From an uncultured Clostridia bacterium (GTDB taxonomy: Bacteria > Bacillota > Clostridia > Christensenellales > UBA1242): 64,000 bases of DNA. The notes under the pieces were generated by a model. It ran no database searches. It was not told the DNA's origin and was given only the letters and a program-made list of their open reading frames with translations. Positions 1 to 64,000 of this stretch are shown piece after piece. Numbering within the stretch: position 1 is the first letter of the stretch; every line of letters starts with the position of its first letter. The stretch is taken from positions 93,825 to 157,824 of the forward strand of contig CAKVLR010000002.1 of assembly GCA_934757855.1 (NCBI GenBank), read 5' to 3'. The translations under genes and the position numbers were made by a program.

Positions 1-1210
<1,210 letters not shown>

Positions 1211-1389
1211 AATTATGACTCAAAACCAAACTACTTGCGTAATTTGAGATTTTGATTAATTGTTAATTTAGTTATACTTTGTTGCCAAAGTACAGAATTG
1301 ACAAGAACTCAAAAAACCTTATTTTGTATTAAAACTATTCAATTTTCAAGGTACTTGTGTTATCTCCGTTTCAGGTGATAACGATGTCG

Positions 1390-1418
1390 ATTATATCAGC
1401 AGTTGGGCATAATGTCAA
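1390..1418 (-). promoter_or_regulatory. Consensus sigma-A-type promoter for the rRNA operon
   Basis: The minus strand reads TTGACA (revcomp of 1413-1418), an exactly 17-nt spacer, then TATAAT (revcomp of 1390-1395). An A/T-rich UP-like tract lies upstream. The site is about 170 nt upstream of the 16S 5' end. Confidence 0.8.
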
Positions 1419-1690
1419 CAACTTTTTTAAAGTTTTTTGAAAAATTTTGAGTTTTTTGCCAAAAATACCCCATTTTTGCCCTTTTTGCAGTAAACCCACC
1501 CGTGTGTTTGTGGTATTTTATTTAATTTAGTTATATAAAAATTCCAAAAAATACTCAAAGTTTTCGCCCTGCTACCCTTTTTTACTTCGCAATTTTTGCC
1601 AAATTTGCCAAAATTTCACTATTTTTTACATACCTAAAAGCGAGAATTTTAATAAATTAACCCCTCGCAAGAATTGCAATTTTATTAGCC

Positions 1691-1720
1691 TACGCGCGCG
1701 CACGCGCGTATGTGTACGCG
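1691..1720. repeat. 30-nt perfectly alternating pyrimidine-purine GC-rich tract with an embedded 8-bp inverted repeat
   Basis: The tract is tacgcgcgcgcacgcgcgtatgtgtacgcg. TACGCGCG/CGCGCGTA form a perfect inverted repeat (1691-1698 / 1703-1710) around cgca. Confidence 0.9.
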
Positions 1721-1765
1721 TTCATATAAATATATATAATCAAAGCGGTAATGTTTTACATAACT

Positions 1766-1794
1766 TTGACTTTTAAATTTTCGTGTGGTATAAT
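1766..1794 (+). promoter_or_regulatory. Extended -10 sigma-A-type promoter for ung
   Basis: TTGACT (1766-1771), a 17-nt spacer, then TGgTATAAT (-10 hexamer at 1789-1794). The site is 27 nt upstream of the ung ATG. Confidence 0.7.
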
Positions 1795-1820
1795 TTTTAA
1801 AAAATCATAAAGGAACAATT

Positions 1821-2492
1821 ATGAAAATCTCGAAATCTTGGTACGAACTATTAAAACCCGAATTTGAAAAGCCATATTACAAGGAATTGCAAGCATTTTT
1901 GGCTGATGAGTACTCACACTACACTATTTACCCTACTCCTGACAATGTATTTAACGCGTTAAACTTAGTGCCGTACGACAAAGTGCGCGTAGTTATCATT
2001 GGTCAAGACCCTTACCACGCACCAAATCAAGCACACGGGCTTAGTTTTTCCGTACAAAAAGGTGTAGATATTCCGCCTAGCCTGCAAAATATTTACAAAG
2101 AAATTCAAAATGACTTGGGCTATCCTATTCCAACAACTGGCGACCTGACCAGTTGGGCAAAACAAGGCGTTCTGCTACTCAACTCAGTGCTTACCGTGCG
2201 TGCAGGTCTTGCAAATTCGCATAGAGGACACGGCTGGGAGCAATTTACAAGCGCGATTATTAGATTACTTTCCGAGCGCAATACGCCTATTATTTTTATG
2301 TTATGGGGAAACAATGCGAAAGCACTAGCAAAAGAAGTAGATACAAGCAAACATTTCATTCTCACAGCGCCTCACCCTAGCCCACTTTCTGCGTATTCTG
2401 GCTTTTTTGGTTGCAAGCATTTCAGCAAATGCAATGAGTTTTTAAAATCTATCGGCTCTACGCCTATTGACTGGCATATTAAATCTAACTAG
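1821..2492 (+). CDS. ung: Uracil-DNA glycosylase (family 1)
   Basis: 223 aa with the UDG family 1 motifs VVIIGQDPYH and HPSPLSA. Length is typical. Confidence 0.93.
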   Translation: MKISKSWYELLKPEFEKPYYKELQAFLADEYSHYTIYPTPDNVFNALNLVPYDKVRVVIIGQDPYHAPNQAHGLSFSVQKGVDIPPSLQNIYKEIQNDLGYPIPTTGDLTSWAKQGVLLLNSVLTVRAGLANSHRGHGWEQFTSAIIRLLSERNTPIIFMLWGNNAKALAKEVDTSKHFILTAPHPSPLSAYSGFFGCKHFSKCNEFLKSIGSTPIDWHIKSN

Positions 2493-2590
2493 AAATACTG
2501 AGAGACTACCCCTTGAAGTACCATTAGGTACGGAAGTCTGGCAGAACACGGCGGTCAAGTAGAATAGTGAGAAATTAGCCAGCAATATAT

Positions 2591-2674
2591 AGAGATTGCC
2601 ACCCCCCCTTACAGGGGTTCGCAATGACAAAAAGCAGAGATTGCCACGGTCGTTGCACTCCCTCGCAATGACAA
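2591..2674 (+). repeat. Two tandem ~40-nt units with conserved 12-nt flanks and a variable centre, in the ung 3' region
   Basis: Unit 1 is 2591-2630 and unit 2 is 2636-2674. Both read AGAGATTGCCAC-(15-16 nt)-TCGCAATGACAA. ATTGC/GCAAT can pair, and the unit 1 centre CCCCT-tac-AGGGG is itself a hairpin. Confidence 0.85.
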
Positions 2675-2685
2675 GTTGAAAAGAA

Positions 2686-2727
2686 AAAAGACATACTGAA
2701 TAAACTCAATATGTCTTTTCTTATTTT
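2686..2727. terminator. Bidirectional intrinsic terminator between ung and the convergent 2729-3613 gene
   Basis: AAAAGACATA (2686-2695) pairs with TATGTCTTTT (2710-2719) across a 14-nt loop. T-runs follow on both strands. Confidence 0.75.
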
Positions 2728-2728
2728 A

Positions 2729-3613
2729 CTATCTTTGTTGTTCTGACTCAAATTCAGCTTCATCAGGAGCGTAACCAATCACAATGTCATCATAAACATC
2801 GTATTCTTTGTTGTTGATTTTCTTTTTCTCAGGTTTTACCTCATCATCAAGGTTTATATCAATCACAGCCTCATCTGTTTTTCCGCCTTTAAAAGGGTCA
2901 GAAGCAAGCGCTTCTGCCTTTTTCTCTGCTTCAACACGCGCACGCTCTTTTTCCATTCGTTCGCGCTCCGCACCCACTTTTTGCCAAATCTCATCTTGAA
3001 CTATGTCACTTTCGGCAGATAAAATTCGTTTTTGCAACTTATAGCCCCAAGATGCCCTATCTTGAGCGTGGCGCAAAGCCTGCCTTGACACGATTTCTTT
3101 TGCATCATCAAGTGACAATTCAGGCGCAACAAACTCACTCTTTAATGCCAAAGCGCCCTTTTCGATATATTTCTCAGGGTTTGACCAAATGTGATATTTT
3201 AGCAATTTATTTAATTTTTTATTTGCTTCTTTGCTCTTGATTATATTGCTTCTTCTACAATGTAAAAACGAAGCAACAAAGCAACCAGCAATTACCACTG
3301 GCGCGCCGTAAATAGTGCCACCTAAAGCAACATTAACCAACAGCATATTGTTTACTTCAAATGCGTAATTGATTACATTATCTAAAATTTGCCCTTCAAG
3401 CATACCCAACGGATTTCGCATATAAAATGAAGCAAGACTAACAGAAGCAAGAGAGCCTAATACCAAATCCGCTTTCATCCAACGGCGATTGCGGTTACTT
3501 TTTAATTTTTGCAAACCTAACGCTTTATGAACATTGCGCAAAGGTTTAATTTCCTCTTTTGAAGGAGTCTTTACGCTCGGTTGAAAAATCTTTAAGTCAC
3601 TATTTTTTGACAT
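2729..3613 (-). CDS. Hypothetical membrane protein with an acidic, coiled-coil-like C-terminal half
   Basis: 294-aa ORF with a GAGGTG RBS 7 nt upstream of the ATG. Hydrophobic segments lie in the first half. No family recognised. Confidence 0.6.
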   Translation of the reverse strand: MSKNSDLKIFQPSVKTPSKEEIKPLRNVHKALGLQKLKSNRNRRWMKADLVLGSLASVSLASFYMRNPLGMLEGQILDNVINYAFEVNNMLLVNVALGGTIYGAPVVIAGCFVASFLHCRRSNIIKSKEANKKLNKLLKYHIWSNPEKYIEKGALALKSEFVAPELSLDDAKEIVSRQALRHAQDRASWGYKLQKRILSAESDIVQDEIWQKVGAERERMEKERARVEAEKKAEALASDPFKGGKTDEAVIDINLDDEVKPEKKKINNKEYDVYDDIVIGYAPDEAEFESEQQR

Positions 3614-3719
3614 AACTATTCACCTCTTATGAGGCATTATAACACAGAAACTAAAATCTGTAAACCCAAATTAAGCAAAAAGAGTAAATTTTTTACAAAT
3701 CTACTCTTTTAGGAATTTA

Positions 3720-4955
3720 TTATTTTTGTACTTTTTTCTTGCGCAAAATGTCACGCGCGGTCAAATGATACGGGCATTTTATCTTTAAAATTTGTTGCAC
3801 AAGGTTAGCGTCCCGCACCTCGTTCCCTTCCATATCAAAAATTTCAGTTACTATAAATGTCTTGTTGAAATTTTCACTAGGCGACAAAATTTCCAACTCA
3901 TCGCCTACCTTAAAACGGTTGCGTTGTTCAACGATAGCAAAATTTTGCGCATCGCTATCTTCTTTTACTTGCGCGATAAAGTCATATGTGGAAATAGGAT
4001 AACTTGTTTCCAAATACTCTCTATCTTTTTCACCTAGGCAAAAACCAGTCGTAAAACGGCGGTGACTACATTTTTCCAACTCGACAATTCTAGCAGGGTC
4101 AATCTTAAACTCGGCAGGGTTATTCTCCAAAATATCAAGAGCCTTGCGGTATGCGTTTACCACATTTGCCACATAATAAGCCGATTTCATTCTACCCTCA
4201 ATCTTAAAACTAGTGACACCAGCCTCAGCCATTTTGTCAAGGTAATTTATCATACACAAGTCTTTACTATTTAAAATATATGTACTGCGTTCATCTTGTT
4301 GAATTTCGTACTCCTCGCCATTGTTTTTGCGTGACTTTTCGGTGATAAAATATTCCCACCTGCACGCTTGCACGCAAGCACCGCGATTGCTATCTCTGCC
4401 TGATAAATAATTGCTAAGCAAACATCTACCAGAATAACTAATACACATTGCACCGTGTACAAACGCTTCCAACTCCACATCTTGTGGCAAAAAGTCGCGT
4501 ATTTCTTTTATCTCGTTAATACTTAACTCACGCGCTAAAATTATGCGTTTTGCACCCGCATCAGCCCAAAACTTAGCCGAATACTTGTTGCTTGCACACG
4601 CTTGTGTAGATAAATGGATAGGTAGATTGGGTACGACTTGCTTTGCTAAACTCATTACCCCCGCATCAGATACAATCACCGCATCGGCACCGATTTTTTC
4701 GAGATATTGTAAATACTCAGCCAAGCCTTCAAAATCACTATTGTGTGCTTGAATATTTACAGTAATGTACGCTTTTTTGCCCAATTTGTGAGTATAATTA
4801 ACATAAGTCGCGAGTTCATCATTATCAAAATTATCACTAAAAGCACGCAAGCCCCATTTTTTACCCGCAAAGTAGCACGCATCTGCCCCATAGTAAAGAG
4901 CAGTTTCCAATTTTTCTATGTCGCCCGCTGGCGCTAATAATTCAAATTTTTTCAT
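3720..4955 (-). CDS. Peptidase U32 family protein (TrhP/YrrN-YrrO-like, candidate tRNA U34 hydroxylation factor)
   Basis: 411 aa with the U32 signature region EAFVHGAMCISYSGRCLLSNYLSGRDSNRGACVQACRWEY. It sits directly downstream of a YrrM/TrmR-like methyltransferase, as in the Bacillus yrrMNO locus. Confidence 0.85.
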   Translation of the reverse strand: MKKFELLAPAGDIEKLETALYYGADACYFAGKKWGLRAFSDNFDNDELATYVNYTHKLGKKAYITVNIQAHNSDFEGLAEYLQYLEKIGADAVIVSDAGVMSLAKQVVPNLPIHLSTQACASNKYSAKFWADAGAKRIILARELSINEIKEIRDFLPQDVELEAFVHGAMCISYSGRCLLSNYLSGRDSNRGACVQACRWEYFITEKSRKNNGEEYEIQQDERSTYILNSKDLCMINYLDKMAEAGVTSFKIEGRMKSAYYVANVVNAYRKALDILENNPAEFKIDPARIVELEKCSHRRFTTGFCLGEKDREYLETSYPISTYDFIAQVKEDSDAQNFAIVEQRNRFKVGDELEILSPSENFNKTFIVTEIFDMEGNEVRDANLVQQILKIKCPYHLTARDILRKKKVQK

Positions 4956-4966
4956 AATTTTCTCCT

Positions 4967-5551
4967 TTACTTAAAACGCACTTCACTAATACCATCACCT
5001 ATATGGTAGATATTAGTGTTCAGCGTTTCATTTGTGGTAATTTTTGTGATAAAATCACGCATTTTTGCCACTGTACGCTCAAATCTAGGTTCGCTTATCG
5101 GCTTGCCATCTAACACCATTCCGCGAAAAAGCACATTATCGGACACCCAAACTCCGTTTTTCTCTAATAATGGCAAAATCATATCTACCATATCAACATA
5201 AGTCCCTTTTGGCCCGTCCAAAAATATTAAATCAAATTTTCTACCCAAAAGAGTTGGCAAAGTTTTTAGGCAATCGCCTTCAATAATTTCTACACGCGAA
5301 ATTAAGCCTAATTTTTCAAAATTCTCTTTTGCCAACTTAATATTTGGTTTACTTATTTCCAAACAACACAAATTTGCATTGCACTGCCTTAGCATACAAG
5401 CCCCCGAATAGCCTATCGCCATTCCAATTTCTAATATATTTTTGGGCTGTGTGTCCTTGCAAAGTTTTTCCAAATATTCACGGCTCTCACGCAACACAAC
5501 AGGGATTTTCCTCGCGCGAGCGTAAACTTCCATTTCATCTAAATAATCCAT
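4967..5551 (-). CDS. trmR: Class I SAM-dependent O-methyltransferase (YrrM/TrmR-like)
   Basis: 194 aa. SAM-binding ILEIGMAIGYS and FDLIFLDG motifs of the caffeoyl-CoA O-methyltransferase-like family. Synteny with the U32 peptidase. Confidence 0.6.
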   Translation of the reverse strand: MDYLDEMEVYARARKIPVVLRESREYLEKLCKDTQPKNILEIGMAIGYSGACMLRQCNANLCCLEISKPNIKLAKENFEKLGLISRVEIIEGDCLKTLPTLLGRKFDLIFLDGPKGTYVDMVDMILPLLEKNGVWVSDNVLFRGMVLDGKPISEPRFERTVAKMRDFITKITTNETLNTNIYHIGDGISEVRFK

Positions 5552-5552
5552 T

Positions 5553-7424
5553 TTATACTTCCAAAATAATAGGAATAATCATAGGCTTACGGCGTGTGCG
5601 CTTGAAGAATAGATTTGTAAGCACTTTTTTAACTGTATTTTTGATTTCATTCCAATCTTGTTTGCCCTCTTGATTTTGGCTCATTGCATCAATAATTACT
5701 TGTCTTGCCTCGCGCAAAATATCGCTAATTTCGTTTGGATAAATAAATCCGCGTGGAATTAACTCAGGACCGCTAGCAAGTTTGCCAGTTGACTTGTTGA
5801 TACCCAACACAACTACACAAATACCGTCCTCGGCAAGTTGCAATCTATCGCGCAAAACCGAATTGTCAAGGTCGCAAACAGTCTTGCCATCTACAATCTT
5901 TTCACCAGCCTCAACATCTGGAAGGGCTTTAATAGAATTTTGTGTTACTTCTACCACGCTACCTACATGAGGCACAATGATATTTTGAGGTTTCACACCC
6001 ATTTTGATAGCAAATTGTTCGTGGTATTTTAAATGTTTTACCTCACCGTGCATAGGCATAAAGAATCTAGGGCGAATAAGTTTGTGTACAATCATAAATT
6101 CTGTTTGACAAGCGTGACCTGATGCGTGTACATCACTCAAATCATCATAAATTACCTTTGCGCCTTGCAAAATTAACTGATTGATTATGTTTGTAACTGA
6201 TTTTTCATTACCTGGTACTGGTGAAGATGAGAAAATAACTGTATCATTTGTGCCGATACGAATGTTTGCCATTTCGCCATTTACCATTCTATCGAGGGCT
6301 GTATGCTCTTGACCTTGACTACCAGTAGCCAAAATTAAGATTTCATTATCTGCATACTTATCTACTCTATCGATATCAATAATTTGCTTGTGGTCAAATT
6401 TTATCTCGCCGATTTTCATAGCAAGTTCCATAGTATTTATCATACTACGCCCAGCAAAAGCAACTTTTCTGCCGAATTTTCTTGCCAAATCCATAATTTG
6501 TTGCACGCGGTGTACATTTGAAGCAAACGAAGTAATAATGATACGGTTTGTGCGTGATTCTTCCATAATTTCAGCCAAAGTTTCACCCACAACGCGTTCA
6601 CTCATCGCCATACCTGGGCGCTCAATGTTTGTACTCTCGCACAGCATCAGCAACACGCCTTTTCTTCCTAACTCACCCATACGGCTAAGGTCAGTTGTAT
6701 CGCCCGCAATCGGCGTAAAGTCGATTTTAAAGTCACCAGACACAAACACTAAGCCAACAGGAGTCGTAATAGCGAGTGCATACGCGCCTGCGATTGAGTG
6801 GTTTACATGGATAAACTCTACATTAAAACAACCAATATTTACCGCATTACCTGGGTTCATTGCGTAGCCTTTCATTTTGATTTTAGGAAATTCGCGCAAC
6901 TTGTTTTCAATCAAAGCAATACTCAATTTACTAGCGTAAACTGGTGCTTTTACCTCATCAAGGAAGTATGGCAAACTGCCTATGTGGTCCTCGTGTGCGT
7001 GAGTAATGCAAATACCTTTTATCATATCTTTGTGCTTCTTTAACCAAGACATATCTGGTATGACCAAATCAACACCTGGCATATCTGGTTCAGCAAAACC
7101 TACACCACAGTCAATAACCAAAATTTCATCGCCATAGCGAAGTGCAGTAATGTTGTCACCAACTTTACCTACCCCACCAAAAAACATAACTTGTAGTCCT
7201 TTTCCTTTTGGACCAAAGTTACGCACGCGTGGCTCTTGAGTCTTGTTTTGTTTAAAATTGCGTGGGTGCGCAGTATTTGCTTGTTTTGCCACCTTTTCAC
7301 CCTGCACATTGTTTTTAAAATGTTGCGCGCGTTCACGCTTTGTGAATGTACGCTTTTGAATTTTGTTTTCACTTGTTAGGGTATTTTCTTGCCCTACACT
7401 CTCGTTAATTTTTTCTGTTTCCAA
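5553..7424 (-). CDS. rnj: Ribonuclease J with a ~75-aa basic N-terminal extension
   Basis: 623 aa with the metallo-beta-lactamase motif THAHEDHIG, a beta-CASP region and an RNase J C-terminal domain. TTG start preceded by a GGAG RBS. The canonical N-terminus begins near LQVMFFGGVGKVGDN. Confidence 0.9.
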   Translation of the reverse strand: METEKINESVGQENTLTSENKIQKRTFTKRERAQHFKNNVQGEKVAKQANTAHPRNFKQNKTQEPRVRNFGPKGKGLQVMFFGGVGKVGDNITALRYGDEILVIDCGVGFAEPDMPGVDLVIPDMSWLKKHKDMIKGICITHAHEDHIGSLPYFLDEVKAPVYASKLSIALIENKLREFPKIKMKGYAMNPGNAVNIGCFNVEFIHVNHSIAGAYALAITTPVGLVFVSGDFKIDFTPIAGDTTDLSRMGELGRKGVLLMLCESTNIERPGMAMSERVVGETLAEIMEESRTNRIIITSFASNVHRVQQIMDLARKFGRKVAFAGRSMINTMELAMKIGEIKFDHKQIIDIDRVDKYADNEILILATGSQGQEHTALDRMVNGEMANIRIGTNDTVIFSSSPVPGNEKSVTNIINQLILQGAKVIYDDLSDVHASGHACQTEFMIVHKLIRPRFFMPMHGEVKHLKYHEQFAIKMGVKPQNIIVPHVGSVVEVTQNSIKALPDVEAGEKIVDGKTVCDLDNSVLRDRLQLAEDGICVVVLGINKSTGKLASGPELIPRGFIYPNEISDILREARQVIIDAMSQNQEGKQDWNEIKNTVKKVLTNLFFKRTRRKPMIIPIILEV

Positions 7425-7442
7425 TTTTATCTCCTTTTAAAA

Positions 7443-8396
7443 TTAAATAATATCCTTTAAATTATTAATATGTTCCCAATCTTCACGCTTTTTCGGTGAA
7501 ATAATTTCATCTTCACCCGCGTAAAAACGAAGTCCATTAATATAGAAGAAGCATACTTGCCCCATTATATTACTAAATAATAGAGTCGCAGGAACTGTAA
7601 GCAACAATCCAACCGATGCAGTAAAGATACAAGCCGCAATATTTCCTGCTATGTAAAGCAATGTCAGTATTAATTGCCTACTGTAAATTACACTAAAATT
7701 TTTTGCCATTCCCACAAAACTTTCGCGCAACGCGCCCCAAACTGTGCTATTGCGCACAATCATACAAGGCGCCCACATACAAAACAAAGTTTGGCGAAGC
7801 GCTACCAAAAGCGATAGCACTAGTACAATTAAAAATGGTGTCAAGAAACTAAGTATTGCGATATCAAAAGTAAACAAATACAACATTGCTACAAATACAG
7901 CAAGTATCAACATATCCACAGGCCAAACGACCAACAATTTTGCCAACTGCAATTTCATAGATTTTTTGAGGTTTTTTATAAAACAACAAAAGAAACTAAA
8001 TTTTGAGTTGCTAGACATATAGCCATACAAGCAATCAGCAATCGCAAGTTCGCTCAAATTTATCAAGAACGAACCACCTAGCGTAATAATTACCGCAAGA
8101 ATTATCACCAACGGCAATACAGTAGCGATATTTTGAGCAATAATTTCAAACAATGAAATTGTTAGTTGTGATATAGCACCCAAAAGTTCATCAATTCTAA
8201 AATTCATAAAGGTTTGGCTAAAAATATCACCAACTTGCGCAAAAAAGCCCGCTTGCGACAATTCATCAATTAGCGGATAACAGCACGCAATACCTATTCC
8301 ACATACAACAAGTATAGAGATAAGCATATATGGCAAAATTTTCCACACTAGCGTACCATTGCGCACAAATAATTTTGTAGAATCAGTCAATATCAT
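7443..8396 (-). CDS. Polytopic membrane protein, unknown function
   Basis: 317 aa with multiple long hydrophobic segments and a GGAAGG RBS. Co-directional with the rnj operon. Confidence 0.6.
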   Translation of the reverse strand: MILTDSTKLFVRNGTLVWKILPYMLISILVVCGIGIACCYPLIDELSQAGFFAQVGDIFSQTFMNFRIDELLGAISQLTISLFEIIAQNIATVLPLVIILAVIITLGGSFLINLSELAIADCLYGYMSSNSKFSFFCCFIKNLKKSMKLQLAKLLVVWPVDMLILAVFVAMLYLFTFDIAILSFLTPFLIVLVLSLLVALRQTLFCMWAPCMIVRNSTVWGALRESFVGMAKNFSVIYSRQLILTLLYIAGNIAACIFTASVGLLLTVPATLLFSNIMGQVCFFYINGLRFYAGEDEIISPKKREDWEHINNLKDII

Positions 8397-8411
8397 AGAT
8401 TACCTTCCTAC

Positions 8412-9227
8412 TTAAAATTTCACGAACAAACGGCGTTTGTCGTAGCGTTTTATATCGTTAAACTCACAAAAAACAATCATTCCCAAGATACATTCGATAG
8501 GCAAGAAAATAAGTAGCCCCAAAATATTGCCAAGCCAAACAATTTTTAGCAAAGTGCAAATTGCGATAATCACAAACACAGTCACACACAACACTGCTTC
8601 AACAAGTAAAATTTGCCAAACATTGCGTGAAATTGCGTGTGTCGCATCTGAAAATGAAACATTTAGTGGCGAACCGTTTATCATCATACCTATACAAGTT
8701 TGAATAAATAATGTAAACGCACGCATAATCAAAAACATTCCCAAAATCAGCACGATATAATTAAATATTGCACTAAACACATTGCCTACCCCATTTTTTG
8801 CACACAAGAAATGTACAAAAAACATAAGTAGCATCATAACTAGATTGATAATGTAGGCAACAACTGCAAGAATTGCCACAACTTTTAACACACTCAGCAC
8901 ATTGCTGTTTAGGCTAAATCCGTTGACTACTGAGGGCTTGCCCGTTTTGAAGTGTCTTTCGATAAAGCCTAGGAATAGGCTCATTGACACAACCAACAAA
9001 ACTAAACCTAGTATTATCCACAACACATCAAGCCAACCTATCCCATATACCGCGGTATAAAATTGTCCAAAATTCATCAAAGTGTAATTTGGATATTCCA
9101 CCACAAATTGAAACAATGAAAAAGGCTTTAGGAGCGCACCTATAAAAATTGCAGGCGCGACACAAAAAATCACTACATAAATGAAATTTTTGCAATAATA
9201 ATTTAAGATATCTTTTAGATAATTCAT
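8412..9227 (-). CDS. Polytopic membrane protein, unknown function
   Basis: Multi-TM ORF. I prefer the internal ATG at 9227 (GGGGT 8 nt upstream) over the ORF-track start at 9248, which has no RBS. The start is uncertain. Confidence 0.55.
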   Translation of the reverse strand: MNYLKDILNYYCKNFIYVVIFCVAPAIFIGALLKPFSLFQFVVEYPNYTLMNFGQFYTAVYGIGWLDVLWIILGLVLLVVSMSLFLGFIERHFKTGKPSVVNGFSLNSNVLSVLKVVAILAVVAYIINLVMMLLMFFVHFLCAKNGVGNVFSAIFNYIVLILGMFLIMRAFTLFIQTCIGMMINGSPLNVSFSDATHAISRNVWQILLVEAVLCVTVFVIIAICTLLKIVWLGNILGLLIFLPIECILGMIVFCEFNDIKRYDKRRLFVKF

Positions 9228-9383
9228 AATTTTACCCCATTTCCGCATAGATAAAACGCAAATTTACAAACCAAAACTAACAAAATCTGCCGACTTTTCT
9301 CCCACGGCTATTAGATTTTTATACATTAATATAATATAGATAGGGTCATAAAAACCCAAAATTAATCCTAACTTATTGATTTC

Positions 9384-9412
9384 ATTATATCATATAATTT
9401 ATATTAAATCAA
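9384..9412 (-). promoter_or_regulatory. Sigma-A-type promoter for the membrane-protein/rnj operon
   Basis: The minus strand reads TTGATT (revcomp of 9407-9412), a 17-nt spacer, then TATAAT (revcomp of 9384-9389). Confidence 0.65.
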
Positions 9413-9432
9413 GTGTTTAGTATAAATTCTAC

Positions 9433-9466
9433 CAAAACAAAAAAGAGAGGCAAACTTGCCCCTCTC
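9433..9466 (-). terminator. Intrinsic terminator closing the phage-like cluster
   Basis: The minus strand reads GAGAGGGGCAAGTTTGCCTCTC followed by TTTTTTGTTTT, 20 nt after the holin stop. Confidence 0.75.
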
Positions 9467-9485
9467 GAAAATTGTTAACAAAAAA

Positions 9486-9902
9486 CTAATTGTTAGCATC
9501 AATTTTTGCGAAACCTTCTAGCACCTCTCTACGCACCTCATAAATAGGTTTTACATCATAATTTTTAGCAACATTATCAGCATTTTGACTATCTGTGCAA
9601 TCGCTTTTAGTTTCGTTTTCTACTTTTTCTTGCTCAACAACAAAATTTTCTTGCTTTACTTGATTTTCTTGTTCCATTTGTTCCTCTTTTTCCATATTAT
9701 TTATCAAATTTTGTGCAGGGTGCGTAATTATCCCTAACACAACAAACACACCCAGCACACTATTTACAATCGACATATAAATTTCTTCATTAATTACCAG
9801 CCCCAACGGCTTGCCTACTGCTTGCACAAGTAGCAAAACAGCACTCGCTAGCGACACCCAGAAACTGTAATTTTTGAGTCGATTTTTTAATTTTACGCTC
9901 AT
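9486..9902 (-). CDS. Holin, phi-LC3-like family, with a long acidic C-terminal tail
   Basis: The N-terminus LKNRLKNYSFWVSLASAVLLLVQAVG plus a second TM (VLGVFVVLGIITHP) matches my recollection of the phi-LC3/TIGR01598 holin pattern. It is the last gene of the phage-like cluster. Confidence 0.6.
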   Translation of the reverse strand: MSVKLKNRLKNYSFWVSLASAVLLLVQAVGKPLGLVINEEIYMSIVNSVLGVFVVLGIITHPAQNLINNMEKEEQMEQENQVKQENFVVEQEKVENETKSDCTDSQNADNVAKNYDVKPIYEVRREVLEGFAKIDANN

Positions 9903-9903
9903 A

Positions 9904-10836
9904 CTATTTCTCCGATTTTATTTTATAAACCTTACGGGTAGCAAAATCAATCGCAGTCTTGTACCAATCACCAATTTGAGCGTGAATTTCTGGGTCGTTT
10001 AAAATCTCAAACGCCTCGCGCTTGGTTAAATCTTGCATTTTTTCTAACAAATACATCATTTTTTCGTGTTGCTTATCTGCCGAAATTTTTGAATTAGCGC
10101 TCTCATTCATTTTTTCCCAATTTTTCAAAACCTTAGCGCGTTGCTCACTGATACGCTCGTTGTATTTCTCCGCATCTGATTGAGTTTTGAGATACTTTTC
10201 ATTAAGTTCATCAACTTTCTTTTCCAACTCGCTAGCATATTTAATATCAAATTTATCAAGTGCCACTTGAAATTCATTTTCTACGATACTACGCTTCAAT
10301 GAAATTTCCGCGAGTTTGCGATTTGCTTCATTCAGTGAGTTTTGCAATTCATAATCAATGCGGTCTTGCACACCTTGCTGACCATTAAAAGCAATACTGC
10401 TCGATTGAACACCGTTTGCAATATTTTGCGCTTGATTTGTTGCCAAACCTGATTGCAAATTTTGAGCATATTGATATTTTGAGTTTTCCAAATCTTGATT
10501 TACTTTTTCAGTTTGAAGTTTAATATTTTCAATATCAATATCGCGTTCACGATTAATTTTATCTATATTTGATTTTCGATAATCTTCTAACGCCCCACTT
10601 GCAACAACTTTCATCTCTCGCTCACTAGGCACATTTGAATTGATATAGTCCAGCCCCTCATAAATTTCATCAGGGTTAGGAGTTAAATATTTCCCCTCAT
10701 ATTCTTTGTCAATTTTTCGCAACCCCTCTCTTACCGCTTCAATATCATTTTCGGTAATTGTTTTAGGCGCATTGGTAGATTGTCCTTCCGTATTTTCATT
10801 TTGAACCTGTTTTTGTTCCTCTATTTCCAATGACAT
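9904..10836 (-). CDS. Phage-cluster protein, coiled-coil rich, unknown function
   Basis: The ORF ends 1 nt before the holin start. The ATG at 10836 has a GGAGGTG RBS 6 nt upstream, whereas the ORF-track start at 10851 lies inside that RBS. No lysin motifs recognised. Confidence 0.55.
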   Translation of the reverse strand: MSLEIEEQKQVQNENTEGQSTNAPKTITENDIEAVREGLRKIDKEYEGKYLTPNPDEIYEGLDYINSNVPSEREMKVVASGALEDYRKSNIDKINRERDIDIENIKLQTEKVNQDLENSKYQYAQNLQSGLATNQAQNIANGVQSSSIAFNGQQGVQDRIDYELQNSLNEANRKLAEISLKRSIVENEFQVALDKFDIKYASELEKKVDELNEKYLKTQSDAEKYNERISEQRAKVLKNWEKMNESANSKISADKQHEKMMYLLEKMQDLTKREAFEILNDPEIHAQIGDWYKTAIDFATRKVYKIKSEK

Positions 10837-10950
10837 AACAGCCACCTCCATATCTTAAATATTTATTTTTCTTAATTAACTTAATACTTTCCATAACCTT
10901 AATCTTACTTGTATAAATTTTACAACACCCCCGTTTTGACACGGAATTTA

Positions 10951-11010
10951 TAGTACTATGCTAGGTACTATGCATAGGTATTATGCATTGCATAGTACTG
11001 CATAGTACCT
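10951..11010. repeat. Nested palindromic array of the GGTACTATGCA subrepeat (2 forward and 2 reverse copies plus 1 degenerate)
   Basis: Copies are GTACTATGC 10953-10961, GGTACTATGCA 10964-10974, TGCATAGTAC 10989-10998 and TGCATAGTACC 10999-11009. 10964-11009 is a near-perfect palindrome. Confidence 0.9.
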
Positions 11011-11513
11011 CAATTTTTCACAAAAGAAAATTCTCTCCCCACAATCAATAATGTCATTTTATGAAACACTGCTTGGTCTGCCGTACCCGTATAGGTATAA
11101 ACACCTATATTAGAAGTTCCCGTTGAATTAGTAAAGTAGCCAGCCGTTCGAAGCGAATTGCTCCCTTTTATACTTTTACTTTCATAACCATTTCTAGCGC
11201 TATTAACATAAAGCGTAGAAGTAACTGACATTTTTGCGGAAGTAGTAACATCAGAAAACAAACATACCATTATGTACTCATTAGGTGGAAATGAAATTGC
11301 CCCTAAAAGACTATACTTTTCCGCAATAGAGTTTGAAGTAAAACCGTCATAGTCATATCTTTCAATTTTGACTTCATTTTCACCCAAACTTGTATCACTT
11401 GAATTGCTATTTTTACTTTCTAATACTTCCAATCTTTCAAGCAACAACTCAACTTTATCATCTAGTTCTTTTGCTAGTTTATAACCCTTTTTACCTTCAT
11501 CTTCAAATATCAT
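11010..11513 (-). CDS. Phage-cluster protein with an N-terminal coiled coil and a beta-rich C-terminal domain (possible fibre or receptor-binding protein)
   Basis: 167 aa with a GGAG RBS. The function is guessed only from position after the 497-aa ORF and from composition. Confidence 0.45.
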   Translation of the reverse strand: MIFEDEGKKGYKLAKELDDKVELLLERLEVLESKNSNSSDTSLGENEVKIERYDYDGFTSNSIAEKYSLLGAISFPPNEYIMVCLFSDVTTSAKMSVTSTLYVNSARNGYESKSIKGSNSLRTAGYFTNSTGTSNIGVYTYTGTADQAVFHKMTLLIVGREFSFVKN

Positions 11514-11522
11514 AGTTTTCTC

Positions 11523-13016
11523 CTAACACAATGCAATTTCTAACACTGGATTTGAAATTTCGCAAGTATCAGCAGTTGATTTTATAGTAATGCTAAATTT
11601 ATTGGCAATTACATTTATCGGTATACGGACAGTGGTATCACTCCCCTTCCCTTTAAATGTATATTTCTTGCCATTCGCGTTAATTTCCAAAATAATATCA
11701 GTTTTTGTATCAATATACAAAGATTTTATTACTTTTTTGTAAGTAGGATAGCCCATATCGGTAAATGGAGAGTCCCAAATTTTTTGAGTAGCCACTCCAT
11801 AAACCTTACCATCGTGCGTAACTTCACTAACGATATTACATTTTTCACCATTACTACATACTACCAATTTTGAATAATCACCCGTTTGAAATGCTGTCAA
11901 TCTACTAATATCAACGCCACGCAAAATATTTAACTCACCAGTATTTACATCAAATTCTAGCAGTGTATTATTAATATAAGTCGTGCTTTCACAACCAATA
12001 GTCCTACTATCATCATAGTTTAATTTGCAAGCCACATAATATTTACCAGCCAAAAATGCACCTACCGCGTTAGAGTTATCCACATTTTCAAAATATTTAT
12101 CTAACCCAAGTTGCAATTTTGTCATATCACCGCCATCAAAATAGTACAATCCATCTTTACACATCATCATTATGATTTTTCCGCACAAAACTGCAGTGTT
12201 GTGGTAAATTTTCCCCGTGGATAAGTACATATTTTTTACATTAAAATTACTTTGCAACCCCCAACCAGACACTCGCGTAATGCCAAAATCGCGTATTACA
12301 TACAAGTAATTATTTGATTCAACCACCTTTTTAAGTGGCCCGCGCTCATCAGTAAGTTCAATATAACCGCCATCAAATTCGCTAACTTTCCACGAAGTTG
12401 GGTCTAGGTCATCACTAAACCACAACTGACTTTGGTCGCCACCAGTTGTCGCAAACAACCTCCCCGCGTGTAGAGCAACTGAAGTAATTGACGGCACATT
12501 ATCAGTATATAAATGTCGCGTAGCCGTACTATAAACACCAATTATATTCGGCACACAACAAAGGAAACTATCTGTACCCTTTATCCTATAATTTACGCCC
12601 GCTGGTTCAACATTAAATGTTAACCCTGTATCTAAGTACAAATCTTCATAAGTAGATACACGCCAATAATACAATTTTTTATCATCGCAATAAATCATTA
12701 AATATGGTGAAAATCTTTTTCCAGCATTATCATAACGCCTAAAAAGCCACGCATTGATGATTTTTGTTACGCCTTCGGGTGTAGGTATTGACCTAGGCAC
12801 TCCCACAAGGTCTGGCATTTCCAAAACTTTTAACCCCAATCCCTCTTTCAGCGCACCCGAACTATAACTATAATTAAATGTGTTTACGGCATAATTTAGA
12901 GGTAAGATATTTTCACTTACTTTTGTATTGATACCTTTCGAAAAGTCACTCAATTTTACCTTTAATAAAGATTTATTGTTATTTGGTAATTTTTCAGTGT
13001 AAAACACTAAATCCAC
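11523..13016 (-). CDS. Phage-cluster structural protein, 497 aa (possible short-tail or nozzle component)
   Basis: Large beta-rich ORF downstream of the capsid/adaptor-sized genes. GTG start overlaps the upstream gene by 10 nt. Function inferred from position only. Confidence 0.5.
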   Translation of the reverse strand: MDLVFYTEKLPNNNKSLLKVKLSDFSKGINTKVSENILPLNYAVNTFNYSYSSGALKEGLGLKVLEMPDLVGVPRSIPTPEGVTKIINAWLFRRYDNAGKRFSPYLMIYCDDKKLYYWRVSTYEDLYLDTGLTFNVEPAGVNYRIKGTDSFLCCVPNIIGVYSTATRHLYTDNVPSITSVALHAGRLFATTGGDQSQLWFSDDLDPTSWKVSEFDGGYIELTDERGPLKKVVESNNYLYVIRDFGITRVSGWGLQSNFNVKNMYLSTGKIYHNTAVLCGKIIMMMCKDGLYYFDGGDMTKLQLGLDKYFENVDNSNAVGAFLAGKYYVACKLNYDDSRTIGCESTTYINNTLLEFDVNTGELNILRGVDISRLTAFQTGDYSKLVVCSNGEKCNIVSEVTHDGKVYGVATQKIWDSPFTDMGYPTYKKVIKSLYIDTKTDIILEINANGKKYTFKGKGSDTTVRIPINVIANKFSITIKSTADTCEISNPVLEIALC

Positions 13017-13576
13017 CGCCTTTTTTTGACAGTTTTCATAGATTTTGGGCTATTTCGCATCAAAATTGCACGCTCAAACATTACTTCCCACGCATCAGCA
13101 TCACTAAACATACCACTCATTAAATAATATCGACTAACCACCCCGATAGCAAAGAGCCTTTTTGAAACTTTATCTACCGCAATCTCGACTGAATCGGTAA
13201 AATTTGCAGAATATTGAGGCAAATATGTATAAATTACGCGTAATTTGCCATTTTTTGCTTCAAAATATGTAGGAAAAATAGAAAAATCAACATCATAACC
13301 GCGTTCATCTACTATTTTTAGAATATCTAAAACGGGTTTAGTTAGCGTGCTAAACTGCACTTTATCGTTAGAATTTGTGATAATTTCTTCATATTTTAAC
13401 GGAAAATACATAGTTGCCAAACTTTGAGTAACATCATTTACACAAGTAAGTAGTAGATTTAACTTTTCCGCTTGTTGGTCAGTTGCTGTTTCCGTTCCGC
13501 CTAATTGAGTTGTATCTTTTAGTGCGGTATCGCCTAAATATTCAGCAACTAGTGCAAGCACTTCCTTTACAGTCAT
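13007..13576 (-). CDS. Phage-cluster protein (possible head-tail adaptor)
   Basis: ATG at 13576 preceded by GGAGAG. The position after the capsid genes suggests a connector role. No motif recognised. Confidence 0.45.
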   Translation of the reverse strand: MTVKEVLALVAEYLGDTALKDTTQLGGTETATDQQAEKLNLLLTCVNDVTQSLATMYFPLKYEEIITNSNDKVQFSTLTKPVLDILKIVDERGYDVDFSIFPTYFEAKNGKLRVIYTYLPQYSANFTDSVEIAVDKVSKRLFAIGVVSRYYLMSGMFSDADAWEVMFERAILMRNSPKSMKTVKKRRWI

Positions 13577-13587
13577 AATCTCTCCTT

Positions 13588-13968
13588 TTATACCCATTCA
13601 GTTGAATAACTATCTTTAAAATCACAGTCATCAACTTTATTTTTGGCATAATTAAACATTTCTCGCGCTTTCCAAGAAGCCTTGTCCAATACTTTATTTT
13701 TTTGGTCCAACTCCAATTTTTCATTGTGAGCAGTGATTTCTGCAATAATATTTTGCATATTTTCAATACGCGTTTTGCGCAATTTATTTATCACATTGAA
13801 ATTTAAGCCATTGTCGCATACTATGCAAAAAGTATTTGTTTTTTGCGATTTATTGTGTATTTCATAACGATTTTTGGTGGTATTATACACTGCATAGTAC
13901 CCTTTGTCTATTTTTTTAATGCGCTCTACAATATTAAAAGCGTCCGATTTGATTTTGATTAATGCCAT
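13588..13968 (-). CDS. Phage-cluster hypothetical protein, 126 aa
   Basis: ORF tightly packed after capsid paralog B. It contains two copies of the dispersed subrepeat (13819-13827 and 13891-13901). Confidence 0.5.
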   Translation of the reverse strand: MALIKIKSDAFNIVERIKKIDKGYYAVYNTTKNRYEIHNKSQKTNTFCIVCDNGLNFNVINKLRKTRIENMQNIIAEITAHNEKLELDQKNKVLDKASWKAREMFNYAKNKVDDCDFKDSYSTEWV

Positions 13969-13977
13969 ATTTTACTC

Positions 13978-15156
13978 CTAGTTAGTAACAGTAAGTTTTA
14001 ATACTCTGTTTGGTCTATCGCAAATTAAGTCGCAATATTTTACAAGTGTAGCGATATGCGTTGCATAATTTTCGCGTTGATGCAATACTTCACCTTTATT
14101 ATTTGACAACCAAGTCCAGTCGCATAATTGATGCAAATGGAACACGCTTGAATCAAGCAAGTAAGCAGAATTTTCAGGACAGAAACGAGTTGCAACCACA
14201 GGCACACCATTAAATGTAATAGTTTTGCTCCCTCCTGCCAAATTCATAACATCAGTATTGTAAGAACTTGCTTTTAGTTTGTCTTGCAATTTCCTACGGA
14301 AACTAAAACTACTAGTAATGAAATCCACATTTCCGTCATAATTTAACCTAATATCATCTATTAGTTGCATAAATTTAGGCATAGTGAATTGTGCAGTAGT
14401 CAAACTTGTTGTACTACCTGTCATATAAGAAACAGTCGAACGGTCTATGCCATAAAGTGTTGTGATAGTAGAATCACAAATACCAGCAAGACCTATAAAT
14501 TCCTTTCCTTTTGAATTTGTTAAATAAATAGAAATTTTCGTTTCATCTTCGTATTTTTCTGGAATTACAGTGCTTAATGTAATAACAGAATCTTTGTCAT
14601 CAACATCGACAATTTCTACATTTTTCAATTCAGGCATAAGTGTACCTGTTGAATCATACACATCTACACGCATACCGATTGCACCAACCGAACCTTCTGC
14701 AAGTTTTAGACTAGCCTCACCTGGTGTAAAAGTGTCCGAAGTGCCAAGCAACCCTGTACCGTTGCTATACAACATTCTCCTAAAATTGAATTTACTTGAT
14801 TCAATTAGATTTTCCATCTCTGCATTTAATAAATTTAAGAAAGCACCCGCCTCATCACGACTAGCGCGAATCGCCTTATCACTAATCTCAATAGTACCGT
14901 AAAGGTTTTTGAGTTTAGAAGTAAGAGTTGCGTAAGAATTTTCTTTTGCAGTTGGCAAAGCACCTATTTCAGTACCCGCGCCAATACCGCCGTTAATTCC
15001 AAGCGGAATCATTTTTTTAATCTCATTTCCTGCAACACTTTGAGTGGTTTGCTCAATTTTTGCAAAAAATGGGTCGACCGCGTTTTTTAGTTGGTCGGTT
15101 ATTACTTCTAGATAAACATTTTTCAATGCATTATCCGCAGTTGACAATGAAATCAT
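13978..15156 (-). CDS. Major capsid protein paralog B (392 aa)
   Basis: Collinear similarity to the upstream 392-aa ORF along the whole length (GINGGIGAG, LKNLYG.IEI.DKAIRAS, HQLCDW.WL, ATLVKY.DLIC.RPN). Its position after the scaffold-like gene fits a capsid protein. Confidence 0.6.
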   Translation of the reverse strand: MISLSTADNALKNVYLEVITDQLKNAVDPFFAKIEQTTQSVAGNEIKKMIPLGINGGIGAGTEIGALPTAKENSYATLTSKLKNLYGTIEISDKAIRASRDEAGAFLNLLNAEMENLIESSKFNFRRMLYSNGTGLLGTSDTFTPGEASLKLAEGSVGAIGMRVDVYDSTGTLMPELKNVEIVDVDDKDSVITLSTVIPEKYEDETKISIYLTNSKGKEFIGLAGICDSTITTLYGIDRSTVSYMTGSTTSLTTAQFTMPKFMQLIDDIRLNYDGNVDFITSSFSFRRKLQDKLKASSYNTDVMNLAGGSKTITFNGVPVVATRFCPENSAYLLDSSVFHLHQLCDWTWLSNNKGEVLHQRENYATHIATLVKYCDLICDRPNRVLKLTVTN

Positions 15157-15175
15157 ATTAATTTTTACCTCCCCA

Positions 15176-16354
15176 TTATAAATTGTAAATTAATGCTTGC
15201 GCATTTGGTCTGTTACAAATTAAGTCAGCGTACTTAACCAAAGTAGCACTGTAAGTAGCATAACCTTCTTTTTGTTTCAAAATTGAGCCATCGTTGTGAG
15301 TCAACCATTCCCAGTCGCATAATTGATGCAAAGTAAACATATCAGTATTGAGTAACATAATGTTGCTAGTGGTTTCAAATCTATTTCTCAAAACTGGAAT
15401 ACCGCAGAATGATACGCTCGTAAAGCCACCTTTTAGGTTAGTGCTATCCAAGTTTTTAGCATATCCAGAAAGCATACCCATAATTGTGTACACAATGTCA
15501 CCACCACACAAAATTACATTTGGTTGGTAGTTTGACTTCATTTCTACTTCATCAATTAATTTTTGGATAAAAGTTTCATTAAATGTGTCGCTGGTGTTTT
15601 TTGCGTATTTTATAGGCATCAAATTTTGATAATTTGCTCTATTTAAGCCATAAAGTGTAGTGCTACTACCAAAAATTGCGCCAAGACCAGTCAATTCTCT
15701 GTCTTTACTGCCCTGAATGTAAACTTTGTATTTTGAAATATTAGCAGTGGTAAAAGTAGATGAAACTGTACTCAAAGTTATCTTTTTGTTACTTCTATCC
15801 ACTTTTACAACTTCCACACCAGACATATTTGCATCTAATAGGTCACTACTGTAAAAGTCAAGTAGCATACCCTCCATAAATACTGTTGCATTTGAAACGG
15901 TCATTGTTTTGTTTGTTGCATCAATCGCAGTGATTGAGCCACCCAAACTTCCTGTACCATCTCCATAAAACATACGACCCAAGTTAAATTTACTTGCTTG
16001 CAATAATCCGTCCATTTCAGCAGTCAACAAGTTTACAAACGCGCCCTCATCATTTTCTGATGCACGAATTGCTTTATCAGTTATCTCAATTTTACCATAA
16101 AGGTTTTTAAGAGAAGTCGTAAAACTTGCATACTTGCTTTCACGACTGGTTGGCAAAGCGCCGTCCTCATCACCAGCGCCTATACCTCCATTAATTCCAT
16201 ACGGAACAAGTTTAATAATGTTTCTACCATAAACATCAGCCGAACTTTGTTTAATCATATTAAAAATAGGGTCAACCTGAGTGTTCAACTGATTGCTCAA
16301 TGCTTCCAAATACACGGTTTTTAGTGCATTTTGTGCATTACTTAATGTAATCAT
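15176..16354 (-). CDS. Major capsid protein paralog A (392 aa)
   Basis: First ORF after the scaffold-like gene, with size and composition typical of capsid proteins. It is a paralog of 13978-15156. Confidence 0.6.
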   Translation of the reverse strand: MITLSNAQNALKTVYLEALSNQLNTQVDPIFNMIKQSSADVYGRNIIKLVPYGINGGIGAGDEDGALPTSRESKYASFTTSLKNLYGKIEITDKAIRASENDEGAFVNLLTAEMDGLLQASKFNLGRMFYGDGTGSLGGSITAIDATNKTMTVSNATVFMEGMLLDFYSSDLLDANMSGVEVVKVDRSNKKITLSTVSSTFTTANISKYKVYIQGSKDRELTGLGAIFGSSTTLYGLNRANYQNLMPIKYAKNTSDTFNETFIQKLIDEVEMKSNYQPNVILCGGDIVYTIMGMLSGYAKNLDSTNLKGGFTSVSFCGIPVLRNRFETTSNIMLLNTDMFTLHQLCDWEWLTHNDGSILKQKEGYATYSATLVKYADLICNRPNAQALIYNL

Positions 16355-16364
16355 ATTTTATCTC

Positions 16365-17210
16365 CTATTTAAAAAAATTTTTTGCCAGTTCTCTTGCCTC
16401 TGCCATATTTTGCACAGTTTTATGCACTTCGGCGCTATATTGTGCGCCCTCGGCTTTTGCAATAACTGACGGTGCAGACTTGTGAGTCTTAACTCTATTT
16501 AGGTAATCATTTACAATCAAATTGTATATTTTTTGATTATTTAAAGCACTTTTTGCAATAAAATCATCGTTTATATCTATTTTTTGCTCCTTTTTTTGCA
16601 AAATTTTGACCCAAGAGTTTAACAAAGGGGCTTCGCTACTTTGCACAGCCTTGTCTTTGACTAGCATTTCCGCTATCTCTTTTGAATGATTTTTTGCATC
16701 GGGAAATTCCTCAAAAAATTTATTTACCTTTTCGTTCCAGTCCGCACTTTCCCATATTTTGGTAACGCTTTTGGGGGCTTGCGCCTTGTCCAAATTTTCA
16801 TCAGGGGTAATTTGTACCTTATCTGATGAGCCGTTTTCTTCAATTTTAGAGACAACCTCTCCTTCATTTACAGAAGAAATCTCTTGTCTAAAATCGTTTA
16901 AATCATCATTTTTTTGTGAATTTTCTTCATTTTGAGTGTTAATTGGGGTATTTTCGCTTGATTTTGCGCATAGTTCTGCCTTGTTTTCGGCGTTTTCAGG
17001 TTCAGCGTTAGTTTTTGAGATATTTTCATCGCTATTTTGCATATTTTTCTTCATTTTTGCCAATTCCATAGCATTTTTGGTAAAACAACTTCTCAAACTA
17101 TCGTAGGCATCTTTAAGCGTTTTTACCGACTTGAATGTTCCTAAATCAGTACCATCATTTTTTAACTCCCCCTCAAAAGAAGGCAATTCAAAAGGTAATT
17201 TTTCTTCCAT
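16365..17210 (-). CDS. Scaffold-like protein (acidic, low complexity)
   Basis: 281 aa, E/N/K-rich and predicted helical, located between the portal and capsid genes. Confidence 0.4.
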   Translation of the reverse strand: MEEKLPFELPSFEGELKNDGTDLGTFKSVKTLKDAYDSLRSCFTKNAMELAKMKKNMQNSDENISKTNAEPENAENKAELCAKSSENTPINTQNEENSQKNDDLNDFRQEISSVNEGEVVSKIEENGSSDKVQITPDENLDKAQAPKSVTKIWESADWNEKVNKFFEEFPDAKNHSKEIAEMLVKDKAVQSSEAPLLNSWVKILQKKEQKIDINDDFIAKSALNNQKIYNLIVNDYLNRVKTHKSAPSVIAKAEGAQYSAEVHKTVQNMAEARELAKNFFK

Positions 17211-17221
17211 TTCCCTAACTC

Positions 17222-19138
17222 CTATTTTTCAATATTATTGTTACTTTCGGCAAGCAAAGTTAATTTTTTAAATTGCTTGTGCTTGCGAATATGTGCTAAC
17301 ATTTTGTCACGAATTTCAGGTTTTTCGCGTGAAATTTTATCAAATTCTCCACTTAACATAAAAGCAATGTGAGCATTGATATGCAAATCGTGGTCGTGAA
17401 TTTCCATAACCTCAGGTTCTTTTCCGTCCAAAAATTCTATATTCTCACGCTTCGCTTTTTCAAGTTGTAGATTATTGTTATCAAGTGCATCTTCCCAAAT
17501 ACCAAATCCCAACAACTCCAAAATTTTTAGCCTCATCGCATTTGACAACTTGCCATTTTCATCGTGTAGTAACCCAGCATTTAGTAAATCAAAAATCATA
17601 CTGCGCTTTTGAGCGACTGTTTCGCCGAGTTCTGTTTCCGTTTCAAACACTACATCATCAGTAGTAATCGCACGATTGTCCCAGTAAAATAATTTACTTG
17701 TTCCGTTTTCACCTACTAATTTACTCATTCTCTGCGCATTTACAAATTGCTTGTATAAACGCAAAATTTGAATACCTATTTCTTTAATTGCAAATTTTAT
17801 GTACTCACCACTTGATGAAATTCTCATATCTTCTTGCTCCATTAAAATTTGCAACGCAACACCACTCATATTTGAAATTGCGCTTGCGTTTGAACCGAAT
17901 AAATCACTTACGCCACTGATATTTAAAAATTCATTTAGCAATCTTTCTTCTTCATCTCTAAAATCAGAAGGCAAAGATGCGTTCGACATAAATTGAGGAG
18001 CGCGTGAACCTTGTCTATAAACCAAAATTTTCCCTGGGCTTAAACCTTCTTCTTCCAAATTATCAATATCGACAGAGCCGTCCTCAACGCTTACTATCCC
18101 CATACAAAGTCTATTCATAAATTCGTGTTTACGGTTTTTGATTGCGTTGTAGGCGCGTTGAACAGGAATAGAGCGTTCAACTATACTTGTACCCCAAAAT
18201 AACGAAGGTTGTCCAACACTAATTTGTCGAATAAACGGAAAACCGCGTTCGCCATTTTGCAAATTTTTGTAAGGCAATTCCCCATCATAGAGCAATTTAT
18301 CGCCAGCAATAATTACAAGCCTACCATCAGGGCGGTCTTTTGTCGGCATTTCGTAGCGTTCGATAACCATAGCGTGGTCGTGTTTTATCGTTTTTGTCAT
18401 TTTTGCAGATTTGCTAGCATATCCCAGACCACCCGCTACTTGCGAATTTGATAAATTATATGTATCAATATCTTCACCTTTAACCGTTACGCCCCAGTGT
18501 TTTTTAATTGTTTCCACATGGTAGGCACGAGCGTGAATTAGACTGCGACAACTATCTAGTGACTCACACGAATTGCTATCAGGGTAAATTTCAAATGGTG
18601 AACATACGATAACATCGACATCACCCTCAAAAATCTTTTCACCCAAAGTCGTTAGCCCAACCACGGAGCCTGCACTATCGTTCCATACTACCTTGTAAAA
18701 ACTCGTTCCACAAATTTCACTCCATTTGGTCGCTTGCGAAACCAATTCGCTAAGTTCAAGTTTTGAAGATACTGAATCTAAAATATCTTTACAAATATGT
18801 GCATTGCTTACATCATCTTCATCACCACTCGCAGGCAACACTGTCATAGTCGGACGGACTTTCGCCAATTTGGAAAGCCTTGTTTCCACCAACGGTGCTA
18901 TATGATTGTAAACTTCTCGTTCTTGCCAAAAATACTGCTTGTCAAAATCATCAAGCGTATCATTTGAACCAATCCCACAATACTGATTGCCCATAACAAA
19001 ATTGATATTTAATTGCCATTGAGCATCAAATGGTCGGCGCTCCTCTTGCCTTCGCTCAAAATCTTTTTTAATTTCACCGACCAGTTCTCTTTCTGCTAAA
19101 TTTTTAGATTTTTGCGCATTTTTTTGCGTATTTTGCAT
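17222..19138 (-). CDS. Portal protein (candidate)
   Basis: 638 aa with a GGAG RBS. Size and position between the terminase genes and the scaffold/capsid genes are those of a portal. The family was not identified by motif. Confidence 0.6.
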   Translation of the reverse strand: MQNTQKNAQKSKNLAERELVGEIKKDFERRQEERRPFDAQWQLNINFVMGNQYCGIGSNDTLDDFDKQYFWQEREVYNHIAPLVETRLSKLAKVRPTMTVLPASGDEDDVSNAHICKDILDSVSSKLELSELVSQATKWSEICGTSFYKVVWNDSAGSVVGLTTLGEKIFEGDVDVIVCSPFEIYPDSNSCESLDSCRSLIHARAYHVETIKKHWGVTVKGEDIDTYNLSNSQVAGGLGYASKSAKMTKTIKHDHAMVIERYEMPTKDRPDGRLVIIAGDKLLYDGELPYKNLQNGERGFPFIRQISVGQPSLFWGTSIVERSIPVQRAYNAIKNRKHEFMNRLCMGIVSVEDGSVDIDNLEEEGLSPGKILVYRQGSRAPQFMSNASLPSDFRDEEERLLNEFLNISGVSDLFGSNASAISNMSGVALQILMEQEDMRISSSGEYIKFAIKEIGIQILRLYKQFVNAQRMSKLVGENGTSKLFYWDNRAITTDDVVFETETELGETVAQKRSMIFDLLNAGLLHDENGKLSNAMRLKILELLGFGIWEDALDNNNLQLEKAKRENIEFLDGKEPEVMEIHDHDLHINAHIAFMLSGEFDKISREKPEIRDKMLAHIRKHKQFKKLTLLAESNNNIEK

Positions 19139-19152
19139 AAATTTTCTCCTTT

Positions 19153-19341
19153 TTAAGCATTAAATTTACTTTTTACCGATTTAGGGACCAAGTTTTTCCC
19201 TAAATTTTCATAGAGGTCACGAGCGCATTTTTCACACAAGCAAACCGAATACTTGCTAAAATTTATCTTGTATTTAGGTGCGTTCGTACACCCAACATCG
19301 CCCGCGCATTTTACCTTTCGAGTTTGAATAGTTAGTTGCAT
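19153..19341 (-). CDS. Small Cys-rich (zinc-ribbon-like) phage-cluster protein, 62 aa
   Basis: ATG at 19341 with an AGGAGGTG RBS. The ORF-track start at 19404 overlaps the upstream gene. Cysteine pattern is C-x5-C ... C-x-C-x2-C. Confidence 0.5.
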   Translation of the reverse strand: MQLTIQTRKVKCAGDVGCTNAPKYKINFSKYSVCLCEKCARDLYENLGKNLVPKSVKSKFNA

Positions 19342-19342
19342 A

Positions 19343-19633
19343 CTACACCTCCTTTTTGATTTGTTGCAAGATTTCAGCGCGCATTTTTTGCAATTCTTCA
19401 TCACTAAAATCGCGCAAATTATTCATATTCGTATCAAAACATCGTTCCAGCAAAGCGCGGGCAGCGTTTATATCAGGAGGAATATGTTTTTTTGTTACCT
19501 TTTTTTTGATTAATTTTAAATCTTCGCCCCCAGTACCCCCCGCATATTCCTCCACAACCTCATCGACCGTGTAGCCCATTGCTTTTTTCAATAAAGATTT
19601 TGCTAATTTTTCCGTTTCATTTTCGTTTTTCAA
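19343..19633 (-). CDS. Small phage-cluster protein, weakly TerS-like
   Basis: 96 aa. AMGYTVDEVVEE...KKVTKKHIPPDINAARALLE resembles the C-terminal pattern I recall from Firmicute-phage small terminases. It lies downstream of TerL rather than upstream. Confidence 0.35.
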   Translation of the reverse strand: MKNENETEKLAKSLLKKAMGYTVDEVVEEYAGGTGGEDLKLIKKKVTKKHIPPDINAARALLERCFDTNMNNLRDFSDEELQKMRAEILQQIKKEV

Positions 19634-19634
19634 C

Positions 19635-21083
19635 CTACCACCCCCTATTTAATAAATGCCTACGGTTTTTGGCAATTAATTTTTCTTTATGTTGCTGAAT
19701 TAATGTAGGTTGTGGTTTTGCTTCCATATGCGCATCGGGGCGCGACATAATGTAATATCGCAACTCGTCCATTGCGTGGTCATCTTTTTTAATCGGGACA
19801 TCTGCATTACCCCACCAATATCCCTTAATTTCGCGTATCATATTTACACAAGTAGAAAAAATAAACAATTTTGCTTCATTTTTTGCATTTTTTAGATAAC
19901 TTTTGACTCTTGATATGCCAGAAAACAAATCTTTATTAACATTCGTATTCACATTGATGCCGTAATCATAAAATAATTCACTTACGCTTTTTGGAGAGGC
20001 AAGCGTTTTTTGATTTGCAGCGGAGTCAATCAACGCATTGATTTTTCCATTGAAACCAACAGGCCAATTCAACTGCTTGCACTTTTCCAAAATGCAGTGT
20101 GCGTGGTGCTCAATAGTTTTTTTAGCCTCATAATGCTCAGCAATTACATAAACATTTCCATCATAATCGACTGCATACCAGTGAGCACTTAACGGATTGT
20201 GAAGCCCTGGGTCAATACTGATATTGTCATACCAATCTTGCGGAACACTAAAAGGCTCGATAATATGCGTATTTACATCAAATTCACTATAAACTAGTCC
20301 GCCTTTTGCACAAAATTTACCATAACGCCTACTTTCCAATTCATCTGGGCTTAAAGTTTTTGTCAACGCTTCAATTTCCTTTTTTGCCAAAAATGGATTA
20401 TCACCCCACTCCATTTCTTCACACCAAATTTCTTCATCGTTTGCTTCATTTAAGTAAATTTTGTCATATACCCAAGTTAAGCCTTTCAATGGAGTCATTG
20501 TGCCAAAAATTTCGCCTTGTTTATCCAAAACTCTCATTCGACACTCAGTATAAATATCAAACGGTGGTTCTTCATCAAACCATACCCAGTCAAGACTTGT
20601 TCCTTGAAATTTCTCTCTGCCTTGGTCGCAAGTCTTAAAGCCAATTTTGCTTGTCGTGCCAAAAATATTTTTAACCAAAATATAGTCAATCACGCCATTT
20701 TCTGCCGAGTCTTTTCTACCCGCAAGCATTACAATATCTGCAATCCAATCGGGATTTAAGTAATACAAAATTTTATTTTGCGCCACATCGCGCTGAACTT
20801 GCTGACTAAGGCTGACCACCCAGCCATCACGCGGTTTATTTTCTTTATATGGGTGAATACCTCGAGCGAGCCAAACCGCTTCTACAGCACCGCATTGAGA
20901 TTTTCCACTACGGTTTCCACCGAAAACCCAGCGGTTACGCTTCTTGTTTTTATGAAATAAAAGTTGCTTTTTATGAACAATTTTACCCGTGTTATATTTG
21001 GACAAATGGTCGTTTTCTGCCCTACGCTTCAATTCTTTATCAATCAAAATTATTTTATTAATTAAGTCATCGGTATCCATCAT
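19635..21083 (-). CDS. terL: Terminase large subunit
   Basis: 482 aa with Walker A GGNRSGKS, Walker B-like LDWVWFDEEP, and a C-terminal nuclease-type region with conserved acidic residues (IDPG..., DDHAMDELRY). Confidence 0.85.
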   Translation of the reverse strand: MMDTDDLINKIILIDKELKRRAENDHLSKYNTGKIVHKKQLLFHKNKKRNRWVFGGNRSGKSQCGAVEAVWLARGIHPYKENKPRDGWVVSLSQQVQRDVAQNKILYYLNPDWIADIVMLAGRKDSAENGVIDYILVKNIFGTTSKIGFKTCDQGREKFQGTSLDWVWFDEEPPFDIYTECRMRVLDKQGEIFGTMTPLKGLTWVYDKIYLNEANDEEIWCEEMEWGDNPFLAKKEIEALTKTLSPDELESRRYGKFCAKGGLVYSEFDVNTHIIEPFSVPQDWYDNISIDPGLHNPLSAHWYAVDYDGNVYVIAEHYEAKKTIEHHAHCILEKCKQLNWPVGFNGKINALIDSAANQKTLASPKSVSELFYDYGINVNTNVNKDLFSGISRVKSYLKNAKNEAKLFIFSTCVNMIREIKGYWWGNADVPIKKDDHAMDELRYYIMSRPDAHMEAKPQPTLIQQHKEKLIAKNRRHLLNRGW

Positions 21084-21204
21084 CTCTCCAAATCAACTAA
21101 AATTTATATTTTTCGCTAATTTATGGTTTAAAATTCATAAAAAAACCAATAATTGCATATGGAAATTTCTTCCTAATTTGGTAAAATACTACAAGGAGTC
21201 GGTT

Positions 21205-22020
21205 ATGCGTAAATATTTATACATTTTTAGTGTATTTTTATTCATTTTAAACTTTGTTTATTTTTGTAATATAATCCCCGCAACTGCTGATACGCCGACA
21301 TATTTTAGAATAAATAATGACTCGGTATATCTATATCGCACACCTGTTGCGGACACTGAAAACAACAACGCTTATTTTAAATTACCTAACACATATTTTG
21401 TAAAATTTAATAGCACATTTGATGAAAATTTTTTAAATGTGACTTATAGAGATTTTACTGGTTATGTATTAAAAAGTGATGTGGTGGCAGTATATTCTAT
21501 CCCTGAAATTCCATTTGAAACTAACAGAATTTTTAATATTCAAGGAGTAGCAAATTTGGTCATTCGCTCCGCCCCAAACACTCAAAGTGAATATCTAGGA
21601 ACTATTCCATTCAATGCAACTGACATAACTTATTTCGGCGAAATCGAAGGTGAACAAGCAAATCTAGCGTTATCAAATACTTGGTATTTTTGTCGTTACA
21701 AAAGTTTTGAGCAAGGAATAATTACTGGCTATATTTACGCACCACTTACAACAGGTTTAACAGAATTTGTACCGAACACCGAAGAAGTGCTTACCGAGCC
21801 AACTCAAAATGCAAACTCAAATTCGGTACTAGCACCCGAACTAAAAACTGGGTCAAATTTAATATTAATTTTATGCCTAACAGTGCCTGCAATTTTACTT
21901 TTAATTTTGGTATTTAGACCAGAAAAACGCAAAAAGAAGCGTGAAGCAACTCGTGCTATTGCAAACTTAAATCGCTTATCCTTACCAGACAAAAATGATA
22001 AAAATACATTCGATTTTTAA
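21205..22020 (+). CDS. Surface protein: signal peptide, 2 SH3b-like domains, C-terminal TM anchor and basic tail
   Basis: True start is the ATG at 21205 (AAGGAG RBS). The first 72 codons of the ORF-track ORF are antisense to terL. The C-terminus carries the hydrophobic stretch LILILCLTVPAILLLILVF followed by RPEKRKKKRE. Confidence 0.65.
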   Translation: MRKYLYIFSVFLFILNFVYFCNIIPATADTPTYFRINNDSVYLYRTPVADTENNNAYFKLPNTYFVKFNSTFDENFLNVTYRDFTGYVLKSDVVAVYSIPEIPFETNRIFNIQGVANLVIRSAPNTQSEYLGTIPFNATDITYFGEIEGEQANLALSNTWYFCRYKSFEQGIITGYIYAPLTTGLTEFVPNTEEVLTEPTQNANSNSVLAPELKTGSNLILILCLTVPAILLLILVFRPEKRKKKREATRAIANLNRLSLPDKNDKNTFDF

Positions 22021-22045
22021 ATTTTTGCGTATTATTGCCTTAAAT

Positions 22046-22092
22046 CTAGGTACTATGCAATGTACTATGCAGTATTTTTTAGATACTATGCA
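22046..22092. repeat. Three direct copies of the (G)GTACTATGCA subrepeat, overlapping the stop codon of the regulator gene
   Basis: Copies are GGTACTATGCA 22049-22059, GTACTATGCA 22062-22071 and ATACTATGCA 22083-22092. CTAGGTACTATGCA (22046-22059) is identical to 10961-10974. Confidence 0.9.
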
Positions 22093-22637
22093 CGCCCATA
22101 AACAGCACTCACCAAACGGTCTAGCCTACTCATTTTTGGTATTATGATAGGTCTTAGACCTTTTTCTATTCCGTGCATTTTTACCAAATAAGAATTGTAA
22201 ATTCCAACTATCCAGCCCTCATTTTCTAGCATTGTTTCTATGTCTTTATATGTGTAACCAAGATTGAAAATTTGCTCCATAATCCCCTGCAAAGCCTTAT
22301 TTATGTATCTATGAATCGTACGGCGATTTGTATGCATTTCCTCAGCCAAAGTTTGCGCATCAATTTTATCTATATAATATTTAACCAACAATGTGGCATC
22401 ATCTTGATTTGTATTTTTTATACTTTCTTCAATCAACAATTTAACTGAAAGCAATCTCTTTTTTCGTTGAATTAAATCAATAACTGCTTCCATATCTTCG
22501 ATAGTATTTGACTCACCTTGATATAGGTTTCCACTAAAACTAGACTTTTCCACCACAAGGCGGTCAATACTTTTTATTATCCTCCCTAGATATTTGTACG
22601 ACTCAAATAAAGTCTTTGCCCATAAAAGATTTTTCAT
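22086..22637 (-). CDS. Putative transcription regulator with a sigma-70 region-4-like HTH (phage late-activator-like)
   Basis: ATG at 22637 with a GGGAGG RBS 7 nt upstream. The HTH-like segment is TLAEEMHTNRRTIHRYINKALQGI. No region-2-like segment recognised. Confidence 0.4.
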   Translation of the reverse strand: MKNLLWAKTLFESYKYLGRIIKSIDRLVVEKSSFSGNLYQGESNTIEDMEAVIDLIQRKKRLLSVKLLIEESIKNTNQDDATLLVKYYIDKIDAQTLAEEMHTNRRTIHRYINKALQGIMEQIFNLGYTYKDIETMLENEGWIVGIYNSYLVKMHGIEKGLRPIIIPKMSRLDRLVSAVYGRA

Positions 22638-22892
22638 TTTTTTACCTCCCAATCGCTTCGACAAAATTTGACAAATTTCGCCAATTTTTGCCCTTACGAA
22701 AACTACTATATATTACGATTGTTCGATTTGTCAATATGTTGTGACAGGTTTTTTGAATATTTTTGAAAATTTTTGTAAATTATTCAAAAATCATTCCTTT
22801 TTGTTATTATCGAACTTATGTTCTAGTATAATTATAAATTCTTGACACCTAGCGTACATATTTACAAATTAATAAAAAATTCTTTTATTTTG

Positions 22893-22922
22893 TTGCTGAA
22901 TTTTGTATAAATATGCTATAAT
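22893..22922 (+). promoter_or_regulatory. Extended -10 promoter for 22956-24707
   Basis: TTGCTG (22893-22898), an 18-nt spacer, then TGcTATAAT (-10 hexamer at 22917-22922). Confidence 0.55.
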
Positions 22923-22955
22923 ATTAGTTGATAAGGAAAAATTAAGGAGAAAAAT

Positions 22956-24707
22956 ATGCGTATGAAAAAATTTATATTTACATTTGCGTTAGTTTTTTGC
23001 GTTTGCTGTTGCGCACTATTTATGGACCAAACAGCATTTGCAGATAGTTTTTCATACACAAATAATAAAATAGAACTTCAAATTGAAAATCAGCCCCCTA
23101 TCTCGATAAATGACATTGCTTATTTTGATAATCAATTTTTTATAACCGATGCAAGCAGTAATCAAATTTTTAAACACACAAACAACACAACTACTTCAAT
23201 ATATCAAAACGAAAATTTTACACCTAGTGAAATTTGTGCAAATAAAGACTTCATCGCTTTTATTACTACAACAGACTACGGAGTTTATATTTTAAAAAAT
23301 GCCTCAACGACCGCACAAAAAATTGATGTTTACAAAAAAAATGAAACTACTGAGTTGTTCCCCCGTATTGTTCGCATTGGTTGCAGTGCTACTGGTGAGA
23401 TTTTTACGATTAGCGAAAATTTTATCGCAAAGATTAACGGCGAAACGCTAGAATACTTTTGCCCACTAAATTTTGAGGGGACTGACCTTGCTTTTACAAA
23501 TGGCGGTTTTTATATCAATGAAGATGCAACAAGCATTTATTTTAGCATTGAAAATAATGTTTACACACTAGACACAACCACAAAAACTATTGCTCTAGCC
23601 GATTTCAATATCCCTAGTGAAACCGCAAATATTAGCGAATTAGCCATTGATAATATCGGCAATCTTTTCGCTTTTGCGAATAGTTCTATCGTTAAATGCA
23701 GTACGGAAAGCAATCAAACACTAAATTTTAATGAAAGTTTTACAGGAATGTCACTTGATTTTGTCAATGGTAAAATATTTGTTTTTGATGCAAACAACCT
23801 TTATGAAAGTACCGTAAACGAGCCCAATTTTATCACTACTTATAACAATCAGTCTGCCCCTATTGAACTACAAAATATTGAGCCTAGCGTAACTGGGGCT
23901 ACAATTTTGGAAGTTATCACCGATACTCATTTGTATTCGTTCCGCAGTTTATATACCGCTATTGCAGATTATAGAGCGGGCAAAAAACTGATTTTGCTCG
24001 ATGATAATGATAGCAAATTTTATTATGTTTATGATAGCAATACTGGACAAAACGCTGGCTACCTTTTGGGCTACATATTAAAGGAAACTTGCACGCAAGC
24101 CAGTGCATTTTCACCTGAATTTACACAAGCAAAAGTAATTGTAGCAAAATCAAAAATATACACATTGCCAACAAGCGTAAAAATTAACGCTAACACTTTT
24201 GCGCCTATCGTATCGAAAGTTGCGCGCGGTGAAATTTTGACACTTGCCGACTCGCCCGCACTTCCTATTGATAGCAACGGTACTGAATTTTTAGCGGTCA
24301 AATTTACTCAAAATGAAATCGAATATATCGGCTATATTGACAGCAGAACGGTCATAAATTTAGCACTAGATAACGCAATAGACAATATTACTGTTAGCAA
24401 CGCTAGTACGCGTGCAGATGTGGTCGTGTACAGTGATATTTCGTTGGAAAATGAAATTGAAACTATCAAAAAAGGCACTAATATCACTGTTTTAGAAAGC
24501 AAAAATGGGGTTTGCAAAATTGAATACTTAGATAATGGTACGATTAAAACTGGCTACATTCACCAAAGTTTTGTGAATGACGGTAGCCTAACTCTTACGC
24601 AAATAATTGGCATTTGTTTGATGATTGTGTCACTTATAATTGCGGTAATAATTGCCATTTGCTTGTGTAAAAATCGCAAAAAGAACAACAACAAACCTAT
24701 TGAATAG
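22956..24707 (+). CDS. Surface protein: signal peptide, large beta-rich ectodomain, 2 SH3b-like domains, C-terminal TM anchor and basic tail
   Basis: 583 aa with an AAGGAG RBS and the N-terminal signal MKKFIFTFALVFCVCCCALF. The C-terminus has IGICLMIVSLIIAVIIAICL followed by CKNRKKNNNK. The architecture matches 21205-22020. Confidence 0.7.
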   Translation: MRMKKFIFTFALVFCVCCCALFMDQTAFADSFSYTNNKIELQIENQPPISINDIAYFDNQFFITDASSNQIFKHTNNTTTSIYQNENFTPSEICANKDFIAFITTTDYGVYILKNASTTAQKIDVYKKNETTELFPRIVRIGCSATGEIFTISENFIAKINGETLEYFCPLNFEGTDLAFTNGGFYINEDATSIYFSIENNVYTLDTTTKTIALADFNIPSETANISELAIDNIGNLFAFANSSIVKCSTESNQTLNFNESFTGMSLDFVNGKIFVFDANNLYESTVNEPNFITTYNNQSAPIELQNIEPSVTGATILEVITDTHLYSFRSLYTAIADYRAGKKLILLDDNDSKFYYVYDSNTGQNAGYLLGYILKETCTQASAFSPEFTQAKVIVAKSKIYTLPTSVKINANTFAPIVSKVARGEILTLADSPALPIDSNGTEFLAVKFTQNEIEYIGYIDSRTVINLALDNAIDNITVSNASTRADVVVYSDISLENEIETIKKGTNITVLESKNGVCKIEYLDNGTIKTGYIHQSFVNDGSLTLTQIIGICLMIVSLIIAVIIAICLCKNRKKNNNKPIE

Positions 24708-24793
24708 ATTTTAAATAGTTGCAAAAATTTGATATAAATTGACTTGTGTTAACTAAATTTATTGATAGATTTTTATATTAAAAAAATTATAAA

Positions 24794-24838
24794 AAAAGAG
24801 CATATTGACTTCGATTTTCAATATACTCTTTTCTTTTT
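24794..24838. terminator. Bidirectional intrinsic terminator between convergent genes
   Basis: AAGAGCATATTGA ... TCAATATACTCTT hairpin with one mismatch, flanked by an A-run and a T-run. Confidence 0.65.
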
Positions 24839-24917
24839 ATTGTTGCTAATTAATTAAACAATGCAAAATTTTGCAACTTTTTTGGTTTTGTATGATTTTT
24901 ACACTATTATTTTTGAC

Positions 24918-26738
24918 TTACTGCCCCATTTCGCGCTCTTCACTTGCGGTTGTGGCGGTAGGTTGTTCTGTATAGGTTTGCGTGATATTGTTATTTATAT
25001 TTGTGAAAGTGTAAGCCCCGTTCTCTTGTTGTTCTTGTGGTTGCTCGTTTTGAGGAACCTCAACTTTTTGTGGCAATCCAGTAATTGCGGTTATACCGTT
25101 ATCATCTTTTAAAACTGGATGCTTTGCCTCAAATTCCTCTACTGTGCCTATAAATACACCATTATTTTCATCTTGATTATCATTACCCCACTCCCCAGAC
25201 TCCCCCAAAGACTGTTTAGGCTGTGGATTATTATTTTCATCAACTTGTGGAGTTTGAGGTTCTACATTTTCAACCTCATTTTCACGCTCAGTTACATTAG
25301 TTGGAGTACTTGTTTCATTTGTAGGAGTTTCGCCCACTGGTTGTTCCTTGGTATTAATTTGTTCATCTTCTGCACTAGGTTGCACAGGAGTTTCAGGTTG
25401 CATTTCTTCACCTTGTTGGTTTTGTTGAGCAAGTTCTTCTGCTTCATATTGCCCTTCTCTAATCGTTTCATCAACCATATTGAAATGGGCGTTAAGGCTT
25501 TTACCCAAATTCCTATCCTCTGCTTCCTTTTGCGCAAGTTCTTCGGCTTTCTTTTGAGCAAGTTCTTTCGCTTGCTTAATTCGATTGAAATCAGCGGTAA
25601 ATTGCTTTATCTCCAAAACATTGATTTCCAGTGGTTCGTGGTTTGCTCCAAAATGAATTTTTATTGAGTCCTCTTTGCCTCTATTGAAAGTATTTAGACT
25701 TGCCAAAGACACTTTTTCTGGCTCAATTTCAATTCCTCTTTTGTGTAGATAAGCCACAAAAGCCTCAGGGGTTACTTGCACTTGCGCAACTAAATCATTT
25801 TCTTTTTGATTTTTCCATGCTTCGTATTGAGCGTTATCAAGCACGGTAAACTTGCCTTTTTCTACCTCAATATGATGCCTACCATTATATTGAATATGGC
25901 GCAAACCATCAATAGTTGTATCCATACCCTCAAAATATTTACCACGCAAAGGCTTGTTTAATCCATCAATGTAAATTTTACTGTGCCAGTTTCTCCAACG
26001 AGCGCCAATTTTCATCTTGCCGTCTTTTTTGTAATCATAATTTGGAGAGCCAAACGGGTTGCCATTGATTTGGCGAACAGAATCACCAATTTCCAACTTC
26101 TTAATTTTTTTACAGCAACCAAACGCACCCGCGCCAATCACTTCAAGATTTTTAGGCAAACCAAATTTGCCACGCCCGCCGAATATTGCTTTATTTTGGT
26201 CAACCAAGCGTTTGCACCCGTCAAACGCGTTGTCACCGATTACACGAATATTGCTATTTTCGCTAAAATTTAAGTGTCGCAAGTGACTACAATCAGCAAA
26301 AGCGCCATTTTCGATAAACATAAGATTATCTAACGCTGGAATTTCGCGAAGGTTTGTATTTGCGAAAGCATTTTCACGAATTGCGGTAAGTTTTTGCATA
26401 TTTTTGAAATTATCAAACAAGCGCAATTTTGTACATTCTGCGAACGCGCCCTCTGGAATTTCAGTCAAATTTTCAGACAAGCGCAAAGTCCTCAAATGTC
26501 TTGCACCGTTTGCAAAATCTTTGCCTATGCGCGCTACATTGTTGCCCATTCTTAATTGAAATAAAAATCTTTTTTCTTCGTTAGTTAAAGTTGCATCGTA
26601 ATTTTCAATTTTGTCACCGATTTGCAAGGTATTTAACTCGCCTAGCACCCAAGTACCCATACTCCCCATAAAGCCTAGACCTTGCATAATTTGATTTCTT
26701 AATTTTAATTGACTATTTAATTCTGGTTCTTTTGGCAT
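24918..26738 (-). CDS. BspA-type leucine-rich-repeat protein with a Q/E/P-rich C-terminal region
   Basis: LRR_5-like repeats, e.g. LTEIPEGAFAECTKL, IRENAFANTNL, IENGAFADCSHL, IGDNAFDGCKRL and IGAGAFGCCKKI. I prefer the ATG at 26738 (AGGAAG/GGGAG upstream) to the TTG at 26777. No signal peptide is evident. Confidence 0.7.
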   Translation of the reverse strand: MPKEPELNSQLKLRNQIMQGLGFMGSMGTWVLGELNTLQIGDKIENYDATLTNEEKRFLFQLRMGNNVARIGKDFANGARHLRTLRLSENLTEIPEGAFAECTKLRLFDNFKNMQKLTAIRENAFANTNLREIPALDNLMFIENGAFADCSHLRHLNFSENSNIRVIGDNAFDGCKRLVDQNKAIFGGRGKFGLPKNLEVIGAGAFGCCKKIKKLEIGDSVRQINGNPFGSPNYDYKKDGKMKIGARWRNWHSKIYIDGLNKPLRGKYFEGMDTTIDGLRHIQYNGRHHIEVEKGKFTVLDNAQYEAWKNQKENDLVAQVQVTPEAFVAYLHKRGIEIEPEKVSLASLNTFNRGKEDSIKIHFGANHEPLEINVLEIKQFTADFNRIKQAKELAQKKAEELAQKEAEDRNLGKSLNAHFNMVDETIREGQYEAEELAQQNQQGEEMQPETPVQPSAEDEQINTKEQPVGETPTNETSTPTNVTERENEVENVEPQTPQVDENNNPQPKQSLGESGEWGNDNQDENNGVFIGTVEEFEAKHPVLKDDNGITAITGLPQKVEVPQNEQPQEQQENGAYTFTNINNNITQTYTEQPTATTASEEREMGQ

Positions 26739-26865
26739 ACTCCCACTTCCTATGTTTTTATAGTTATATTGTACCAAAATATCAAAAAAATGTCACTTGA
26801 ATTTAAGTTAAAAACAAAAAAGCCACCAAAAATTTACTTTTTAACGGCTTTTTATTAAAAAATAG

Positions 26866-27540
26866 TTAGTTTGTAGCGGTTTCTGCTATTGAATTAATTT
26901 CTTGCTCTTTTAAAATATATTGCAAATTATCTTGTTCGGAAACCTTGCTAACTGACACTTCATACGCAACACGCTCCTCTATATTGTCATCATCAATACG
27001 CTTTTGATAAACGCGACTTTGTATTCTACCTGTTAGATAAACCTTGTCGCCCACGCTCATACCACTCACGAAACGCGCATTTCTACCCCACGCAATGCAA
27101 GGCAAATAATCTGATTTGTTGTAGGCACGATTTACCGCAATCAACACATCACAAATTTCGCGCTTAAATGGCGTCGTCCTATATATAGGGTCTTTACATA
27201 CATAGCCCGCAAGTTCTATGATATTGCAGTTGAAATTTGGTTTTGGCTCTAACAACTCGCGCACAAACACGGTAAGCATCAACTTACTTTTGCCATCTAC
27301 AAATTTGTTGTAACTGCGAAATTGCCCGTTTACTGCCAAAGTATTACCTAAGTGTAAATCATAATCCTTGAAAAGCCTTTCCGAAATAGTGATAGGAATT
27401 ATATCAAATTGCTCCGATAATCTGCTCACTTGTAAATTAATATCATAAAATCCTTCACCATATACTTCGTGGCTAAACACTGGCTCGCTGGCAATTTTTC
27501 CGCATAAATACACGCGGTTGTTGTTAAATTCAAAACTCAT
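26866..27540 (-). CDS. SSB-like protein with two tandem OB-fold-like halves
   Basis: 224 aa. Both halves begin with an SSB-like pattern (VYLCGKIASEPVFSHE... and IELAGYVCKDPIYRTT...), and the C-terminal half ends like the SSB OB core (GDKVYLTGRIQSRVYQ). Family assigned from recall. Confidence 0.5.
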   Translation of the reverse strand: MSFEFNNNRVYLCGKIASEPVFSHEVYGEGFYDINLQVSRLSEQFDIIPITISERLFKDYDLHLGNTLAVNGQFRSYNKFVDGKSKLMLTVFVRELLEPKPNFNCNIIELAGYVCKDPIYRTTPFKREICDVLIAVNRAYNKSDYLPCIAWGRNARFVSGMSVGDKVYLTGRIQSRVYQKRIDDDNIEERVAYEVSVSKVSEQDNLQYILKEQEINSIAETATN

Positions 27541-27579
27541 AATTATCTCCTGTTTCTTGTTAATTTATTTTGCCTAAAA

Positions 27580-28347
27580 TTAGTTATTTAGGTGCTGTAC
27601 GCCTGCGCGGTCAATGGTGTAATTTTCTTTGTACACCAAATCACCTACGCAACCTACCGTGTACCCTTTTAGTTTTAACCTATCAAGCACAATCGGCAAA
27701 GCATCTAATATATGGTCCGAATTATTGTGGCAAAGGATAATCGAACCGTCATTTACGCGCGTGAGTATTCTATTTGATATTTCACTACCGCTGATACCTT
27801 TCCAGTCAAGCGAATCAACATTCCATTGAATGGTTTGCAAATTCATACTTTCTGCAACTTCAAGTAATTGATTGTTGTAAGCACCAAATGGCGGACGGAA
27901 TAATTTTATATCTACATCGACTGCGTTTTTAATCTTTGCGATAGATTGCTCCAATTCCAAACTAACTTGCTCGCGACTGAGTTTTGTCATATCAGGGTGA
28001 GTGTTGCTATGAGTGCCTATTTCAAAGCCCTTATCGTGAATTTCTTTAACAATGTCCGCATATTTTTCCGCCCAAAACCCTACCAAAAAGAAGGTCGCAT
28101 TTGCGTTGTACTCGCTCAAAATTTTCATAATATCACGAGTTTTGTCCGCTCCCCACGCTGCATCAAAACTGATAGCAACACGCTTTTCCGTTGTATCTAC
28201 ATTGTATACAGGGATTTTACGCAAGTTATCTCCAAAAAATACGGCAGACATAGCATTTTCACCCAAAGGCATTGCAAGTATTCCACAAAGCACCATTACA
28301 AGCAACAATGACCATAGCACCGTTCGTTTTATCACAAGAAATCTCAT
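27580..28347 (-). CDS. Polysaccharide deacetylase, NodB domain (PdaA/PdaB-like)
   Basis: 255 aa with an N-terminal signal anchor and the NodB motifs FDAAWG, GTHSNTHPDM and LFRPPFG. Confidence 0.8.
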   Translation of the reverse strand: MRFLVIKRTVLWSLLLVMVLCGILAMPLGENAMSAVFFGDNLRKIPVYNVDTTEKRVAISFDAAWGADKTRDIMKILSEYNANATFFLVGFWAEKYADIVKEIHDKGFEIGTHSNTHPDMTKLSREQVSLELEQSIAKIKNAVDVDIKLFRPPFGAYNNQLLEVAESMNLQTIQWNVDSLDWKGISGSEISNRILTRVNDGSIILCHNNSDHILDALPIVLDRLKLKGYTVGCVGDLVYKENYTIDRAGVQHLNN

Positions 28348-28520
28348 AAAACCTCACATAAATATTTTAGCAAAAATATACGCAAAACCGCTCTTAAAAA
28401 TATGTCGAAATTTAGTCGATACTATCTTTAAAGTTAAAGTCTTGTCGAAATTTTTACCGCTTTGCTTAATGTATATGAGTTTAATTCCAAATTTAACACA
28501 AAAACTAAAATTTACTGTTT

Positions 28521-28558
28521 TTAAAAAACGAAAAAAGACTGCATATATGCAATCTTTT
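28521..28558 (-). terminator. Intrinsic terminator after the topoisomerase operon
   Basis: The minus strand has an AAAGATTGCATATATGCAGTCTTT hairpin followed by TTTCGTTTTTT. Confidence 0.7.
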
Positions 28559-28601
28559 TCAAATTTTTGTTTATAAACTATGCGCAAAAGTCTAAAATTT
28601 G

Positions 28602-31049
28602 CTATTTTTCATTTTTAAACCCTTGTCTAATACCTGTTATGCCTTTTAGAGGCTCACCCTTCTTTTCACGAGGAATAATTTTTATTTTTTCGCTACTTAT
28701 GGCTTGTGTTTCTTCGGTTGTGATAAATACCACTTCGGCAGGAGTTGTGATGCAAGTAGCAAAGGTAATTTTATCCTCTTTGCTAAGCAAAATCAATCTT
28801 ACACCCTTTCTATATCTAGGTAACTTATCAATTTGTGCTAAAATTACGCGTTTTGTTAAACCATTTTCGGTAGCAACGACAATCTCGCCCTCATCGGCAG
28901 AAAGCCCCGCATAAACTACATAGTCACCCTCATACAGGCTGACACCTTTTACACCACCAGATACCCTACCTTGAATAGGTATATCGTCTTTTGTAGCAAA
29001 GAGTACTTGACCATATGCGGTCGCATAAATCATATCGTGGCCATCTACATCAAATTCAATGTTGATGACTTTGTCATCATCTTTGACTTTAACCGCTTGT
29101 ATATAACTCTTTACCGTGTTGTACTCACTAAATGCGGTTTTCTTGACCATACCTTGTTTTGTAAAGAACAACAAGTTGCGCTCCTCGTTTTCCGCAAATT
29201 CAGCAGGTATAAGAGTTACAATTTGCTCATCCATTGCAAATTCCATAAATAGGTCGCGCGGACTCGTTCCTTTATCACGGTACTTGCAAGGTTTTAAATC
29301 TGTCATATTAAATCTAATGCAATAACCCGCACTCGTGAAAGCCAAAATTTCTGCATCAGACTTAGTTTTGAGAATTTGCGTATGCACTTGATTGAGAGAA
29401 CCGCCTGTCTTAAAGTCTTTTTGTGCATTTGCATAAGTCTTTGCGTCCATTGCTTTTAGGTCACCTTGCGCCGTTAAACCTAATACCATAGGCACAGCGA
29501 CATCAACTTGTACTGTTTCAATTTCCACCCGTTCTTGCGCGCCCAAAATTTGAGTACGGCGTGGATTTTTGTACTTGCGCTTGATTTCCAAAATCTCATC
29601 TTTGACCGTTTGATACTGCAAAGCGGTACTTTTGATAATCGCTGTTAGTTTGTCTATCAAAATTTTCAATTCTTTCAATTCATCAGTAATTTTGTTTACT
29701 TCCAAACTAGTAAGTCTAGCAAGTCGCATATCCAAAATCGCTTGCGCTTGTCTTTCTGAAAGGATAAATCTATCTTTCAATTTCATTTTTGCATCAGCGG
29801 TAGAAACTGCTTTTTTGATAATTTTTACCACTTCATCAATATTTTTGATAGCAATTAACAAGCCCTCTAAAATGTGGCTACGCTCTTTTGCTACTTCCAA
29901 ATCATACTTGCTACGGCGCAAAATAATCTCGCGTTGGTACTCAACATAGTATTGAATAATCTCCATAAGGCTGAGTGTCTTTGGCTTTGCGCCAGCGATT
30001 GCAACCATATTGATAGCAAAACTACAACGCATATCGGTACTTTTCATCAAACTATCGACAATCGCTTGTACATTGCCCTCTTTTTTGATTGAAATTACCG
30101 CACGCATACCATTTCGGTCGCTTTCATCGCGCACTTCTGCAATATTTGAAAGTATGCCCTCTTTTTCCTCACTAAGTTCTACGATATTTTGCAATAATTT
30201 TGCTTTGTTAACTTGATAAGGCAATTCAGTAATAACGATATTCTTCTTTTCGTTTTTTCCTTCTTCAATGTGATATTTTGCAATCATCATTATTTTGCCT
30301 TTACCAGTTTCGTATGCTTTTTGCAACTCATCGGTTGTCATCAACGCACCCGTAGGAAAGTCGGGACCTTTGATTATTTTCATCATTTGCTTTAAAGTAA
30401 TCTTTGGGTTGTCGATATACGCAACAACGCCATCAATTACCTCTGCTAGGTTGTGTGGTGGTATGTTTGTTGCCAAACCAACTGCAATACCGCTCGCACC
30501 ATTAACAAGCAAGTTTGGAAATCTACCTGGGAGCATATCTGGCTCTTTTAGAGAGTCATCAAAATTTAGGCTCCAATGCACTGTATCTTTGTCCAAATCG
30601 CGTAAAAGTTCGAGAGCGAGTGGTGCAAGTCTAGCCTCTGTATAACGCATCGCTGCTGCACTATCACCATCATTACTACCAAAGTTTCCGTGACCCTCTA
30701 CCAAAATTTCGCGCATATTGTATGGTTGAGCCATACGCACCATTGCATCATACACGGAAGTATCACCATGAGGGTGATATTTACCTAAACATTCACCTAC
30801 GATACGCGCAGATTTTTTGAAAGGCTTGTCTGGGTCAAGTCCCATATCTTTCATTGCATACAAAATTCTACGCTGAACAGGTTTTAAACCGTCCTCTACA
30901 CGAGGCAACGCACGGTCAAGAATTACAAATTCACTATACGGCATCATACTATTGTGTAGTACCGCATCCATACCGCACTCAATAATTCCACCAGCAACTG
31001 CTTCATCAATAGCACCCGTGCTAGCCGTATTTTTTTCTTTTTCTTTCAT
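28602..31049 (-). CDS. parC: Type IIA topoisomerase subunit A, ParC-like (topoisomerase IV A rather than GyrA)
   Basis: 815 aa with [37 protein letters not shown] and [11 protein letters not shown] see no GyrA-box (QRRGGKG-like) in the C-terminal domain, and the Q in KPVQRR and E.HGN are ParC-like from recall. Confidence 0.65.
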
Positions 31050-31059
31050 TATTTTACTC

Positions 31060-33018
31060 CTAGTTTACTGGCTTAAAATTATCTTCTTTGTTAAAGTTTG
31101 CGTGTTGTGTGATATATGCCTTGCGCGCTTCAATATTATCACCCATAAGTGTAGTAATCATTAATTCCGCATTTGCAATATCTTCCAAAGTTACACGCAT
31201 TAGAGAACGAGTTTGCGGGTTCATCGTTGTGTCCCAAAGTTGTTCTGGGTTCATTTCACCCAAACCTTTGTATCGTTGCATAGTGTAACCCTTACCTATT
31301 CTCTCCACAGCCTCAGGTAATTCCGCATCAGAATACACATATTCCACATGGTCGCGCTTTGCAATTTTATATAAAGGTGGCAAACCGATATACACATGAC
31401 CGTTCAGCACTAATTCTTTCATATACCTAAAAAAGAATGTAAGCAAAATTGCTCGTATGTGTGCACCATCTTGGTCGGCATCACTAAGAATGATAACTTT
31501 GTGATATTTTAGATTTGATAAATTAAAATCTTCGCCGATACCCGTACCTAATGCGCTAATTATAGTACGAATTTCCTCGTTTGCAAGTACTTGCGCTAAG
31601 CGTTTTTTCTCCGCGTTAAGTGGCTTACCTCTAAGTGGCAAAATCGCTTGAAAACTACGGTCGCGGGCTTGCTTTGCACTACCTCCCGCACTATCGCCCT
31701 CAACGATAAACAATTCGTTTATCTCGGCTTTTCTGCCCGTACAACTACTTAGTTTACCTACAAGATTGCTATTTTCAATACTGTTTTTCGCACGCGTAAT
31801 TTCCTTTGCCTTTCTTGCAGCCTCGCGCACTTTGGCGGCAGATTTACCTTTGTTGATTGCAAGTTCTAGCACATTTTTGTGTGCGTTTTGGTCAAAATAT
31901 TCCATTAGTTTTGTATAAGCAAGATTGTCAACCTCAGGCTTAATTTCAGTATTGCCTAGTTTAGTCTTGGTTTGCCCCTCAAACTGCACATTGCGCATTT
32001 TGACAGAAAGTACAATCGTTAAGCCCTCGCGGTAATCTTCACCGATTAGAGGTGGCTCTTTATCTTTGATGAGATTGTATCTTTTACCCAAATCATTAAA
32101 TGCACGCGTAATGGCATTTTTTAGTCCGTTTTCGTGAGTACCACCCTCGCTAGTAGGAATATTGTTTACATAACTAAATGTATTTTCCGTGTAACTATTT
32201 GTGTACTGCATAGCACAAGCAATTTGACACAAATCACTCTTTGCCTCAAAATAAATAGGCTCTTGATGTTCGACCGTTTTATTTTCATTAAGGTATTTCA
32301 CGAAATCGCGCAAGCCACCCTCGTAGTGGTACACTTGTGTAAGCGGTTCGCCATTAGTGAGTTTCCTTTCATCAATCAAGATAATCTTGATACCTTTATT
32401 TAAGAAAGCAATTTCGCGCAAACGCTTTGATACAACTTCAAAGTCAAAATTGATATCTTCAAAAACTCTGTCATCTGGCAAAAATCTAACCAAAGTACCA
32501 GTCCTATCCGTTTTACCAACTTTTTTCAATGGGGCTACTGGAATACCACTCTTTATTTTAGAGCCACTGCCTGTACTCTCAAATTGCATTTCATATTCAT
32601 ACCCTTCACGGAATACCGATACAGTTAGCCACCTAGAAAGCGCATTTGCAACAGATGCACCTACACCGTGCAAACCTCCCGAAAAGCCATAGTTATCATT
32701 ATTAAATTTACCACCAGCGTGCAACTGTGTGAACACTACCTCAACACCGCTTACTTTCATTTGCGGGTGAATATCTACTGGAATACCGCGCCCGTTGTCC
32801 TCTACTTGCGCGCTACCGTCCTCTTCTAAGGTCACCGTAATTGTATCGCCGTGTCCATTCGCCAACTCATCAACTGAGTTATCTACAATCTCCCACAAAA
32901 GGTGGTGCAAGCCCTTTGTGCCTGTCGTACCAATGTACATACCTGGCCTCATTCTTACCGCATCAAGCCCTTCTAGCACGACTATATCTTTTGATTCATA
33001 AGTTTTAGACAAAATCAT
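31060..33018 (-). CDS. parE: Type IIA topoisomerase subunit B, ParE-like
   Basis: GHKL ATPase ([29 protein letters not shown]) and Toprim ([29 protein letters not shown]) motifs. The start is taken at ATG 33018 (MILSKTYES...) because the ORF-track start lies in promoter-like AT-rich sequence. Confidence 0.65.
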
Positions 33019-33287
33019 TCTCCTCTTGCGTTTATATTTAATATTGTAACACAAAACGAAAAAAATAAAAAATTATTTTGCGCATAATTTTGCAAATTTT
33101 TTAATTTTTTTGCATATTTTGGCTTGTTTTGAGCCCTTTTTGGGAGAAACGCAAATAAAATATGCAAATTTTTAGAAATTTTGTTTTAGATTGTCTATGG
33201 CAAAAATCTTAATTTTTTAGACAAATTTTTGCAGATTTTCCTAATATTTTTGAGAAGATTACATATAATACACGCAAGGAGAATTTT

Positions 33288-34340
33288 ATGAAAACTATTG
33301 TGTTGACTGGCGGTGGCACTATGGGACATATCACCCCAAATCTAGCGCTTTTGCCTAAACTAAAAAATCATTTTGAGCGTATTATATATATAGGAAGTGA
33401 AAACGGAATTGAACGCGAAGTATTAGCAAATTACCCCGAAGTTACCTATTACCCTATCACCACCGTAAAACTTGTGCGTAGCCTCAGTCCTAAAAATTTT
33501 CTCATTCCTTTCAAACTTGCAAAGGGCAAACGCGAAGCAAAAAAAATATTAGCCGAAATTCAACCTGATGTGATTTTTTCAAAGGGTGGCTTCGTGTCCG
33601 TACCTGTCGCCCTTGCTGGCGCAAAATTAGATATACCATTGATTTTGCACGAAAGCGATTTTTCGCTAGGGCTAGCAAACAAAATCACAAAACGCAAGGC
33701 AAAAGTTGTGCTAACTACATTTAAAGATACGGCTGAAAAAATAAATAATGGGCTTTTTGTAGGCCCTCCCCTTGCCAAAACAGAAATTACACAAGCAGAA
33801 AAAACACGCATAAAAAATATGTACAATCTTAATTCAAGCAAGCCTATTTGTTTAATCGTTGGTGGCAGTTTGGGTGCAAGTAGCATAAATAAAACCGTGA
33901 TTGAAGCGCTAGATGCATTGCTCAAAAATTATCAAATTTTACACATTACTGGTAAAAACAAATCTACCGAAATTAAGCGCGCAGGTTACACACAAATTGA
34001 ATTTAGCAATATGATGCCAGCAATAATGGAAATCAGCGATATTGCAATCACGCGCGGTGGCTCAAATATTATTTTTGAACTACTTTCGCACAATGTACCT
34101 ATGCTGATTATCCCTCTACAAAAAGGCAGTCGGGGTGACCAAATTCTAAACGCAAACTACTTTGAAAAAAAAGGTTACGCTCTCACACTTTCCGAAGATA
34201 ATCTCAACGCTCAAAATTTGATTAATAGCATCAAGCAACTGCAAACGCGTGCAAATTTAATGCGCGCAAATTCAAAATATGCCCTACCAAAAGACAGTTT
34301 AGATAAAATTTACAGCACTATCTTAAAATATAGCAAATAG
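33288..34340 (+). CDS. murG: Lipid II GlcNAc transferase MurG
   Basis: 350 aa with the N-terminal LTGGGTMGHITP glycine loop, a GT28 C-terminal domain (ITRGGSNIIFELL) and an AAGGAG RBS. Confidence 0.8.
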   Translation: MKTIVLTGGGTMGHITPNLALLPKLKNHFERIIYIGSENGIEREVLANYPEVTYYPITTVKLVRSLSPKNFLIPFKLAKGKREAKKILAEIQPDVIFSKGGFVSVPVALAGAKLDIPLILHESDFSLGLANKITKRKAKVVLTTFKDTAEKINNGLFVGPPLAKTEITQAEKTRIKNMYNLNSSKPICLIVGGSLGASSINKTVIEALDALLKNYQILHITGKNKSTEIKRAGYTQIEFSNMMPAIMEISDIAITRGGSNIIFELLSHNVPMLIIPLQKGSRGDQILNANYFEKKGYALTLSEDNLNAQNLINSIKQLQTRANLMRANSKYALPKDSLDKIYSTILKYSK

Positions 34341-34354
34341 CCTTTTTTAGCCAC

Positions 34355-34399
34355 AAACTATGCGCAAAACTACTTGCATACCACATTGCATAGTACCTA
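34355..34399. repeat. Degenerate plus intact copies of the dispersed subrepeat in a convergent intergenic region
   Basis: AAACTATGCGCAAAA (34355-34369) is identical to 28575-28589. ACATTGCATAGTACCTA (34383-34399) is the revcomp of 22047-22063. Confidence 0.85.
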
Positions 34400-34469
34400 A
34401 AATTTAATTTTAGTTGGGCAATCTAACTAATTTTACCAAACAAAAAAAAGTTGCTTTTAATTAGCAACT

Positions 34470-34955
34470 TTATATTTTAAGTAAAATTTCTTTGTCTGTT
34501 TTAAATTGAGTATATGTTACCCCGCAAATATCCAGCATTTTCTTTGATGCAATCACGGACTCGGTGTGCGCATATTTATCACAAAGGTAAACGATATGCT
34601 TTATGCCAGACTGAATAATCAATTTTGTACACTCGTTGCACGGGAACAAATCGACATAAATTGTCGCACCTTGCAACTCTTTTCTATTGCCTCGATAGTT
34701 TAAAATCGCATTCATTTCCGCGTGGCACACATAAAAATATTTGGTTTCAAGTGCATCGCCCTCGCGTTTCCAAGGAAAATCTTTATCGTTAAACCCGTTT
34801 GGCGCGCCATTGTAACCGATAGACAAAATTCGCTTATCATCAGCCACAATACAAGCCCCCACTTGCGTAGAAGGGTCTTTGCTTCGTTTTGCAGAGAGTT
34901 TGGCAACCGCCATAAAGTACTCGTCCCAACTCAAATAATCTTTTCTTTGTTCCAT
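34470..34955 (-). CDS. comEB: dCMP deaminase (ComEB family)
   Basis: Zinc-binding motifs HAEMNAI and PCNECTKLIIQSGI. Start at ATG 34955 (MEQRKDYLSWDEYFM) matches the usual N-terminus; the ORF-track start is at 34979. Confidence 0.85.
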   Translation of the reverse strand: MEQRKDYLSWDEYFMAVAKLSAKRSKDPSTQVGACIVADDKRILSIGYNGAPNGFNDKDFPWKREGDALETKYFYVCHAEMNAILNYRGNRKELQGATIYVDLFPCNECTKLIIQSGIKHIVYLCDKYAHTESVIASKKMLDICGVTYTQFKTDKEILLKI

Positions 34956-35146
34956 ATTATTATGATAGCAAATTCGCAAACAAAAGTCAAATAAATTAGC
35001 GCAATATACTCTCTTAATCTTGCAAGTTACCCACCACTTTCATTTCCCTACTCCACCTATTGAGTGATATAAAAAATGTTTTTTAATTTAATAAATTTAT
35101 GTATAATTATAAATTAAAAATTTTTTATAATTTTTCGAACATTTGT

Positions 35147-35175
35147 TTGACAAATATATTTTTATATGCTAAAAT
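35147..35175 (+). promoter_or_regulatory. Sigma-A-type promoter for the HTH gene
   Basis: TTGACA (35147-35152), a 17-nt spacer, then TGcTAAAAT (-10 hexamer at 35170-35175). Confidence 0.65.
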
Positions 35176-35204
35176 AAGTACACAAAAATAAAGAGGTAAC
35201 AAGA

Positions 35205-35537
35205 ATGCAACTATATATAATGATGGCAATTTTATTGAAACTAATTCAAAATGAAAAGGTAACCGCTCCCCAACTTGCGCAAGATTTTGAGGTAAGCACG
35301 CGCTCAGTTTACCGTTATATTGATAGTTTAAGTGCGTGCGGAGTGCCAGTTTGCACAATGGCAGGTAGAAATGGTGGTATTGCTCTTTCCTCTCAATTTA
35401 ATTTAAGCAATATGTTTTTTACGCAAAATGAACTAGAAACCCTTAAACAATTAATTACACCTAACAGTCCTGAAAATTTAGCCATTTTGCAAAAATTAAA
35501 TTACATTATTACGCATAATTATACACAAAATGTATAA
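35205..35537 (+). CDS. Short HTH protein (YafY/DeoR-type N-terminal HTH_11 only, no WYL domain)
   Basis: 110 aa. VTAPQLAQDFEVSTRSVYRYIDSL is a typical HTH_11 motif. The protein ends well before a WYL domain would occur. Confidence 0.6.
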   Translation: MQLYIMMAILLKLIQNEKVTAPQLAQDFEVSTRSVYRYIDSLSACGVPVCTMAGRNGGIALSSQFNLSNMFFTQNELETLKQLITPNSPENLAILQKLNYIITHNYTQNV

Positions 35538-35540
35538 ATA

Positions 35541-36632
35541 TTATTTTTCAATTATTTTGTCTATTTTTGATAAATCTTTCAAGACATTTGAGTTGTATTC
35601 GTAATTTAAGGTTTGTTTTTCCAAAAATTGATTAATAGCATTTTCAATATTTAATGATAACAATTTTGAAAAACTAATCCCCTCACTCCGCCACAAATAA
35701 AAGGCAAAACTACCTGGTATCGTGTTAATTTCATTGAGATAAATTTGTTCGTTTGCTAAAAAGAAATCCATTCGCACAACGCCTTGCAAATCCAGTGTTT
35801 GATATGCTAGCGTTGCTAGATATTTAATTTTTTCTGCAAGTTTAGGCTCTAAGTCTGCTGGGACTTTGCGAGTTAAATCTTTTTGATACTTTTCCTCAAA
35901 ACCATAAAATTTAGGGCAAAATACTTCTTCAATGGCAGAAACTTTTATTTCTTTGCCCATACGGAAAAGTGAAATATTTAATTCTCTAAACTCACTCAAA
36001 CATTCCTCAACTATGACCTTATTATCAAAATTTTGCGCATACTTAATCGCTGAATTTAGGTCTTTTTTGCTTTTTGCTAGTGTAATACCTATACTACTTC
36101 CACCTCGCGCAGGCTTCACAATTAATGGAAAATCAAGTTCATTTTTTGCAATTTCGGTCTTTAAATTATTCAAATCCGTCCCGTAAGCAAATTTTGGCGT
36201 ATCCACACCTATACTTTCCAAAATCAACTTGGTAACCACTTTATCCATACATACACTACTCCCCATCACACCAGCGCTTGTAGTAGGAATATCACTAAGG
36301 TTAAATACAGCCTCTACCGCCCCGCCTTCGTATATGCCACCGTGCAACGCAAGTACCGCGCAATCAATCTTTGTTTTATGTATAGAAAAAGCAGTTTTTA
36401 CGCACAGTTCTGGGCTATTCGGCAACAAAAAACATTTTTTTGCCTTGAAACCAGCCGTAAAACTTTCTGCATTTTTTAGGCTTTCACCTGTCCACCACTC
36501 ACCTTTTTTATCAATAAAAATAGGCAAAATGTTGTACTTTGCGCTTAAATTTTTGATTACCCCCAGCCCCGTAATTATGGATATATCGTGTTCCACCGTT
36601 TTACCACCAAACACTACCGCTATATTTTGCAT
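35541..36632 (-). CDS. ddl: D-alanine--D-alanine ligase
   Basis: ATP-grasp Ddl pattern (IAVVFGGKTVEHDISIITG, FPLIVKPARGGSSIGI, LNEINTIPG). ATG at 36632; the ORF-track GTG at 36638 lies inside the GAGGTG RBS. Confidence 0.88.
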   Translation of the reverse strand: MQNIAVVFGGKTVEHDISIITGLGVIKNLSAKYNILPIFIDKKGEWWTGESLKNAESFTAGFKAKKCFLLPNSPELCVKTAFSIHKTKIDCAVLALHGGIYEGGAVEAVFNLSDIPTTSAGVMGSSVCMDKVVTKLILESIGVDTPKFAYGTDLNNLKTEIAKNELDFPLIVKPARGGSSIGITLAKSKKDLNSAIKYAQNFDNKVIVEECLSEFRELNISLFRMGKEIKVSAIEEVFCPKFYGFEEKYQKDLTRKVPADLEPKLAEKIKYLATLAYQTLDLQGVVRMDFFLANEQIYLNEINTIPGSFAFYLWRSEGISFSKLLSLNIENAINQFLEKQTLNYEYNSNVLKDLSKIDKIIEK

Positions 36633-36782
36633 ATACACCTCAATTAATAATTTTTAAAGTATATATGAAATTCCCCCTCAACTTGTGCAAATTTTATACA
36701 CTATTATAATGACAATTTTCAAAAATAAAAAACACATAATATTAATGTGCTTTTTAAATTTGAATACACTTTCTATAATCAA

Positions 36783-38432
36783 TTATATATAATTATCGGG
36801 CAAATCGTTTTCCCATAAAATTACATCTTTTGGCATCAAAATATCTTTCATTATATTTTGAGTAGCGAGCATTGTTTCAGCCTCGTAAATTTTGGTTTCA
36901 TCAAATCCATTATCAAGCAAACCCTGCCTAATAGACAAATAGTGCGTCTTATTCACAATAATCACAATATCAGCGACTTTGCTAATCCGCACGCCGAAAT
37001 TATAGTTTTCCAATCTTTCCATAGTCCCTAGTTCCACAAGCCCTGGTGTAATCACAATTTTTCGTCTATCGGTAAACATTGACAAAACTTCTAGCGCCCT
37101 TTGGCTTCCTTCGATACTTGCGTTGTATGTGTCGTCCAAAATAACGACATCGTTTTCTGCATTTATCAACTGCAAGCGGTGTTCCACTGGCATAACTTTT
37201 GCAATTCCTGATTTAATTTGCTCCAAACTTAGATTTAATTCGTGCGCCATAGCAACGCATAACAATAAGTTGCTGATATTATGCAAGCCTAAAAGTTTGG
37301 TACTGCACTCAATTTTTTCATCTCCCAAATGCAGGGTAAAACTCGTTCCGCTAGCGTTTGTAATTATATTTGTTGCATAGATATTTGCTTTTCCACTCTT
37401 TATTTTTTCATCATCGATTGATACAAAAGATTTTTTGCACTTAGACACAAGCGCGATTTCTTTTACAGGTTCGCTATCAATGTTAAACACGCAAAAGCCT
37501 CTTTCACCCAAGTATTCAGGCAGTTCAGCCTTAGTCTTTTTGACATTTTCCAGCGACTTGAAAGTTGCTATATGTTGCGCGCCGATTGAGGTAACGATAC
37601 CATAATTTGGTTGCACCATTTCGCACAATTCTTTTATATCGCCTTGTTGCCTTGCGCCCATTTCAGCAATCAACACTTGATGCCCCATCGAAAGTTCTTG
37701 CAAAACAGTCTTTGTAATCCCCATAGGAGTATTAAAGTTGAATGGCGTTGCGCAAACACTGTATTTTTCACTAAGAATAGTCGCTAAAAAGTTTTTTGTA
37801 CTTGTTTTTCCAAAACTGCCTGTTATGCCTATACGAATGAGATTTGGAAATTGCGCGAGTTTTTTGTTTGATTTTTTAATATAATTTTTATTGATTGAAT
37901 TTTCAATAGGCTTCATCAACCAGTGAACAAACGGCACTAAAATCGGCAAAATCAATGGAGAAAGCGCGACCGCACCAAACCTAAATATTGACAAAAACAT
38001 ACTAGACAACACAATCAGCCCAAACGAAATTATCGCACTAAACACAAACAAAAGTATCACCGCTCTATTCATTCGGTTCGTCATTTTGAGCGGAGTTTTT
38101 TTGGGTGCCGTATATACATTAATTATATAGATATAACTAAAAAGCAAATAAAATATCAACCCCAAATAACTAAGGTAGTCGTTGTAGCCGTCAAAAATTA
38201 CATTTGACACAATCAAGCACGCCGAGGACAGCACAGCCACAAGCGCAAGCCTACCTACATACGCCCCGCCCGAATTTTTCAACCAGTCAAAATACCCACG
38301 CGAATGATAACCAGACAGTTGAATAACTTGCAAAAATTTGTACCCTTCAAAACAAAGCACAAACGCGTTTACAATCGCAATGGCTAGCGCAATATAGAAA
38401 TGCCCGTTTGAAAAATCGTAAAATTCAATCAT
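36783..38432 (-). CDS. murF: MurF-like Mur ligase with an N-terminal polytopic membrane domain
   Basis: P-loop GITGSFGKTSTK at about residue 203, MurF-like FNFNTPMG, AEMGARQQGDI and DDTYNAS. Residues 1-170 form about five hydrophobic helices in place of the usual N-terminal domain. Co-operonic with ddl. Confidence 0.7.
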   Translation of the reverse strand: MIEFYDFSNGHFYIALAIAIVNAFVLCFEGYKFLQVIQLSGYHSRGYFDWLKNSGGAYVGRLALVAVLSSACLIVSNVIFDGYNDYLSYLGLIFYLLFSYIYIINVYTAPKKTPLKMTNRMNRAVILLFVFSAIISFGLIVLSSMFLSIFRFGAVALSPLILPILVPFVHWLMKPIENSINKNYIKKSNKKLAQFPNLIRIGITGSFGKTSTKNFLATILSEKYSVCATPFNFNTPMGITKTVLQELSMGHQVLIAEMGARQQGDIKELCEMVQPNYGIVTSIGAQHIATFKSLENVKKTKAELPEYLGERGFCVFNIDSEPVKEIALVSKCKKSFVSIDDEKIKSGKANIYATNIITNASGTSFTLHLGDEKIECSTKLLGLHNISNLLLCVAMAHELNLSLEQIKSGIAKVMPVEHRLQLINAENDVVILDDTYNASIEGSQRALEVLSMFTDRRKIVITPGLVELGTMERLENYNFGVRISKVADIVIIVNKTHYLSIRQGLLDNGFDETKIYEAETMLATQNIMKDILMPKDVILWENDLPDNYI

Positions 38433-39166
38433 AAATTCTCCTCTAACACGAAGCGGTAAAATGCGTGCAAAAATTTTTTAGGAACATCTAAAAAACTAAA
38501 ATGTCCACCATTTACCACCATTAGTTTACTATTTTTTATGCAATGATTCAAGCGTTTTGCCATATAAATAGGCGTATCTTTGTCTTTTTTACCCCAAAAA
38601 ATCAAGGTTGGCGTATTAATTCGCTTTGCAAACGGTACTAAATCTAGGTTAACCACACACACGAATACCTTTTTCATTTCATTTGGCAATGCCCGAAAAT
38701 CAGCAGAACCAAACTTATCTAGCGCGCTTTTGTCTTTTTTGCCAACTTCGACTTGATGCTTTAACTTTTTGTATTTTTTAATTTGAAGCGCTTTTCGCAA
38801 ATTAAATCTAGGTAACATACCCGCACTATCTACAAGCACCAGTTTTGATACAAGTTGTGGATATTTGGCAGACAACAATATCGCTACTCGCCCACCAAAA
38901 CTATGCCCAACAATTACGCAAGGACTTTTAATTATTTCTAAACAAAATTTTGCAATAGCCACCGTATAATCAAATAAATTCGCATCAATACTAGGCTTTT
39001 CACTTTTGCCAAACCCCCAAAAATCAACAGCATAAACGGTAAAATTATCAGCCAAATCTTGTGTTATATTATGGAAAATTTGGCTACTTGCACCCCACCC
39101 GTGCAAGAGCAAAATAGGCGCACCCGTTCCACTTTTTTGGTAGTACATATCTAAAAATTTAGGCAT
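38429..39166 (-). CDS. Alpha/beta hydrolase
   Basis: 245 aa with LLLHGWG and the nucleophile elbow GHSFGG. There is a 4-nt overlap with the murF-like start. Confidence 0.75.
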   Translation of the reverse strand: MPKFLDMYYQKSGTGAPILLLHGWGASSQIFHNITQDLADNFTVYAVDFWGFGKSEKPSIDANLFDYTVAIAKFCLEIIKSPCVIVGHSFGGRVAILLSAKYPQLVSKLVLVDSAGMLPRFNLRKALQIKKYKKLKHQVEVGKKDKSALDKFGSADFRALPNEMKKVFVCVVNLDLVPFAKRINTPTLIFWGKKDKDTPIYMAKRLNHCIKNSKLMVVNGGHFSFLDVPKKFLHAFYRFVLEENL

Positions 39167-39212
39167 ATATTCCCTCTTTTACAGTAAATATATGCCCAAA
39201 ATTATATTTTTG

Positions 39213-40331
39213 CTAAAAGTCTAAGCGCATCAAAATTGCATCTTCGCCCCTTTCGTAATAATCAGGTCTGCGCCCGACTTCTATAAAGCCTTTCTTTTGG
39301 TACAAAGAAATTGCAGGGTAATTTTGGTCGTTTACTTCCAAAAATACGGTCGTGCAATCCATTTTGCGCAGAGTTTCAATCAAATTGTCTATCATTTTTG
39401 ATGCCACACCTTGTAGCCTTGCCTCTTTTAACACCACAACTCGCAAAATTTCCGCCTCGCCAGAAAGCAAATTCACCGAAATAAAGCCTTTTGCCTCACC
39501 CTTACTTTTCATCAAAAAGCAACGATAATTAGGATTTTCAAAACTCTGTCTTATGCCGATTTCATTCCATTGTAAATCCCACTCATCATCTTGGCTTTCC
39601 AGTTTCAATAAATCTGGCAAATCATCTAACCCAGCCTGTCTAAATTCAATTTCGCCTAAATTTTGTTCGGCTTGACTAACTCGCAAATAAAGAGGCGCAA
39701 CAGTTACCGCATTTACAAATTCTTGTCGTAAAAATTTGTACTCTGCAATTTTTGCTAAATTTTCTACCGAATAATCTTGACTATCGCCCAGCAAGTCCGC
39801 AAAACTAGCACTTTTTTCGTTATTGTGGTTGTAAATTAAGTCAACCGCATCGTTATAATTTGAGTGTAAATAACCAGTAAAATGCTTGATTTTGTCCAGT
39901 CTGGGTTGAGTAATCGCCCTAAGCGCAAGTCCAAATTCGGTATTAATTCTTTCAAAAGTTTGATGATAAACAAGCCCAGCACCTGCATTTATTACCGCGC
40001 AAATAGGTCGTTTGCTATCTTTATTAATGATATTGTAAGCAAGCAATTCCATAGAATTTATCGCAATAATCGGTTTATTTTTGGCATAAGCGAAGCCTTT
40101 TGCTACACTCATACCTATGCGAATACCAGTAAAAGACCCAGGTCCTACCACACACGCAAAACTATCAAAATCGCCGACTTTTACCCCACTAACACCCAAC
40201 AAATCATCAAGCAATGGAAAAAGAGTTTCGCTGTGTCGCGAAAACCCTGCGTTTTTTAAAAATTTTTCATTATCTTTTATCACCGCAATTTGAGTGTCAA
40301 CGCCTGCGGTATTGATTGCCAAAATCTTCAT
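39213..40331 (-). CDS. tsaB: TsaB (t6A biosynthesis) fused to a RimI-type GNAT acetyltransferase
   Basis: The N-terminal half is TsaB-like (MKILAINTAG..., GPGSFTGIRIG). The C-terminal ~150 aa is a GNAT (RLQGVASKMI, FLEVNDQNYPAISLYQKKGF). There is a 4-nt overlap with tsaE. Confidence 0.8.
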   Translation of the reverse strand: MKILAINTAGVDTQIAVIKDNEKFLKNAGFSRHSETLFPLLDDLLGVSGVKVGDFDSFACVVGPGSFTGIRIGMSVAKGFAYAKNKPIIAINSMELLAYNIINKDSKRPICAVINAGAGLVYHQTFERINTEFGLALRAITQPRLDKIKHFTGYLHSNYNDAVDLIYNHNNEKSASFADLLGDSQDYSVENLAKIAEYKFLRQEFVNAVTVAPLYLRVSQAEQNLGEIEFRQAGLDDLPDLLKLESQDDEWDLQWNEIGIRQSFENPNYRCFLMKSKGEAKGFISVNLLSGEAEILRVVVLKEARLQGVASKMIDNLIETLRKMDCTTVFLEVNDQNYPAISLYQKKGFIEVGRRPDYYERGEDAILMRLDF

Positions 40332-40747
40332 TTTGCCTCCACAACGGTAAATTTCCTACTATTTTGACCCAAAACTTGAATATCTAGCATAATGTTTTTT
40401 TCAGGCAATATACCAGCAACTTTTTGAGGCCACTCCACAAAGCAAACACCATCGCTACCGCGCAAAATCTCATCAAGCCCGCTCTCAATCGCTTCGTTTG
40501 CCGATTTTAGCCTATACATATCAAAATGATAAATAGGAAATTTGGCATTATATTCATTAAGCAATGTAAAAGTAGGGCTAGTTACAAGCCCAGTAAAGCC
40601 AAGTTCTTTTGCAACCGCTTTTACAAAAGTAGTCTTGCCCGCGCCCAAATCACCCGTAAGCAACACCACATCACCTGATTTTAGCGTGCTAGCAAATTGT
40701 TTTGCAAATTCCGTTGTTTCCTCTAAACTATTTGAAATAAATTCCAT
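40328..40747 (-). CDS. tsaE: tRNA t6A37 biosynthesis ATPase TsaE
   Basis: 139 aa with P-loop GDLGAGKTTFVK and SPTFTL. Confidence 0.88.
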   Translation of the reverse strand: MEFISNSLEETTEFAKQFASTLKSGDVVLLTGDLGAGKTTFVKAVAKELGFTGLVTSPTFTLLNEYNAKFPIYHFDMYRLKSANEAIESGLDEILRGSDGVCFVEWPQKVAGILPEKNIMLDIQVLGQNSRKFTVVEAK

Positions 40748-40753
40748 AAAAAA

Positions 40754-41176
40754 CTAAGCCTCTTGCGCTTCCTTTTCTTCTTTTTGCTCGCTCAACAATT
40801 TTTTGATGCCGATACTATTGAGAGTGTTTTTGCCATCGCTCCATAATTTTTCGAGGTGGTAAAATTCACGCATATCAGCAGTAAAAATATGCACGATAAA
40901 TTCGCCAAAGTCAAGCACAAGCCACCTACCATCGCTCACACCATCACGCCTAATCACTCTGTGGCCGTTTTTCTCCATTTCTTCTTCAATTTTATCAACA
41001 AGCGATTTCGCGTGGACAGTACTATTTGCTGTGGCAATCACAAAGTAATCAGTAATATTTGATAGGTATGAAACATCAATCAAAGTCACACCCTCAGCCT
41101 TGTTTTCCTCAAACAATTCGCAAGCCTTTACCGCAAGCGTATAATCTTTACTAAATGCTTTCGTTTTCATAGTCAT
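40754..41176 (-). CDS. rsfS: Ribosome silencing factor RsfS
   Basis: 140 aa with the motifs DYFVIATANS, WLVLDFGEFIVHIF and YHLEKLW. Confidence 0.85.
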   Translation of the reverse strand: MTMKTKAFSKDYTLAVKACELFEENKAEGVTLIDVSYLSNITDYFVIATANSTVHAKSLVDKIEEEMEKNGHRVIRRDGVSDGRWLVLDFGEFIVHIFTADMREFYHLEKLWSDGKNTLNSIGIKKLLSEQKEEKEAQEA

Positions 41177-41289
41177 TCCCCTGTATTTTATTACATTTAT
41201 ATTATATCGTTTTATTGCGATTAAGTCAATTATTTAGAGCATAACAACTTGATATATTGTCAATAATTTTGTCATAAAAGGAGAAATTT

Positions 41290-42123
41290 ATGCAAAACAA
41301 ATTGAGTCTAGTTATTGATAGTGCAGTGTTATTTGTGGGTGTAGGCGTGCTTATATTTTCGTGGGTACGGTTTTACACAAAATCAATCACTCTAAGCCTT
41401 GTCGCAGGAGCAATAATTGCGGGTATGATTTTGCTTAGTTTTATATATATTTATAACAAACGAAACGCAAAACAAACCCTCAAAAAAGCCGAGCAAAAGC
41501 AATTTGAGCAATTAAAATTCAACTTGTTTTTTACCCCAAAAGCGCAAACTCTTGACTACTTTGCTTCTATATTGGGAAAAACTAAACATATTGAAAAGCA
41601 CAGCGATTTCCTTATTTTAAGAGAGAACTCTGCGCAAAAGGATACGCATAGTACATTGCATAGTACCATATTCTTTGCTTTTTTTGATAAAGAAAAACTA
41701 GACTTTGCGACTTTTCTTACCTTTTACCGCATAGCAGTAATTAATAACCTTGATGATATAATTATTTGCGCAAATGCTTTTGAAGAAGATGTAAAATGTA
41801 ACGCAAGTAGAATAAGGAATATCCGCACGACCCTACTTCCGCTCACTCAATTTTTCAAAGAAAATCAACCCGCAATTACCGCCGACCCTTTCCCTATTGT
41901 CGCCGACACCTTAAAGCCAAAACTCAGCAGAAACGAGATTTTGCGTTACGCATTTTCACCAGCACGCGCGCGAAATTATCTATTGTTTGGACTTATGATT
42001 TTGCTTACCAGTTTTTTAGTACCGTTCAAAATTTATTATTTGATTATGGGTAGTTTACTTTGTCTAACCGCCCTTTTGGTACGAGTTGTTCCTTTACTAA
42101 AAAAAACAATAAAAAAAGCCTAG
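41290..42123 (+). CDS. Membrane protein, unknown function, containing an in-frame copy pair of the dispersed subrepeat
   Basis: 277 aa with N- and C-terminal TM segments. 41644-41667 encodes ..THSTLHST.. and is the revcomp of the 22-nt block at 22049-22070. Confidence 0.6.
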   Translation: MQNKLSLVIDSAVLFVGVGVLIFSWVRFYTKSITLSLVAGAIIAGMILLSFIYIYNKRNAKQTLKKAEQKQFEQLKFNLFFTPKAQTLDYFASILGKTKHIEKHSDFLILRENSAQKDTHSTLHSTIFFAFFDKEKLDFATFLTFYRIAVINNLDDIIICANAFEEDVKCNASRIRNIRTTLLPLTQFFKENQPAITADPFPIVADTLKPKLSRNEILRYAFSPARARNYLLFGLMILLTSFLVPFKIYYLIMGSLLCLTALLVRVVPLLKKTIKKA

Positions 42124-42185
42124 TCAAATTTGGTATAAACCACTAAACGACTTTTGGCTTTTTCTTTAACTTTTGATTTACTATT

Positions 42186-42476
42186 TTATTTTTTAGAGCG
42201 GATTTTCTTGTCTAAATTTTTCTTGTACAATACAATTTTACGCCCAATAACTTGCACAACATCAGCCTTGCAACGGCTTGCCATTTCCTGTGCAATATCT
42301 TTTACATCTTCCTCACAACTTTCAAGCACGGTAATTTTTATCAACTCACGCGCATAAAGTGCTTGGTCTGCGGTATTGATTACATTTATACTCAAACCAT
42401 CTTTTCCAACCTGCATCACAGGCTCCAAACTTTGAGCAGTTTTTCTCAATTCCGCACGCTTTTTTGCATCAATCAT
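42186..42476 (-). CDS. yhbY: RNA-binding CRM-domain protein YhbY
   Basis: 96 aa with the pattern LRKTAQSLEPVMQVGKDGL ... VVQVIGRKIVLYK. It lies next to obg. Confidence 0.8.
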   Translation of the reverse strand: MIDAKKRAELRKTAQSLEPVMQVGKDGLSINVINTADQALYARELIKITVLESCEEDVKDIAQEMASRCKADVVQVIGRKIVLYKKNLDKKIRSKK

Positions 42477-42487
42477 ATTTTTATCTC

Positions 42488-44406
<1,919 letters not shown>

Positions 44407-44538
44407 TTACCCTAACACAATTATACCATAATCGTTGGACTTTTTCAATATTTTTTGTCATAAAATTAAATTATATTTATGCAAATTTTTGAATAAATAT
44501 ATAGAATACAATATTATATATTACACAAATCAAAAAAT

Positions 44539-44583
44539 GAATAAAAAATAAGTACTATGCACAAATTTTCATTGCATAGTACC
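44539..44583 (-). terminator. Intrinsic terminator of the spoIIA operon whose stem is built from the dispersed subrepeat
   Basis: The minus strand reads GGTACTATGCA-atgaaaatttg-TGCATAGTAC followed by TTATTTTTTATT, 22 nt after the sigF stop. A third copy lies at 44585-44593. Confidence 0.75.
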
Positions 44584-44604
44584 TTGCATAGTATTATTTT
44601 TGAC

Positions 44605-45327
44605 CTAATTTTCAAACTTTTTACGCAAATTTTGAATAACTTTATTTTCAATTCGAGAAACTTGCACTTGACTTACACCCAACTCTTTTGCTATTTCACT
44701 TTGAGTTTTATCACGATAATAACGCATAATTATAATTTTTCTATCACGCGGAGAGAGTGAAGAAATTAGTTGTTTTAAAATAAAGTGGTCTAGTTTCGTT
44801 TCTTCTTCCTCAGGGTCAACGATGCGCTCTTGAAGGGTTACACTTCCCTCCTCTGTTTGGTCTATTGGAGCGGACAAACTCATCGGGTATTTGTTGCTAT
44901 CTAACACAAACACAAGTTCTTGCATATCCATATTAAATTTTTTTGCCAAAGTTTGCAAGTCTGGCTCGGGTTCTTGTGGGGGTAAAGATGCCAAATATTT
45001 TCGTATTTCCAACGCTTGAGTTTTGATAGCGCGACTTACTTTTATATAGCCATCATCACGCAAAAATCGCTTCACTTCGCCCGCTATCATAGGTACGGCG
45101 TATGTACTAAATCTTACATTGTAGTTTGTGTCAAAATTATTTATCGCCTTTACAAACCCCACACAACCTAATTGAAACAAATCATCATAATCGACACCTT
45201 TATTTCTATATCTACGAATTACACTTTTTACCAAAGGATAATTTTGATTAATAAGCAAATTTTTGGCTTCTTCATCTCCATTTTGCGCAAGTTTGATAAG
45301 CCTTAAAGTTTGCTCATAATCAATCAT
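44605..45327 (-). CDS. sigF: Sporulation sigma factor SigF
   Basis: 240 aa with region 2 (DDLFQLGCVGFVKAINNFD, FSTYAVPMIAGEVKRFLRDDG) and region 4 (SQSEIAKELGVSQVQVSRIE). It lies immediately downstream of spoIIAA-spoIIAB. Confidence 0.88.
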   Translation of the reverse strand: MIDYEQTLRLIKLAQNGDEEAKNLLINQNYPLVKSVIRRYRNKGVDYDDLFQLGCVGFVKAINNFDTNYNVRFSTYAVPMIAGEVKRFLRDDGYIKVSRAIKTQALEIRKYLASLPPQEPEPDLQTLAKKFNMDMQELVFVLDSNKYPMSLSAPIDQTEEGSVTLQERIVDPEEEETKLDHFILKQLISSLSPRDRKIIIMRYYRDKTQSEIAKELGVSQVQVSRIENKVIQNLRKKFEN

Positions 45328-45784
45328 TTTTACCCCCTATTATTGCGCGCTTTTTATTTTCAAGATACTTTCGCATTTCGACTACAATACCGCTAGCGCC
45401 GTTTTTGAGAATACTTACTTCGTCCATAAAACTTTCCATAACGGTAAAGCCCATACCCGCGCGCTCCTCATCGGGTTTAGTCGTAAAAAACGGCTCGCGC
45501 GCTTTTTCAATATCTGCAATTCCTACACCGTTATCACTTATTTTTATATCAATTTCGCTAGGTTTTAACCCAACCCAAATATTGATTTTACCCAAACGGT
45601 GTGGATATGCGTGTACCACACAATTTGTTACTGCCTCACTAACTGCTGTCTTTATATCGGTAATTTCATCAAGTGTGGGATTAAGTTGTACACAAAATCC
45701 AGCCACCGCACTACGCGCAAACCCCTCATTTACCGAATGAGAATCAAATTGCAAATTCATTTCATTTATGTATTCCATATTCAC
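45320..45784 (-). CDS. spoIIAB: Anti-sigma F factor (serine kinase) SpoIIAB
   Basis: 154 aa with GHKL kinase motifs (EAVTNCVVHAY, DNGVGI, GMGFTVM). Operon context. Confidence 0.88.
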   Translation of the reverse strand: MNMEYINEMNLQFDSHSVNEGFARSAVAGFCVQLNPTLDEITDIKTAVSEAVTNCVVHAYPHRLGKINIWVGLKPSEIDIKISDNGVGIADIEKAREPFFTTKPDEERAGMGFTVMESFMDEVSILKNGASGIVVEMRKYLENKKRAIIGGKND

Positions 45785-45792
45785 TATCCTTT

Positions 45793-46101
45793 TTAATTAA
45801 TTTTTGGCATCACATCATATAGTGCGGTCATTTTAAAGATTTTGTCCGCCTGACTACTAGGATTTGAAATATAAATAGGTGTGTTTTTTTGCTTCATTTT
45901 TTTATATCTCCCTATCAATACTCCAATTCCTGTACTATCCATAAACTCTAATTGTGACAAATCAATAATCACTTGCTTAAAATTTCCACTTTCTAGTTGA
46001 TTGTCCATTGCCATTCTTGCATAGTGCGCAGTGTGTTCATCTAATTCACCCGCAATTTGCAAATAAAGCGTTTCCAAATAAACTTTTGCATTAACTTGCA
46101 T
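45793..46101 (-). CDS. spoIIAA: Anti-sigma F factor antagonist SpoIIAA (STAS domain)
   Basis: 102 aa with the STAS motif FMDSTGIGVLIGRYK containing the phosphorylatable Ser. Operon context. Confidence 0.85.
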   Translation of the reverse strand: MQVNAKVYLETLYLQIAGELDEHTAHYARMAMDNQLESGNFKQVIIDLSQLEFMDSTGIGVLIGRYKKMKQKNTPIYISNPSSQADKIFKMTALYDVMPKIN

Positions 46102-46208
46102 AGCCCCCTCCTAGTTAAGATAATTCTACCAAATTAATTGATGCGAAAAATTAAAAAAATAGCGTAAAAAACACTATTTTTGTTGAATTTTGCACTAAAT
46201 ATTAAAAT

Positions 46209-47345
46209 TTAAAAGCCTAACGCCGATTTTGCATTTAATAGCCCCATTCCGCAATCGTTTGGACTAAACGGCAAACTATCTGCACTGTACATTATCTGCG
46301 ACTTGACTTGATTTGGCGTAAAATCTGGATTTTGTTGCAAAATTAAAGCCGACACCCCCGCAACAAACGGAGTACTCACACTAGTACCCGACATTTGCGT
46401 AAAAAGATTTTTATCATTTGATAGTGAAGTAATATTTACCCCTGGTGCCACTATATCGGGCTTTATTATATCAAAAATTGGTCCGCGCGAACTAAATTCG
46501 GCAATTTCTATTTTTTCTTTTGTAGTATCTGCGCAACCAACAGTGATAATTTTTGCGCAACTCCCTGGGGACTTCACACTTCCCGCAGTCGGTCCATCAT
46601 TTCCAACCGCTCCTACGACTACAATTCCAGAGTCCCAAAGGCTAGAAGCACCCAAACTTAGCGGGTCATTTTTGGCGAGCGGAGTACTACCAAAACTCAT
46701 ACAAACTACCCCAATATTGTATTTTTTGCGATTTTCGTACACCCATTGCATTGCATCTAATACATTGATTGCTTGCGTTTGCCCCTCACTATTCAAGGCT
46801 TTTAGTATTACTAAATCGCAATCGGGCGCAATGCCAGCATATTTTCCCCCAGAACTAATACCATTACCCGCAAGCACCCCCGACACAAAAGTGCCGTGGC
46901 CGTTGTCATCATATGGGGTTTCGCGGTCGTTTACCAAATCTACAAATTTGCTTATACGCTTTTTGCCAAACATAAAATCAAGGTGCGGATAGCAACCTGT
47001 ATCAATTACAGCAACTCCAACCCCTTGCCCCAAAAAGCCTTGCGCGTGCATTTCATCGACATTAATTTTTGCGCGGGCATTTTGCATAAGGGCGCTAGCA
47101 GTTGTCACGGAAGAAATGTAGTCAATCCAACTATTGCCCGCTAAGTCTAGCAAATCTGGCGTTTTTGTGTTCACGGCAAAAGCGCGAATAAATGGATATT
47201 CGCCTATAATTTTTACATTTTTAAATGTATGCAAGCGCATTTTCGCTTGATAATAATCATTTGCATATAAAATACAATTTTGGCTGTGTGCGTTTGAAGA
47301 AATTTCCACAGCCATTAATCTTGGGTCTATTTTGTTTTGTATCAA
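46209..47345 (-). CDS. Subtilisin-like serine protease (peptidase S8)
   Basis: Catalytic triad contexts VAVIDTG, NGHGTFVSG and SGTSVSTPFVAG. No signal peptide seen. The start codon is uncertain (TTG 47345 or ATG 47315). Confidence 0.8.
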   Translation of the reverse strand: MIQNKIDPRLMAVEISSNAHSQNCILYANDYYQAKMRLHTFKNVKIIGEYPFIRAFAVNTKTPDLLDLAGNSWIDYISSVTTASALMQNARAKINVDEMHAQGFLGQGVGVAVIDTGCYPHLDFMFGKKRISKFVDLVNDRETPYDDNGHGTFVSGVLAGNGISSGGKYAGIAPDCDLVILKALNSEGQTQAINVLDAMQWVYENRKKYNIGVVCMSFGSTPLAKNDPLSLGASSLWDSGIVVVGAVGNDGPTAGSVKSPGSCAKIITVGCADTTKEKIEIAEFSSRGPIFDIIKPDIVAPGVNITSLSNDKNLFTQMSGTSVSTPFVAGVSALILQQNPDFTPNQVKSQIMYSADSLPFSPNDCGMGLLNAKSALGF

Positions 47346-47349
47346 TTTT

Positions 47350-47721
47350 TTAATCCAAATATTTCAATAAGTTTTCCATTTTTTGTTTTTGTTCTTGGTC
47401 CAAAAGTGGCGAAATTGCGCCCGCCATTTGCTTTATTTTCTCCGCATCAAAATTACCTTCTGCCTTTTTGGTAGCCACTAATTTTAGCATTTCAGCAAGC
47501 AAGTCTTGTTCACTAAGTTGACCGTATTTATCTACAAAGTCCTTTACAAAATCGCCGTAATTTTCTTCGACTTCTTTAAATTCTTTCGTTTCTTGTATTT
47601 TTTCAAAATCATTAAAATTATCGTTAGATATACCATTTTCTACTCTTAGTTTATCATTTTTAAACTTCTCTTTCGATTGTTGCTTACCCGAATTTTGAGT
47701 GCTAAAATCCTTTATATTCAC
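47350..47721 (-). CDS. Hypothetical protein
   Basis: I prefer the in-frame GTG at 47721, 9 nt after an AAGGAGG RBS, over the ATG at 47766, which has no RBS. No family recognised. Confidence 0.5.
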   Translation of the reverse strand: MNIKDFSTQNSGKQQSKEKFKNDKLRVENGISNDNFNDFEKIQETKEFKEVEENYGDFVKDFVDKYGQLSEQDLLAEMLKLVATKKAEGNFDAEKIKQMAGAISPLLDQEQKQKMENLLKYLD

Positions 47722-47787
47722 AGCGCATTTCCTCCTTGTTTTCACTATTTCAATATATGTAGTCATATATTAATTAGGTGAATAATT

Positions 47788-48351
47788 ATGGATATAAATA
47801 GCATTTTGCAAACGCTCGGGAATAGCAATATCGACTTAGGGGCTTTAATAAATCTTGCCTCTACTTTTTTAAGTGGCAAAAGTCAAAACACTAACAACAC
47901 TTTAAATAATGCCCCCACTCTACCACCTATACAATATTTGCAAAATGCGGATACAAAACCTAACGAAAATTACACCTTAGGCCACCAAAATAATTTTAGC
48001 AATAGTTACTTCAATATGCCACAATATGATTTCAATTCCTCAACAAGCGCTTCGCAAAACGCAAAAACCCATATGCAAAAAAATACAAACTCGTTTAATC
48101 AAAATACATATAAAAATTACACTGGCAATTTTTACTCCCAACAAAACAATGCATCAATGGAGCAAAACTATTCGCAAAACACACAAAACGAACACAAATC
48201 TAGCAACACCGCAAATAATTTACCGAATATGCTAGAACTTTTAAAACTTGTGATACCCTTATTTTCAAAACAAAAAGAAAAGAGCCTAACTTCTGTGCAA
48301 ACTGCACAAAATTTGGACTCAACTATCCTAAAACTTCCGCGGGCTAAATAG
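47788..48351 (+). CDS. N/Q/S/T/Y-rich low-complexity protein
   Basis: 187 aa with an AGGTGA RBS and strongly biased composition (many N, Q, S, T). No family recognised. Confidence 0.5.
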   Translation: MDINSILQTLGNSNIDLGALINLASTFLSGKSQNTNNTLNNAPTLPPIQYLQNADTKPNENYTLGHQNNFSNSYFNMPQYDFNSSTSASQNAKTHMQKNTNSFNQNTYKNYTGNFYSQQNNASMEQNYSQNTQNEHKSSNTANNLPNMLELLKLVIPLFSKQKEKSLTSVQTAQNLDSTILKLPRAK

Positions 48352-48739
48352 ACTGCAACCTTGTGACCCTATTTGTCTTGCGCTTGCGTTTTTGCTCTAA
48401 TTTCTTCAAAACCATTATAATTTGCAAAGTCACCGCATCTTCAAATTTGCGAATATCAAGCCCCAGCATTTTTTTGATTTTTTCCAAACGATATACTAGC
48501 GTATTGCGGTGAATAATTGCCACCTTGCTAGTTTGAATTATATTTAGATTGTTTGCAAAAAACAATTCCACAGTAGAAATTAATTCCTCATCTTTGAGGA
48601 ATTTTTTTACATTTTCATCTTGCAAAATGTTACTTACACTACCCAAACTTTGCTCATCAAAATTACTGAGCAATGTCCCTAGCAGTGTAGAATTTATAGC
48701 AACTTTATTTGTATAATCATTCATTTTTTGCGCCTTCAT
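48344..48739 (-). CDS. Small PucR/CdaR-type C-terminal HTH protein
   Basis: IHRNTLVYRLEKIKKMLGLDI is the PucR-type HTH pattern. Its start overlaps the end of the upstream ABC ATPase gene; an alternative start is at 48724. Confidence 0.6.
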   Translation of the reverse strand: MKAQKMNDYTNKVAINSTLLGTLLSNFDEQSLGSVSNILQDENVKKFLKDEELISTVELFFANNLNIIQTSKVAIIHRNTLVYRLEKIKKMLGLDIRKFEDAVTLQIIMVLKKLEQKRKRKTNRVTRLQSI

Positions 48740-49571
48740 CAGCCTCTGTATCGGTACCAGCAGTTAACTTTTCCGCACTTAAAATAGGCTCATCTTCTGT
48801 ATTTTCGAGATTTGCGGTTGTTCCTTCGGCTTTTACTTCTTTTCTTTGCTTTGATTTTTTCGATTTTTGTATTTCATCATTTTGGTCTGCCTTGATAAAG
48901 ACTTTTTGATTGTCCACAAAACTACCAGATTGTATATAAATTATCTTATTTACAAAATCTTTGCAAAGACTTTCATCTTGCGAAGCCATAATGACAACTT
49001 TATCCTTTGGTGCGCTATCAAATAAATTTCTTAGTGCTTTTTTGATTTTTTCTTGCGTAATCGTATCATCAACGGTAAGCACATCATCACAAAGTATGAT
49101 TTCAAGCGGGCGCATAGCCATTCGTGCGATTTGTACTAGCCTGCGGTCACTATTACATAGAGTACCAACGCGTTCTTTTTTTAAATTTTGGATACCAAAT
49201 TCCTCCAAAATTGCATCAATACGCTCCGCTCTTTCCTTTTTATCCACTTTGTGAACTTTGAGTGTCCACAAAAGATTTTTATAAACGCTCTTGCGCTCAA
49301 AAAATACAGCCTTAGTTGACAAATAACCTAAACTAACATCGCGTGAAAAGTTTATTTTGTTGATAGGTGTACCTTTTATGTAGCACTCACCGCTTTTTTG
49401 CTTTTCAAGCCCAGCAATCAAACGAAGTAGCGCCGTTTTGCCACTCCCAGTTTCACCGATAATAGCGATACGGTCACCTTTGTTAACCTCTAAATTAATA
49501 TCAAACAAAGCGCAATAGTCTTTGTTGTACTGCAATTTAACATCTTTCAATTCGATAATATTGTCTGCCAT
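48717..49571 (-). CDS. ABC transporter ATP-binding protein with a K/E-rich C-terminal tail; no permease gene adjacent
   Basis: Walker A GETGSGKT and Walker B ILCDDV. The signature motif is degenerate. ATG at 49571 has a GAGGAGA RBS. Confidence 0.7.
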   Translation of the reverse strand: MADNIIELKDVKLQYNKDYCALFDINLEVNKGDRIAIIGETGSGKTALLRLIAGLEKQKSGECYIKGTPINKINFSRDVSLGYLSTKAVFFERKSVYKNLLWTLKVHKVDKKERAERIDAILEEFGIQNLKKERVGTLCNSDRRLVQIARMAMRPLEIILCDDVLTVDDTITQEKIKKALRNLFDSAPKDKVVIMASQDESLCKDFVNKIIYIQSGSFVDNQKVFIKADQNDEIQKSKKSKQRKEVKAEGTTANLENTEDEPILSAEKLTAGTDTEADEGAKNE

Positions 49572-49738
49572 AAATTTTCTCCTCTCAAAAGTGTACACTA
49601 TTTAGCAAAATTTTTCAACTATTTTCAAGTGAAAACTTTTGCAAATTACCCCGACTTTTTAACCGCTATTTACTAGCCAAAAAGCAGATTTTTTGGTATA
49701 ATGATATTATATTTTATATTAATGGAGTAAACTTTACT

Positions 49739-50935
49739 ATGGATTTATTTGAAAAATGTAAGACTTTTGACACTGCCAAAAAAGCGCAAGAATTGGGCAT
49801 TTACCCTTACTTTCACTATTTGGAGAGCGGTCAAGACACTGTCGTAAATATGGAAGGCCACAGAGTAATTATGATTGGTTCAAACAACTATTTAGGACTA
49901 ACAAGCCACCCAGAAGTCATTAATGCTGGTATAGAAGCATACAAAAAATATGGTTCTGGCTGTTCGGGTTCGCGTTTCTTGAATGGTACGCTTGACCTTC
50001 ATATGCAACTTGAAGATGAGTTGGCTAAATTTTTAAATCGTGAGGCTGTGATTACATTTGGTACAGGTTTCCAAAGTAACTTAGGTATCATTAGTGCAAT
50101 CGCAGGTAGAAACGATGTAATCCTTTGCGACAAGGAAAATCACGCAAGTATTTATGATGGTTGCCGTCTTAGTTATGCAAAAATGTACCGTTACGAACAC
50201 AACGATATGCAAGATTTGGAGCGCAATTTACAAAGCATACCTAGCGACAAAGGTATTTTGATTGTTACCGATGGCGTATTTAGTATGGGTGGCGATTTGT
50301 GCAAACTCCCTGAAATTGTGGCTCTTGCCAAAAAATATGGCGCGCGCATTATGATTGATGATGCACACGGTTTGGGTGTATTTGGTGCACACGGTCGCGG
50401 TACTGCCGAACACTTTGGACTTGAAGATGATGTTGATATCATTATGGGTACATTCTCAAAAAGTCTTGCTAGTCTTGGCGGTTTTATGGCTGGTAAAAAA
50501 GAGGTCGTTGACTATGTAAAGCATAACTCTCGCCCATTCATTTTCTCTGCAAGTATGACTCCTGCAAACGCTGCTTGTGCGCTTGCCGCTCTCAAAATTT
50601 TGGAGCGCGAGCCAGAACGCGTACAACACTTGCGCGAAATCACAGACTATATGCGTAATGCACTAAAAGTGCGCAATATTCCTATTCGCGAAAGCGTTGC
50701 CCCTATCATTCCTATTAACACATATGATGACCACAAGACATTCTATGCTTGTAAAGTGTTGTTTGAAAAAGGCGTATATGTAAACCCTTGCGTTAGCCCT
50801 TCTGTGCCAGTTGGCGAAGCAATTATTCGCACAAGTTACACAGCAACTCACACAAAAGAACTTATGGACGAAGCAGCGGATATTATCAAAGATGTATTTG
50901 AAAATGACTTGCCAAATATGCCAAAATTTGAATAA
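49739..50935 (+). CDS. PLP-dependent alpha-oxoamine synthase, serine-palmitoyltransferase-like
   Basis: 398 aa with GSNNYLGL, KYGSGCSGSRFLNGT, NHASIYDG, DDAHG and GTFSKSL (PLP lysine). The motif variants resemble SPT more than BioF or Kbl in my recollection. Confidence 0.7.
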   Translation: MDLFEKCKTFDTAKKAQELGIYPYFHYLESGQDTVVNMEGHRVIMIGSNNYLGLTSHPEVINAGIEAYKKYGSGCSGSRFLNGTLDLHMQLEDELAKFLNREAVITFGTGFQSNLGIISAIAGRNDVILCDKENHASIYDGCRLSYAKMYRYEHNDMQDLERNLQSIPSDKGILIVTDGVFSMGGDLCKLPEIVALAKKYGARIMIDDAHGLGVFGAHGRGTAEHFGLEDDVDIIMGTFSKSLASLGGFMAGKKEVVDYVKHNSRPFIFSASMTPANAACALAALKILEREPERVQHLREITDYMRNALKVRNIPIRESVAPIIPINTYDDHKTFYACKVLFEKGVYVNPCVSPSVPVGEAIIRTSYTATHTKELMDEAADIIKDVFENDLPNMPKFE

Positions 50936-51113
50936 TTACCCTATTTTAGATAAATTTAATGAAAAAATGCATCGTTTGGGTGCATTTTTTGTTTTGCGCA
51001 TAATTTGTGCTTAATTAATGCATTTTTAAATAAAAAATTAAAATTTTATTTGTATATATTGACATTATTGAAAGATTAATTTATACTAATTAAAATTTTT
51101 TAGTAGGTAAAAA

Positions 51114-51449
51114 ATGAATGAGCAATATTTAGGAAAAATTGTAAATGTCACTATGGACCGCCCACTAGGTTCAAAGCACCCAAAACACGGATTTATTTAT
51201 GAAGTAAATTATGGTTTTATACCAAATACAATTTCTGGTGATGGTGAAGAATTAGATGCGTATGTATTAGGCGAGCATAAGCCTCTCAAAGAATTTGAAG
51301 GCGAAGTTATCGCAATAATTCACAGGACAAATGATGATGATGACAAATTGGTAGTTGTTGCAAAAGGCAAAAATTATACTGATGAGCAAATTCGCGCGCT
51401 TACTGAATTTCAAGAACAATGGTTTACCTCTGTTATTATTAGAAAATAG
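51114..51449 (+). CDS. Small inorganic pyrophosphatase-like protein
   Basis: 111 aa. GFIPNTISGDGEELDAYVL resembles the family I PPase DGDP.D motif region. The protein is shorter than canonical PPases. Confidence 0.5.
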   Translation: MNEQYLGKIVNVTMDRPLGSKHPKHGFIYEVNYGFIPNTISGDGEELDAYVLGEHKPLKEFEGEVIAIIHRTNDDDDKLVVVAKGKNYTDEQIRALTEFQEQWFTSVIIRK

Positions 51450-51462
51450 TAAAAATAAAAAA

Positions 51463-51520
51463 AAGCCCCGCAAGGCAAGTAGCACAAATTTTGTGTTATC
51501 TGCTTGTAGGGCTTAATTTT
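51463..51520. terminator. Bidirectional imperfect long hairpin terminator
   Basis: AAGCCC...CAAG...CACAAA / TTTGTG...CTTG...GGGCTT, flanked by an A-run (51451-51464) and a T-run (51517-51522), between convergent genes. Confidence 0.6.
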
Positions 51521-52063
51521 TTATTCGTAATCAGGGTCAATTACACCATAATCCCCTTCCGCACGCTTGTAAATTACATTTACTTTTCCATTTTCAGGAT
51601 TGATGTAAACATAGAAAGCGTGGTCGGAATTTTCAAGTTCCATAATCGCTTCATTTACTGTCAAAGGAGTAATATTGAAGTTTTTAGTCTTGCTAACTTT
51701 ACATTCCTCAGGTTTAATCTCAAAGTCAAAGTCATCATTAAACAATAATTCATTCAATTTTGCATTTTTGCGCAATTTGTCTTGAATTTTTGAAGAATAC
51801 TTAACAATTTGTCTTTCGACTTTTGGTAAAGCAAGGTCAATATTTTGGTACATATTGTCACTTATTACCTCGCTACGGAACAAAAGCCCCTTGTCTTTGA
51901 TAGTCAATTCTAGTTTAAAATTGTCTTTTCCTATGCGAGAACAAACAATTTTTGCAGAAGCAGTGTCCTCAAAATAGCGGTCAAGCCTTGCAACCTTTTC
52001 CCTAATGATACCCTCTAATTTTTCACTAACTGTGTAGTTTTTTGCCATAATTTGAATTTGCAT
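51521..52063 (-). CDS. hpf: Ribosome hibernation promoting factor, long form
   Basis: ATG at 52063, 6 nt after an AGGAGGTG RBS; the ORF-track GTG lies inside the RBS. It has an N-terminal S30AE domain and the C-terminal dimerisation domain typical of long HPF. Confidence 0.85.
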   Translation of the reverse strand: MQIQIMAKNYTVSEKLEGIIREKVARLDRYFEDTASAKIVCSRIGKDNFKLELTIKDKGLLFRSEVISDNMYQNIDLALPKVERQIVKYSSKIQDKLRKNAKLNELLFNDDFDFEIKPEECKVSKTKNFNITPLTVNEAIMELENSDHAFYVYINPENGKVNVIYKRAEGDYGVIDPDYE

Positions 52064-52120
52064 AACAGTCACCTCCTGACGATTTTAGTATATCAAATTT
52101 TACAAAAATTAGCAAACGAA

Positions 52121-52732
52121 TTAACGCAAAAGATACAAACCTGCCAAAATAATCGCTTCAGCGAGAGCAATGATTGCGGTTATGCAACCCACCCACGAAA
52201 TAGTGAGTTTGTGCGATTTTGCGATAGCGATTATCCCCAAAACCATTGCTGAAATACTGCACACGACACTGCCGATTAGCCCTATAACTGGCGCTAATAT
52301 AACAAAAAATAAGTAATACAAAAAGTCCATTCGTGAGGTGTCGGTCATATCAGGGCTTACTGCAAGGTAAATTATCAAAAAAATAGAGCAAAGTATTGCA
52401 AAAATTGCCAACACCAACGCAGCGGTCCCATAACTTGTGAGTTGATTGTTTTGTTTACGCTGATATGCTGGCACATCTTTTAGATACTCATCGTAGCTAT
52501 CTCGCTGTGGCTCATTGTTATTCAGCATAAACATAGTCGGCTCGTGTTTTTTAGGAGGCTCAAAAATTTTATTATCGCTGCGTTTTTGCTCTATTTCTTG
52601 CTTTTCTTTGAGTTTAGAAGCAAAATCTTGTTGCAAATCATCTTGTTTTTTGAGTTTTGCAACATTTTCTAGCACTTCGTTTGCAGTTTCTATTTGCTCT
52701 TGATTTGCAACATTTTCGCTATCACTTTTCAT
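52121..52732 (-). CDS. Membrane protein, unknown function
   Basis: 203 aa with an acidic/lysine-rich N-terminal half and four hydrophobic segments in the C-terminal half. Confidence 0.55.
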   Translation of the reverse strand: MKSDSENVANQEQIETANEVLENVAKLKKQDDLQQDFASKLKEKQEIEQKRSDNKIFEPPKKHEPTMFMLNNNEPQRDSYDEYLKDVPAYQRKQNNQLTSYGTAALVLAIFAILCSIFLIIYLAVSPDMTDTSRMDFLYYLFFVILAPVIGLIGSVVCSISAMVLGIIAIAKSHKLTISWVGCITAIIALAEAIILAGLYLLR

Positions 52733-52878
52733 TTGCTACCTCCTTGTCAATTTGTATATAATTCTACCATATCGGTGTTATTCTAGCAAGCAAAAAACTA
52801 TATAATTTTAAATTGCTACATATTCGACAAAAAGTATAAAAAAACCACCTCTTAAATCTAAGAAGTGATTTTTAAAAA

Positions 52879-53556
52879 TTAGTTTGCTTGAACTTTTACG
52901 CCTGGTCCCATTGTTGCAGCCAAAGTAACGCTCTTTAAGTAAGTACCCTTACTTGCAGCAGGTTTTGCTCTAACAATAGCGTCCATAAGTACTTGGTAGT
53001 TTTCCATTAATTTGTCAACACCAAAACTTACTTTTCCGATAGGACAGTGAATAATGTTGCTCTTGTCCAAACGGTATTCAACTTTACCAGCTTTAAATTC
53101 TTTTACAGCCTTTGCTACATCAGTAGCAACAGTACCACTCTTTGGTGTAGGCATCAAACCCTTTGGACCAAGGATTTTTGCCACACGGCCCAAAAGACCA
53201 AATGCATCAGGAGTAGTGATACATACATCAAAGTCCAACCAACCGCCAGCGATTTTTGCCACAGTTTCTTCTGCGCCAACATAGTCAGCGCCTGCTTGTG
53301 TAGCAAGGTCAGCGTTGTCGCCCTTCGCAATTACTAAAACGCGTACATTTTTACCAGTACCTGCTGGAAGTACAACGGTACCACGCACTTGTTGGTCTGC
53401 TTGTTGTCCATCAACACCCAACTTAATGTGAAGTTCTACAGTTTCATCAAATTTTGCAGTCGCTGTCTTGATTGCCATTTCGATAGCATCTTTAGGAGCG
53501 TATAATTTAGTGCTGTCAACTAATTGAGCAGCTGCTTGATATTTCTTACCTTTCAT
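52879..53556 (-). CDS. rplA: 50S ribosomal protein L1
   Basis: The L1 pattern runs throughout (MKGKKY..., [19 protein letters not shown]). ATG at 53556 is 8 nt after GGAGG. Confidence 0.95.
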
Positions 53557-53571
53557 ATACATTTCCTCCTA

Positions 53572-54012
53572 TTACGCTTGCTCATCATCAACAACGGTTA
53601 CACCCATACTGCGAGCAGTACCCGCTACCATAGACATAGCCGCTTCAACTGAAGCTGCGTTTAAATCCTTCATTTTAGTTTCTGCAATTTCACGAACTTG
53701 TGATTTTTTGATTGAACCAACATTCATCTTAGGGGTCTTTGCACTACCCTTTTCAATGCCCATTGCTTTTTTGATTAAAACTGCTGCAGGTGGAGTTTTG
53801 TAAACGATCTCAAAACTACGGTCTGCATAAATTTTGATTATTACTGGAATAATCAAGCCAACTTGGCTAGCGGTTGCATCGTTAAATTGCTTGATAAAAG
53901 CACCGATGTTTACACCGTGAGGACCAAGGGCACCACCAAGTTGTTGACCAGCGGTCGCCTTACCAGCAGGCAACTGCGCTTTAACAACTGCTACAGGTTT
54001 TCTTTCTGCCAT
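53572..54012 (-). CDS. rplK: 50S ribosomal protein L11
   Basis: [36 protein letters not shown] is the L11 N-terminus. ATG at 54012 has a GAGGAG RBS. The ORF-track extension is upstream leader sequence. Confidence 0.95.
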
Positions 54013-54168
54013 AATAAATTCTCCTCTTGTGGTACTAACGAATAAAACGCTCAAAAAATTTCATTTTATTCTCCCACCGAATATGTTTATCGCAAACGCG
54101 TATAAACCAAAATTTTTTAATGCTTTTAGTACTATTACACTTACCAAAAGCACTAAACCTTAATCAAT

Positions 54169-54269
54169 GTGCTTAGCGCGCGTGTGTCTATACAACGCAC
54201 GGCAAAATTGCATGGCAATTTTGCAACCGCCAAACTAAACAAAAGTTTAGTTGCGGGCGCGCTAAGCAC
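54169..54269 (-). promoter_or_regulatory. Candidate structured RNA element (GC-clamped three-stem fold) between nusG and rplK
   Basis: A 13-bp perfect outer stem (54169-54181 with 54257-54269) encloses two hairpins: GCAAAATTGC/GCAATTTTGC (54202-54224) and AACTAAAC/GTTTAGTT with a GC extension (54227-54256). Confidence 0.5.
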
Positions 54270-54286
54270 CGCCGTAATAAGTGTAA

Positions 54287-54817
54287 CTAAATCTTTGTAA
54301 CTTGCGAATAAGGAAGTTCGAGCGGGGTTTCCCTACCGAACATATTTACAGACACACTGCAACGCTGGTTTTCAGCATCAACTTTTGTAACTTTACAAAC
54401 AGTGTCCATCAAAGCACCACTCAAAATCTTAACTTCATCGCCAACTTCCAAAGTAAAGTCAACGACAACTTTTTCTAGGTGCATCTTGCGGATTTCTTCA
54501 TCAGTCAAAGGCAAAGGACGCCCTTTTGGACCAACGAAGCCAGTTATTCCGCGTGTGTGAGTTATGGTGTGCCAAATATCATCACCATAAATCATTTTTA
54601 TGAAAATATAGCAAGGCATAGACTTGCGGGTAACGATTTTGCGCTTACCGTTGTTTTCCTCAATCACATCTTCGGTAGGAATTACGATTTCAAAAATACG
54701 GTCGTGCAAGTTACCATTTTCAACCACTTGTTCAAGGTTTTGCTTTGCAACTGCTTCATAACCTGAAAAAGTGTGCAAAATATACCATTTAGGTTCTGTA
54801 CTCATAAAATTTGACAT
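54287..54817 (-). CDS. nusG: Transcription termination/antitermination factor NusG
   Basis: 176 aa with an NGN domain (KWYILHTFSGYE) and a KOW motif (GDEVKILSGALMDTVCKVTKVD), plus an AGGAGG RBS. Confidence 0.93.
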   Translation of the reverse strand: MSNFMSTEPKWYILHTFSGYEAVAKQNLEQVVENGNLHDRIFEIVIPTEDVIEENNGKRKIVTRKSMPCYIFIKMIYGDDIWHTITHTRGITGFVGPKGRPLPLTDEEIRKMHLEKVVVDFTLEVGDEVKILSGALMDTVCKVTKVDAENQRCSVSVNMFGRETPLELPYSQVTKI

Positions 54818-54830
54818 TTTACATTACCTC

Positions 54831-55367
54831 CTAAACTATTGGTTTGCCTTGTAGCAAGTTGTATAGCATTGACAAAATAAAGTCAAAAGCAAACAAGCAT
54901 ACACCAAAGAAAATAACCACTGCTAGCACAACACCAGTTTTCTTAACCACATTTTTAAAACTAGGCCAAGAAACTTTTTTAAGTTCGCTAACTGTTTCTT
55001 TAATGCGCTTACCTACGCCACGCTTTTCTTTGACTGGCTTTTTATTTTTAGCATTTTTGTTAGATTTGGCATCGGCTTTTTTGTCCTCAGCCTTTTTGTC
55101 CTTTGTGTCCGCTACATTTTCATTTTGAATGTCAACAGGTTGTTCGTTTGCATCTTTTTCGACAATAACCTCATCAGCCTCAACAGTTTTGGCAATTTCA
55201 GCCTCTTGTTTGGCTTTGAGGCGTGCTTCTTGTTCCTCCAACTTTTTCTGCTCAGCCTCAGCATTTTGGGCTTCAATCATTTTGTTTTGAGAAATCAATG
55301 CCTTGATGTTTTTAGCATTCGAACCCGCATTAGCACTCTTTTTAGACTTAGATTTAGATTTTGACAT
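54831..55367 (-). CDS. secE: Preprotein translocase subunit SecE with a ~115-aa K/E/A-rich N-terminal extension
   Basis: The C-terminal ~60 aa (VSELKKVSWPSFKNVVKKTGVVLAVVIFFGVCLFAFDF) is the SecE core. It sits between rpmG and nusG. Confidence 0.85.
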   Translation of the reverse strand: MSKSKSKSKKSANAGSNAKNIKALISQNKMIEAQNAEAEQKKLEEQEARLKAKQEAEIAKTVEADEVIVEKDANEQPVDIQNENVADTKDKKAEDKKADAKSNKNAKNKKPVKEKRGVGKRIKETVSELKKVSWPSFKNVVKKTGVVLAVVIFFGVCLFAFDFILSMLYNLLQGKPIV

Positions 55368-55411
55368 TTTGCCTCCTAATTCGCACTCGTCATATAAAAA
55401 TTAATTCGCAA

Positions 55412-55561
55412 TTATTTGCTTTCTTTGTGAATAGTGTGCTTTTTGCAGAATGGGCAGTACATACTGATTTCCATACGGTCAGGGTCGTTCTTCTTGTTCT
55501 TTTCAGAAGTGTGTGTGTATCTCTTGCATTCTGTGCAAGCAAGTTTAATGTTTACGCGCAT
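55412..55561 (-). CDS. rpmG: 50S ribosomal protein L33 (not in the ORF track, 49 aa)
   Basis: My translation of the minus strand is [49 protein letters not shown]. It has the C-x2-C ... C-x2-C zinc ribbon, a GAGGTG RBS 6 nt upstream, and the canonical position before secE. Confidence 0.9.
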
Positions 55562-55799
55562 TTATAGCACCTCGCTTAATAAAAAATTACACTACTTTAC
55601 GGCAGTGTGTAAAGTATTATAGCATAAGATTTACAAAAAATCAAGAGAAAAAACTAATTTTTTAGTGATTTTGTTCAAAAATTTATATACTAATATATAA
55701 GAATTGATTTGCTGTATTTTATTTTTCTCCGCAAGTATGCAATTTTGTTTGCTAAATTATATCAAAAAGTGTATAATTATAGTAAAAGTTAGGTGTGCT

Positions 55800-56285
55800 A
55801 TGGCAAAAATTAAAAAAGATTTTTTATGCAATTTAATATTTAAAGTGCTGGCAAGAGGCGTGGTAGTATTAAATAAGAAAGATACCGAAATTCGTGATAA
55901 TCTTGCTGATTTGCCTGAAAATTTTGTGATAGGTTTGGGCGTATTCCCTTTTGGTGAATATATCTATATCGTAAAGGAAAACGGCAAGTTTTTTGTAAGT
56001 AAAATTGCAAGAAATGCGGATTTGAATGTAATTTTTAAAAATGCAAAATCTGCCAAAAAAGTTATGCTTGCGCGGTCTAGTATTGCGGAGAGTTTTTGTA
56101 GACACGATATAATCGTAAAGGGAGATATTGCGCTTGCGATGACACTAGTTAGAGTCATAAACCGTGCGGAAAAATATCTATTCCCCCACTTTATGACCAA
56201 ACGCTTTTTGCCTAAAATTAAAAAGCAAACTTGCAGTGTCGGTGTGTATTGCAAAATATTTTTTAGCAAAATAAATAAGGAGTAA
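55800..56285 (+). CDS. Hypothetical protein co-transcribed with the alcohol dehydrogenase gene
   Basis: ATG at 55800 is preceded by AGGTG and a TATAAT-like box (tgtataatt). The ORF-track N-terminal extension is unlikely to be coding. No family recognised. Confidence 0.5.
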   Translation: MAKIKKDFLCNLIFKVLARGVVVLNKKDTEIRDNLADLPENFVIGLGVFPFGEYIYIVKENGKFFVSKIARNADLNVIFKNAKSAKKVMLARSSIAESFCRHDIIVKGDIALAMTLVRVINRAEKYLFPHFMTKRFLPKIKKQTCSVGVYCKIFFSKINKE

Positions 56286-56288
56286 GTT

Positions 56289-57461
56289 ATGTATTTTGAA
56301 TTTATAAATTCCGTTAAAATTTGTTCGGGCGAAAACGCTCTCGAAAACATTGGTTACGAACTCGATTTTTTGGGTTGCACCCACCCTATGATTTTGAGTG
56401 ATAACGGCATAAAAAAGAGTGGACTTTTAGACAAAGTGCTTGCCATTTTAAAGCAAAATGGAGTAAATTGCGATTGCGTGTTTACCGATATTCCAGCCGA
56501 TAGTAGCACGGCAGTTATCAATGAAATAGCGCAAAACTATGCGCAAAACGAATGTAACGGCATTATTGCGTGCGGTGGTGGTTCGGTAATTGATACAGCA
56601 AAAGGCGCAAGACTTGTTTTGTCGCAAAAAAGCAACGATATTTTGGCACTTTCTGGAAATGAAGTGATAAAAAAAGGTAATCATATTCCTTTTGTTGTGC
56701 TACCCACCACCTGCGGGACTGGTAGCGAATGTACGGCAGTTGCGGTTATCAAAAATCACGGCACAAGCATCAAAATGGAGTTTATTTCGAGCGAACTTTT
56801 ACCTGATACGACTATCATTGATGCAAGGCTAACCGAAACCCTGCCCGCTAGGCTAATTGCAAGTAGCGCAATGGACGCATTAGTGCATTGTATCGAGGCT
56901 TTTTCTAGCGCGCAAAAAAATCCTATTAGCGATGCGTACGCCTCTGCTGGTATGAAAATGATTGTAGAAAATTTACCAAAAGTGCTTTCCGCCCCAACAA
57001 AAGAAGCAAGACAAACACTAAATCTTGCTTCTACCCTTGCGGGTATCGCATTTAGTAACGCAATGGTTGGTGCAGTCCACGCAATTGGTCACGCGTGCGG
57101 TGGCGAATGTGGCGTACCTCACGGAAACGCTATGGCAGTACTTTTGCCCGCTTGTATGAAATTTAACCTTGATGCGTGCCGTGCGGAATATGGTGAAATG
57201 CTATTATATCTTGCTGGTGCTGATATTTACGCCTCTACACCTAGTGATAAACGCGCGGAAAAAACCATAGAATTTGTGATTGACTTTGAGCAAAAAATTC
57301 AGCAACTTAGCGGTATTTCCCTGCGTTTGAGCGATTATAATGTAACAAAAGAAAACTTGCCCGCAATCGCCAAAAAAGCCCTTAATGATGGTGCTTCTAT
57401 CGCAAATAAAAAGACCCTCACCGAGCCTGATATTATGAACATTTTGCAAAAAAGCCTATAA
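56289..57461 (+). CDS. Iron-containing (group III) alcohol dehydrogenase
   Basis: 390 aa with GGGSVIDTAKG and the metal-binding histidines (AMDALVHCIEAF, VHAIGHACGG..HG). Confidence 0.85.
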   Translation: MYFEFINSVKICSGENALENIGYELDFLGCTHPMILSDNGIKKSGLLDKVLAILKQNGVNCDCVFTDIPADSSTAVINEIAQNYAQNECNGIIACGGGSVIDTAKGARLVLSQKSNDILALSGNEVIKKGNHIPFVVLPTTCGTGSECTAVAVIKNHGTSIKMEFISSELLPDTTIIDARLTETLPARLIASSAMDALVHCIEAFSSAQKNPISDAYASAGMKMIVENLPKVLSAPTKEARQTLNLASTLAGIAFSNAMVGAVHAIGHACGGECGVPHGNAMAVLLPACMKFNLDACRAEYGEMLLYLAGADIYASTPSDKRAEKTIEFVIDFEQKIQQLSGISLRLSDYNVTKENLPAIAKKALNDGASIANKKTLTEPDIMNILQKSL

Positions 57462-57524
57462 ACTAAAAAGCCTTTTTTAAGGGCTTTTTTTGTAAAACAC
57501 GACTAAAATTGAATCTTAATTTTA

Positions 57525-58454
57525 TTATGCTTTATTAGCCGAATGAAGGACATTTGTCATTTTATCTTTTACAAACTCACGCATAGCATCTTTGCTGGCT
57601 TGCAAGTACTTGCGCGGATCAAAAACGGTTGGGTTTTCAGCCAAAAATTTACGCACGGTTGCGGTAAACACCATACGCAAATCCGTGTCGCAATTCACCT
57701 TGCTAATACCATTTGCGCACGCGAGTGCAATCATTTCCTCAGGCACGCCTTTTGCGCCTTGCACATTACCGCCGAACTCGTTTATCGTGCTGACATATTT
57801 TTGAGGCACGCTACTTGCACCGTGCAAAACGAGTGGAGTATCAGGCAAAAGAGAATTTACTGCTTGCAAAATATCAATTCGCAATTTTGCATCGCCGTTA
57901 AATTTGTATGCACCGTGACTAGTACCGATTGCAATAGCGAGGCTATCTACCCCAGTTTTCTTGACAAAATCAACCGCTTGCTCGGGGTCAGTATAACGGT
58001 GGACATCGCTAGAAACATCATCTTCTACGCCCGCAAGCACGCCAAGTTCACCCTCGACCACCACGCCTCTTTTGTGCGCGTAATCAACCACTTTTTTGGT
58101 AATTGCGACATTTTCCTCATAAGGCAAACTGCTACCATCTATCATTACACTATTAAAGCCCAAATCAATTACATTTGTTACTGTATCGTATGTTTTACCG
58201 TGGTCCAAGTGCAATGCAACTGGCGCATCGGTCATCTCTAAAATGCCATTTGCTATATACTTTATATAATGAGGTTCTGCATATCTAAGTCCCCCCTCAC
58301 TCAGTGCCAAAATCGCAGGAGAATTACACTCTGCACTTGCATCAACAATCGCGCGCATAATCTCGATACTGCTAAAATTGAAATGCCCTACGCCGTATTT
58401 ACCTTTTTTCGCTTTCATAAGCATTTCGTACTCGTTCGCAAACTTATTTGCCAT
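57525..58454 (-). CDS. fba: Fructose-bisphosphate aldolase, class II
   Basis: 309 aa with VALHLDHG, GTSHGAYKF and LVLHGASSVP. Confidence 0.9.
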   Translation of the reverse strand: MANKFANEYEMLMKAKKGKYGVGHFNFSSIEIMRAIVDASAECNSPAILALSEGGLRYAEPHYIKYIANGILEMTDAPVALHLDHGKTYDTVTNVIDLGFNSVMIDGSSLPYEENVAITKKVVDYAHKRGVVVEGELGVLAGVEDDVSSDVHRYTDPEQAVDFVKKTGVDSLAIAIGTSHGAYKFNGDAKLRIDILQAVNSLLPDTPLVLHGASSVPQKYVSTINEFGGNVQGAKGVPEEMIALACANGISKVNCDTDLRMVFTATVRKFLAENPTVFDPRKYLQASKDAMREFVKDKMTNVLHSANKA

Positions 58455-58618
58455 AATTGCTCCTTTTTTGTTTAAAACTAACTATATTTTAACCGAATTT
58501 TGTAAAAATAGCAAATAAATTGTAAAAGTTAGTCAAATTCATTTGAAAAAAAACAAATAAAATAATATAATATGTATAAACTAAACTTGAATTAGTTAAA
58601 AATTGAGAGGTATTATTT

Positions 58619-60855
<2,237 letters not shown>

Positions 60856-60864
60856 GGAGATTAA

Positions 60865-61344
60865 ATGCGCTGTCCAAATTGTGGTGCTAGAATGAACAAA
60901 AATGTCAACATTTGCTATAAATGTGGCACAAAATTATCACAAATTCAGCACGCCAGTCATCAAGCGGTAACAAAGGCTCGCGCAGAGTTTGAGCCTGAAA
61001 AAGTGGTATATACTACCTACCCGCCCGCTGATTTAAACTATAAAAATACTCTTTTACTTTGCATATTTTTAGGACTTTTTGGTGCGCATTATTTCTATGT
61101 AAAACGCCCTATCGTAGGCACAATTTTTTGCGTGTGTTGGTCGATTGTTATATTATTTAATGTCATTTGTGGCGCGGTATGTGGCGTGGTAAACGGGCTA
61201 CCTGATTACGAAAGTTATGGATTACAAGTGCCATTTGTGTTTATCGCAATGATGAGCGCACTATTGACTTGTTTTTGGGTATATGATATATTTAGAATTG
61301 CTTTCAAACGATTTAAAGTACCCGTTGTACTAGAAGATAAATGA
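60865..61344 (+). CDS. Zinc-ribbon plus TM2-domain membrane protein
   Basis: N-terminal CPNCG...CYKCG zinc ribbon. TM2-like LLLCIFLGLFGAHYFYVKRP. Confidence 0.65.
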   Translation: MRCPNCGARMNKNVNICYKCGTKLSQIQHASHQAVTKARAEFEPEKVVYTTYPPADLNYKNTLLLCIFLGLFGAHYFYVKRPIVGTIFCVCWSIVILFNVICGAVCGVVNGLPDYESYGLQVPFVFIAMMSALLTCFWVYDIFRIAFKRFKVPVVLEDK

Positions 61345-61351
61345 GGTTTAA

Positions 61352-62434
<1,083 letters not shown>

Positions 62435-62441
62435 CAAAATT

Positions 62442-62466
62442 ACGCGGGTTCCCCCAGCGTTTTTTA
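62442..62466 (+). terminator. Intrinsic terminator after mnmA
   Basis: ACGCGGG-ttcc-CCCaGCGT hairpin (7 bp with one bulge) followed by TTTTT. Confidence 0.6.
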
Positions 62467-62536
62467 AAATAAAAAATACTACATTTTTTCAAGTGGACTA
62501 AGCCCCGCTTTATTTTTTGCAGTATTTTCATTAAAA

Positions 62537-63457
62537 TTATTTTGCTTGTAAGCATTGTTTCATTTGTTCAAAAGACTTACTTTTTTCTTGCTCAATTCCA
62601 TAAATTTCATCAGCAAAGGCAGATAAGTTGTTTAATCGGCGTTTTGCTGAATTTTTAGCAATAGTAGTTGCTTGCTCACCACGCGCAACACTTAAATTAC
62701 ACCATTTCAAGCAAGCAATATCATTTTCTCCATCACCAAAATAGATAATATCTCTTACATCTTGCGGTAAATTTGCATCTAATTTTTGGATTTCTTTTAG
62801 AGCGAACCATTTGTTCATTGCAGGCGCAGAAATATATTTTTCACTATATGTAGAATAATTATCTCCAAATAACATCGCTAATTTTGAATGAATTTCGGCT
62901 TTTTTGTCTTTACTAAGAGTAAAGAAATACATTTCATTTATATTACCAATTTCATTGATAAGGTCATCTATATTTTTAAAAGATGCAATATCAATATCTT
63001 GTAACTTCATTCCAGCACTACCCTTTTTGGCATCGTGCTTTTTAAAGAAATACATAGCGACCTTGTTCGCAATAGAATCAGGACAATCTACAAAATTGCC
63101 TTTTTCTGTCGCATACATTGCAATACAATTTTTGTCTACCGCACGAGCGTACAGTAACGCATCTTCAATATCACTCTCAGCAAAATGTTCATTCTTTACA
63201 TTTTTACCATCAGGCGAATAAATGAGTCCACCACCGTTAGCACCAATCCACGCTTTTATAGGAACGCCACCGATTGCTTCATTAATTTGTCTTAAAGCGT
63301 CTTGCGCCACACTCAAACTACCTCCTGTCAATAAAATAAAAGTAGTTTGTCTTTTGTCGGCCTTTTTGAAAATATCAATTACATCTAAGTCTAATTTACC
63401 AGTTTTATCAAGCAATGTACCTTCAACATCAAAAGCCAAAGTCAATTTCTTTTGCAT
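62537..63457 (-). CDS. HAD-superfamily hydrolase (Cof-like, subfamily IIB)
   Basis: 306 aa with N-terminal LAFDVEGTL (DxD-type variant), LLTGGS and C-terminal YFGDGENDIACL. Confidence 0.7.
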   Translation of the reverse strand: MQKKLTLAFDVEGTLLDKTGKLDLDVIDIFKKADKRQTTFILLTGGSLSVAQDALRQINEAIGGVPIKAWIGANGGGLIYSPDGKNVKNEHFAESDIEDALLYARAVDKNCIAMYATEKGNFVDCPDSIANKVAMYFFKKHDAKKGSAGMKLQDIDIASFKNIDDLINEIGNINEMYFFTLSKDKKAEIHSKLAMLFGDNYSTYSEKYISAPAMNKWFALKEIQKLDANLPQDVRDIIYFGDGENDIACLKWCNLSVARGEQATTIAKNSAKRRLNNLSAFADEIYGIEQEKSKSFEQMKQCLQAK

Positions 63458-63597
63458 AAATTTCCCCCCGTCTATATTTACTATTTACTTTTATTCTAAA
63501 AAGCATTATATCACAAAATATGCCAAAGTCAATATTTTTGCTAAAAAATAACTATTAAATTTTTCTTATAATTATTCAATTCGGTTTATTTTTATAA

Positions 63598-63641
63598 CTT
63601 AAAAAATAAATACTATGCAATGCATAATACATTGCATAGTA
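63598..63641 (-). terminator. Intrinsic terminator built from an inverted pair of the dispersed subrepeat
   Basis: TACTATGCAATG (63611-63622) and CATTGCATAGTA (63630-63641) are a perfect 12-bp inverted repeat with a 7-nt loop. On the minus strand it is followed by TTTATTTTTT, 47 nt after the upstream stop. Confidence 0.7.
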
Positions 63642-63687
63642 CTATATTTTACTGTTTATTATCATAAATTTAATATTTTTAAATAGT

Positions 63688-64000
63688 TTACATTAATAAT
63701 TCGCCATCATCAGTTTCTACAACTTTTTGTATATTTATTTGCTGTCCATTCTTCGCATCAATATATACATAATATGTCGAACCATCACCTATACCCATAA
63801 ACTCATAACAAAGCGTTTCACCCACATATTCATTTGGCACAATTACAAGTTTTACAGTACGCACATCTAACTCACTAGTTAAATTTTTGCGCGCCTCGAT
63901 TTCATTTATACTTGCTCCAAAATCGCTTCGCTCCGTGTGATTATATGCCCAACTTCTAGCCTCAAAACCCACAATTTCACCTGTATTTTGTGCTACTTTT
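63688..64000 (-). CDS. PepSY-domain protein C-terminus (YpeB-like germination protein), partial; ORF open to the window edge
   Basis: The frame stays open upstream of the ORF-track GTG (..KVAQNTGEIVGFEA..). The C-terminal YYVYIDAKNGQQINIQKV is a PepSY-type motif as in YpeB. Confidence 0.55.
   Translation of the reverse strand, partial: KVAQNTGEIVGFEARSWAYNHTERSDFGASINEIEARKNLTSELDVRTVKLVIVPNEYVGETLCYEFMGIGDGSTYYVYIDAKNGQQINIQKVVETDDGELLM

Follow-up and report, generated by a model that had tools for sequence, protein, structure and literature searches.

A compact cluster of phage-derived capsid, packaging and short-tail genes lies at positions 9486 to 21083 of the 64-kb stretch of DNA analyzed here (the window) and raises the question of whether it is a decaying prophage, part of a satellite, or a particle locus domesticated by its host, all of which had been put forward in a preliminary description. 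Comparison of sequences among relatives indicates that the locus is probably a domesticated, gene-transfer-agent (GTA)-like part of the chromosome, descended from a short-tailed phage and vertically inherited in a large clade of gut Clostridia (Christensenellales-like), and that it most likely makes GTA-like particles rather than representing a dying prophage or a satellite.

Gene content and extent of the locus

The cluster contains 13 ORFs, all co-directional on the minus strand, and not the twelve counted earlier from a list that itself sums to 13. Neighboring ORFs are spaced by 0 to 20 nt or overlap slightly, the sole exception being 158 nt between 10851 and 11010. Their order is TerL, TerS-like, Cys-rich, portal, scaffold-like, MCP1, MCP2, 126-aa ORF, adaptor-like ORF, tail nozzle, variable fiber-like ORF, DUF7934 coiled-coil protein and holin, followed by a terminator, which confirmed the terminator reported previously. 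The unit is larger than this cluster, spanning approximately 9443 to 22790 (roughly 13.3 kb), because a divergent SH3/membrane gene and a sigma-region-4/RinA-like regulator accompany the cluster in most relatives. The features were as follows:

22956..24707, plus strand: surface protein, 583 aa, with signal peptide, large ectodomain, SH3_3 (4.8e-5) and C-terminal TM
22705..22790, minus strand: sigma-70-like promoter of the regulator, TTGACA-18-TATAGT (11/12 matches), with a 20+20-nt palindrome just upstream
22086..22637, minus strand: sigma-70 region-4/RinA/ArpU-like regulator, 183 aa (phrog_36, 7e-11)
21202..22020, plus strand: divergent membrane protein with signal peptide, SH3_3 domain(s), C-terminal TM helix and short basic tail
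21118..21157, minus strand: conserved promoter-region motif TGCAATTATTG(G/T)TTTTTT...TTTTAAAC, upstream of TerL
19635-21083, minus strand: TerL, large terminase subunit (PF03237, Terminase_6N, 7e-11; phrog_2, 7e-32)
19343-19633, minus strand: TerS-like protein, 96 aa (phrog_309, 8.5e-7, profile positions 197-238 only)
19153-19341, minus strand: Cys-rich ORF, 62 aa, CxxC...CxxC, zinc-ribbon-like by sequence
17222-19138, minus strand: portal, P22/SU10 type (PF16510, P22_portal, 2e-22; PF23899, 1.7e-7; phrog_156, 5e-36)
16365-17210, minus strand: acidic 281-aa protein, called scaffold-like from its position and composition alone
15176-16354, minus strand: MCP1, major capsid protein paralog 1, HK97 fold (NF033394, NCBIfam capsid_maj_Podo, 225 bits against a cut-off of 80 bits; phrog_14242, 2e-47)
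13978-15156, minus strand: MCP2, major capsid protein paralog 2, HK97 fold (NF033394, 220 bits; phrog_14242, 2e-34)
13588-13968, minus strand: 126-aa ORF (p126)
13007-13597, minus strand: adaptor-like ORF, 196 aa (p196; Pfam SU10_adaptor, E 7.5e-4, 20.4 bits, under the curated cut-off of 27)
11523-13016, minus strand: tail nozzle/tail hub protein, 497 aa (p497; AF2 and Foldseek; phrog_3287, phrog_511)
11010-11513, minus strand: 167-aa ORF in a hypervariable slot, with N-terminal coiled coil and beta-rich C terminus
10953..11008, no strand assigned: group of five copies, some direct and some inverted, of the dispersed host 10-mer GTACTATGCA, by repeat count
9904-10851, minus strand: Q/E/K-rich coiled-coil protein, 315 aa, DUF7934 (PF25588, 8e-11)
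9486-9902, minus strand: holin, 138 aa, Phage_holin_1 family (PF04531, 1.8e-8; phrog_297, 1e-14)
9443..9466, minus strand: intrinsic-terminator-like hairpin (10-bp stem, 5 GC pairs) and T-run directly after the holin gene, at the operon end

Searches of Pfam, PHROG and NCBIfam profiles bore out the capsid, packaging and short-tail character of the cluster, with matches for TerL, the portal, both MCPs and the holin, which support virion roles, and for the TerS-like protein. The alignment of the 96-aa TerS-like protein with the 165-aa TerS of a phage-like contig (L145) covered residues 66 to 127 of the latter, showing that the protein is shortened and that the DNA-binding N-terminal part present in phage relatives is missing; it is kept in 70 loci. 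The Cys-rich ORF, which had no match in the Pfam search, was also called as a 62-aa gene in two relatives (L162 and L164) and belongs to a cluster of 25 loci (c12).

Among the head genes, the scaffold-like ORF had no match in Pfam or PHROG profile searches, and in 79 loci an ORF of the same cluster separates portal from MCP. The HK97 fold predicted for MCP1 was confirmed by structure comparison: its AF2 model (pLDDT 83) matched the Pa223, SU10, HK97 and Mic1 capsids in Foldseek and had a TM score of 0.81 with the MCP of Arthrobacter phage Jasmine. MCP2 is 43% identical to MCP1, and the mirrored topologies of their trees point to one old duplication. The 126-aa ORF, kept in 61 loci, had no significant match in profile searches and may, by position, be a head completion or connector protein.

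The tail region, listed previously only as post-capsid ORFs, was found to contain a tail module made up of the adaptor-like ORF and the nozzle. Residues 8 to 179 of the 196-aa ORF matched positions 1 to 179 of the 194-position SU10_adaptor profile; this ORF lies between the capsid genes and the nozzle, is kept in 73 loci, and is a probable portal-to-nozzle adaptor. The AF2 model of the 497-aa ORF (pLDDT 85.6, pTM 0.84) matched, in Foldseek against PDB, the Pa223 tail (9nwi_Y, E 5e-19, TM 0.70), VP1 (8zkk, TM 0.72), GP4 (8jov), P22 gp10 (8eap_D, E 3e-12), SU10 and T7 gp12, and identifies the protein as a beta-propeller tail nozzle of the P22 gp10/SU10 nozzle/T7 gp12 class. The 167-aa ORF, without a match in profile searches, is restricted to the closest relatives, and unrelated proteins with a coiled-coil N terminus occupy the same slot in other lineages; it is a putative tail needle, fiber or receptor-binding protein. 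The DUF7934 family occurs in 32 related loci, and the 315-aa protein might, as a guess, be associated with the virion or act in ejection. Neither the locus nor the 64-kb window shows an endolysin. The 10-mer GTACTATGCA, present in 25 copies across the window versus 3.7 expected, is clustered in the one sizeable intergenic gap of the operon; this dispersed host repeat has colonized intergenic gaps of the element.

Mobile-element functions, conservation and selection

The cluster is flanked on the holin side by two polytopic membrane genes and RNase J (rnj) and on the TerL side by the SH3/TM gene, the sigma-r4/RinA-like regulator, the 583-aa SH3 surface protein and an LRR_5 protein, in agreement with the flanks described earlier. 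The reported lack of mobile-element functions was likewise upheld. Within the reach of Pfam, the 64-kb window showed no integrase, replication gene, repressor or lysin, and its remainder carries only housekeeping and sporulation genes; it contains no tRNA, and the two MCP paralogs account for all its long direct repeats, leaving no att-like repeats.

The compact, satellite-like size and the 71 "viral" contigs in IMG/VR that carry this MCP would suit a capsid-forming satellite (cf-PICI-like), of which the locus would be the morphogenesis half, or an active temperate phage; the genes for integration and replication would then lie elsewhere or just outside the loci examined. However, the missing att-like repeats and tRNA speak against this, and those IMG/VR contigs whose identity reaches 40% or more bear the regulator, the SH3 gene and even rnj, and look like host fragments. 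The flanking gene clusters of related loci are housekeeping when read by eye and co-diverge with the element, no integrase, recombinase, primase, Rep or AlpA recurred among 135 unclustered immediate flank proteins, and approximately 70 related loci yielded no recurrent integrase or replication gene. INPHARED contained no close phage. Capsid-forming PICIs obtain tails from a helper phage, whereas this locus encodes its own nozzle and adaptor-like protein. The satellite or temperate-phage reading is therefore rejected as very improbable.

Relatives of the locus were found in at least 591 GTDB species representatives, and MCP homologues numbered more than 5293, on contigs of up to 0.7 Mb. The genomes are nearly all MAGs labeled Clostridia or Christensenellales, the known carriers being MAGs only, and the loci are set between housekeeping genes, with a deacetylase, an SSB-like gene or rnj as neighbors common to many. 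The order regulator, SH3 gene, TerL through nozzle and holin holds down to approximately 47% MCP identity. Among 60 species loci with enough flank, portal and MCP were uninterrupted in all 60, the nozzle was detected in 56, and TerL, present in 49, was uninterrupted in each of these. In the other 11, TerL, the regulator and the SH3 gene are missing beside TerS, implying either that these genes moved elsewhere or that DNA packaging was lost.

The dN/dS values between the window and its closest relative (L162) were 0.018 for the portal, 0.024 for TerL, 0.033 for MCP1 and the 126-aa ORF, 0.054 for MCP2, 0.055 for the regulator, 0.056 for the adaptor-like ORF, 0.073 for the divergent SH3 gene, 0.075 for the TerS-like gene (the nozzle also lying within 0.018 to 0.075), 0.095 for the holin, 0.12 for the Cys-rich ORF, 0.14 for the DUF7934 gene, 0.16 for the 167-aa ORF and 0.205 for the scaffold-like gene, the fastest-evolving core gene; all are approximate because dS against this relative (0.5 to 1.9) is near saturation. 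Element genes as a whole (about 0.02 to 0.2) resembled neighboring rnj (0.034; flanking membrane genes mem1 and mem2, 0.053 and 0.082), and their dS was similar to that of the host flanks (0.8 to 1.0). Pairwise identity over 153 pairs, measured against linked genes rather than a genome phylogeny, followed that of the flanking deacetylase, with Pearson coefficients of 0.92 for the portal and 0.86 for TerL. Core-gene GC and GC3 followed the flanks, with r values of 0.91 and 0.92, across GC3 values from 0.21 to 0.79.

A decaying prophage remnant that only seems intact in this genome would explain the missing integrase, replication, lysogeny and lysin genes, and the MCP is split in one relative (L030), but such a remnant should show frameshifted genes, scattered gene loss and a dN/dS close to 1. 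The wide conservation of intact genes, purifying selection, host-matched composition and co-divergence with host flanks contradict this reading, which is scarcely credible, and weigh against a satellite too. Domestication is well supported by the same observations.

Regulation and proposed working of the locus

The regulator, present in 48 loci, matched TIGR01636 (RinA) at 2.8e-5, under the family cut-off, and its family profile matched region 4 of the ECF sigmas SigL and SigW (1.5e-5). The divergent SH3 membrane gene (cluster c8, 50 members) adjoins TerL in most loci and accompanies TerL and the regulator; SH3_3 was found in 14 of 37 family members (best, 7.6e-10). The motif upstream of TerL occurs once in the window, was judged by eye to be conserved in 11 loci whose TerL identity ranges from 94% to 66%, and is a putative target of the regulator, the presumed activator of the particle operon; the palindrome is a possible operator. 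The 583-aa surface-protein family occurs in 16 loci, others having analogous large surface proteins, and its gene is often, not always, divergent from the regulator, making its membership of the unit uncertain. A domesticated GTA-like locus controlled in trans had been suggested; the domestication stands, and control is probably not only in trans, because the regulator and divergent SH3 gene are conserved beside TerL within the unit.

In the GTA-like reading, the regulator gene would be transcribed from its own sigma-A-type promoter, and its product would turn on the 13-gene operon via the conserved promoter that precedes TerL. A prohead would be built from scaffold, portal and capsid protein(s), and TerL would fill it by a headful mechanism, aided by a truncated TerS without a DNA-recognition domain, so that the cargo would be host DNA with little sequence specificity. 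The adaptor, nozzle and lineage-variable fiber or needle would finish the short tail. Particles would be freed by holin-dependent lysis, with a lysin encoded elsewhere or none, and would attach to related cells via the variable tail protein. The nearest isolated-phage MCP is from a 46.7-kb phage, so the head might hold the whole locus, which counts against this reading, as do the lack of a visible endolysin and the 11 loci without TerL beside TerS.

Particle production might instead be wired into sporulation: assembly would take place in the mother cell, whose programmed lysis would free the particles and account for the lack of an endolysin. The host forms spores, with spoIIAA-AB-sigF, SpoIIR, YpeB and SipL in or beside the window, and the genes adjoining the locus in many relatives read, by eye, as those for a sporulation sigma factor, a SpoIIGA-like protein and a polysaccharide deacetylase. 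However, neighborhood alone is weak evidence, the regulator promoter looks sigma-A type, no sporulation-sigma promoter was identified, and no precedent was found in the literature, so that this link is improbable.

Particle function and comparison with known systems

The evidence for domestication does not bear on the function selected for. A domesticated particle with another function, DNA packaging being incidental or lost, is thus a possibility to be taken seriously, if a doubtful one; candidates are a PBSX-like killer or bacteriocin, a DNA-release or lysis device (biofilm, nutrients) and a vehicle for other cargo. PBSX sets a precedent, since it packages DNA yet works as a tailocin (discussed in PMC12946183), adjacent TerL is missing in the 11 loci noted above, and a variable tail protein and holin suit any function based on adsorption and lysis. 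Against this, podovirus particles have no contractile killing apparatus, and TerL and the TerS-like gene are among the most constrained genes, with TerL intact wherever present, which argues that DNA packaging itself is selected.

The presumed ancestor of the locus is a short-tailed phage resembling P22, SU10 and Pa223. GTA-like packaging of 4- to 6-kb fragments has been reported from gut Christensenellaceae MAGs, with no locus identified (PMC12946183). The recently described FpGTA of Faecalibacterium forms demonstrated 40-nm particles with approximately 9 kb of host DNA inside (PMC12946183). Its gene logic is that of the present locus, and the two are analogous but apparently not orthologous. 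Both RcGTA and FpGTA carry host DNA with little sequence specificity, and the same is proposed here.

Gene content and predicted control region of the phage-derived operon

Profile searches supported the packaging, capsid, and holin assignments of the preliminary description, which had reported a compact phage-derived cluster at 9486-21083. This interval contained 13 tightly packed minus-strand ORFs, in place of the twelve that had been stated, and the list accompanying that count itself sums to 13. The boundaries had also been drawn too narrowly: the unit runs past 21083 to an SH3 gene and a regulator gene, which accompany the large terminase (TerL) gene in most related loci.

Genes of the phage-derived unit, with window coordinates, strand or orientation, and identity
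22086-22637: regulator, 183 aa; phrog_36, RinA (sub-threshold), and ECF-sigma models
21202-22020, upstream of and divergent from TerL: SH3 gene, 272 aa; signal peptide, SH3_3 domain(s), C-terminal TM helix, and short basic tail
19635-21083, minus: TerL; Terminase_6N, phrog_2
19343-19633, minus: small terminase (TerS)-like ORF, 96 aa; phrog_309
19153-19341, minus: Cys-rich ORF, 62 aa
17222-19138, minus: portal; P22_portal, SU10_portal, phrog_156
16365-17210, minus: scaffold-like ORF, acidic
15176-16354, minus: MCP1, capsid protein, 392 aa; phrog_14242, NF033394 capsid_maj_Podo (225 bits, cut-off 80)
13978-15156, minus: MCP2, capsid protein, 392 aa; phrog_14242, NF033394 capsid_maj_Podo (220 bits, cut-off 80)
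13588-13968, minus: p126, 126 aa
13007-13597, minus: p196, 196 aa, probable adaptor; SU10 adaptor family, sub-threshold
11523-13016, minus: p497, 497 aa, tail nozzle according to predicted structure and structural matches
11010-11513, minus: p167, 167 aa; N-terminal coiled coil
9904-10851, minus: cc315, 315-aa coiled-coil ORF; DUF7934
9486-9902, minus: holin; Phage_holin_1

When the nozzle, adaptor, and MCP families were run as sequence profiles against the PDB, no hit was significant, so structure prediction was needed. The model of p497, made with 48 homologues (pLDDT 85.6, pTM 0.84), was a beta-propeller protein whose best structural matches were all podovirus tail nozzle or hub proteins, led by that of the Pa223 tail (E 5e-19, TM 0.70) and including the GP4 and VP1 portal-tail complexes, P22 gp10 (8eap_D, E 3e-12), the SU10 nozzle, and T7 gp12; on this model, the 497-aa ORF is the tail nozzle. 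The 196-aa ORF, which lies between the capsid genes and the nozzle gene, matched the SU10 adaptor family over its full length at an E value of 7.5e-4, which is under the cut-off, and is the probable adaptor. The MCP1 model (pLDDT 83) had the HK97 fold and matched the Pa223, SU10, HK97, and Mic1 capsids, and the closest viral model was that of the Arthrobacter phage Jasmine MCP (TM 0.81, 25% identity). Homologs of p167 were confined to the closest relatives, and in other lineages its slot was occupied by unrelated proteins, each with a coiled-coil N terminus, a pattern that would be expected of a needle, fiber, or receptor-binding slot.

Because nozzle, adaptor-like, MCP, and variable-slot ORFs were identified, the locus encodes an entire head together with a packaging motor and a short tail of the P22/SU10 class. 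The portal, nozzle, and HK97-fold MCP of a P22/SU10-class virion module were all found, and the adaptor was found weakly, at its sub-threshold E value. The cluster had correctly been described as lacking a sheath, tube, and tape measure; no such families appeared in the profile searches, and the tail is of the nozzle type, so that these parts are absent because the ancestor was a podovirus and not because a tail was lost. The combination of adaptor-like, nozzle, and variable fiber-like ORFs suggests that the particles may be able to adsorb.

The strong terminator-like hairpin at 9466-9443 agrees with the terminator that had been placed after the holin gene. In several lineages, the holins carried low-complexity C-terminal tails of 100 to 180 aa, rich in N, S, E, or D and with no lysin domain (L009:16442-17263, L023:17538-18338, L024:13595-14359, L036:13633-14445, and L043:16931-17557; L numbers denote the related loci and contigs compared with the window). 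When the long holin ORFs and the proteins in the variable slot of other lineages were screened for lysin domains, nothing but low-complexity tails and coiled coils emerged.

The 96-aa TerS-like protein covered only positions 197 to 238 of the phrog_309 profile and aligned only to residues 66 to 127 of the 165-aa TerS of L145, a phage-like IMG/VR contig; the N-terminal part has therefore been lost. In the L145 protein, the N-terminal part matched DNA-binding families. The same change was reported for the TerS of the Faecalibacterium gene transfer agent (FpGTA), with the RcGTA small terminase cited as precedent (PMC12946183). The gene identities and the truncation of TerS are regarded here as established.

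The regulator family profile matched sigma region 4 of SigL and SigW in the PDB (1.5e-5). A near-consensus sigma-70-type promoter of the regulator gene was located at 22734-22705, and immediately upstream of it was a 20+20-nt palindrome, TTTTTGAATATTTTTGAAAA / TTTTGTAAATTATTCAAAAA (22750-22790), a possible operator for some upstream signal. The 118-nt spacer between the SH3 gene and TerL contained the motif TGCAATTATTG(G/T)TTTTTT...TTTTAAAC, which occurred once in the window and was conserved, by eye, in 11 loci across which TerL identity fell from 94% to 66%; this motif is a predicted promoter served by the regulator. A further candidate terminator or operator, an inverted repeat located upstream of TerL in several relatives, was rejected: neither the window nor L162 (the closest relative for which DNA was available) conserved its left arm, and only the right-hand motif was therefore taken as conserved. 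An Rfam search found no RNA family in the locus.

Chromosomal setting, spread, and selection

The absences noted earlier held as far as Pfam reaches. The gene set of an autonomous tailed phage was not present, in that no replication gene, lysogeny/integration module, or endolysin was found in the 64-kb window and none was recurrent among the flanking genes of about 70 loci. In having phage-derived structural and packaging genes that are fixed in the host chromosome but no functions for replication, integration, or lysogeny, the locus resembles the GTA class. The rest of the window contained gyrBA, a polysaccharide deacetylase gene, an SSB-like gene, spoIIAA-AB-sigF, obg, tsaE, ddl, nusG, rplKA, glycolytic enzyme genes, and genes for RNase J (rnj), a U32 peptidase, and UDG, in addition to a 16S rRNA gene fragment at 1-1210 on the minus strand (Rfam RF00177, 1234 bits, model positions 1 to 1230 of 1533). 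No tRNAs were found in the window, and its only long direct repeats were the two capsid paralogs; hence there were no att-like repeats. The two polytopic membrane genes between the holin gene and rnj, mem1 and mem2, were absent wherever the element was not beside rnj, and they belong with rnj and not with the element.

The 10-mer GTACTATGCA (up to 1 mismatch) occurred 25 times in the window, against 3.7 copies expected, in small direct and inverted clusters that were mostly intergenic (10953-11008, 22050-22092, 34387-34396, 41645-41666, 44552-44594, and 63610-63642). It is a REP-like dispersed host repeat that has colonized two intergenic gaps within the phage-derived unit, where two of the clusters lie. 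The host is a spore former, as indicated by spoIIAA-spoIIAB-sigF and by YpeB, SleB-like, SpoIIR, and SipL genes at or beyond the window end (44605-46101 and 62537-64000; L161). In many relatives, the locus adjoined, by eye, a sporulation sigma factor gene, a SpoIIGA-like gene, and a polysaccharide deacetylase gene. Searching the literature for GTAs connected with sporulation gave no result.

More than 5,293 of 8,000 scored candidates were MCP1 homologs, and those named were proteins of Clostridia MAGs on contigs of up to 0.7 Mb. A scan of one genome per GTDB species identified at least 591 carriers, and the best 80 of these were labeled Clostridia, Christensenella sp., “Ca. Onthoplasma” (Christensenellales in NCBI), “Ca. 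Heteroclostridium,” “Ca. Protoclostridium,” or “Subdoligranulum sp. CAG:314.” A cultured carrier was sought among the cluster members, and every named member was a MAG. A few carriers had Oscillospirales rather than Christensenellales labels: L071, a 6,978-bp contig of 51% GC labeled Subdoligranulum sp. APC924/74, and L075, labeled Oscillospiraceae. If these labels are right, then the family reaches the Gemmiger and Subdoligranulum lineages, in which GTA-like packaging has been shown and FpGTA is absent (PMC12946183); binning or label errors are equally possible.

ORF clustering of the related loci gave a gene order that was uniform down to about 47% MCP identity: regulator, SH3 gene, TerL, TerS, (Cys ORF), portal, scaffold, MCP, p126, p196, nozzle, variable slot, (DUF7934), (BhlA-type holin), and holin. 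The flanking genes, read by eye, were of housekeeping type, in several cases backed by precomputed Pfam annotation, and included rnj, a sporulation sigma factor gene, deacetylase, SSB-like, and ABC transporter genes, rsmE, dnaJ, tsaEB-rimI, glyS/glnS, and radC. For 135 immediate neighbors that had fallen outside the clusters, Pfam showed recurrent families of housekeeping type only, with no recurrent integrase or recombinase.

The ORFs had been described as intact, and in the 60 species loci with enough flank this was the rule: the portal and MCP each gave one uninterrupted alignment in all 60, TerL was uninterrupted in all 49 loci that had it, and the nozzle was detected in 56. Just one clear break in a core gene was noticed: in L030 (about 10001-11200), the single MCP was split into ORFs of 242 and 152 aa by a frameshift or an assembly error.

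Selection was estimated against L162, in which the MCP is 94% identical and the synteny is the same. The dN/dS ratios, which are approximate because dS was near saturation (0.5 to 1.9), were 0.018 for the portal, 0.024 for TerL, 0.033 for both MCP1 and p126, 0.054 for MCP2, 0.056 for p196, 0.064 for the nozzle, 0.075 for the TerS-like ORF, 0.095 for the holin, 0.12 for the Cys-rich ORF, 0.14 for DUF7934 (cc315), 0.16 for p167, and 0.205 for the scaffold-like ORF. Purifying selection extended to the SH3 gene (0.073) and the regulator (0.055). The host genes rnj, mem1, and mem2 gave 0.034, 0.053, and 0.082, respectively, and dS was alike in element and host genes. Across 153 pairs, protein identities of the portal and TerL correlated with those of the linked deacetylase (Pearson 0.92 and 0.86, respectively); the same comparison with RNase J, available for 10 loci only, was weaker (Spearman 0.16 to 0.66). 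In addition, the GC and GC3 contents of the core genes tracked those of the flanks (r = 0.91 and 0.92, respectively) over a GC3 range of 0.21 to 0.79. The occurrence in at least 591 species, the synteny, the dN/dS ratios of 0.02 to 0.2, and the co-divergence with linked host genes together amount to vertical inheritance under purifying selection, as in the GTA class.

The preliminary description had offered three options: a decaying prophage remnant, a domesticated GTA-like particle locus, and the morphogenesis half of a capsid-forming satellite. The second was upheld as regards domestication, and the other two were set aside on the intactness of the ORFs, the dN/dS ratios, and the co-divergence. 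Neither a decaying remnant, nor a mobile satellite, nor an active temperate phage fits the spread, intactness, selection, and host co-divergence, and there is little doubt that the locus has been domesticated.

In 11 of the 60 species loci (L020, L022, L042, L044, L046, L049, L052, L060, L061, L078, and L085), TerL, the regulator, and the SH3 gene were missing from the 5 to 10 kb upstream of TerS; housekeeping genes (ABC transporter, rsmE, and dnaJ, by eye) were found there instead, and the portal-through-holin part was intact. A gene for a surface protein of 730 to 1,116 aa with a C-terminal TM helix (cluster c25) was located between TerL and TerS or directly upstream of TerS (L033, L065, L070, and L097; also L020 and L052). 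The main rival explanation is a domesticated particle maintained by selection for a different role, for example killing or the release of DNA through lysis. The strong constraint on TerL and TerS argues for the importance of DNA packaging, whereas the lineages in which TerL, the regulator, and the SH3 gene are not beside TerS count in favor of the rival. This explanation is considered unlikely. The full GTA-like reading, which draws on gene content and conservation, is the one favored here and is judged somewhat probable.

Relation to phages and the capsid duplication

A near-identity DNA search with the whole locus against 50,697 phage records (INPHARED) gave no match, and a protein search of the same collection with MCP1 gave only actinophage MCPs of 21 to 27% identity and no close phage. 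The best match to an isolated phage, the MCP of Arthrobacter phage Jasmine, was 25 to 27% identical, and the genome of the nearest isolated-phage relative was 46.7 kb. In IMG/VR, 71 contigs contained an MCP of this type. Those with at least 40% MCP identity carried the host-side regulator and SH3 gene, and one (L129) carried rnj (host-like loci L092 to L144, e.g., L100, L105, L110, L129, L131, and L139); many of these “viral” contigs are probably chromosomal fragments of carriers that were misclassified owing to the locus.

A different case was L145 (IMG/VR UViG_3300033388_005061), a 60-kb contig with the module at 2040-16075, an MCP of 34% identity, and a portal of 40% identity. Its genes included a replication initiator, the 165-aa TerS (phrog_309, 5.7e-66), TerL, the portal, a tail spike, and a nozzle, and from this gene set it appears to be a true podophage, which can serve as an outgroup or as an ancestor-like state.

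MCP1 and MCP2 are 43% identical. Two MCP genes were present in 12 loci, including the window (13978-16354) and L002, L005, L009, L010, L012 to L015, L023, L032, and L056, and most other lineages had a single MCP. In a neighbor-joining tree of the 12 loci, the first and second copies formed separate clades with mirrored topology, which indicates that one old duplication gave rise to both copies and that both have been retained and constrained. In T4, the capsid paralogs gp23 and gp24 divide the hexamer and penton roles, and by analogy, a hexamer/pentamer division of labor between MCP1 and MCP2 is an attractive idea.

Proposed function and comparison with known systems

In the favored GTA-like reading, the sigma-r4-like regulator would switch on the operon, and the scaffold, portal, and MCP(s) would form proheads. 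TerL and the truncated TerS would load these by a headful mechanism with low sequence specificity, and the adaptor, nozzle, and variable tail protein would finish the particle. Release would require the holin and a lysin encoded elsewhere, or another lysis route.

GTA-like packaging has been observed in gut Christensenellaceae MAGs, at 4.1 kb in HGM11616 sp900761075 and 6.3 kb in QANA01 sp019420265, with no locus identified (PMC12946183). The present locus is an obvious candidate. Tentatively, and as one joint proposal, it may be an order-wide, vertically inherited podovirus-type GTA of Christensenellales-like gut Clostridia, of an origin independent of FpGTA and responsible for the 4- to 6-kb host-DNA packaging in human-gut Christensenellaceae VLPs; in the subclade of the window, it would have a head made of two anciently duplicated, specialized capsid paralogs (e.g., hexamer versus penton), expression dependent on a sigma-like factor that is encoded in cis and is partnered by a membrane protein binding peptidoglycan (SH3), and release without a dedicated lysin, possibly via mother-cell lysis.

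If this proposal is true, then an independently domesticated GTA family spans hundreds of species in a heritable, health-associated gut lineage, and the DNA packaging of gut Christensenellaceae, observed and never assigned, has a concrete candidate locus. Which bacteria transfer chromosomal DNA within the virome fraction of the gut, and by what machinery, would become testable with existing VLP long-read data. The conserved capsid pair, the truncated TerS, and the missing lysin would be handles on how a phage becomes a host organelle. To our knowledge, GTA or GTA-like families with a known genetic basis are very few, with one from gut commensals (FpGTA, 2026) and two from Gram-positive bacteria. 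The locus is notable against this background for its breadth within a prominent gut lineage (at least 591 species) and for its unusual conserved capsid duplication. A literature search for an earlier description of the locus found none, and it was assigned to none of the described GTA families.

Among phages, the SU10/Pa223/P22 podophages share with the locus a P22/SU10-type portal, an SU10-adaptor-like protein, a gp10/gp12-class nozzle, and an HK97-fold MCP, and L145 shares its gene order. Unlike the locus, both these phages and L145 have replication genes and a full-length TerS, and the SU10/Pa223/P22-class phages also have tail spikes, lysins, and genomes of about 40 to 60 kb.

The described system nearest to the locus was FpGTA of Faecalibacterium prausnitzii, a small operon (about 10.5 kb) in the chromosome of a gut Clostridia lineage (PMC12946183, Nat Commun 2026). 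Its products are a TerS that has no DNA-binding domain, TerL, a portal, a scaffold, an HK97-type MCP, a P22-gp10-like nozzle, and an abundant coiled-coil protein; integrase and replication genes are absent, and the operon is present almost throughout the host genus (PMC12946183). Its podovirus-like, 40-nm particles carry about 9 kb of host DNA, and its fibers, holin, and endolysin are encoded in a second operon 125 kb away (PMC12946183). In the locus, too, a single operon (about 10 kb) contains the genes for a DNA-binding-less TerS, TerL, portal, scaffold, and gp10-like nozzle, and PDB 8eap, cited for the FpGTA nozzle (PMC12946183), is also matched by p497. In contrast to the two-operon arrangement of FpGTA, the holin and fiber-like ORF of the locus are in cis within the 64-kb window. 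The attached regulator and SH3 membrane gene, and in the lineage of the window the two MCP paralogs, also differ from FpGTA, and particles and cargo have been demonstrated for FpGTA and are predicted for the locus.

The capsids differ as well. The FpGTA MCP is annotated as N4-gp56 family (PMC12946183), whereas both MCPs of the locus matched only NF033394 (NCBIfam, E ≤ 0.01), and the NCBI product name of their relatives is “phage major capsid protein”; in this comparison of annotations and product names, an MCP of the FpGTA family was not found, and the capsid genes appear to come from another phage lineage. Because the MCP families differ, the locus was placed outside the FpGTA family, as an analogous element, set apart by annotations and probably independently derived.

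PBSX of Bacillus subtilis is a chromosomally fixed, GTA-like defective prophage without replication functions, in which late genes are expressed via the sigma-like Xpf and release is by lysis. It spans about 28 kb, is of the myovirus type (sheath, tube, and tape measure), has its own lysin, and acts as a tailocin. A spore-forming Firmicute host, a sigma-like late activator, and the logic of a defective phage are common to both; in contrast, the locus is podovirus-like, is about 13 kb, and has no lysin, and its nozzle-type tail and lack of contractile-tail families set it apart from PBSX-like defective myophages.

The capsid-forming satellites (cf-PICIs) are likewise small clusters with their own terminase, portal, capsid, and head-completion genes. 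These satellites move between strains, use the tails of a helper, and possess att sites, an integrase, and modules for replication and regulation, whereas the locus lacks such mobility features and has its own nozzle. A capsid-forming PICI or satellite was ruled out because no recurrent integrase, replication (pri-rep) gene, or AlpA regulator was found among the 135 immediate neighbors and no att repeats or tRNA in the window, and on the co-divergence of the flanks.

Finally, RcGTA is siphovirus-like, is encoded by several unlinked loci, and is controlled by the host regulators CtrA and GafA. RcGTA-type elements of Alphaproteobacteria resemble the locus in vertical inheritance (in an order-level clade for RcGTA), purifying selection, a TerS without DNA-binding specificity, and the absence of replication and integration genes. 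The two have only this evolutionary pattern in common, being of unrelated lineages with no sequence relationship seen.

Follow-up and report, generated by a model that had tools for sequence, protein, structure and literature searches.

The array at 10951-11009, which separates a 167-aa gene from the final genes of a phage-like cluster, raises the question of whether such nested repeats belong to the cluster or to the chromosome around it, and of what could maintain them. The initial annotation had regarded this array as the densest copy of a dispersed repeat family that resembles either REP/BIME-type mosaic elements or arrays of protein-binding sites. The 64,000 nt analysed here (hereafter the window) are core chromosome, with a 16S rRNA gene at 1-1210 (- strand) and genes for uracil-DNA glycosylase, U32 peptidase, RNase J, gyrB/gyrA-type topoisomerases, SSB, murG, ddl, a Mur ligase, tsaB/E, rsfS, yhbY, obg, nth, the spoIIAA-spoIIAB-sigF operon, L1, L11, nusG, secE and fructose-bisphosphate aldolase. 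No tRNA or tmRNA gene was found in the window.

In an unbiased k-mer scan, GTACTATGCA ranked first among all 10-mers of the window (11 observed against 0.10 expected). The related pattern GGTACTATGCA, with at most one mismatch allowed, matched 13 times against 0.77 expected, a count that none of 100 dinucleotide-preserving shuffles reached. We call this 10-bp unit the box, forward when it reads GTACTATGCA and reverse when it reads TGCATAGTAC. Across 193 copies, box positions 1-8 are almost invariant; GTATTATGCA is a common variant, and a left-hand variant, AACTnTGCGCAAAA, which has ACTATGC in common with the forward box, is carried by sites 4 and 5. The window holds about 20 boxes in seven arrays (Table 1).

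Table 1. Box arrays of the window, with their component boxes and the genes at which they lie
Site	Position (nt)	Strand	Boxes	Location
1 (the copy flagged initially)	10951-11009		Five: forward 10953-10962 (1 mismatch), forward 10965-10974, forward 10978-10987 (variant GTATTATGCA), reverse 10989-10998, reverse 10999-11008	1 nt past the stop of 11010-11513 (-); 101 nt upstream of 9904-10851 (-)
2	13880-13900		Head-to-head pair: degenerate forward box (GTATTATACA) and exact reverse box at the canonical 11-nt offset	In CDS 13588-13968 (-), encoding GYYAVYNT
3	22047-22092	+	Three forward, at 22050, 22062 and 22083	Convergent gap between an SH3-like secreted-protein gene (stop 22020, +) and the regulator gene 22086-22664 (-), overlapping the stop codon of the latter
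4	34356-34397	+	Left box AACTATGCGCAAAA (34356-34369), 5-nt spacer, reverse 34375-34384 (2 mismatches), reverse 34387-34396	murG 3' region, upstream of a bidirectional terminator (34447-34471)
5	41626-41667	+	Composite as at site 4: left box 41626-41639, reverse at 41645 and 41657	Within membrane-protein CDS 41290-42123 (+), encoding NSAQKDTHSTLHST
6	44551-44594		Forward 44552, 11-nt spacer, reverse 44573 and 44585	Starts 10 nt past the stop of the sigF-like gene 44605-45327 (-)
7	63610-63643		Forward 63610, reverse 63621, reverse 63633	45 nt beyond the stop of the PepSY gene 63688-63972 (-)

The repeat family proposed at the outset is thus genuine, its core being strongly non-random in the window and the same dimer recurring in many other genomes, and all seven loci listed for it are present. 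The near-perfect nested palindrome at 10964-11009, starting 1 nt behind the stop of 11010-11513, was confirmed. The estimate of about 17 copies had the loci right and the numbers wrong, since site 1 has five boxes rather than four and site 7 three rather than two. At site 2 the true pair, which is conserved in the orthologous locus L066, occupies 13880-13900; the further box counted at 13818-13827 is absent from L066, where it is lost via synonymous changes, and is probably a chance match. Three exact reverse-complement identities (22049-22070 with 41646-41667, 63611-63630 with 10978-10997, and 22047-22063 with 34383-34399) are correct as read from the sequence. These identities of 17-22 nt comprise boxes and 2-nt linkers only, so that by themselves they are no proof of homology by duplication. 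A literature search with the box sequence returned only unrelated primer matches and no description of the motif.

Scanning one genome per species for the tandem dimer GCATAGTACNTTGCATAGTA yielded 64 loci, and those outside the window were sampled as 8-kb pieces of MAGs. About 50 of them (roughly 52 of the 64) come from some 30 MAG species labelled uncultured Clostridia or Christensenella, with GC contents of 27-52%. Three loci are 93-95% identical orthologues of the window and others are syntenic at about 65-75% nucleotide identity. Proteins of the syntenic species are 68-74% (Obg) and 73-80% (SigF) identical to those of the window, with lower values for the site-5 membrane protein (about 40%) and the DUF7934 protein of L053 (36%). 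Arrays are thus found at orthologous sites in species with protein identities of only 36-80%, and the number and orientation of their boxes differ. The position of site 1 also holds an array in L066/L067 (forward, reverse, reverse, reverse) and in L053 (forward, forward, reverse, reverse), that of site 5 in the orthologues L015 and L042, and that of site 7 in L025 and L031. The intergenic gap of site 6 is occupied in L013, where the boxes read reverse-reverse-reverse in the sense direction against forward-forward-reverse in the window.

Arrays were also observed at the extreme ends of three short MAG contigs (L026, L027 and L033). In practical terms, the box offers a clade marker and a cause of assembly breaks in MAGs. 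About 12 matches in other phyla (SAR11, cyanobacteria, Saccharibacteria and Dehalococcoidia) were rejected as family members: they amount to about 7-8 independent loci where chance alone would give about 4, by our own estimate for a 19-nt pattern in 1.2e12 positions, and are treated as unrelated or as independent tandem duplications.

The phage-like cluster beside site 1 lies entirely on the - strand and encodes TerL (19635-21083), a TerS-like fragment, a P22-like portal, two paralogous major head proteins, adaptor and virion proteins, a DUF7934 protein and a holin. No integrase or replication genes were found in it. The cluster is syntenic beside RNase J in L066/L067 and L053, and in several species it is under host-like constraint. 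The portal shares 94% identity between species and at most 25.5% with any GenBank phage. The arrays might accordingly be operators, iterons or recombination sites of the cluster, bound for instance by the adjacent product of 22086-22664, a phage-type transcriptional regulator (phrog_36, E = 7e-11). Of the seven window arrays, three do lie in or beside the cluster, and the array of site 1 is held at the same place in three other species. The initial annotation had likewise stressed a concentration of copies there, but three of seven arrays in 23% of the window is not a significant enrichment (p = 0.20). Neither the upstream region of TerL (21084-21204) nor that of the regulator gene contains a box. 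Neither 2.9 million viral contigs nor the GenBank phages matched two box patterns or the site-1 sequence. Operators and iterons would be expected at promoters or origins and confined to their element, whereas the arrays occur at 3' ends in many species, and most of them, in the window and at about 50 other loci, flank unrelated housekeeping genes. The suggestion of iterons or recombination sites finds no neighbouring replication or recombinase gene in its support. We therefore consider a role as cluster-specific sites highly improbable, and the proposed special tie to the cluster or its regulator is not supported. Site 1 is one array of a clade-wide host family and is not specific to the phage-like cluster.

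The position of the arrays relative to genes is strongly biased. Over 428 kb, intergenic DNA has 10.7 times the array density of called ORFs. Convergent gaps carry arrays in 14/44 cases and divergent gaps in 2/44 (p = 0.002). Within co-directional gaps, the median distance of an array is 21 nt to the preceding stop and 145 nt to the following start, and arrays are closer to the stop in 16 of 19; many adjoin a canonical bidirectional terminator. This pattern suggests that arrays are kept only where promoters and protein function are undisturbed. It would equally fit sites at operon ends that are useful to the host, as proposed for REP/BIME, or sequence that is selfish or maintained by drive and merely tolerated.

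Several more specific readings were rejected. The presence of murD, murG, glmS, alr, Mur ligases and PBPs nearby hinted at a cell-wall regulon, which was discarded because the genes next to the arrays form a cross-section of unrelated housekeeping functions in many species. A replication-polar motif of the KOPS/SRS/Chi type is ruled out by the orientation of the dimers relative to local GC skew (27 against 31, no bias). Inspected by eye, the spacings do not fit promoters for sigma-70, sigma-54 or sporulation sigma factors, and the downstream -10-like hexamers are inconsistent between copies. The sites of FapR, PlcR, TrpR, RTP/Ter and Rok each share only 5-7 nt with the box or require an arrangement that the boxes avoid.

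The boxes follow a recognizable grammar. All 11 exact boxes of the window have a neighbouring box, and isolated boxes with one mismatch occur at about chance frequency. Head-to-tail neighbours are usually in a 12-bp register, sometimes 10-13 bp; a direct spacing of 12 nt was counted in 64 cases, about 52 of which were fixed by the search pattern. Since the loci beyond the window were ascertained by the tandem dimer GCATAGTACNTTGCATAGTA, this 12-bp class is inflated. Head-to-head boxes at the 11-nt offset (GTACTATGCA-T-TGCATAGTAC) were found in 9 cases, and forward-reverse pairs within 45 nt in 15, against a single tail-to-tail (reverse-forward) pair within the same distance. A recurrent composite consists of the left box AACTnTGCGCAAAA, 6-7 arbitrary nucleotides and two reverse boxes. 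Sites 4 and 5 carry it, site 6 has a relaxed form, and it recurs at about 12 independent loci elsewhere (20 loci when orthologues are counted). In these 12 or so independent composites the box positions and the 6-7-nt spacing are fixed and the spacer sequences are unrelated.

Comparison between related genomes points to constraint on the boxes themselves. Between the window and a relative of 94-95% identity, differences fall at 14 of 103 intergenic positions near the boxes and at none of the 60 positions within them (Fisher p = 0.001). At site 3, comparison with L032 showed 0 of 30 box positions changed and 10 changes in the surrounding intergenic positions, and the box positions of site 6 are identical in L027. 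The same holds for copies inside genes. In murD of four species, one of them with a genome of 48% GC, the left box and both reverse boxes are invariant, third codon positions included, against only about 38% invariant columns in the aligned flanks. In the site-5 gene, compared in three species whose proteins are about 40% identical, the boxes likewise form an invariant island that includes third codon positions. The coding copies are translated in three reading frames, giving CIV and KLCAK in murD, HST in the site-5 membrane protein, TMQ in a Q/N-rich protein, YYA and MHNT in glmS, and YYA and TMH in alr, where two boxes 20 nt apart are in different frames. Selection acts on the boxes, at the DNA and not the protein level.

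The coding copies also bear on how arrays originate. Set against solved MurD structures, the 42-nt composite of murD overlays homologous residues, including the conserved "IV-x-SPG" strand, and accounts for about 3 extra residues, which indicates a copy built in place rather than inserted. The glmS arrays, on the other hand, fall in a loop insertion of 26 residues compared with E. coli GlmS, which shows that arrays can add DNA as well, and the near-identical 47-nt arrays that L053 and L063 carry at unrelated loci could reflect copying or gene conversion. The earlier view that the copies are homologous rather than convergent is not borne out, as the copies have unrelated spacers and flanks and the one in murD lies over codons that were already there. 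These features imply that copies arise or persist box by box and not by the copying of a 40-60-bp element.

REP/BIME elements of Proteobacteria, which are bound by host proteins (gyrase, IHF), share with the box arrays a position behind stops and in convergent gaps, mosaic arrays in both orientations and operon-end hairpins formed by inverted units. REPs and REPINs were discovered, as here, through over-represented oligonucleotides, and REPINs are inverted REP doublets linked to RAYTs (PMC3116915). The arrays could then represent a REP/REPIN-type or other tiny mobile repeat, spread by a RAYT-like or other enzyme, with the hairpin of inverted boxes as the replicative unit. The 10.7-fold intergenic bias and the median distance of 21 nt behind the upstream stop agree with REP placement; the mosaic arrays, the hairpin-forming inverted doublets of sites 1, 6 and 7, the glmS insertion and the termination of short contigs by arrays, as by assembly-breaking repeats, point the same way. 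Against this, the unit is 10 bp instead of 20-40 bp, tandem boxes of the same orientation dominate, and many arrays, such as site 3, are purely tandem and form no hairpin. REPs are extragenic, whereas arrays occur in murD, glmS, alr, the membrane protein and the Q/N-rich protein, in murD over existing codons. Loops and spacers, which REP copies share, are not conserved here, as the unrelated spacers of the independent composites show. The box is moreover unchanged across 36-80% protein identity and GC contents of 27-52%, a far deeper clade than that of REP conservation. No presence/absence difference of an array was found in 16 kb aligned with the 94-95% identical relative, and no transposase, integrase or RAYT is among the annotated window genes, nor is a transposase or RAYT among the most frequent families neighbouring the arrays. 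Of the REP/BIME resemblance noted initially, the bias behind stop codons stands and membership is not supported, and spread as a mobile repeat seems to us quite unlikely.

A MITE would show terminal inverted repeats, a target-site duplication and a conserved interior; the interior of the composite is not conserved between copies, and the murD copy adds only about 3 residues. Other small repeats are similar in occurring in frame within genes or as short, highly iterated words. Rickettsia palindromic elements (RPEs) are insertions of 100-150 bp that are also found in frame within protein-coding genes, cyanobacterial small dispersed repeats (SDRs) are 21-27 nt long with a conserved structure, and HIP1 is one palindrome of 8 bp. 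In contrast to all of them, the family described here consists of arrays of 10-bp boxes whose spacers vary.

To our knowledge, no sequence-specific DNA uptake is known in Firmicutes. The uptake sequences of Neisseria (DUS) and Pasteurellaceae (USS) are nevertheless similar to the box in being motifs of 9-12 nt, over-represented in both orientations, shared by related species and present in coding sequences. Inverted pairs of DUS/USS are enriched in tail-to-tail gene gaps, with forward-reverse far in excess of reverse-forward, and are reused as terminators, while most copies are single, at about 1 per kb, with same-orientation neighbours rare (PMC1852404). Box arrays agree in over-representation, strand balance and occurrence in related species, and in their inverted pairs (9 forward-reverse against 1 reverse-forward, 14 convergent against 2 divergent gaps). 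They differ in that DUS and USS act singly, whereas the box counts only in groups of at least two, in a 12-bp tandem register and at about ten times lower density; lone boxes occur at the chance rate, all exact boxes of the window have neighbours and tandem dimers dominate.

These likenesses bring in a DNA-transfer tag under molecular drive, in which arrays would be preferred sites for DNA uptake or for the initiation of packaging by a GTA-like capsid cluster. Array-bearing alleles would reach relatives more often, and arrays would build up at any site that tolerates them. Binding to phased repeat arrays is typical of small terminases. The DUS/USS-like signature, with coding copies in several frames, fits such a tag, as do the lack of viral copies, the enrichment in tail-to-tail gaps, the rarity of reverse-forward pairs and the co-option as terminators. 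The phage-like cluster fits as well, being syntenic and under host-like constraint in several species without integrase and replication genes. GTA-like packaging has been reported for gut Christensenellaceae, and a podovirus-like GTA for Faecalibacterium (PMC12946183). Single boxes at chance level, the dominance of tandem boxes and a density of about 1 array per 9-27 kb speak against a transfer tag, and known GTAs package without sequence specificity. The terminase genes have no array, and the one degenerate box at 19337 is not conserved in L066. Overall we regard a transfer tag as unlikely, and likewise its specific form, a self-DNA tag for packaging by the vertically inherited, GTA-type podovirus-like cluster or for sequence-biased uptake, spread through the core genome by molecular drive. 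If true, this would extend uptake- or pac-type genome tags beyond Proteobacteria for the first time and would be the first case of a GTA whose recognition sites are dispersed.

Arrays with head-to-head boxes (sites 1, 6 and 7) fold strongly, whereas tandem-only arrays (site 3, with z about 0 and no hairpin predicted, and many of the other loci) cannot form hairpins. For site 1, the 91-nt stretch 10925-11015 gave -33.3 kcal/mol (z = -4.0) on the - strand, with no U-tract in the sense direction, and the 91-nt stretch 10940-11030 gave -29 kcal/mol (z = -5.4) on the + strand. On the - strand of site 6 the inverted boxes pair into a 12-bp stem with UAUUUUUUAUU behind it, and this structure is predicted to be the intrinsic terminator of the spoIIAA-spoIIAB-sigF operon. 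On the - strand of site 7 a hairpin is followed by UUUAUUUUUU, likewise predicted to be an intrinsic terminator, here of the PepSY gene. The combination of hairpin and U-tract was found at sites 6 and 7, not at sites 1, 3, 4 and 5.

Such structures could mean that the element works at the RNA level, as a 3'-UTR/mRNA motif for an RNA-binding protein or small RNA, or as a termination or stability hairpin. Arrays do lie in transcribed 3' regions, sites 6 and 7 are good predicted terminators, and the left-box composite is sense-oriented in 5 of 5 independent informative cases by our own tally. Tandem dimers, however, are 10 sense against 5 antisense with respect to transcription (also our own tally), orientation differs between site 6 and its orthologue in L013, and direct arrays lack predicted structure. 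Left-box variants (ACTCTGC) show no compensating change in the partner box, and no Rfam family matched any array in the window or at 12 other loci. An RNA-level function is, in our judgement, very unlikely to explain the family.

The combination of invariant boxes, free spacers, a requirement for at least two boxes, a fixed register and the exclusion of tail-to-tail pairs is a signature of cooperative sequence-specific recognition. Arrays of protein-binding sites, the second of the two possibilities raised initially, is the best general description, with the boxes as putative sites. Our preferred reading, to which we give somewhat less than an even chance, is of candidate cooperative protein-recognition arrays with secondary roles as hairpins or terminators. 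A conserved DNA-binding factor with sequence specificity would dock at the arrays and occupy neighbouring boxes cooperatively, as an oligomer. The location at 3' ends, unusual for regulators, weighs against this reading. A comparable behaviour is described for omega (ParB) of plasmid pSM19035, which binds a single heptad weakly and direct or inverted pairs strongly (PMC9499535). Like other repeat operators of ribbon-helix-helix proteins, the omega arrays consist of short non-palindromic units in mixed orientation, with the same grammar as the boxes, and omega is the closest mechanistic counterpart. The heptads differ in being 7 bp long, contiguous and located at the promoters of a few plasmid genes, whereas the 10-bp boxes in their 12-bp register are chromosomal, numerous and situated at gene ends.

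Under the docking-site reading, arrays would arise locally through point changes and unit duplication or inversion, without transposition of a ready-made element, and would persist only where they do no harm: just past stops, within convergent gaps, next to intrinsic terminators or in protein segments that tolerate them. Head-to-head arrays may double as hairpins, those of sites 6 and 7 probably having been co-opted as Rho-independent terminators. Site 1, a strong predicted hairpin without a U-tract between two transcription units, would most likely act as a 3'-end stabiliser or insulator besides being a candidate binding array. The putative factor might act in chromosome organisation or topology, as has been suggested for REP/BIME, or in tagging self DNA.

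In this Gram-positive gut clade the motif is REP-like in placement, DUS-like in evolutionary behaviour and iteron-like in grammar. Short words kept throughout a clade (DUS/USS, REP, Chi, KOPS and HIP1) have each pointed to dedicated DNA machinery. The box is found in abundant uncultured gut Clostridia, has an unusual array grammar and overrides synonymous-site drift inside essential genes, and its arrays adjoin a conserved capsid-forming cluster of a kind recently implicated in gut gene transfer. Identifying the factor that reads the box would uncover either nucleoid or topology machinery of a new kind or a previously unrecognised step of self-recognition in horizontal transfer.

For the gene adjoining site 1, a metagenome scan for orthologues gave only one short contig and a protein search gave two matches, one of which led to locus L066.

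The repeat units analyzed here, 10-bp boxes that form arrays of two or more, also occur inside a protein-coding gene. Orthologues of a small Q/N-rich protein, whose gene adjoins a PucR-type HTH gene, carry 3-5 in-frame boxes in other species, encoding the peptide STMQGTMQ...CIVP, whereas the window copy contains none; within orthologous coding sequence, then, arrays come and go. The left-hand variant of the box (left box, AACTnTGCGCAAAA) is over-represented by itself, with 25 matches in the window at up to two mismatches against 7.15 expected. It is found within coding sequences and just 3' of gene ends, including one copy 13 nt past a gyrA-type gene, and the reverse boxes are often absent beside it. 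A box-like match inside the partial 16S rRNA gene at the window start was rejected as a chance occurrence.

Coordinates of the features discussed, in the window or within the named locus
Feature	Locus	Position	Strand	Remark
Partial 16S rRNA gene	window	1-1210	-	
Box-like match	window	231-240		rejected
Phage-like cluster	window	8412-21083		also in L066 (1-11333), L067, L053, L032
SH3-like protein ORF	window	20989-22020	+	position as listed
Left box, examples	window	16962, 28576, 34356, 39362, 41626, 56535		
Q/N-rich protein gene	window	47788-48351	+	three genes from spoIIAA-spoIIAB-sigF operon
Q/N-rich orthologues	L013; L048; L004	1349-1888; 1655-2065; 5576-6001		
Arrays at extreme contig ends	L026; L027; L033	3901-3933; 2913-2956; 8-44		short MAG contigs
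Membrane protein gene	L058	744-2360		
321-aa ORF	L058	2414-3379		
Tandem dimers	L057	2233-2256, 5169-5192		SAR11

The phage-like cluster encodes TerL, a TerS-like fragment, a P22-like portal, two paralogous major head proteins and a holin with two unannotated ORFs downstream, and integrase and replication genes are absent. It is adjoined by RNase J and occupies the same chromosomal position in at least three other species. Its portal is 94% identical between species, comparable to housekeeping genes, and shares at most 25.5% identity with that of any GenBank phage. These features make the cluster a candidate for a domesticated or GTA-like element, in agreement with the GTA-like packaging reported in gut Christensenellaceae (PMC12946183).

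The gene of an SH3-like protein, predicted to be secreted or anchored, probably starts near 21205, at the signal peptide MRKYLYIF..., and is convergent with the phage-type regulator gene. The regulator gene thus does not immediately precede TerL. No small-terminase gene lies between the regulator and TerL in the window. In a rival reading, the arrays are recognition sites in DNA uptake or GTA-like packaging. In L058, a locus outside the window, a 538-aa polytopic membrane protein is encoded directly upstream of an ORF read by eye as a putative holA, the position occupied by comEC in Bacillus. This protein, a comEC candidate by position, would bear on the uptake reading.

Arrays probably break short-read assemblies, and counts derived from MAGs are therefore lower bounds. 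Finally, a SAR11 single-cell genome (L057) contains a 24-nt tandem dimer (TGCATAGTACGTTGCATAGTACGA) twice, the second copy nearly identical to the first and beginning TGTATAGTAC. As far as can be told, these dimers are unrelated to the Clostridia family; they lie 2.9 kb apart, either side of three ORFs of unknown function, and might represent a small island's att-like direct repeats.
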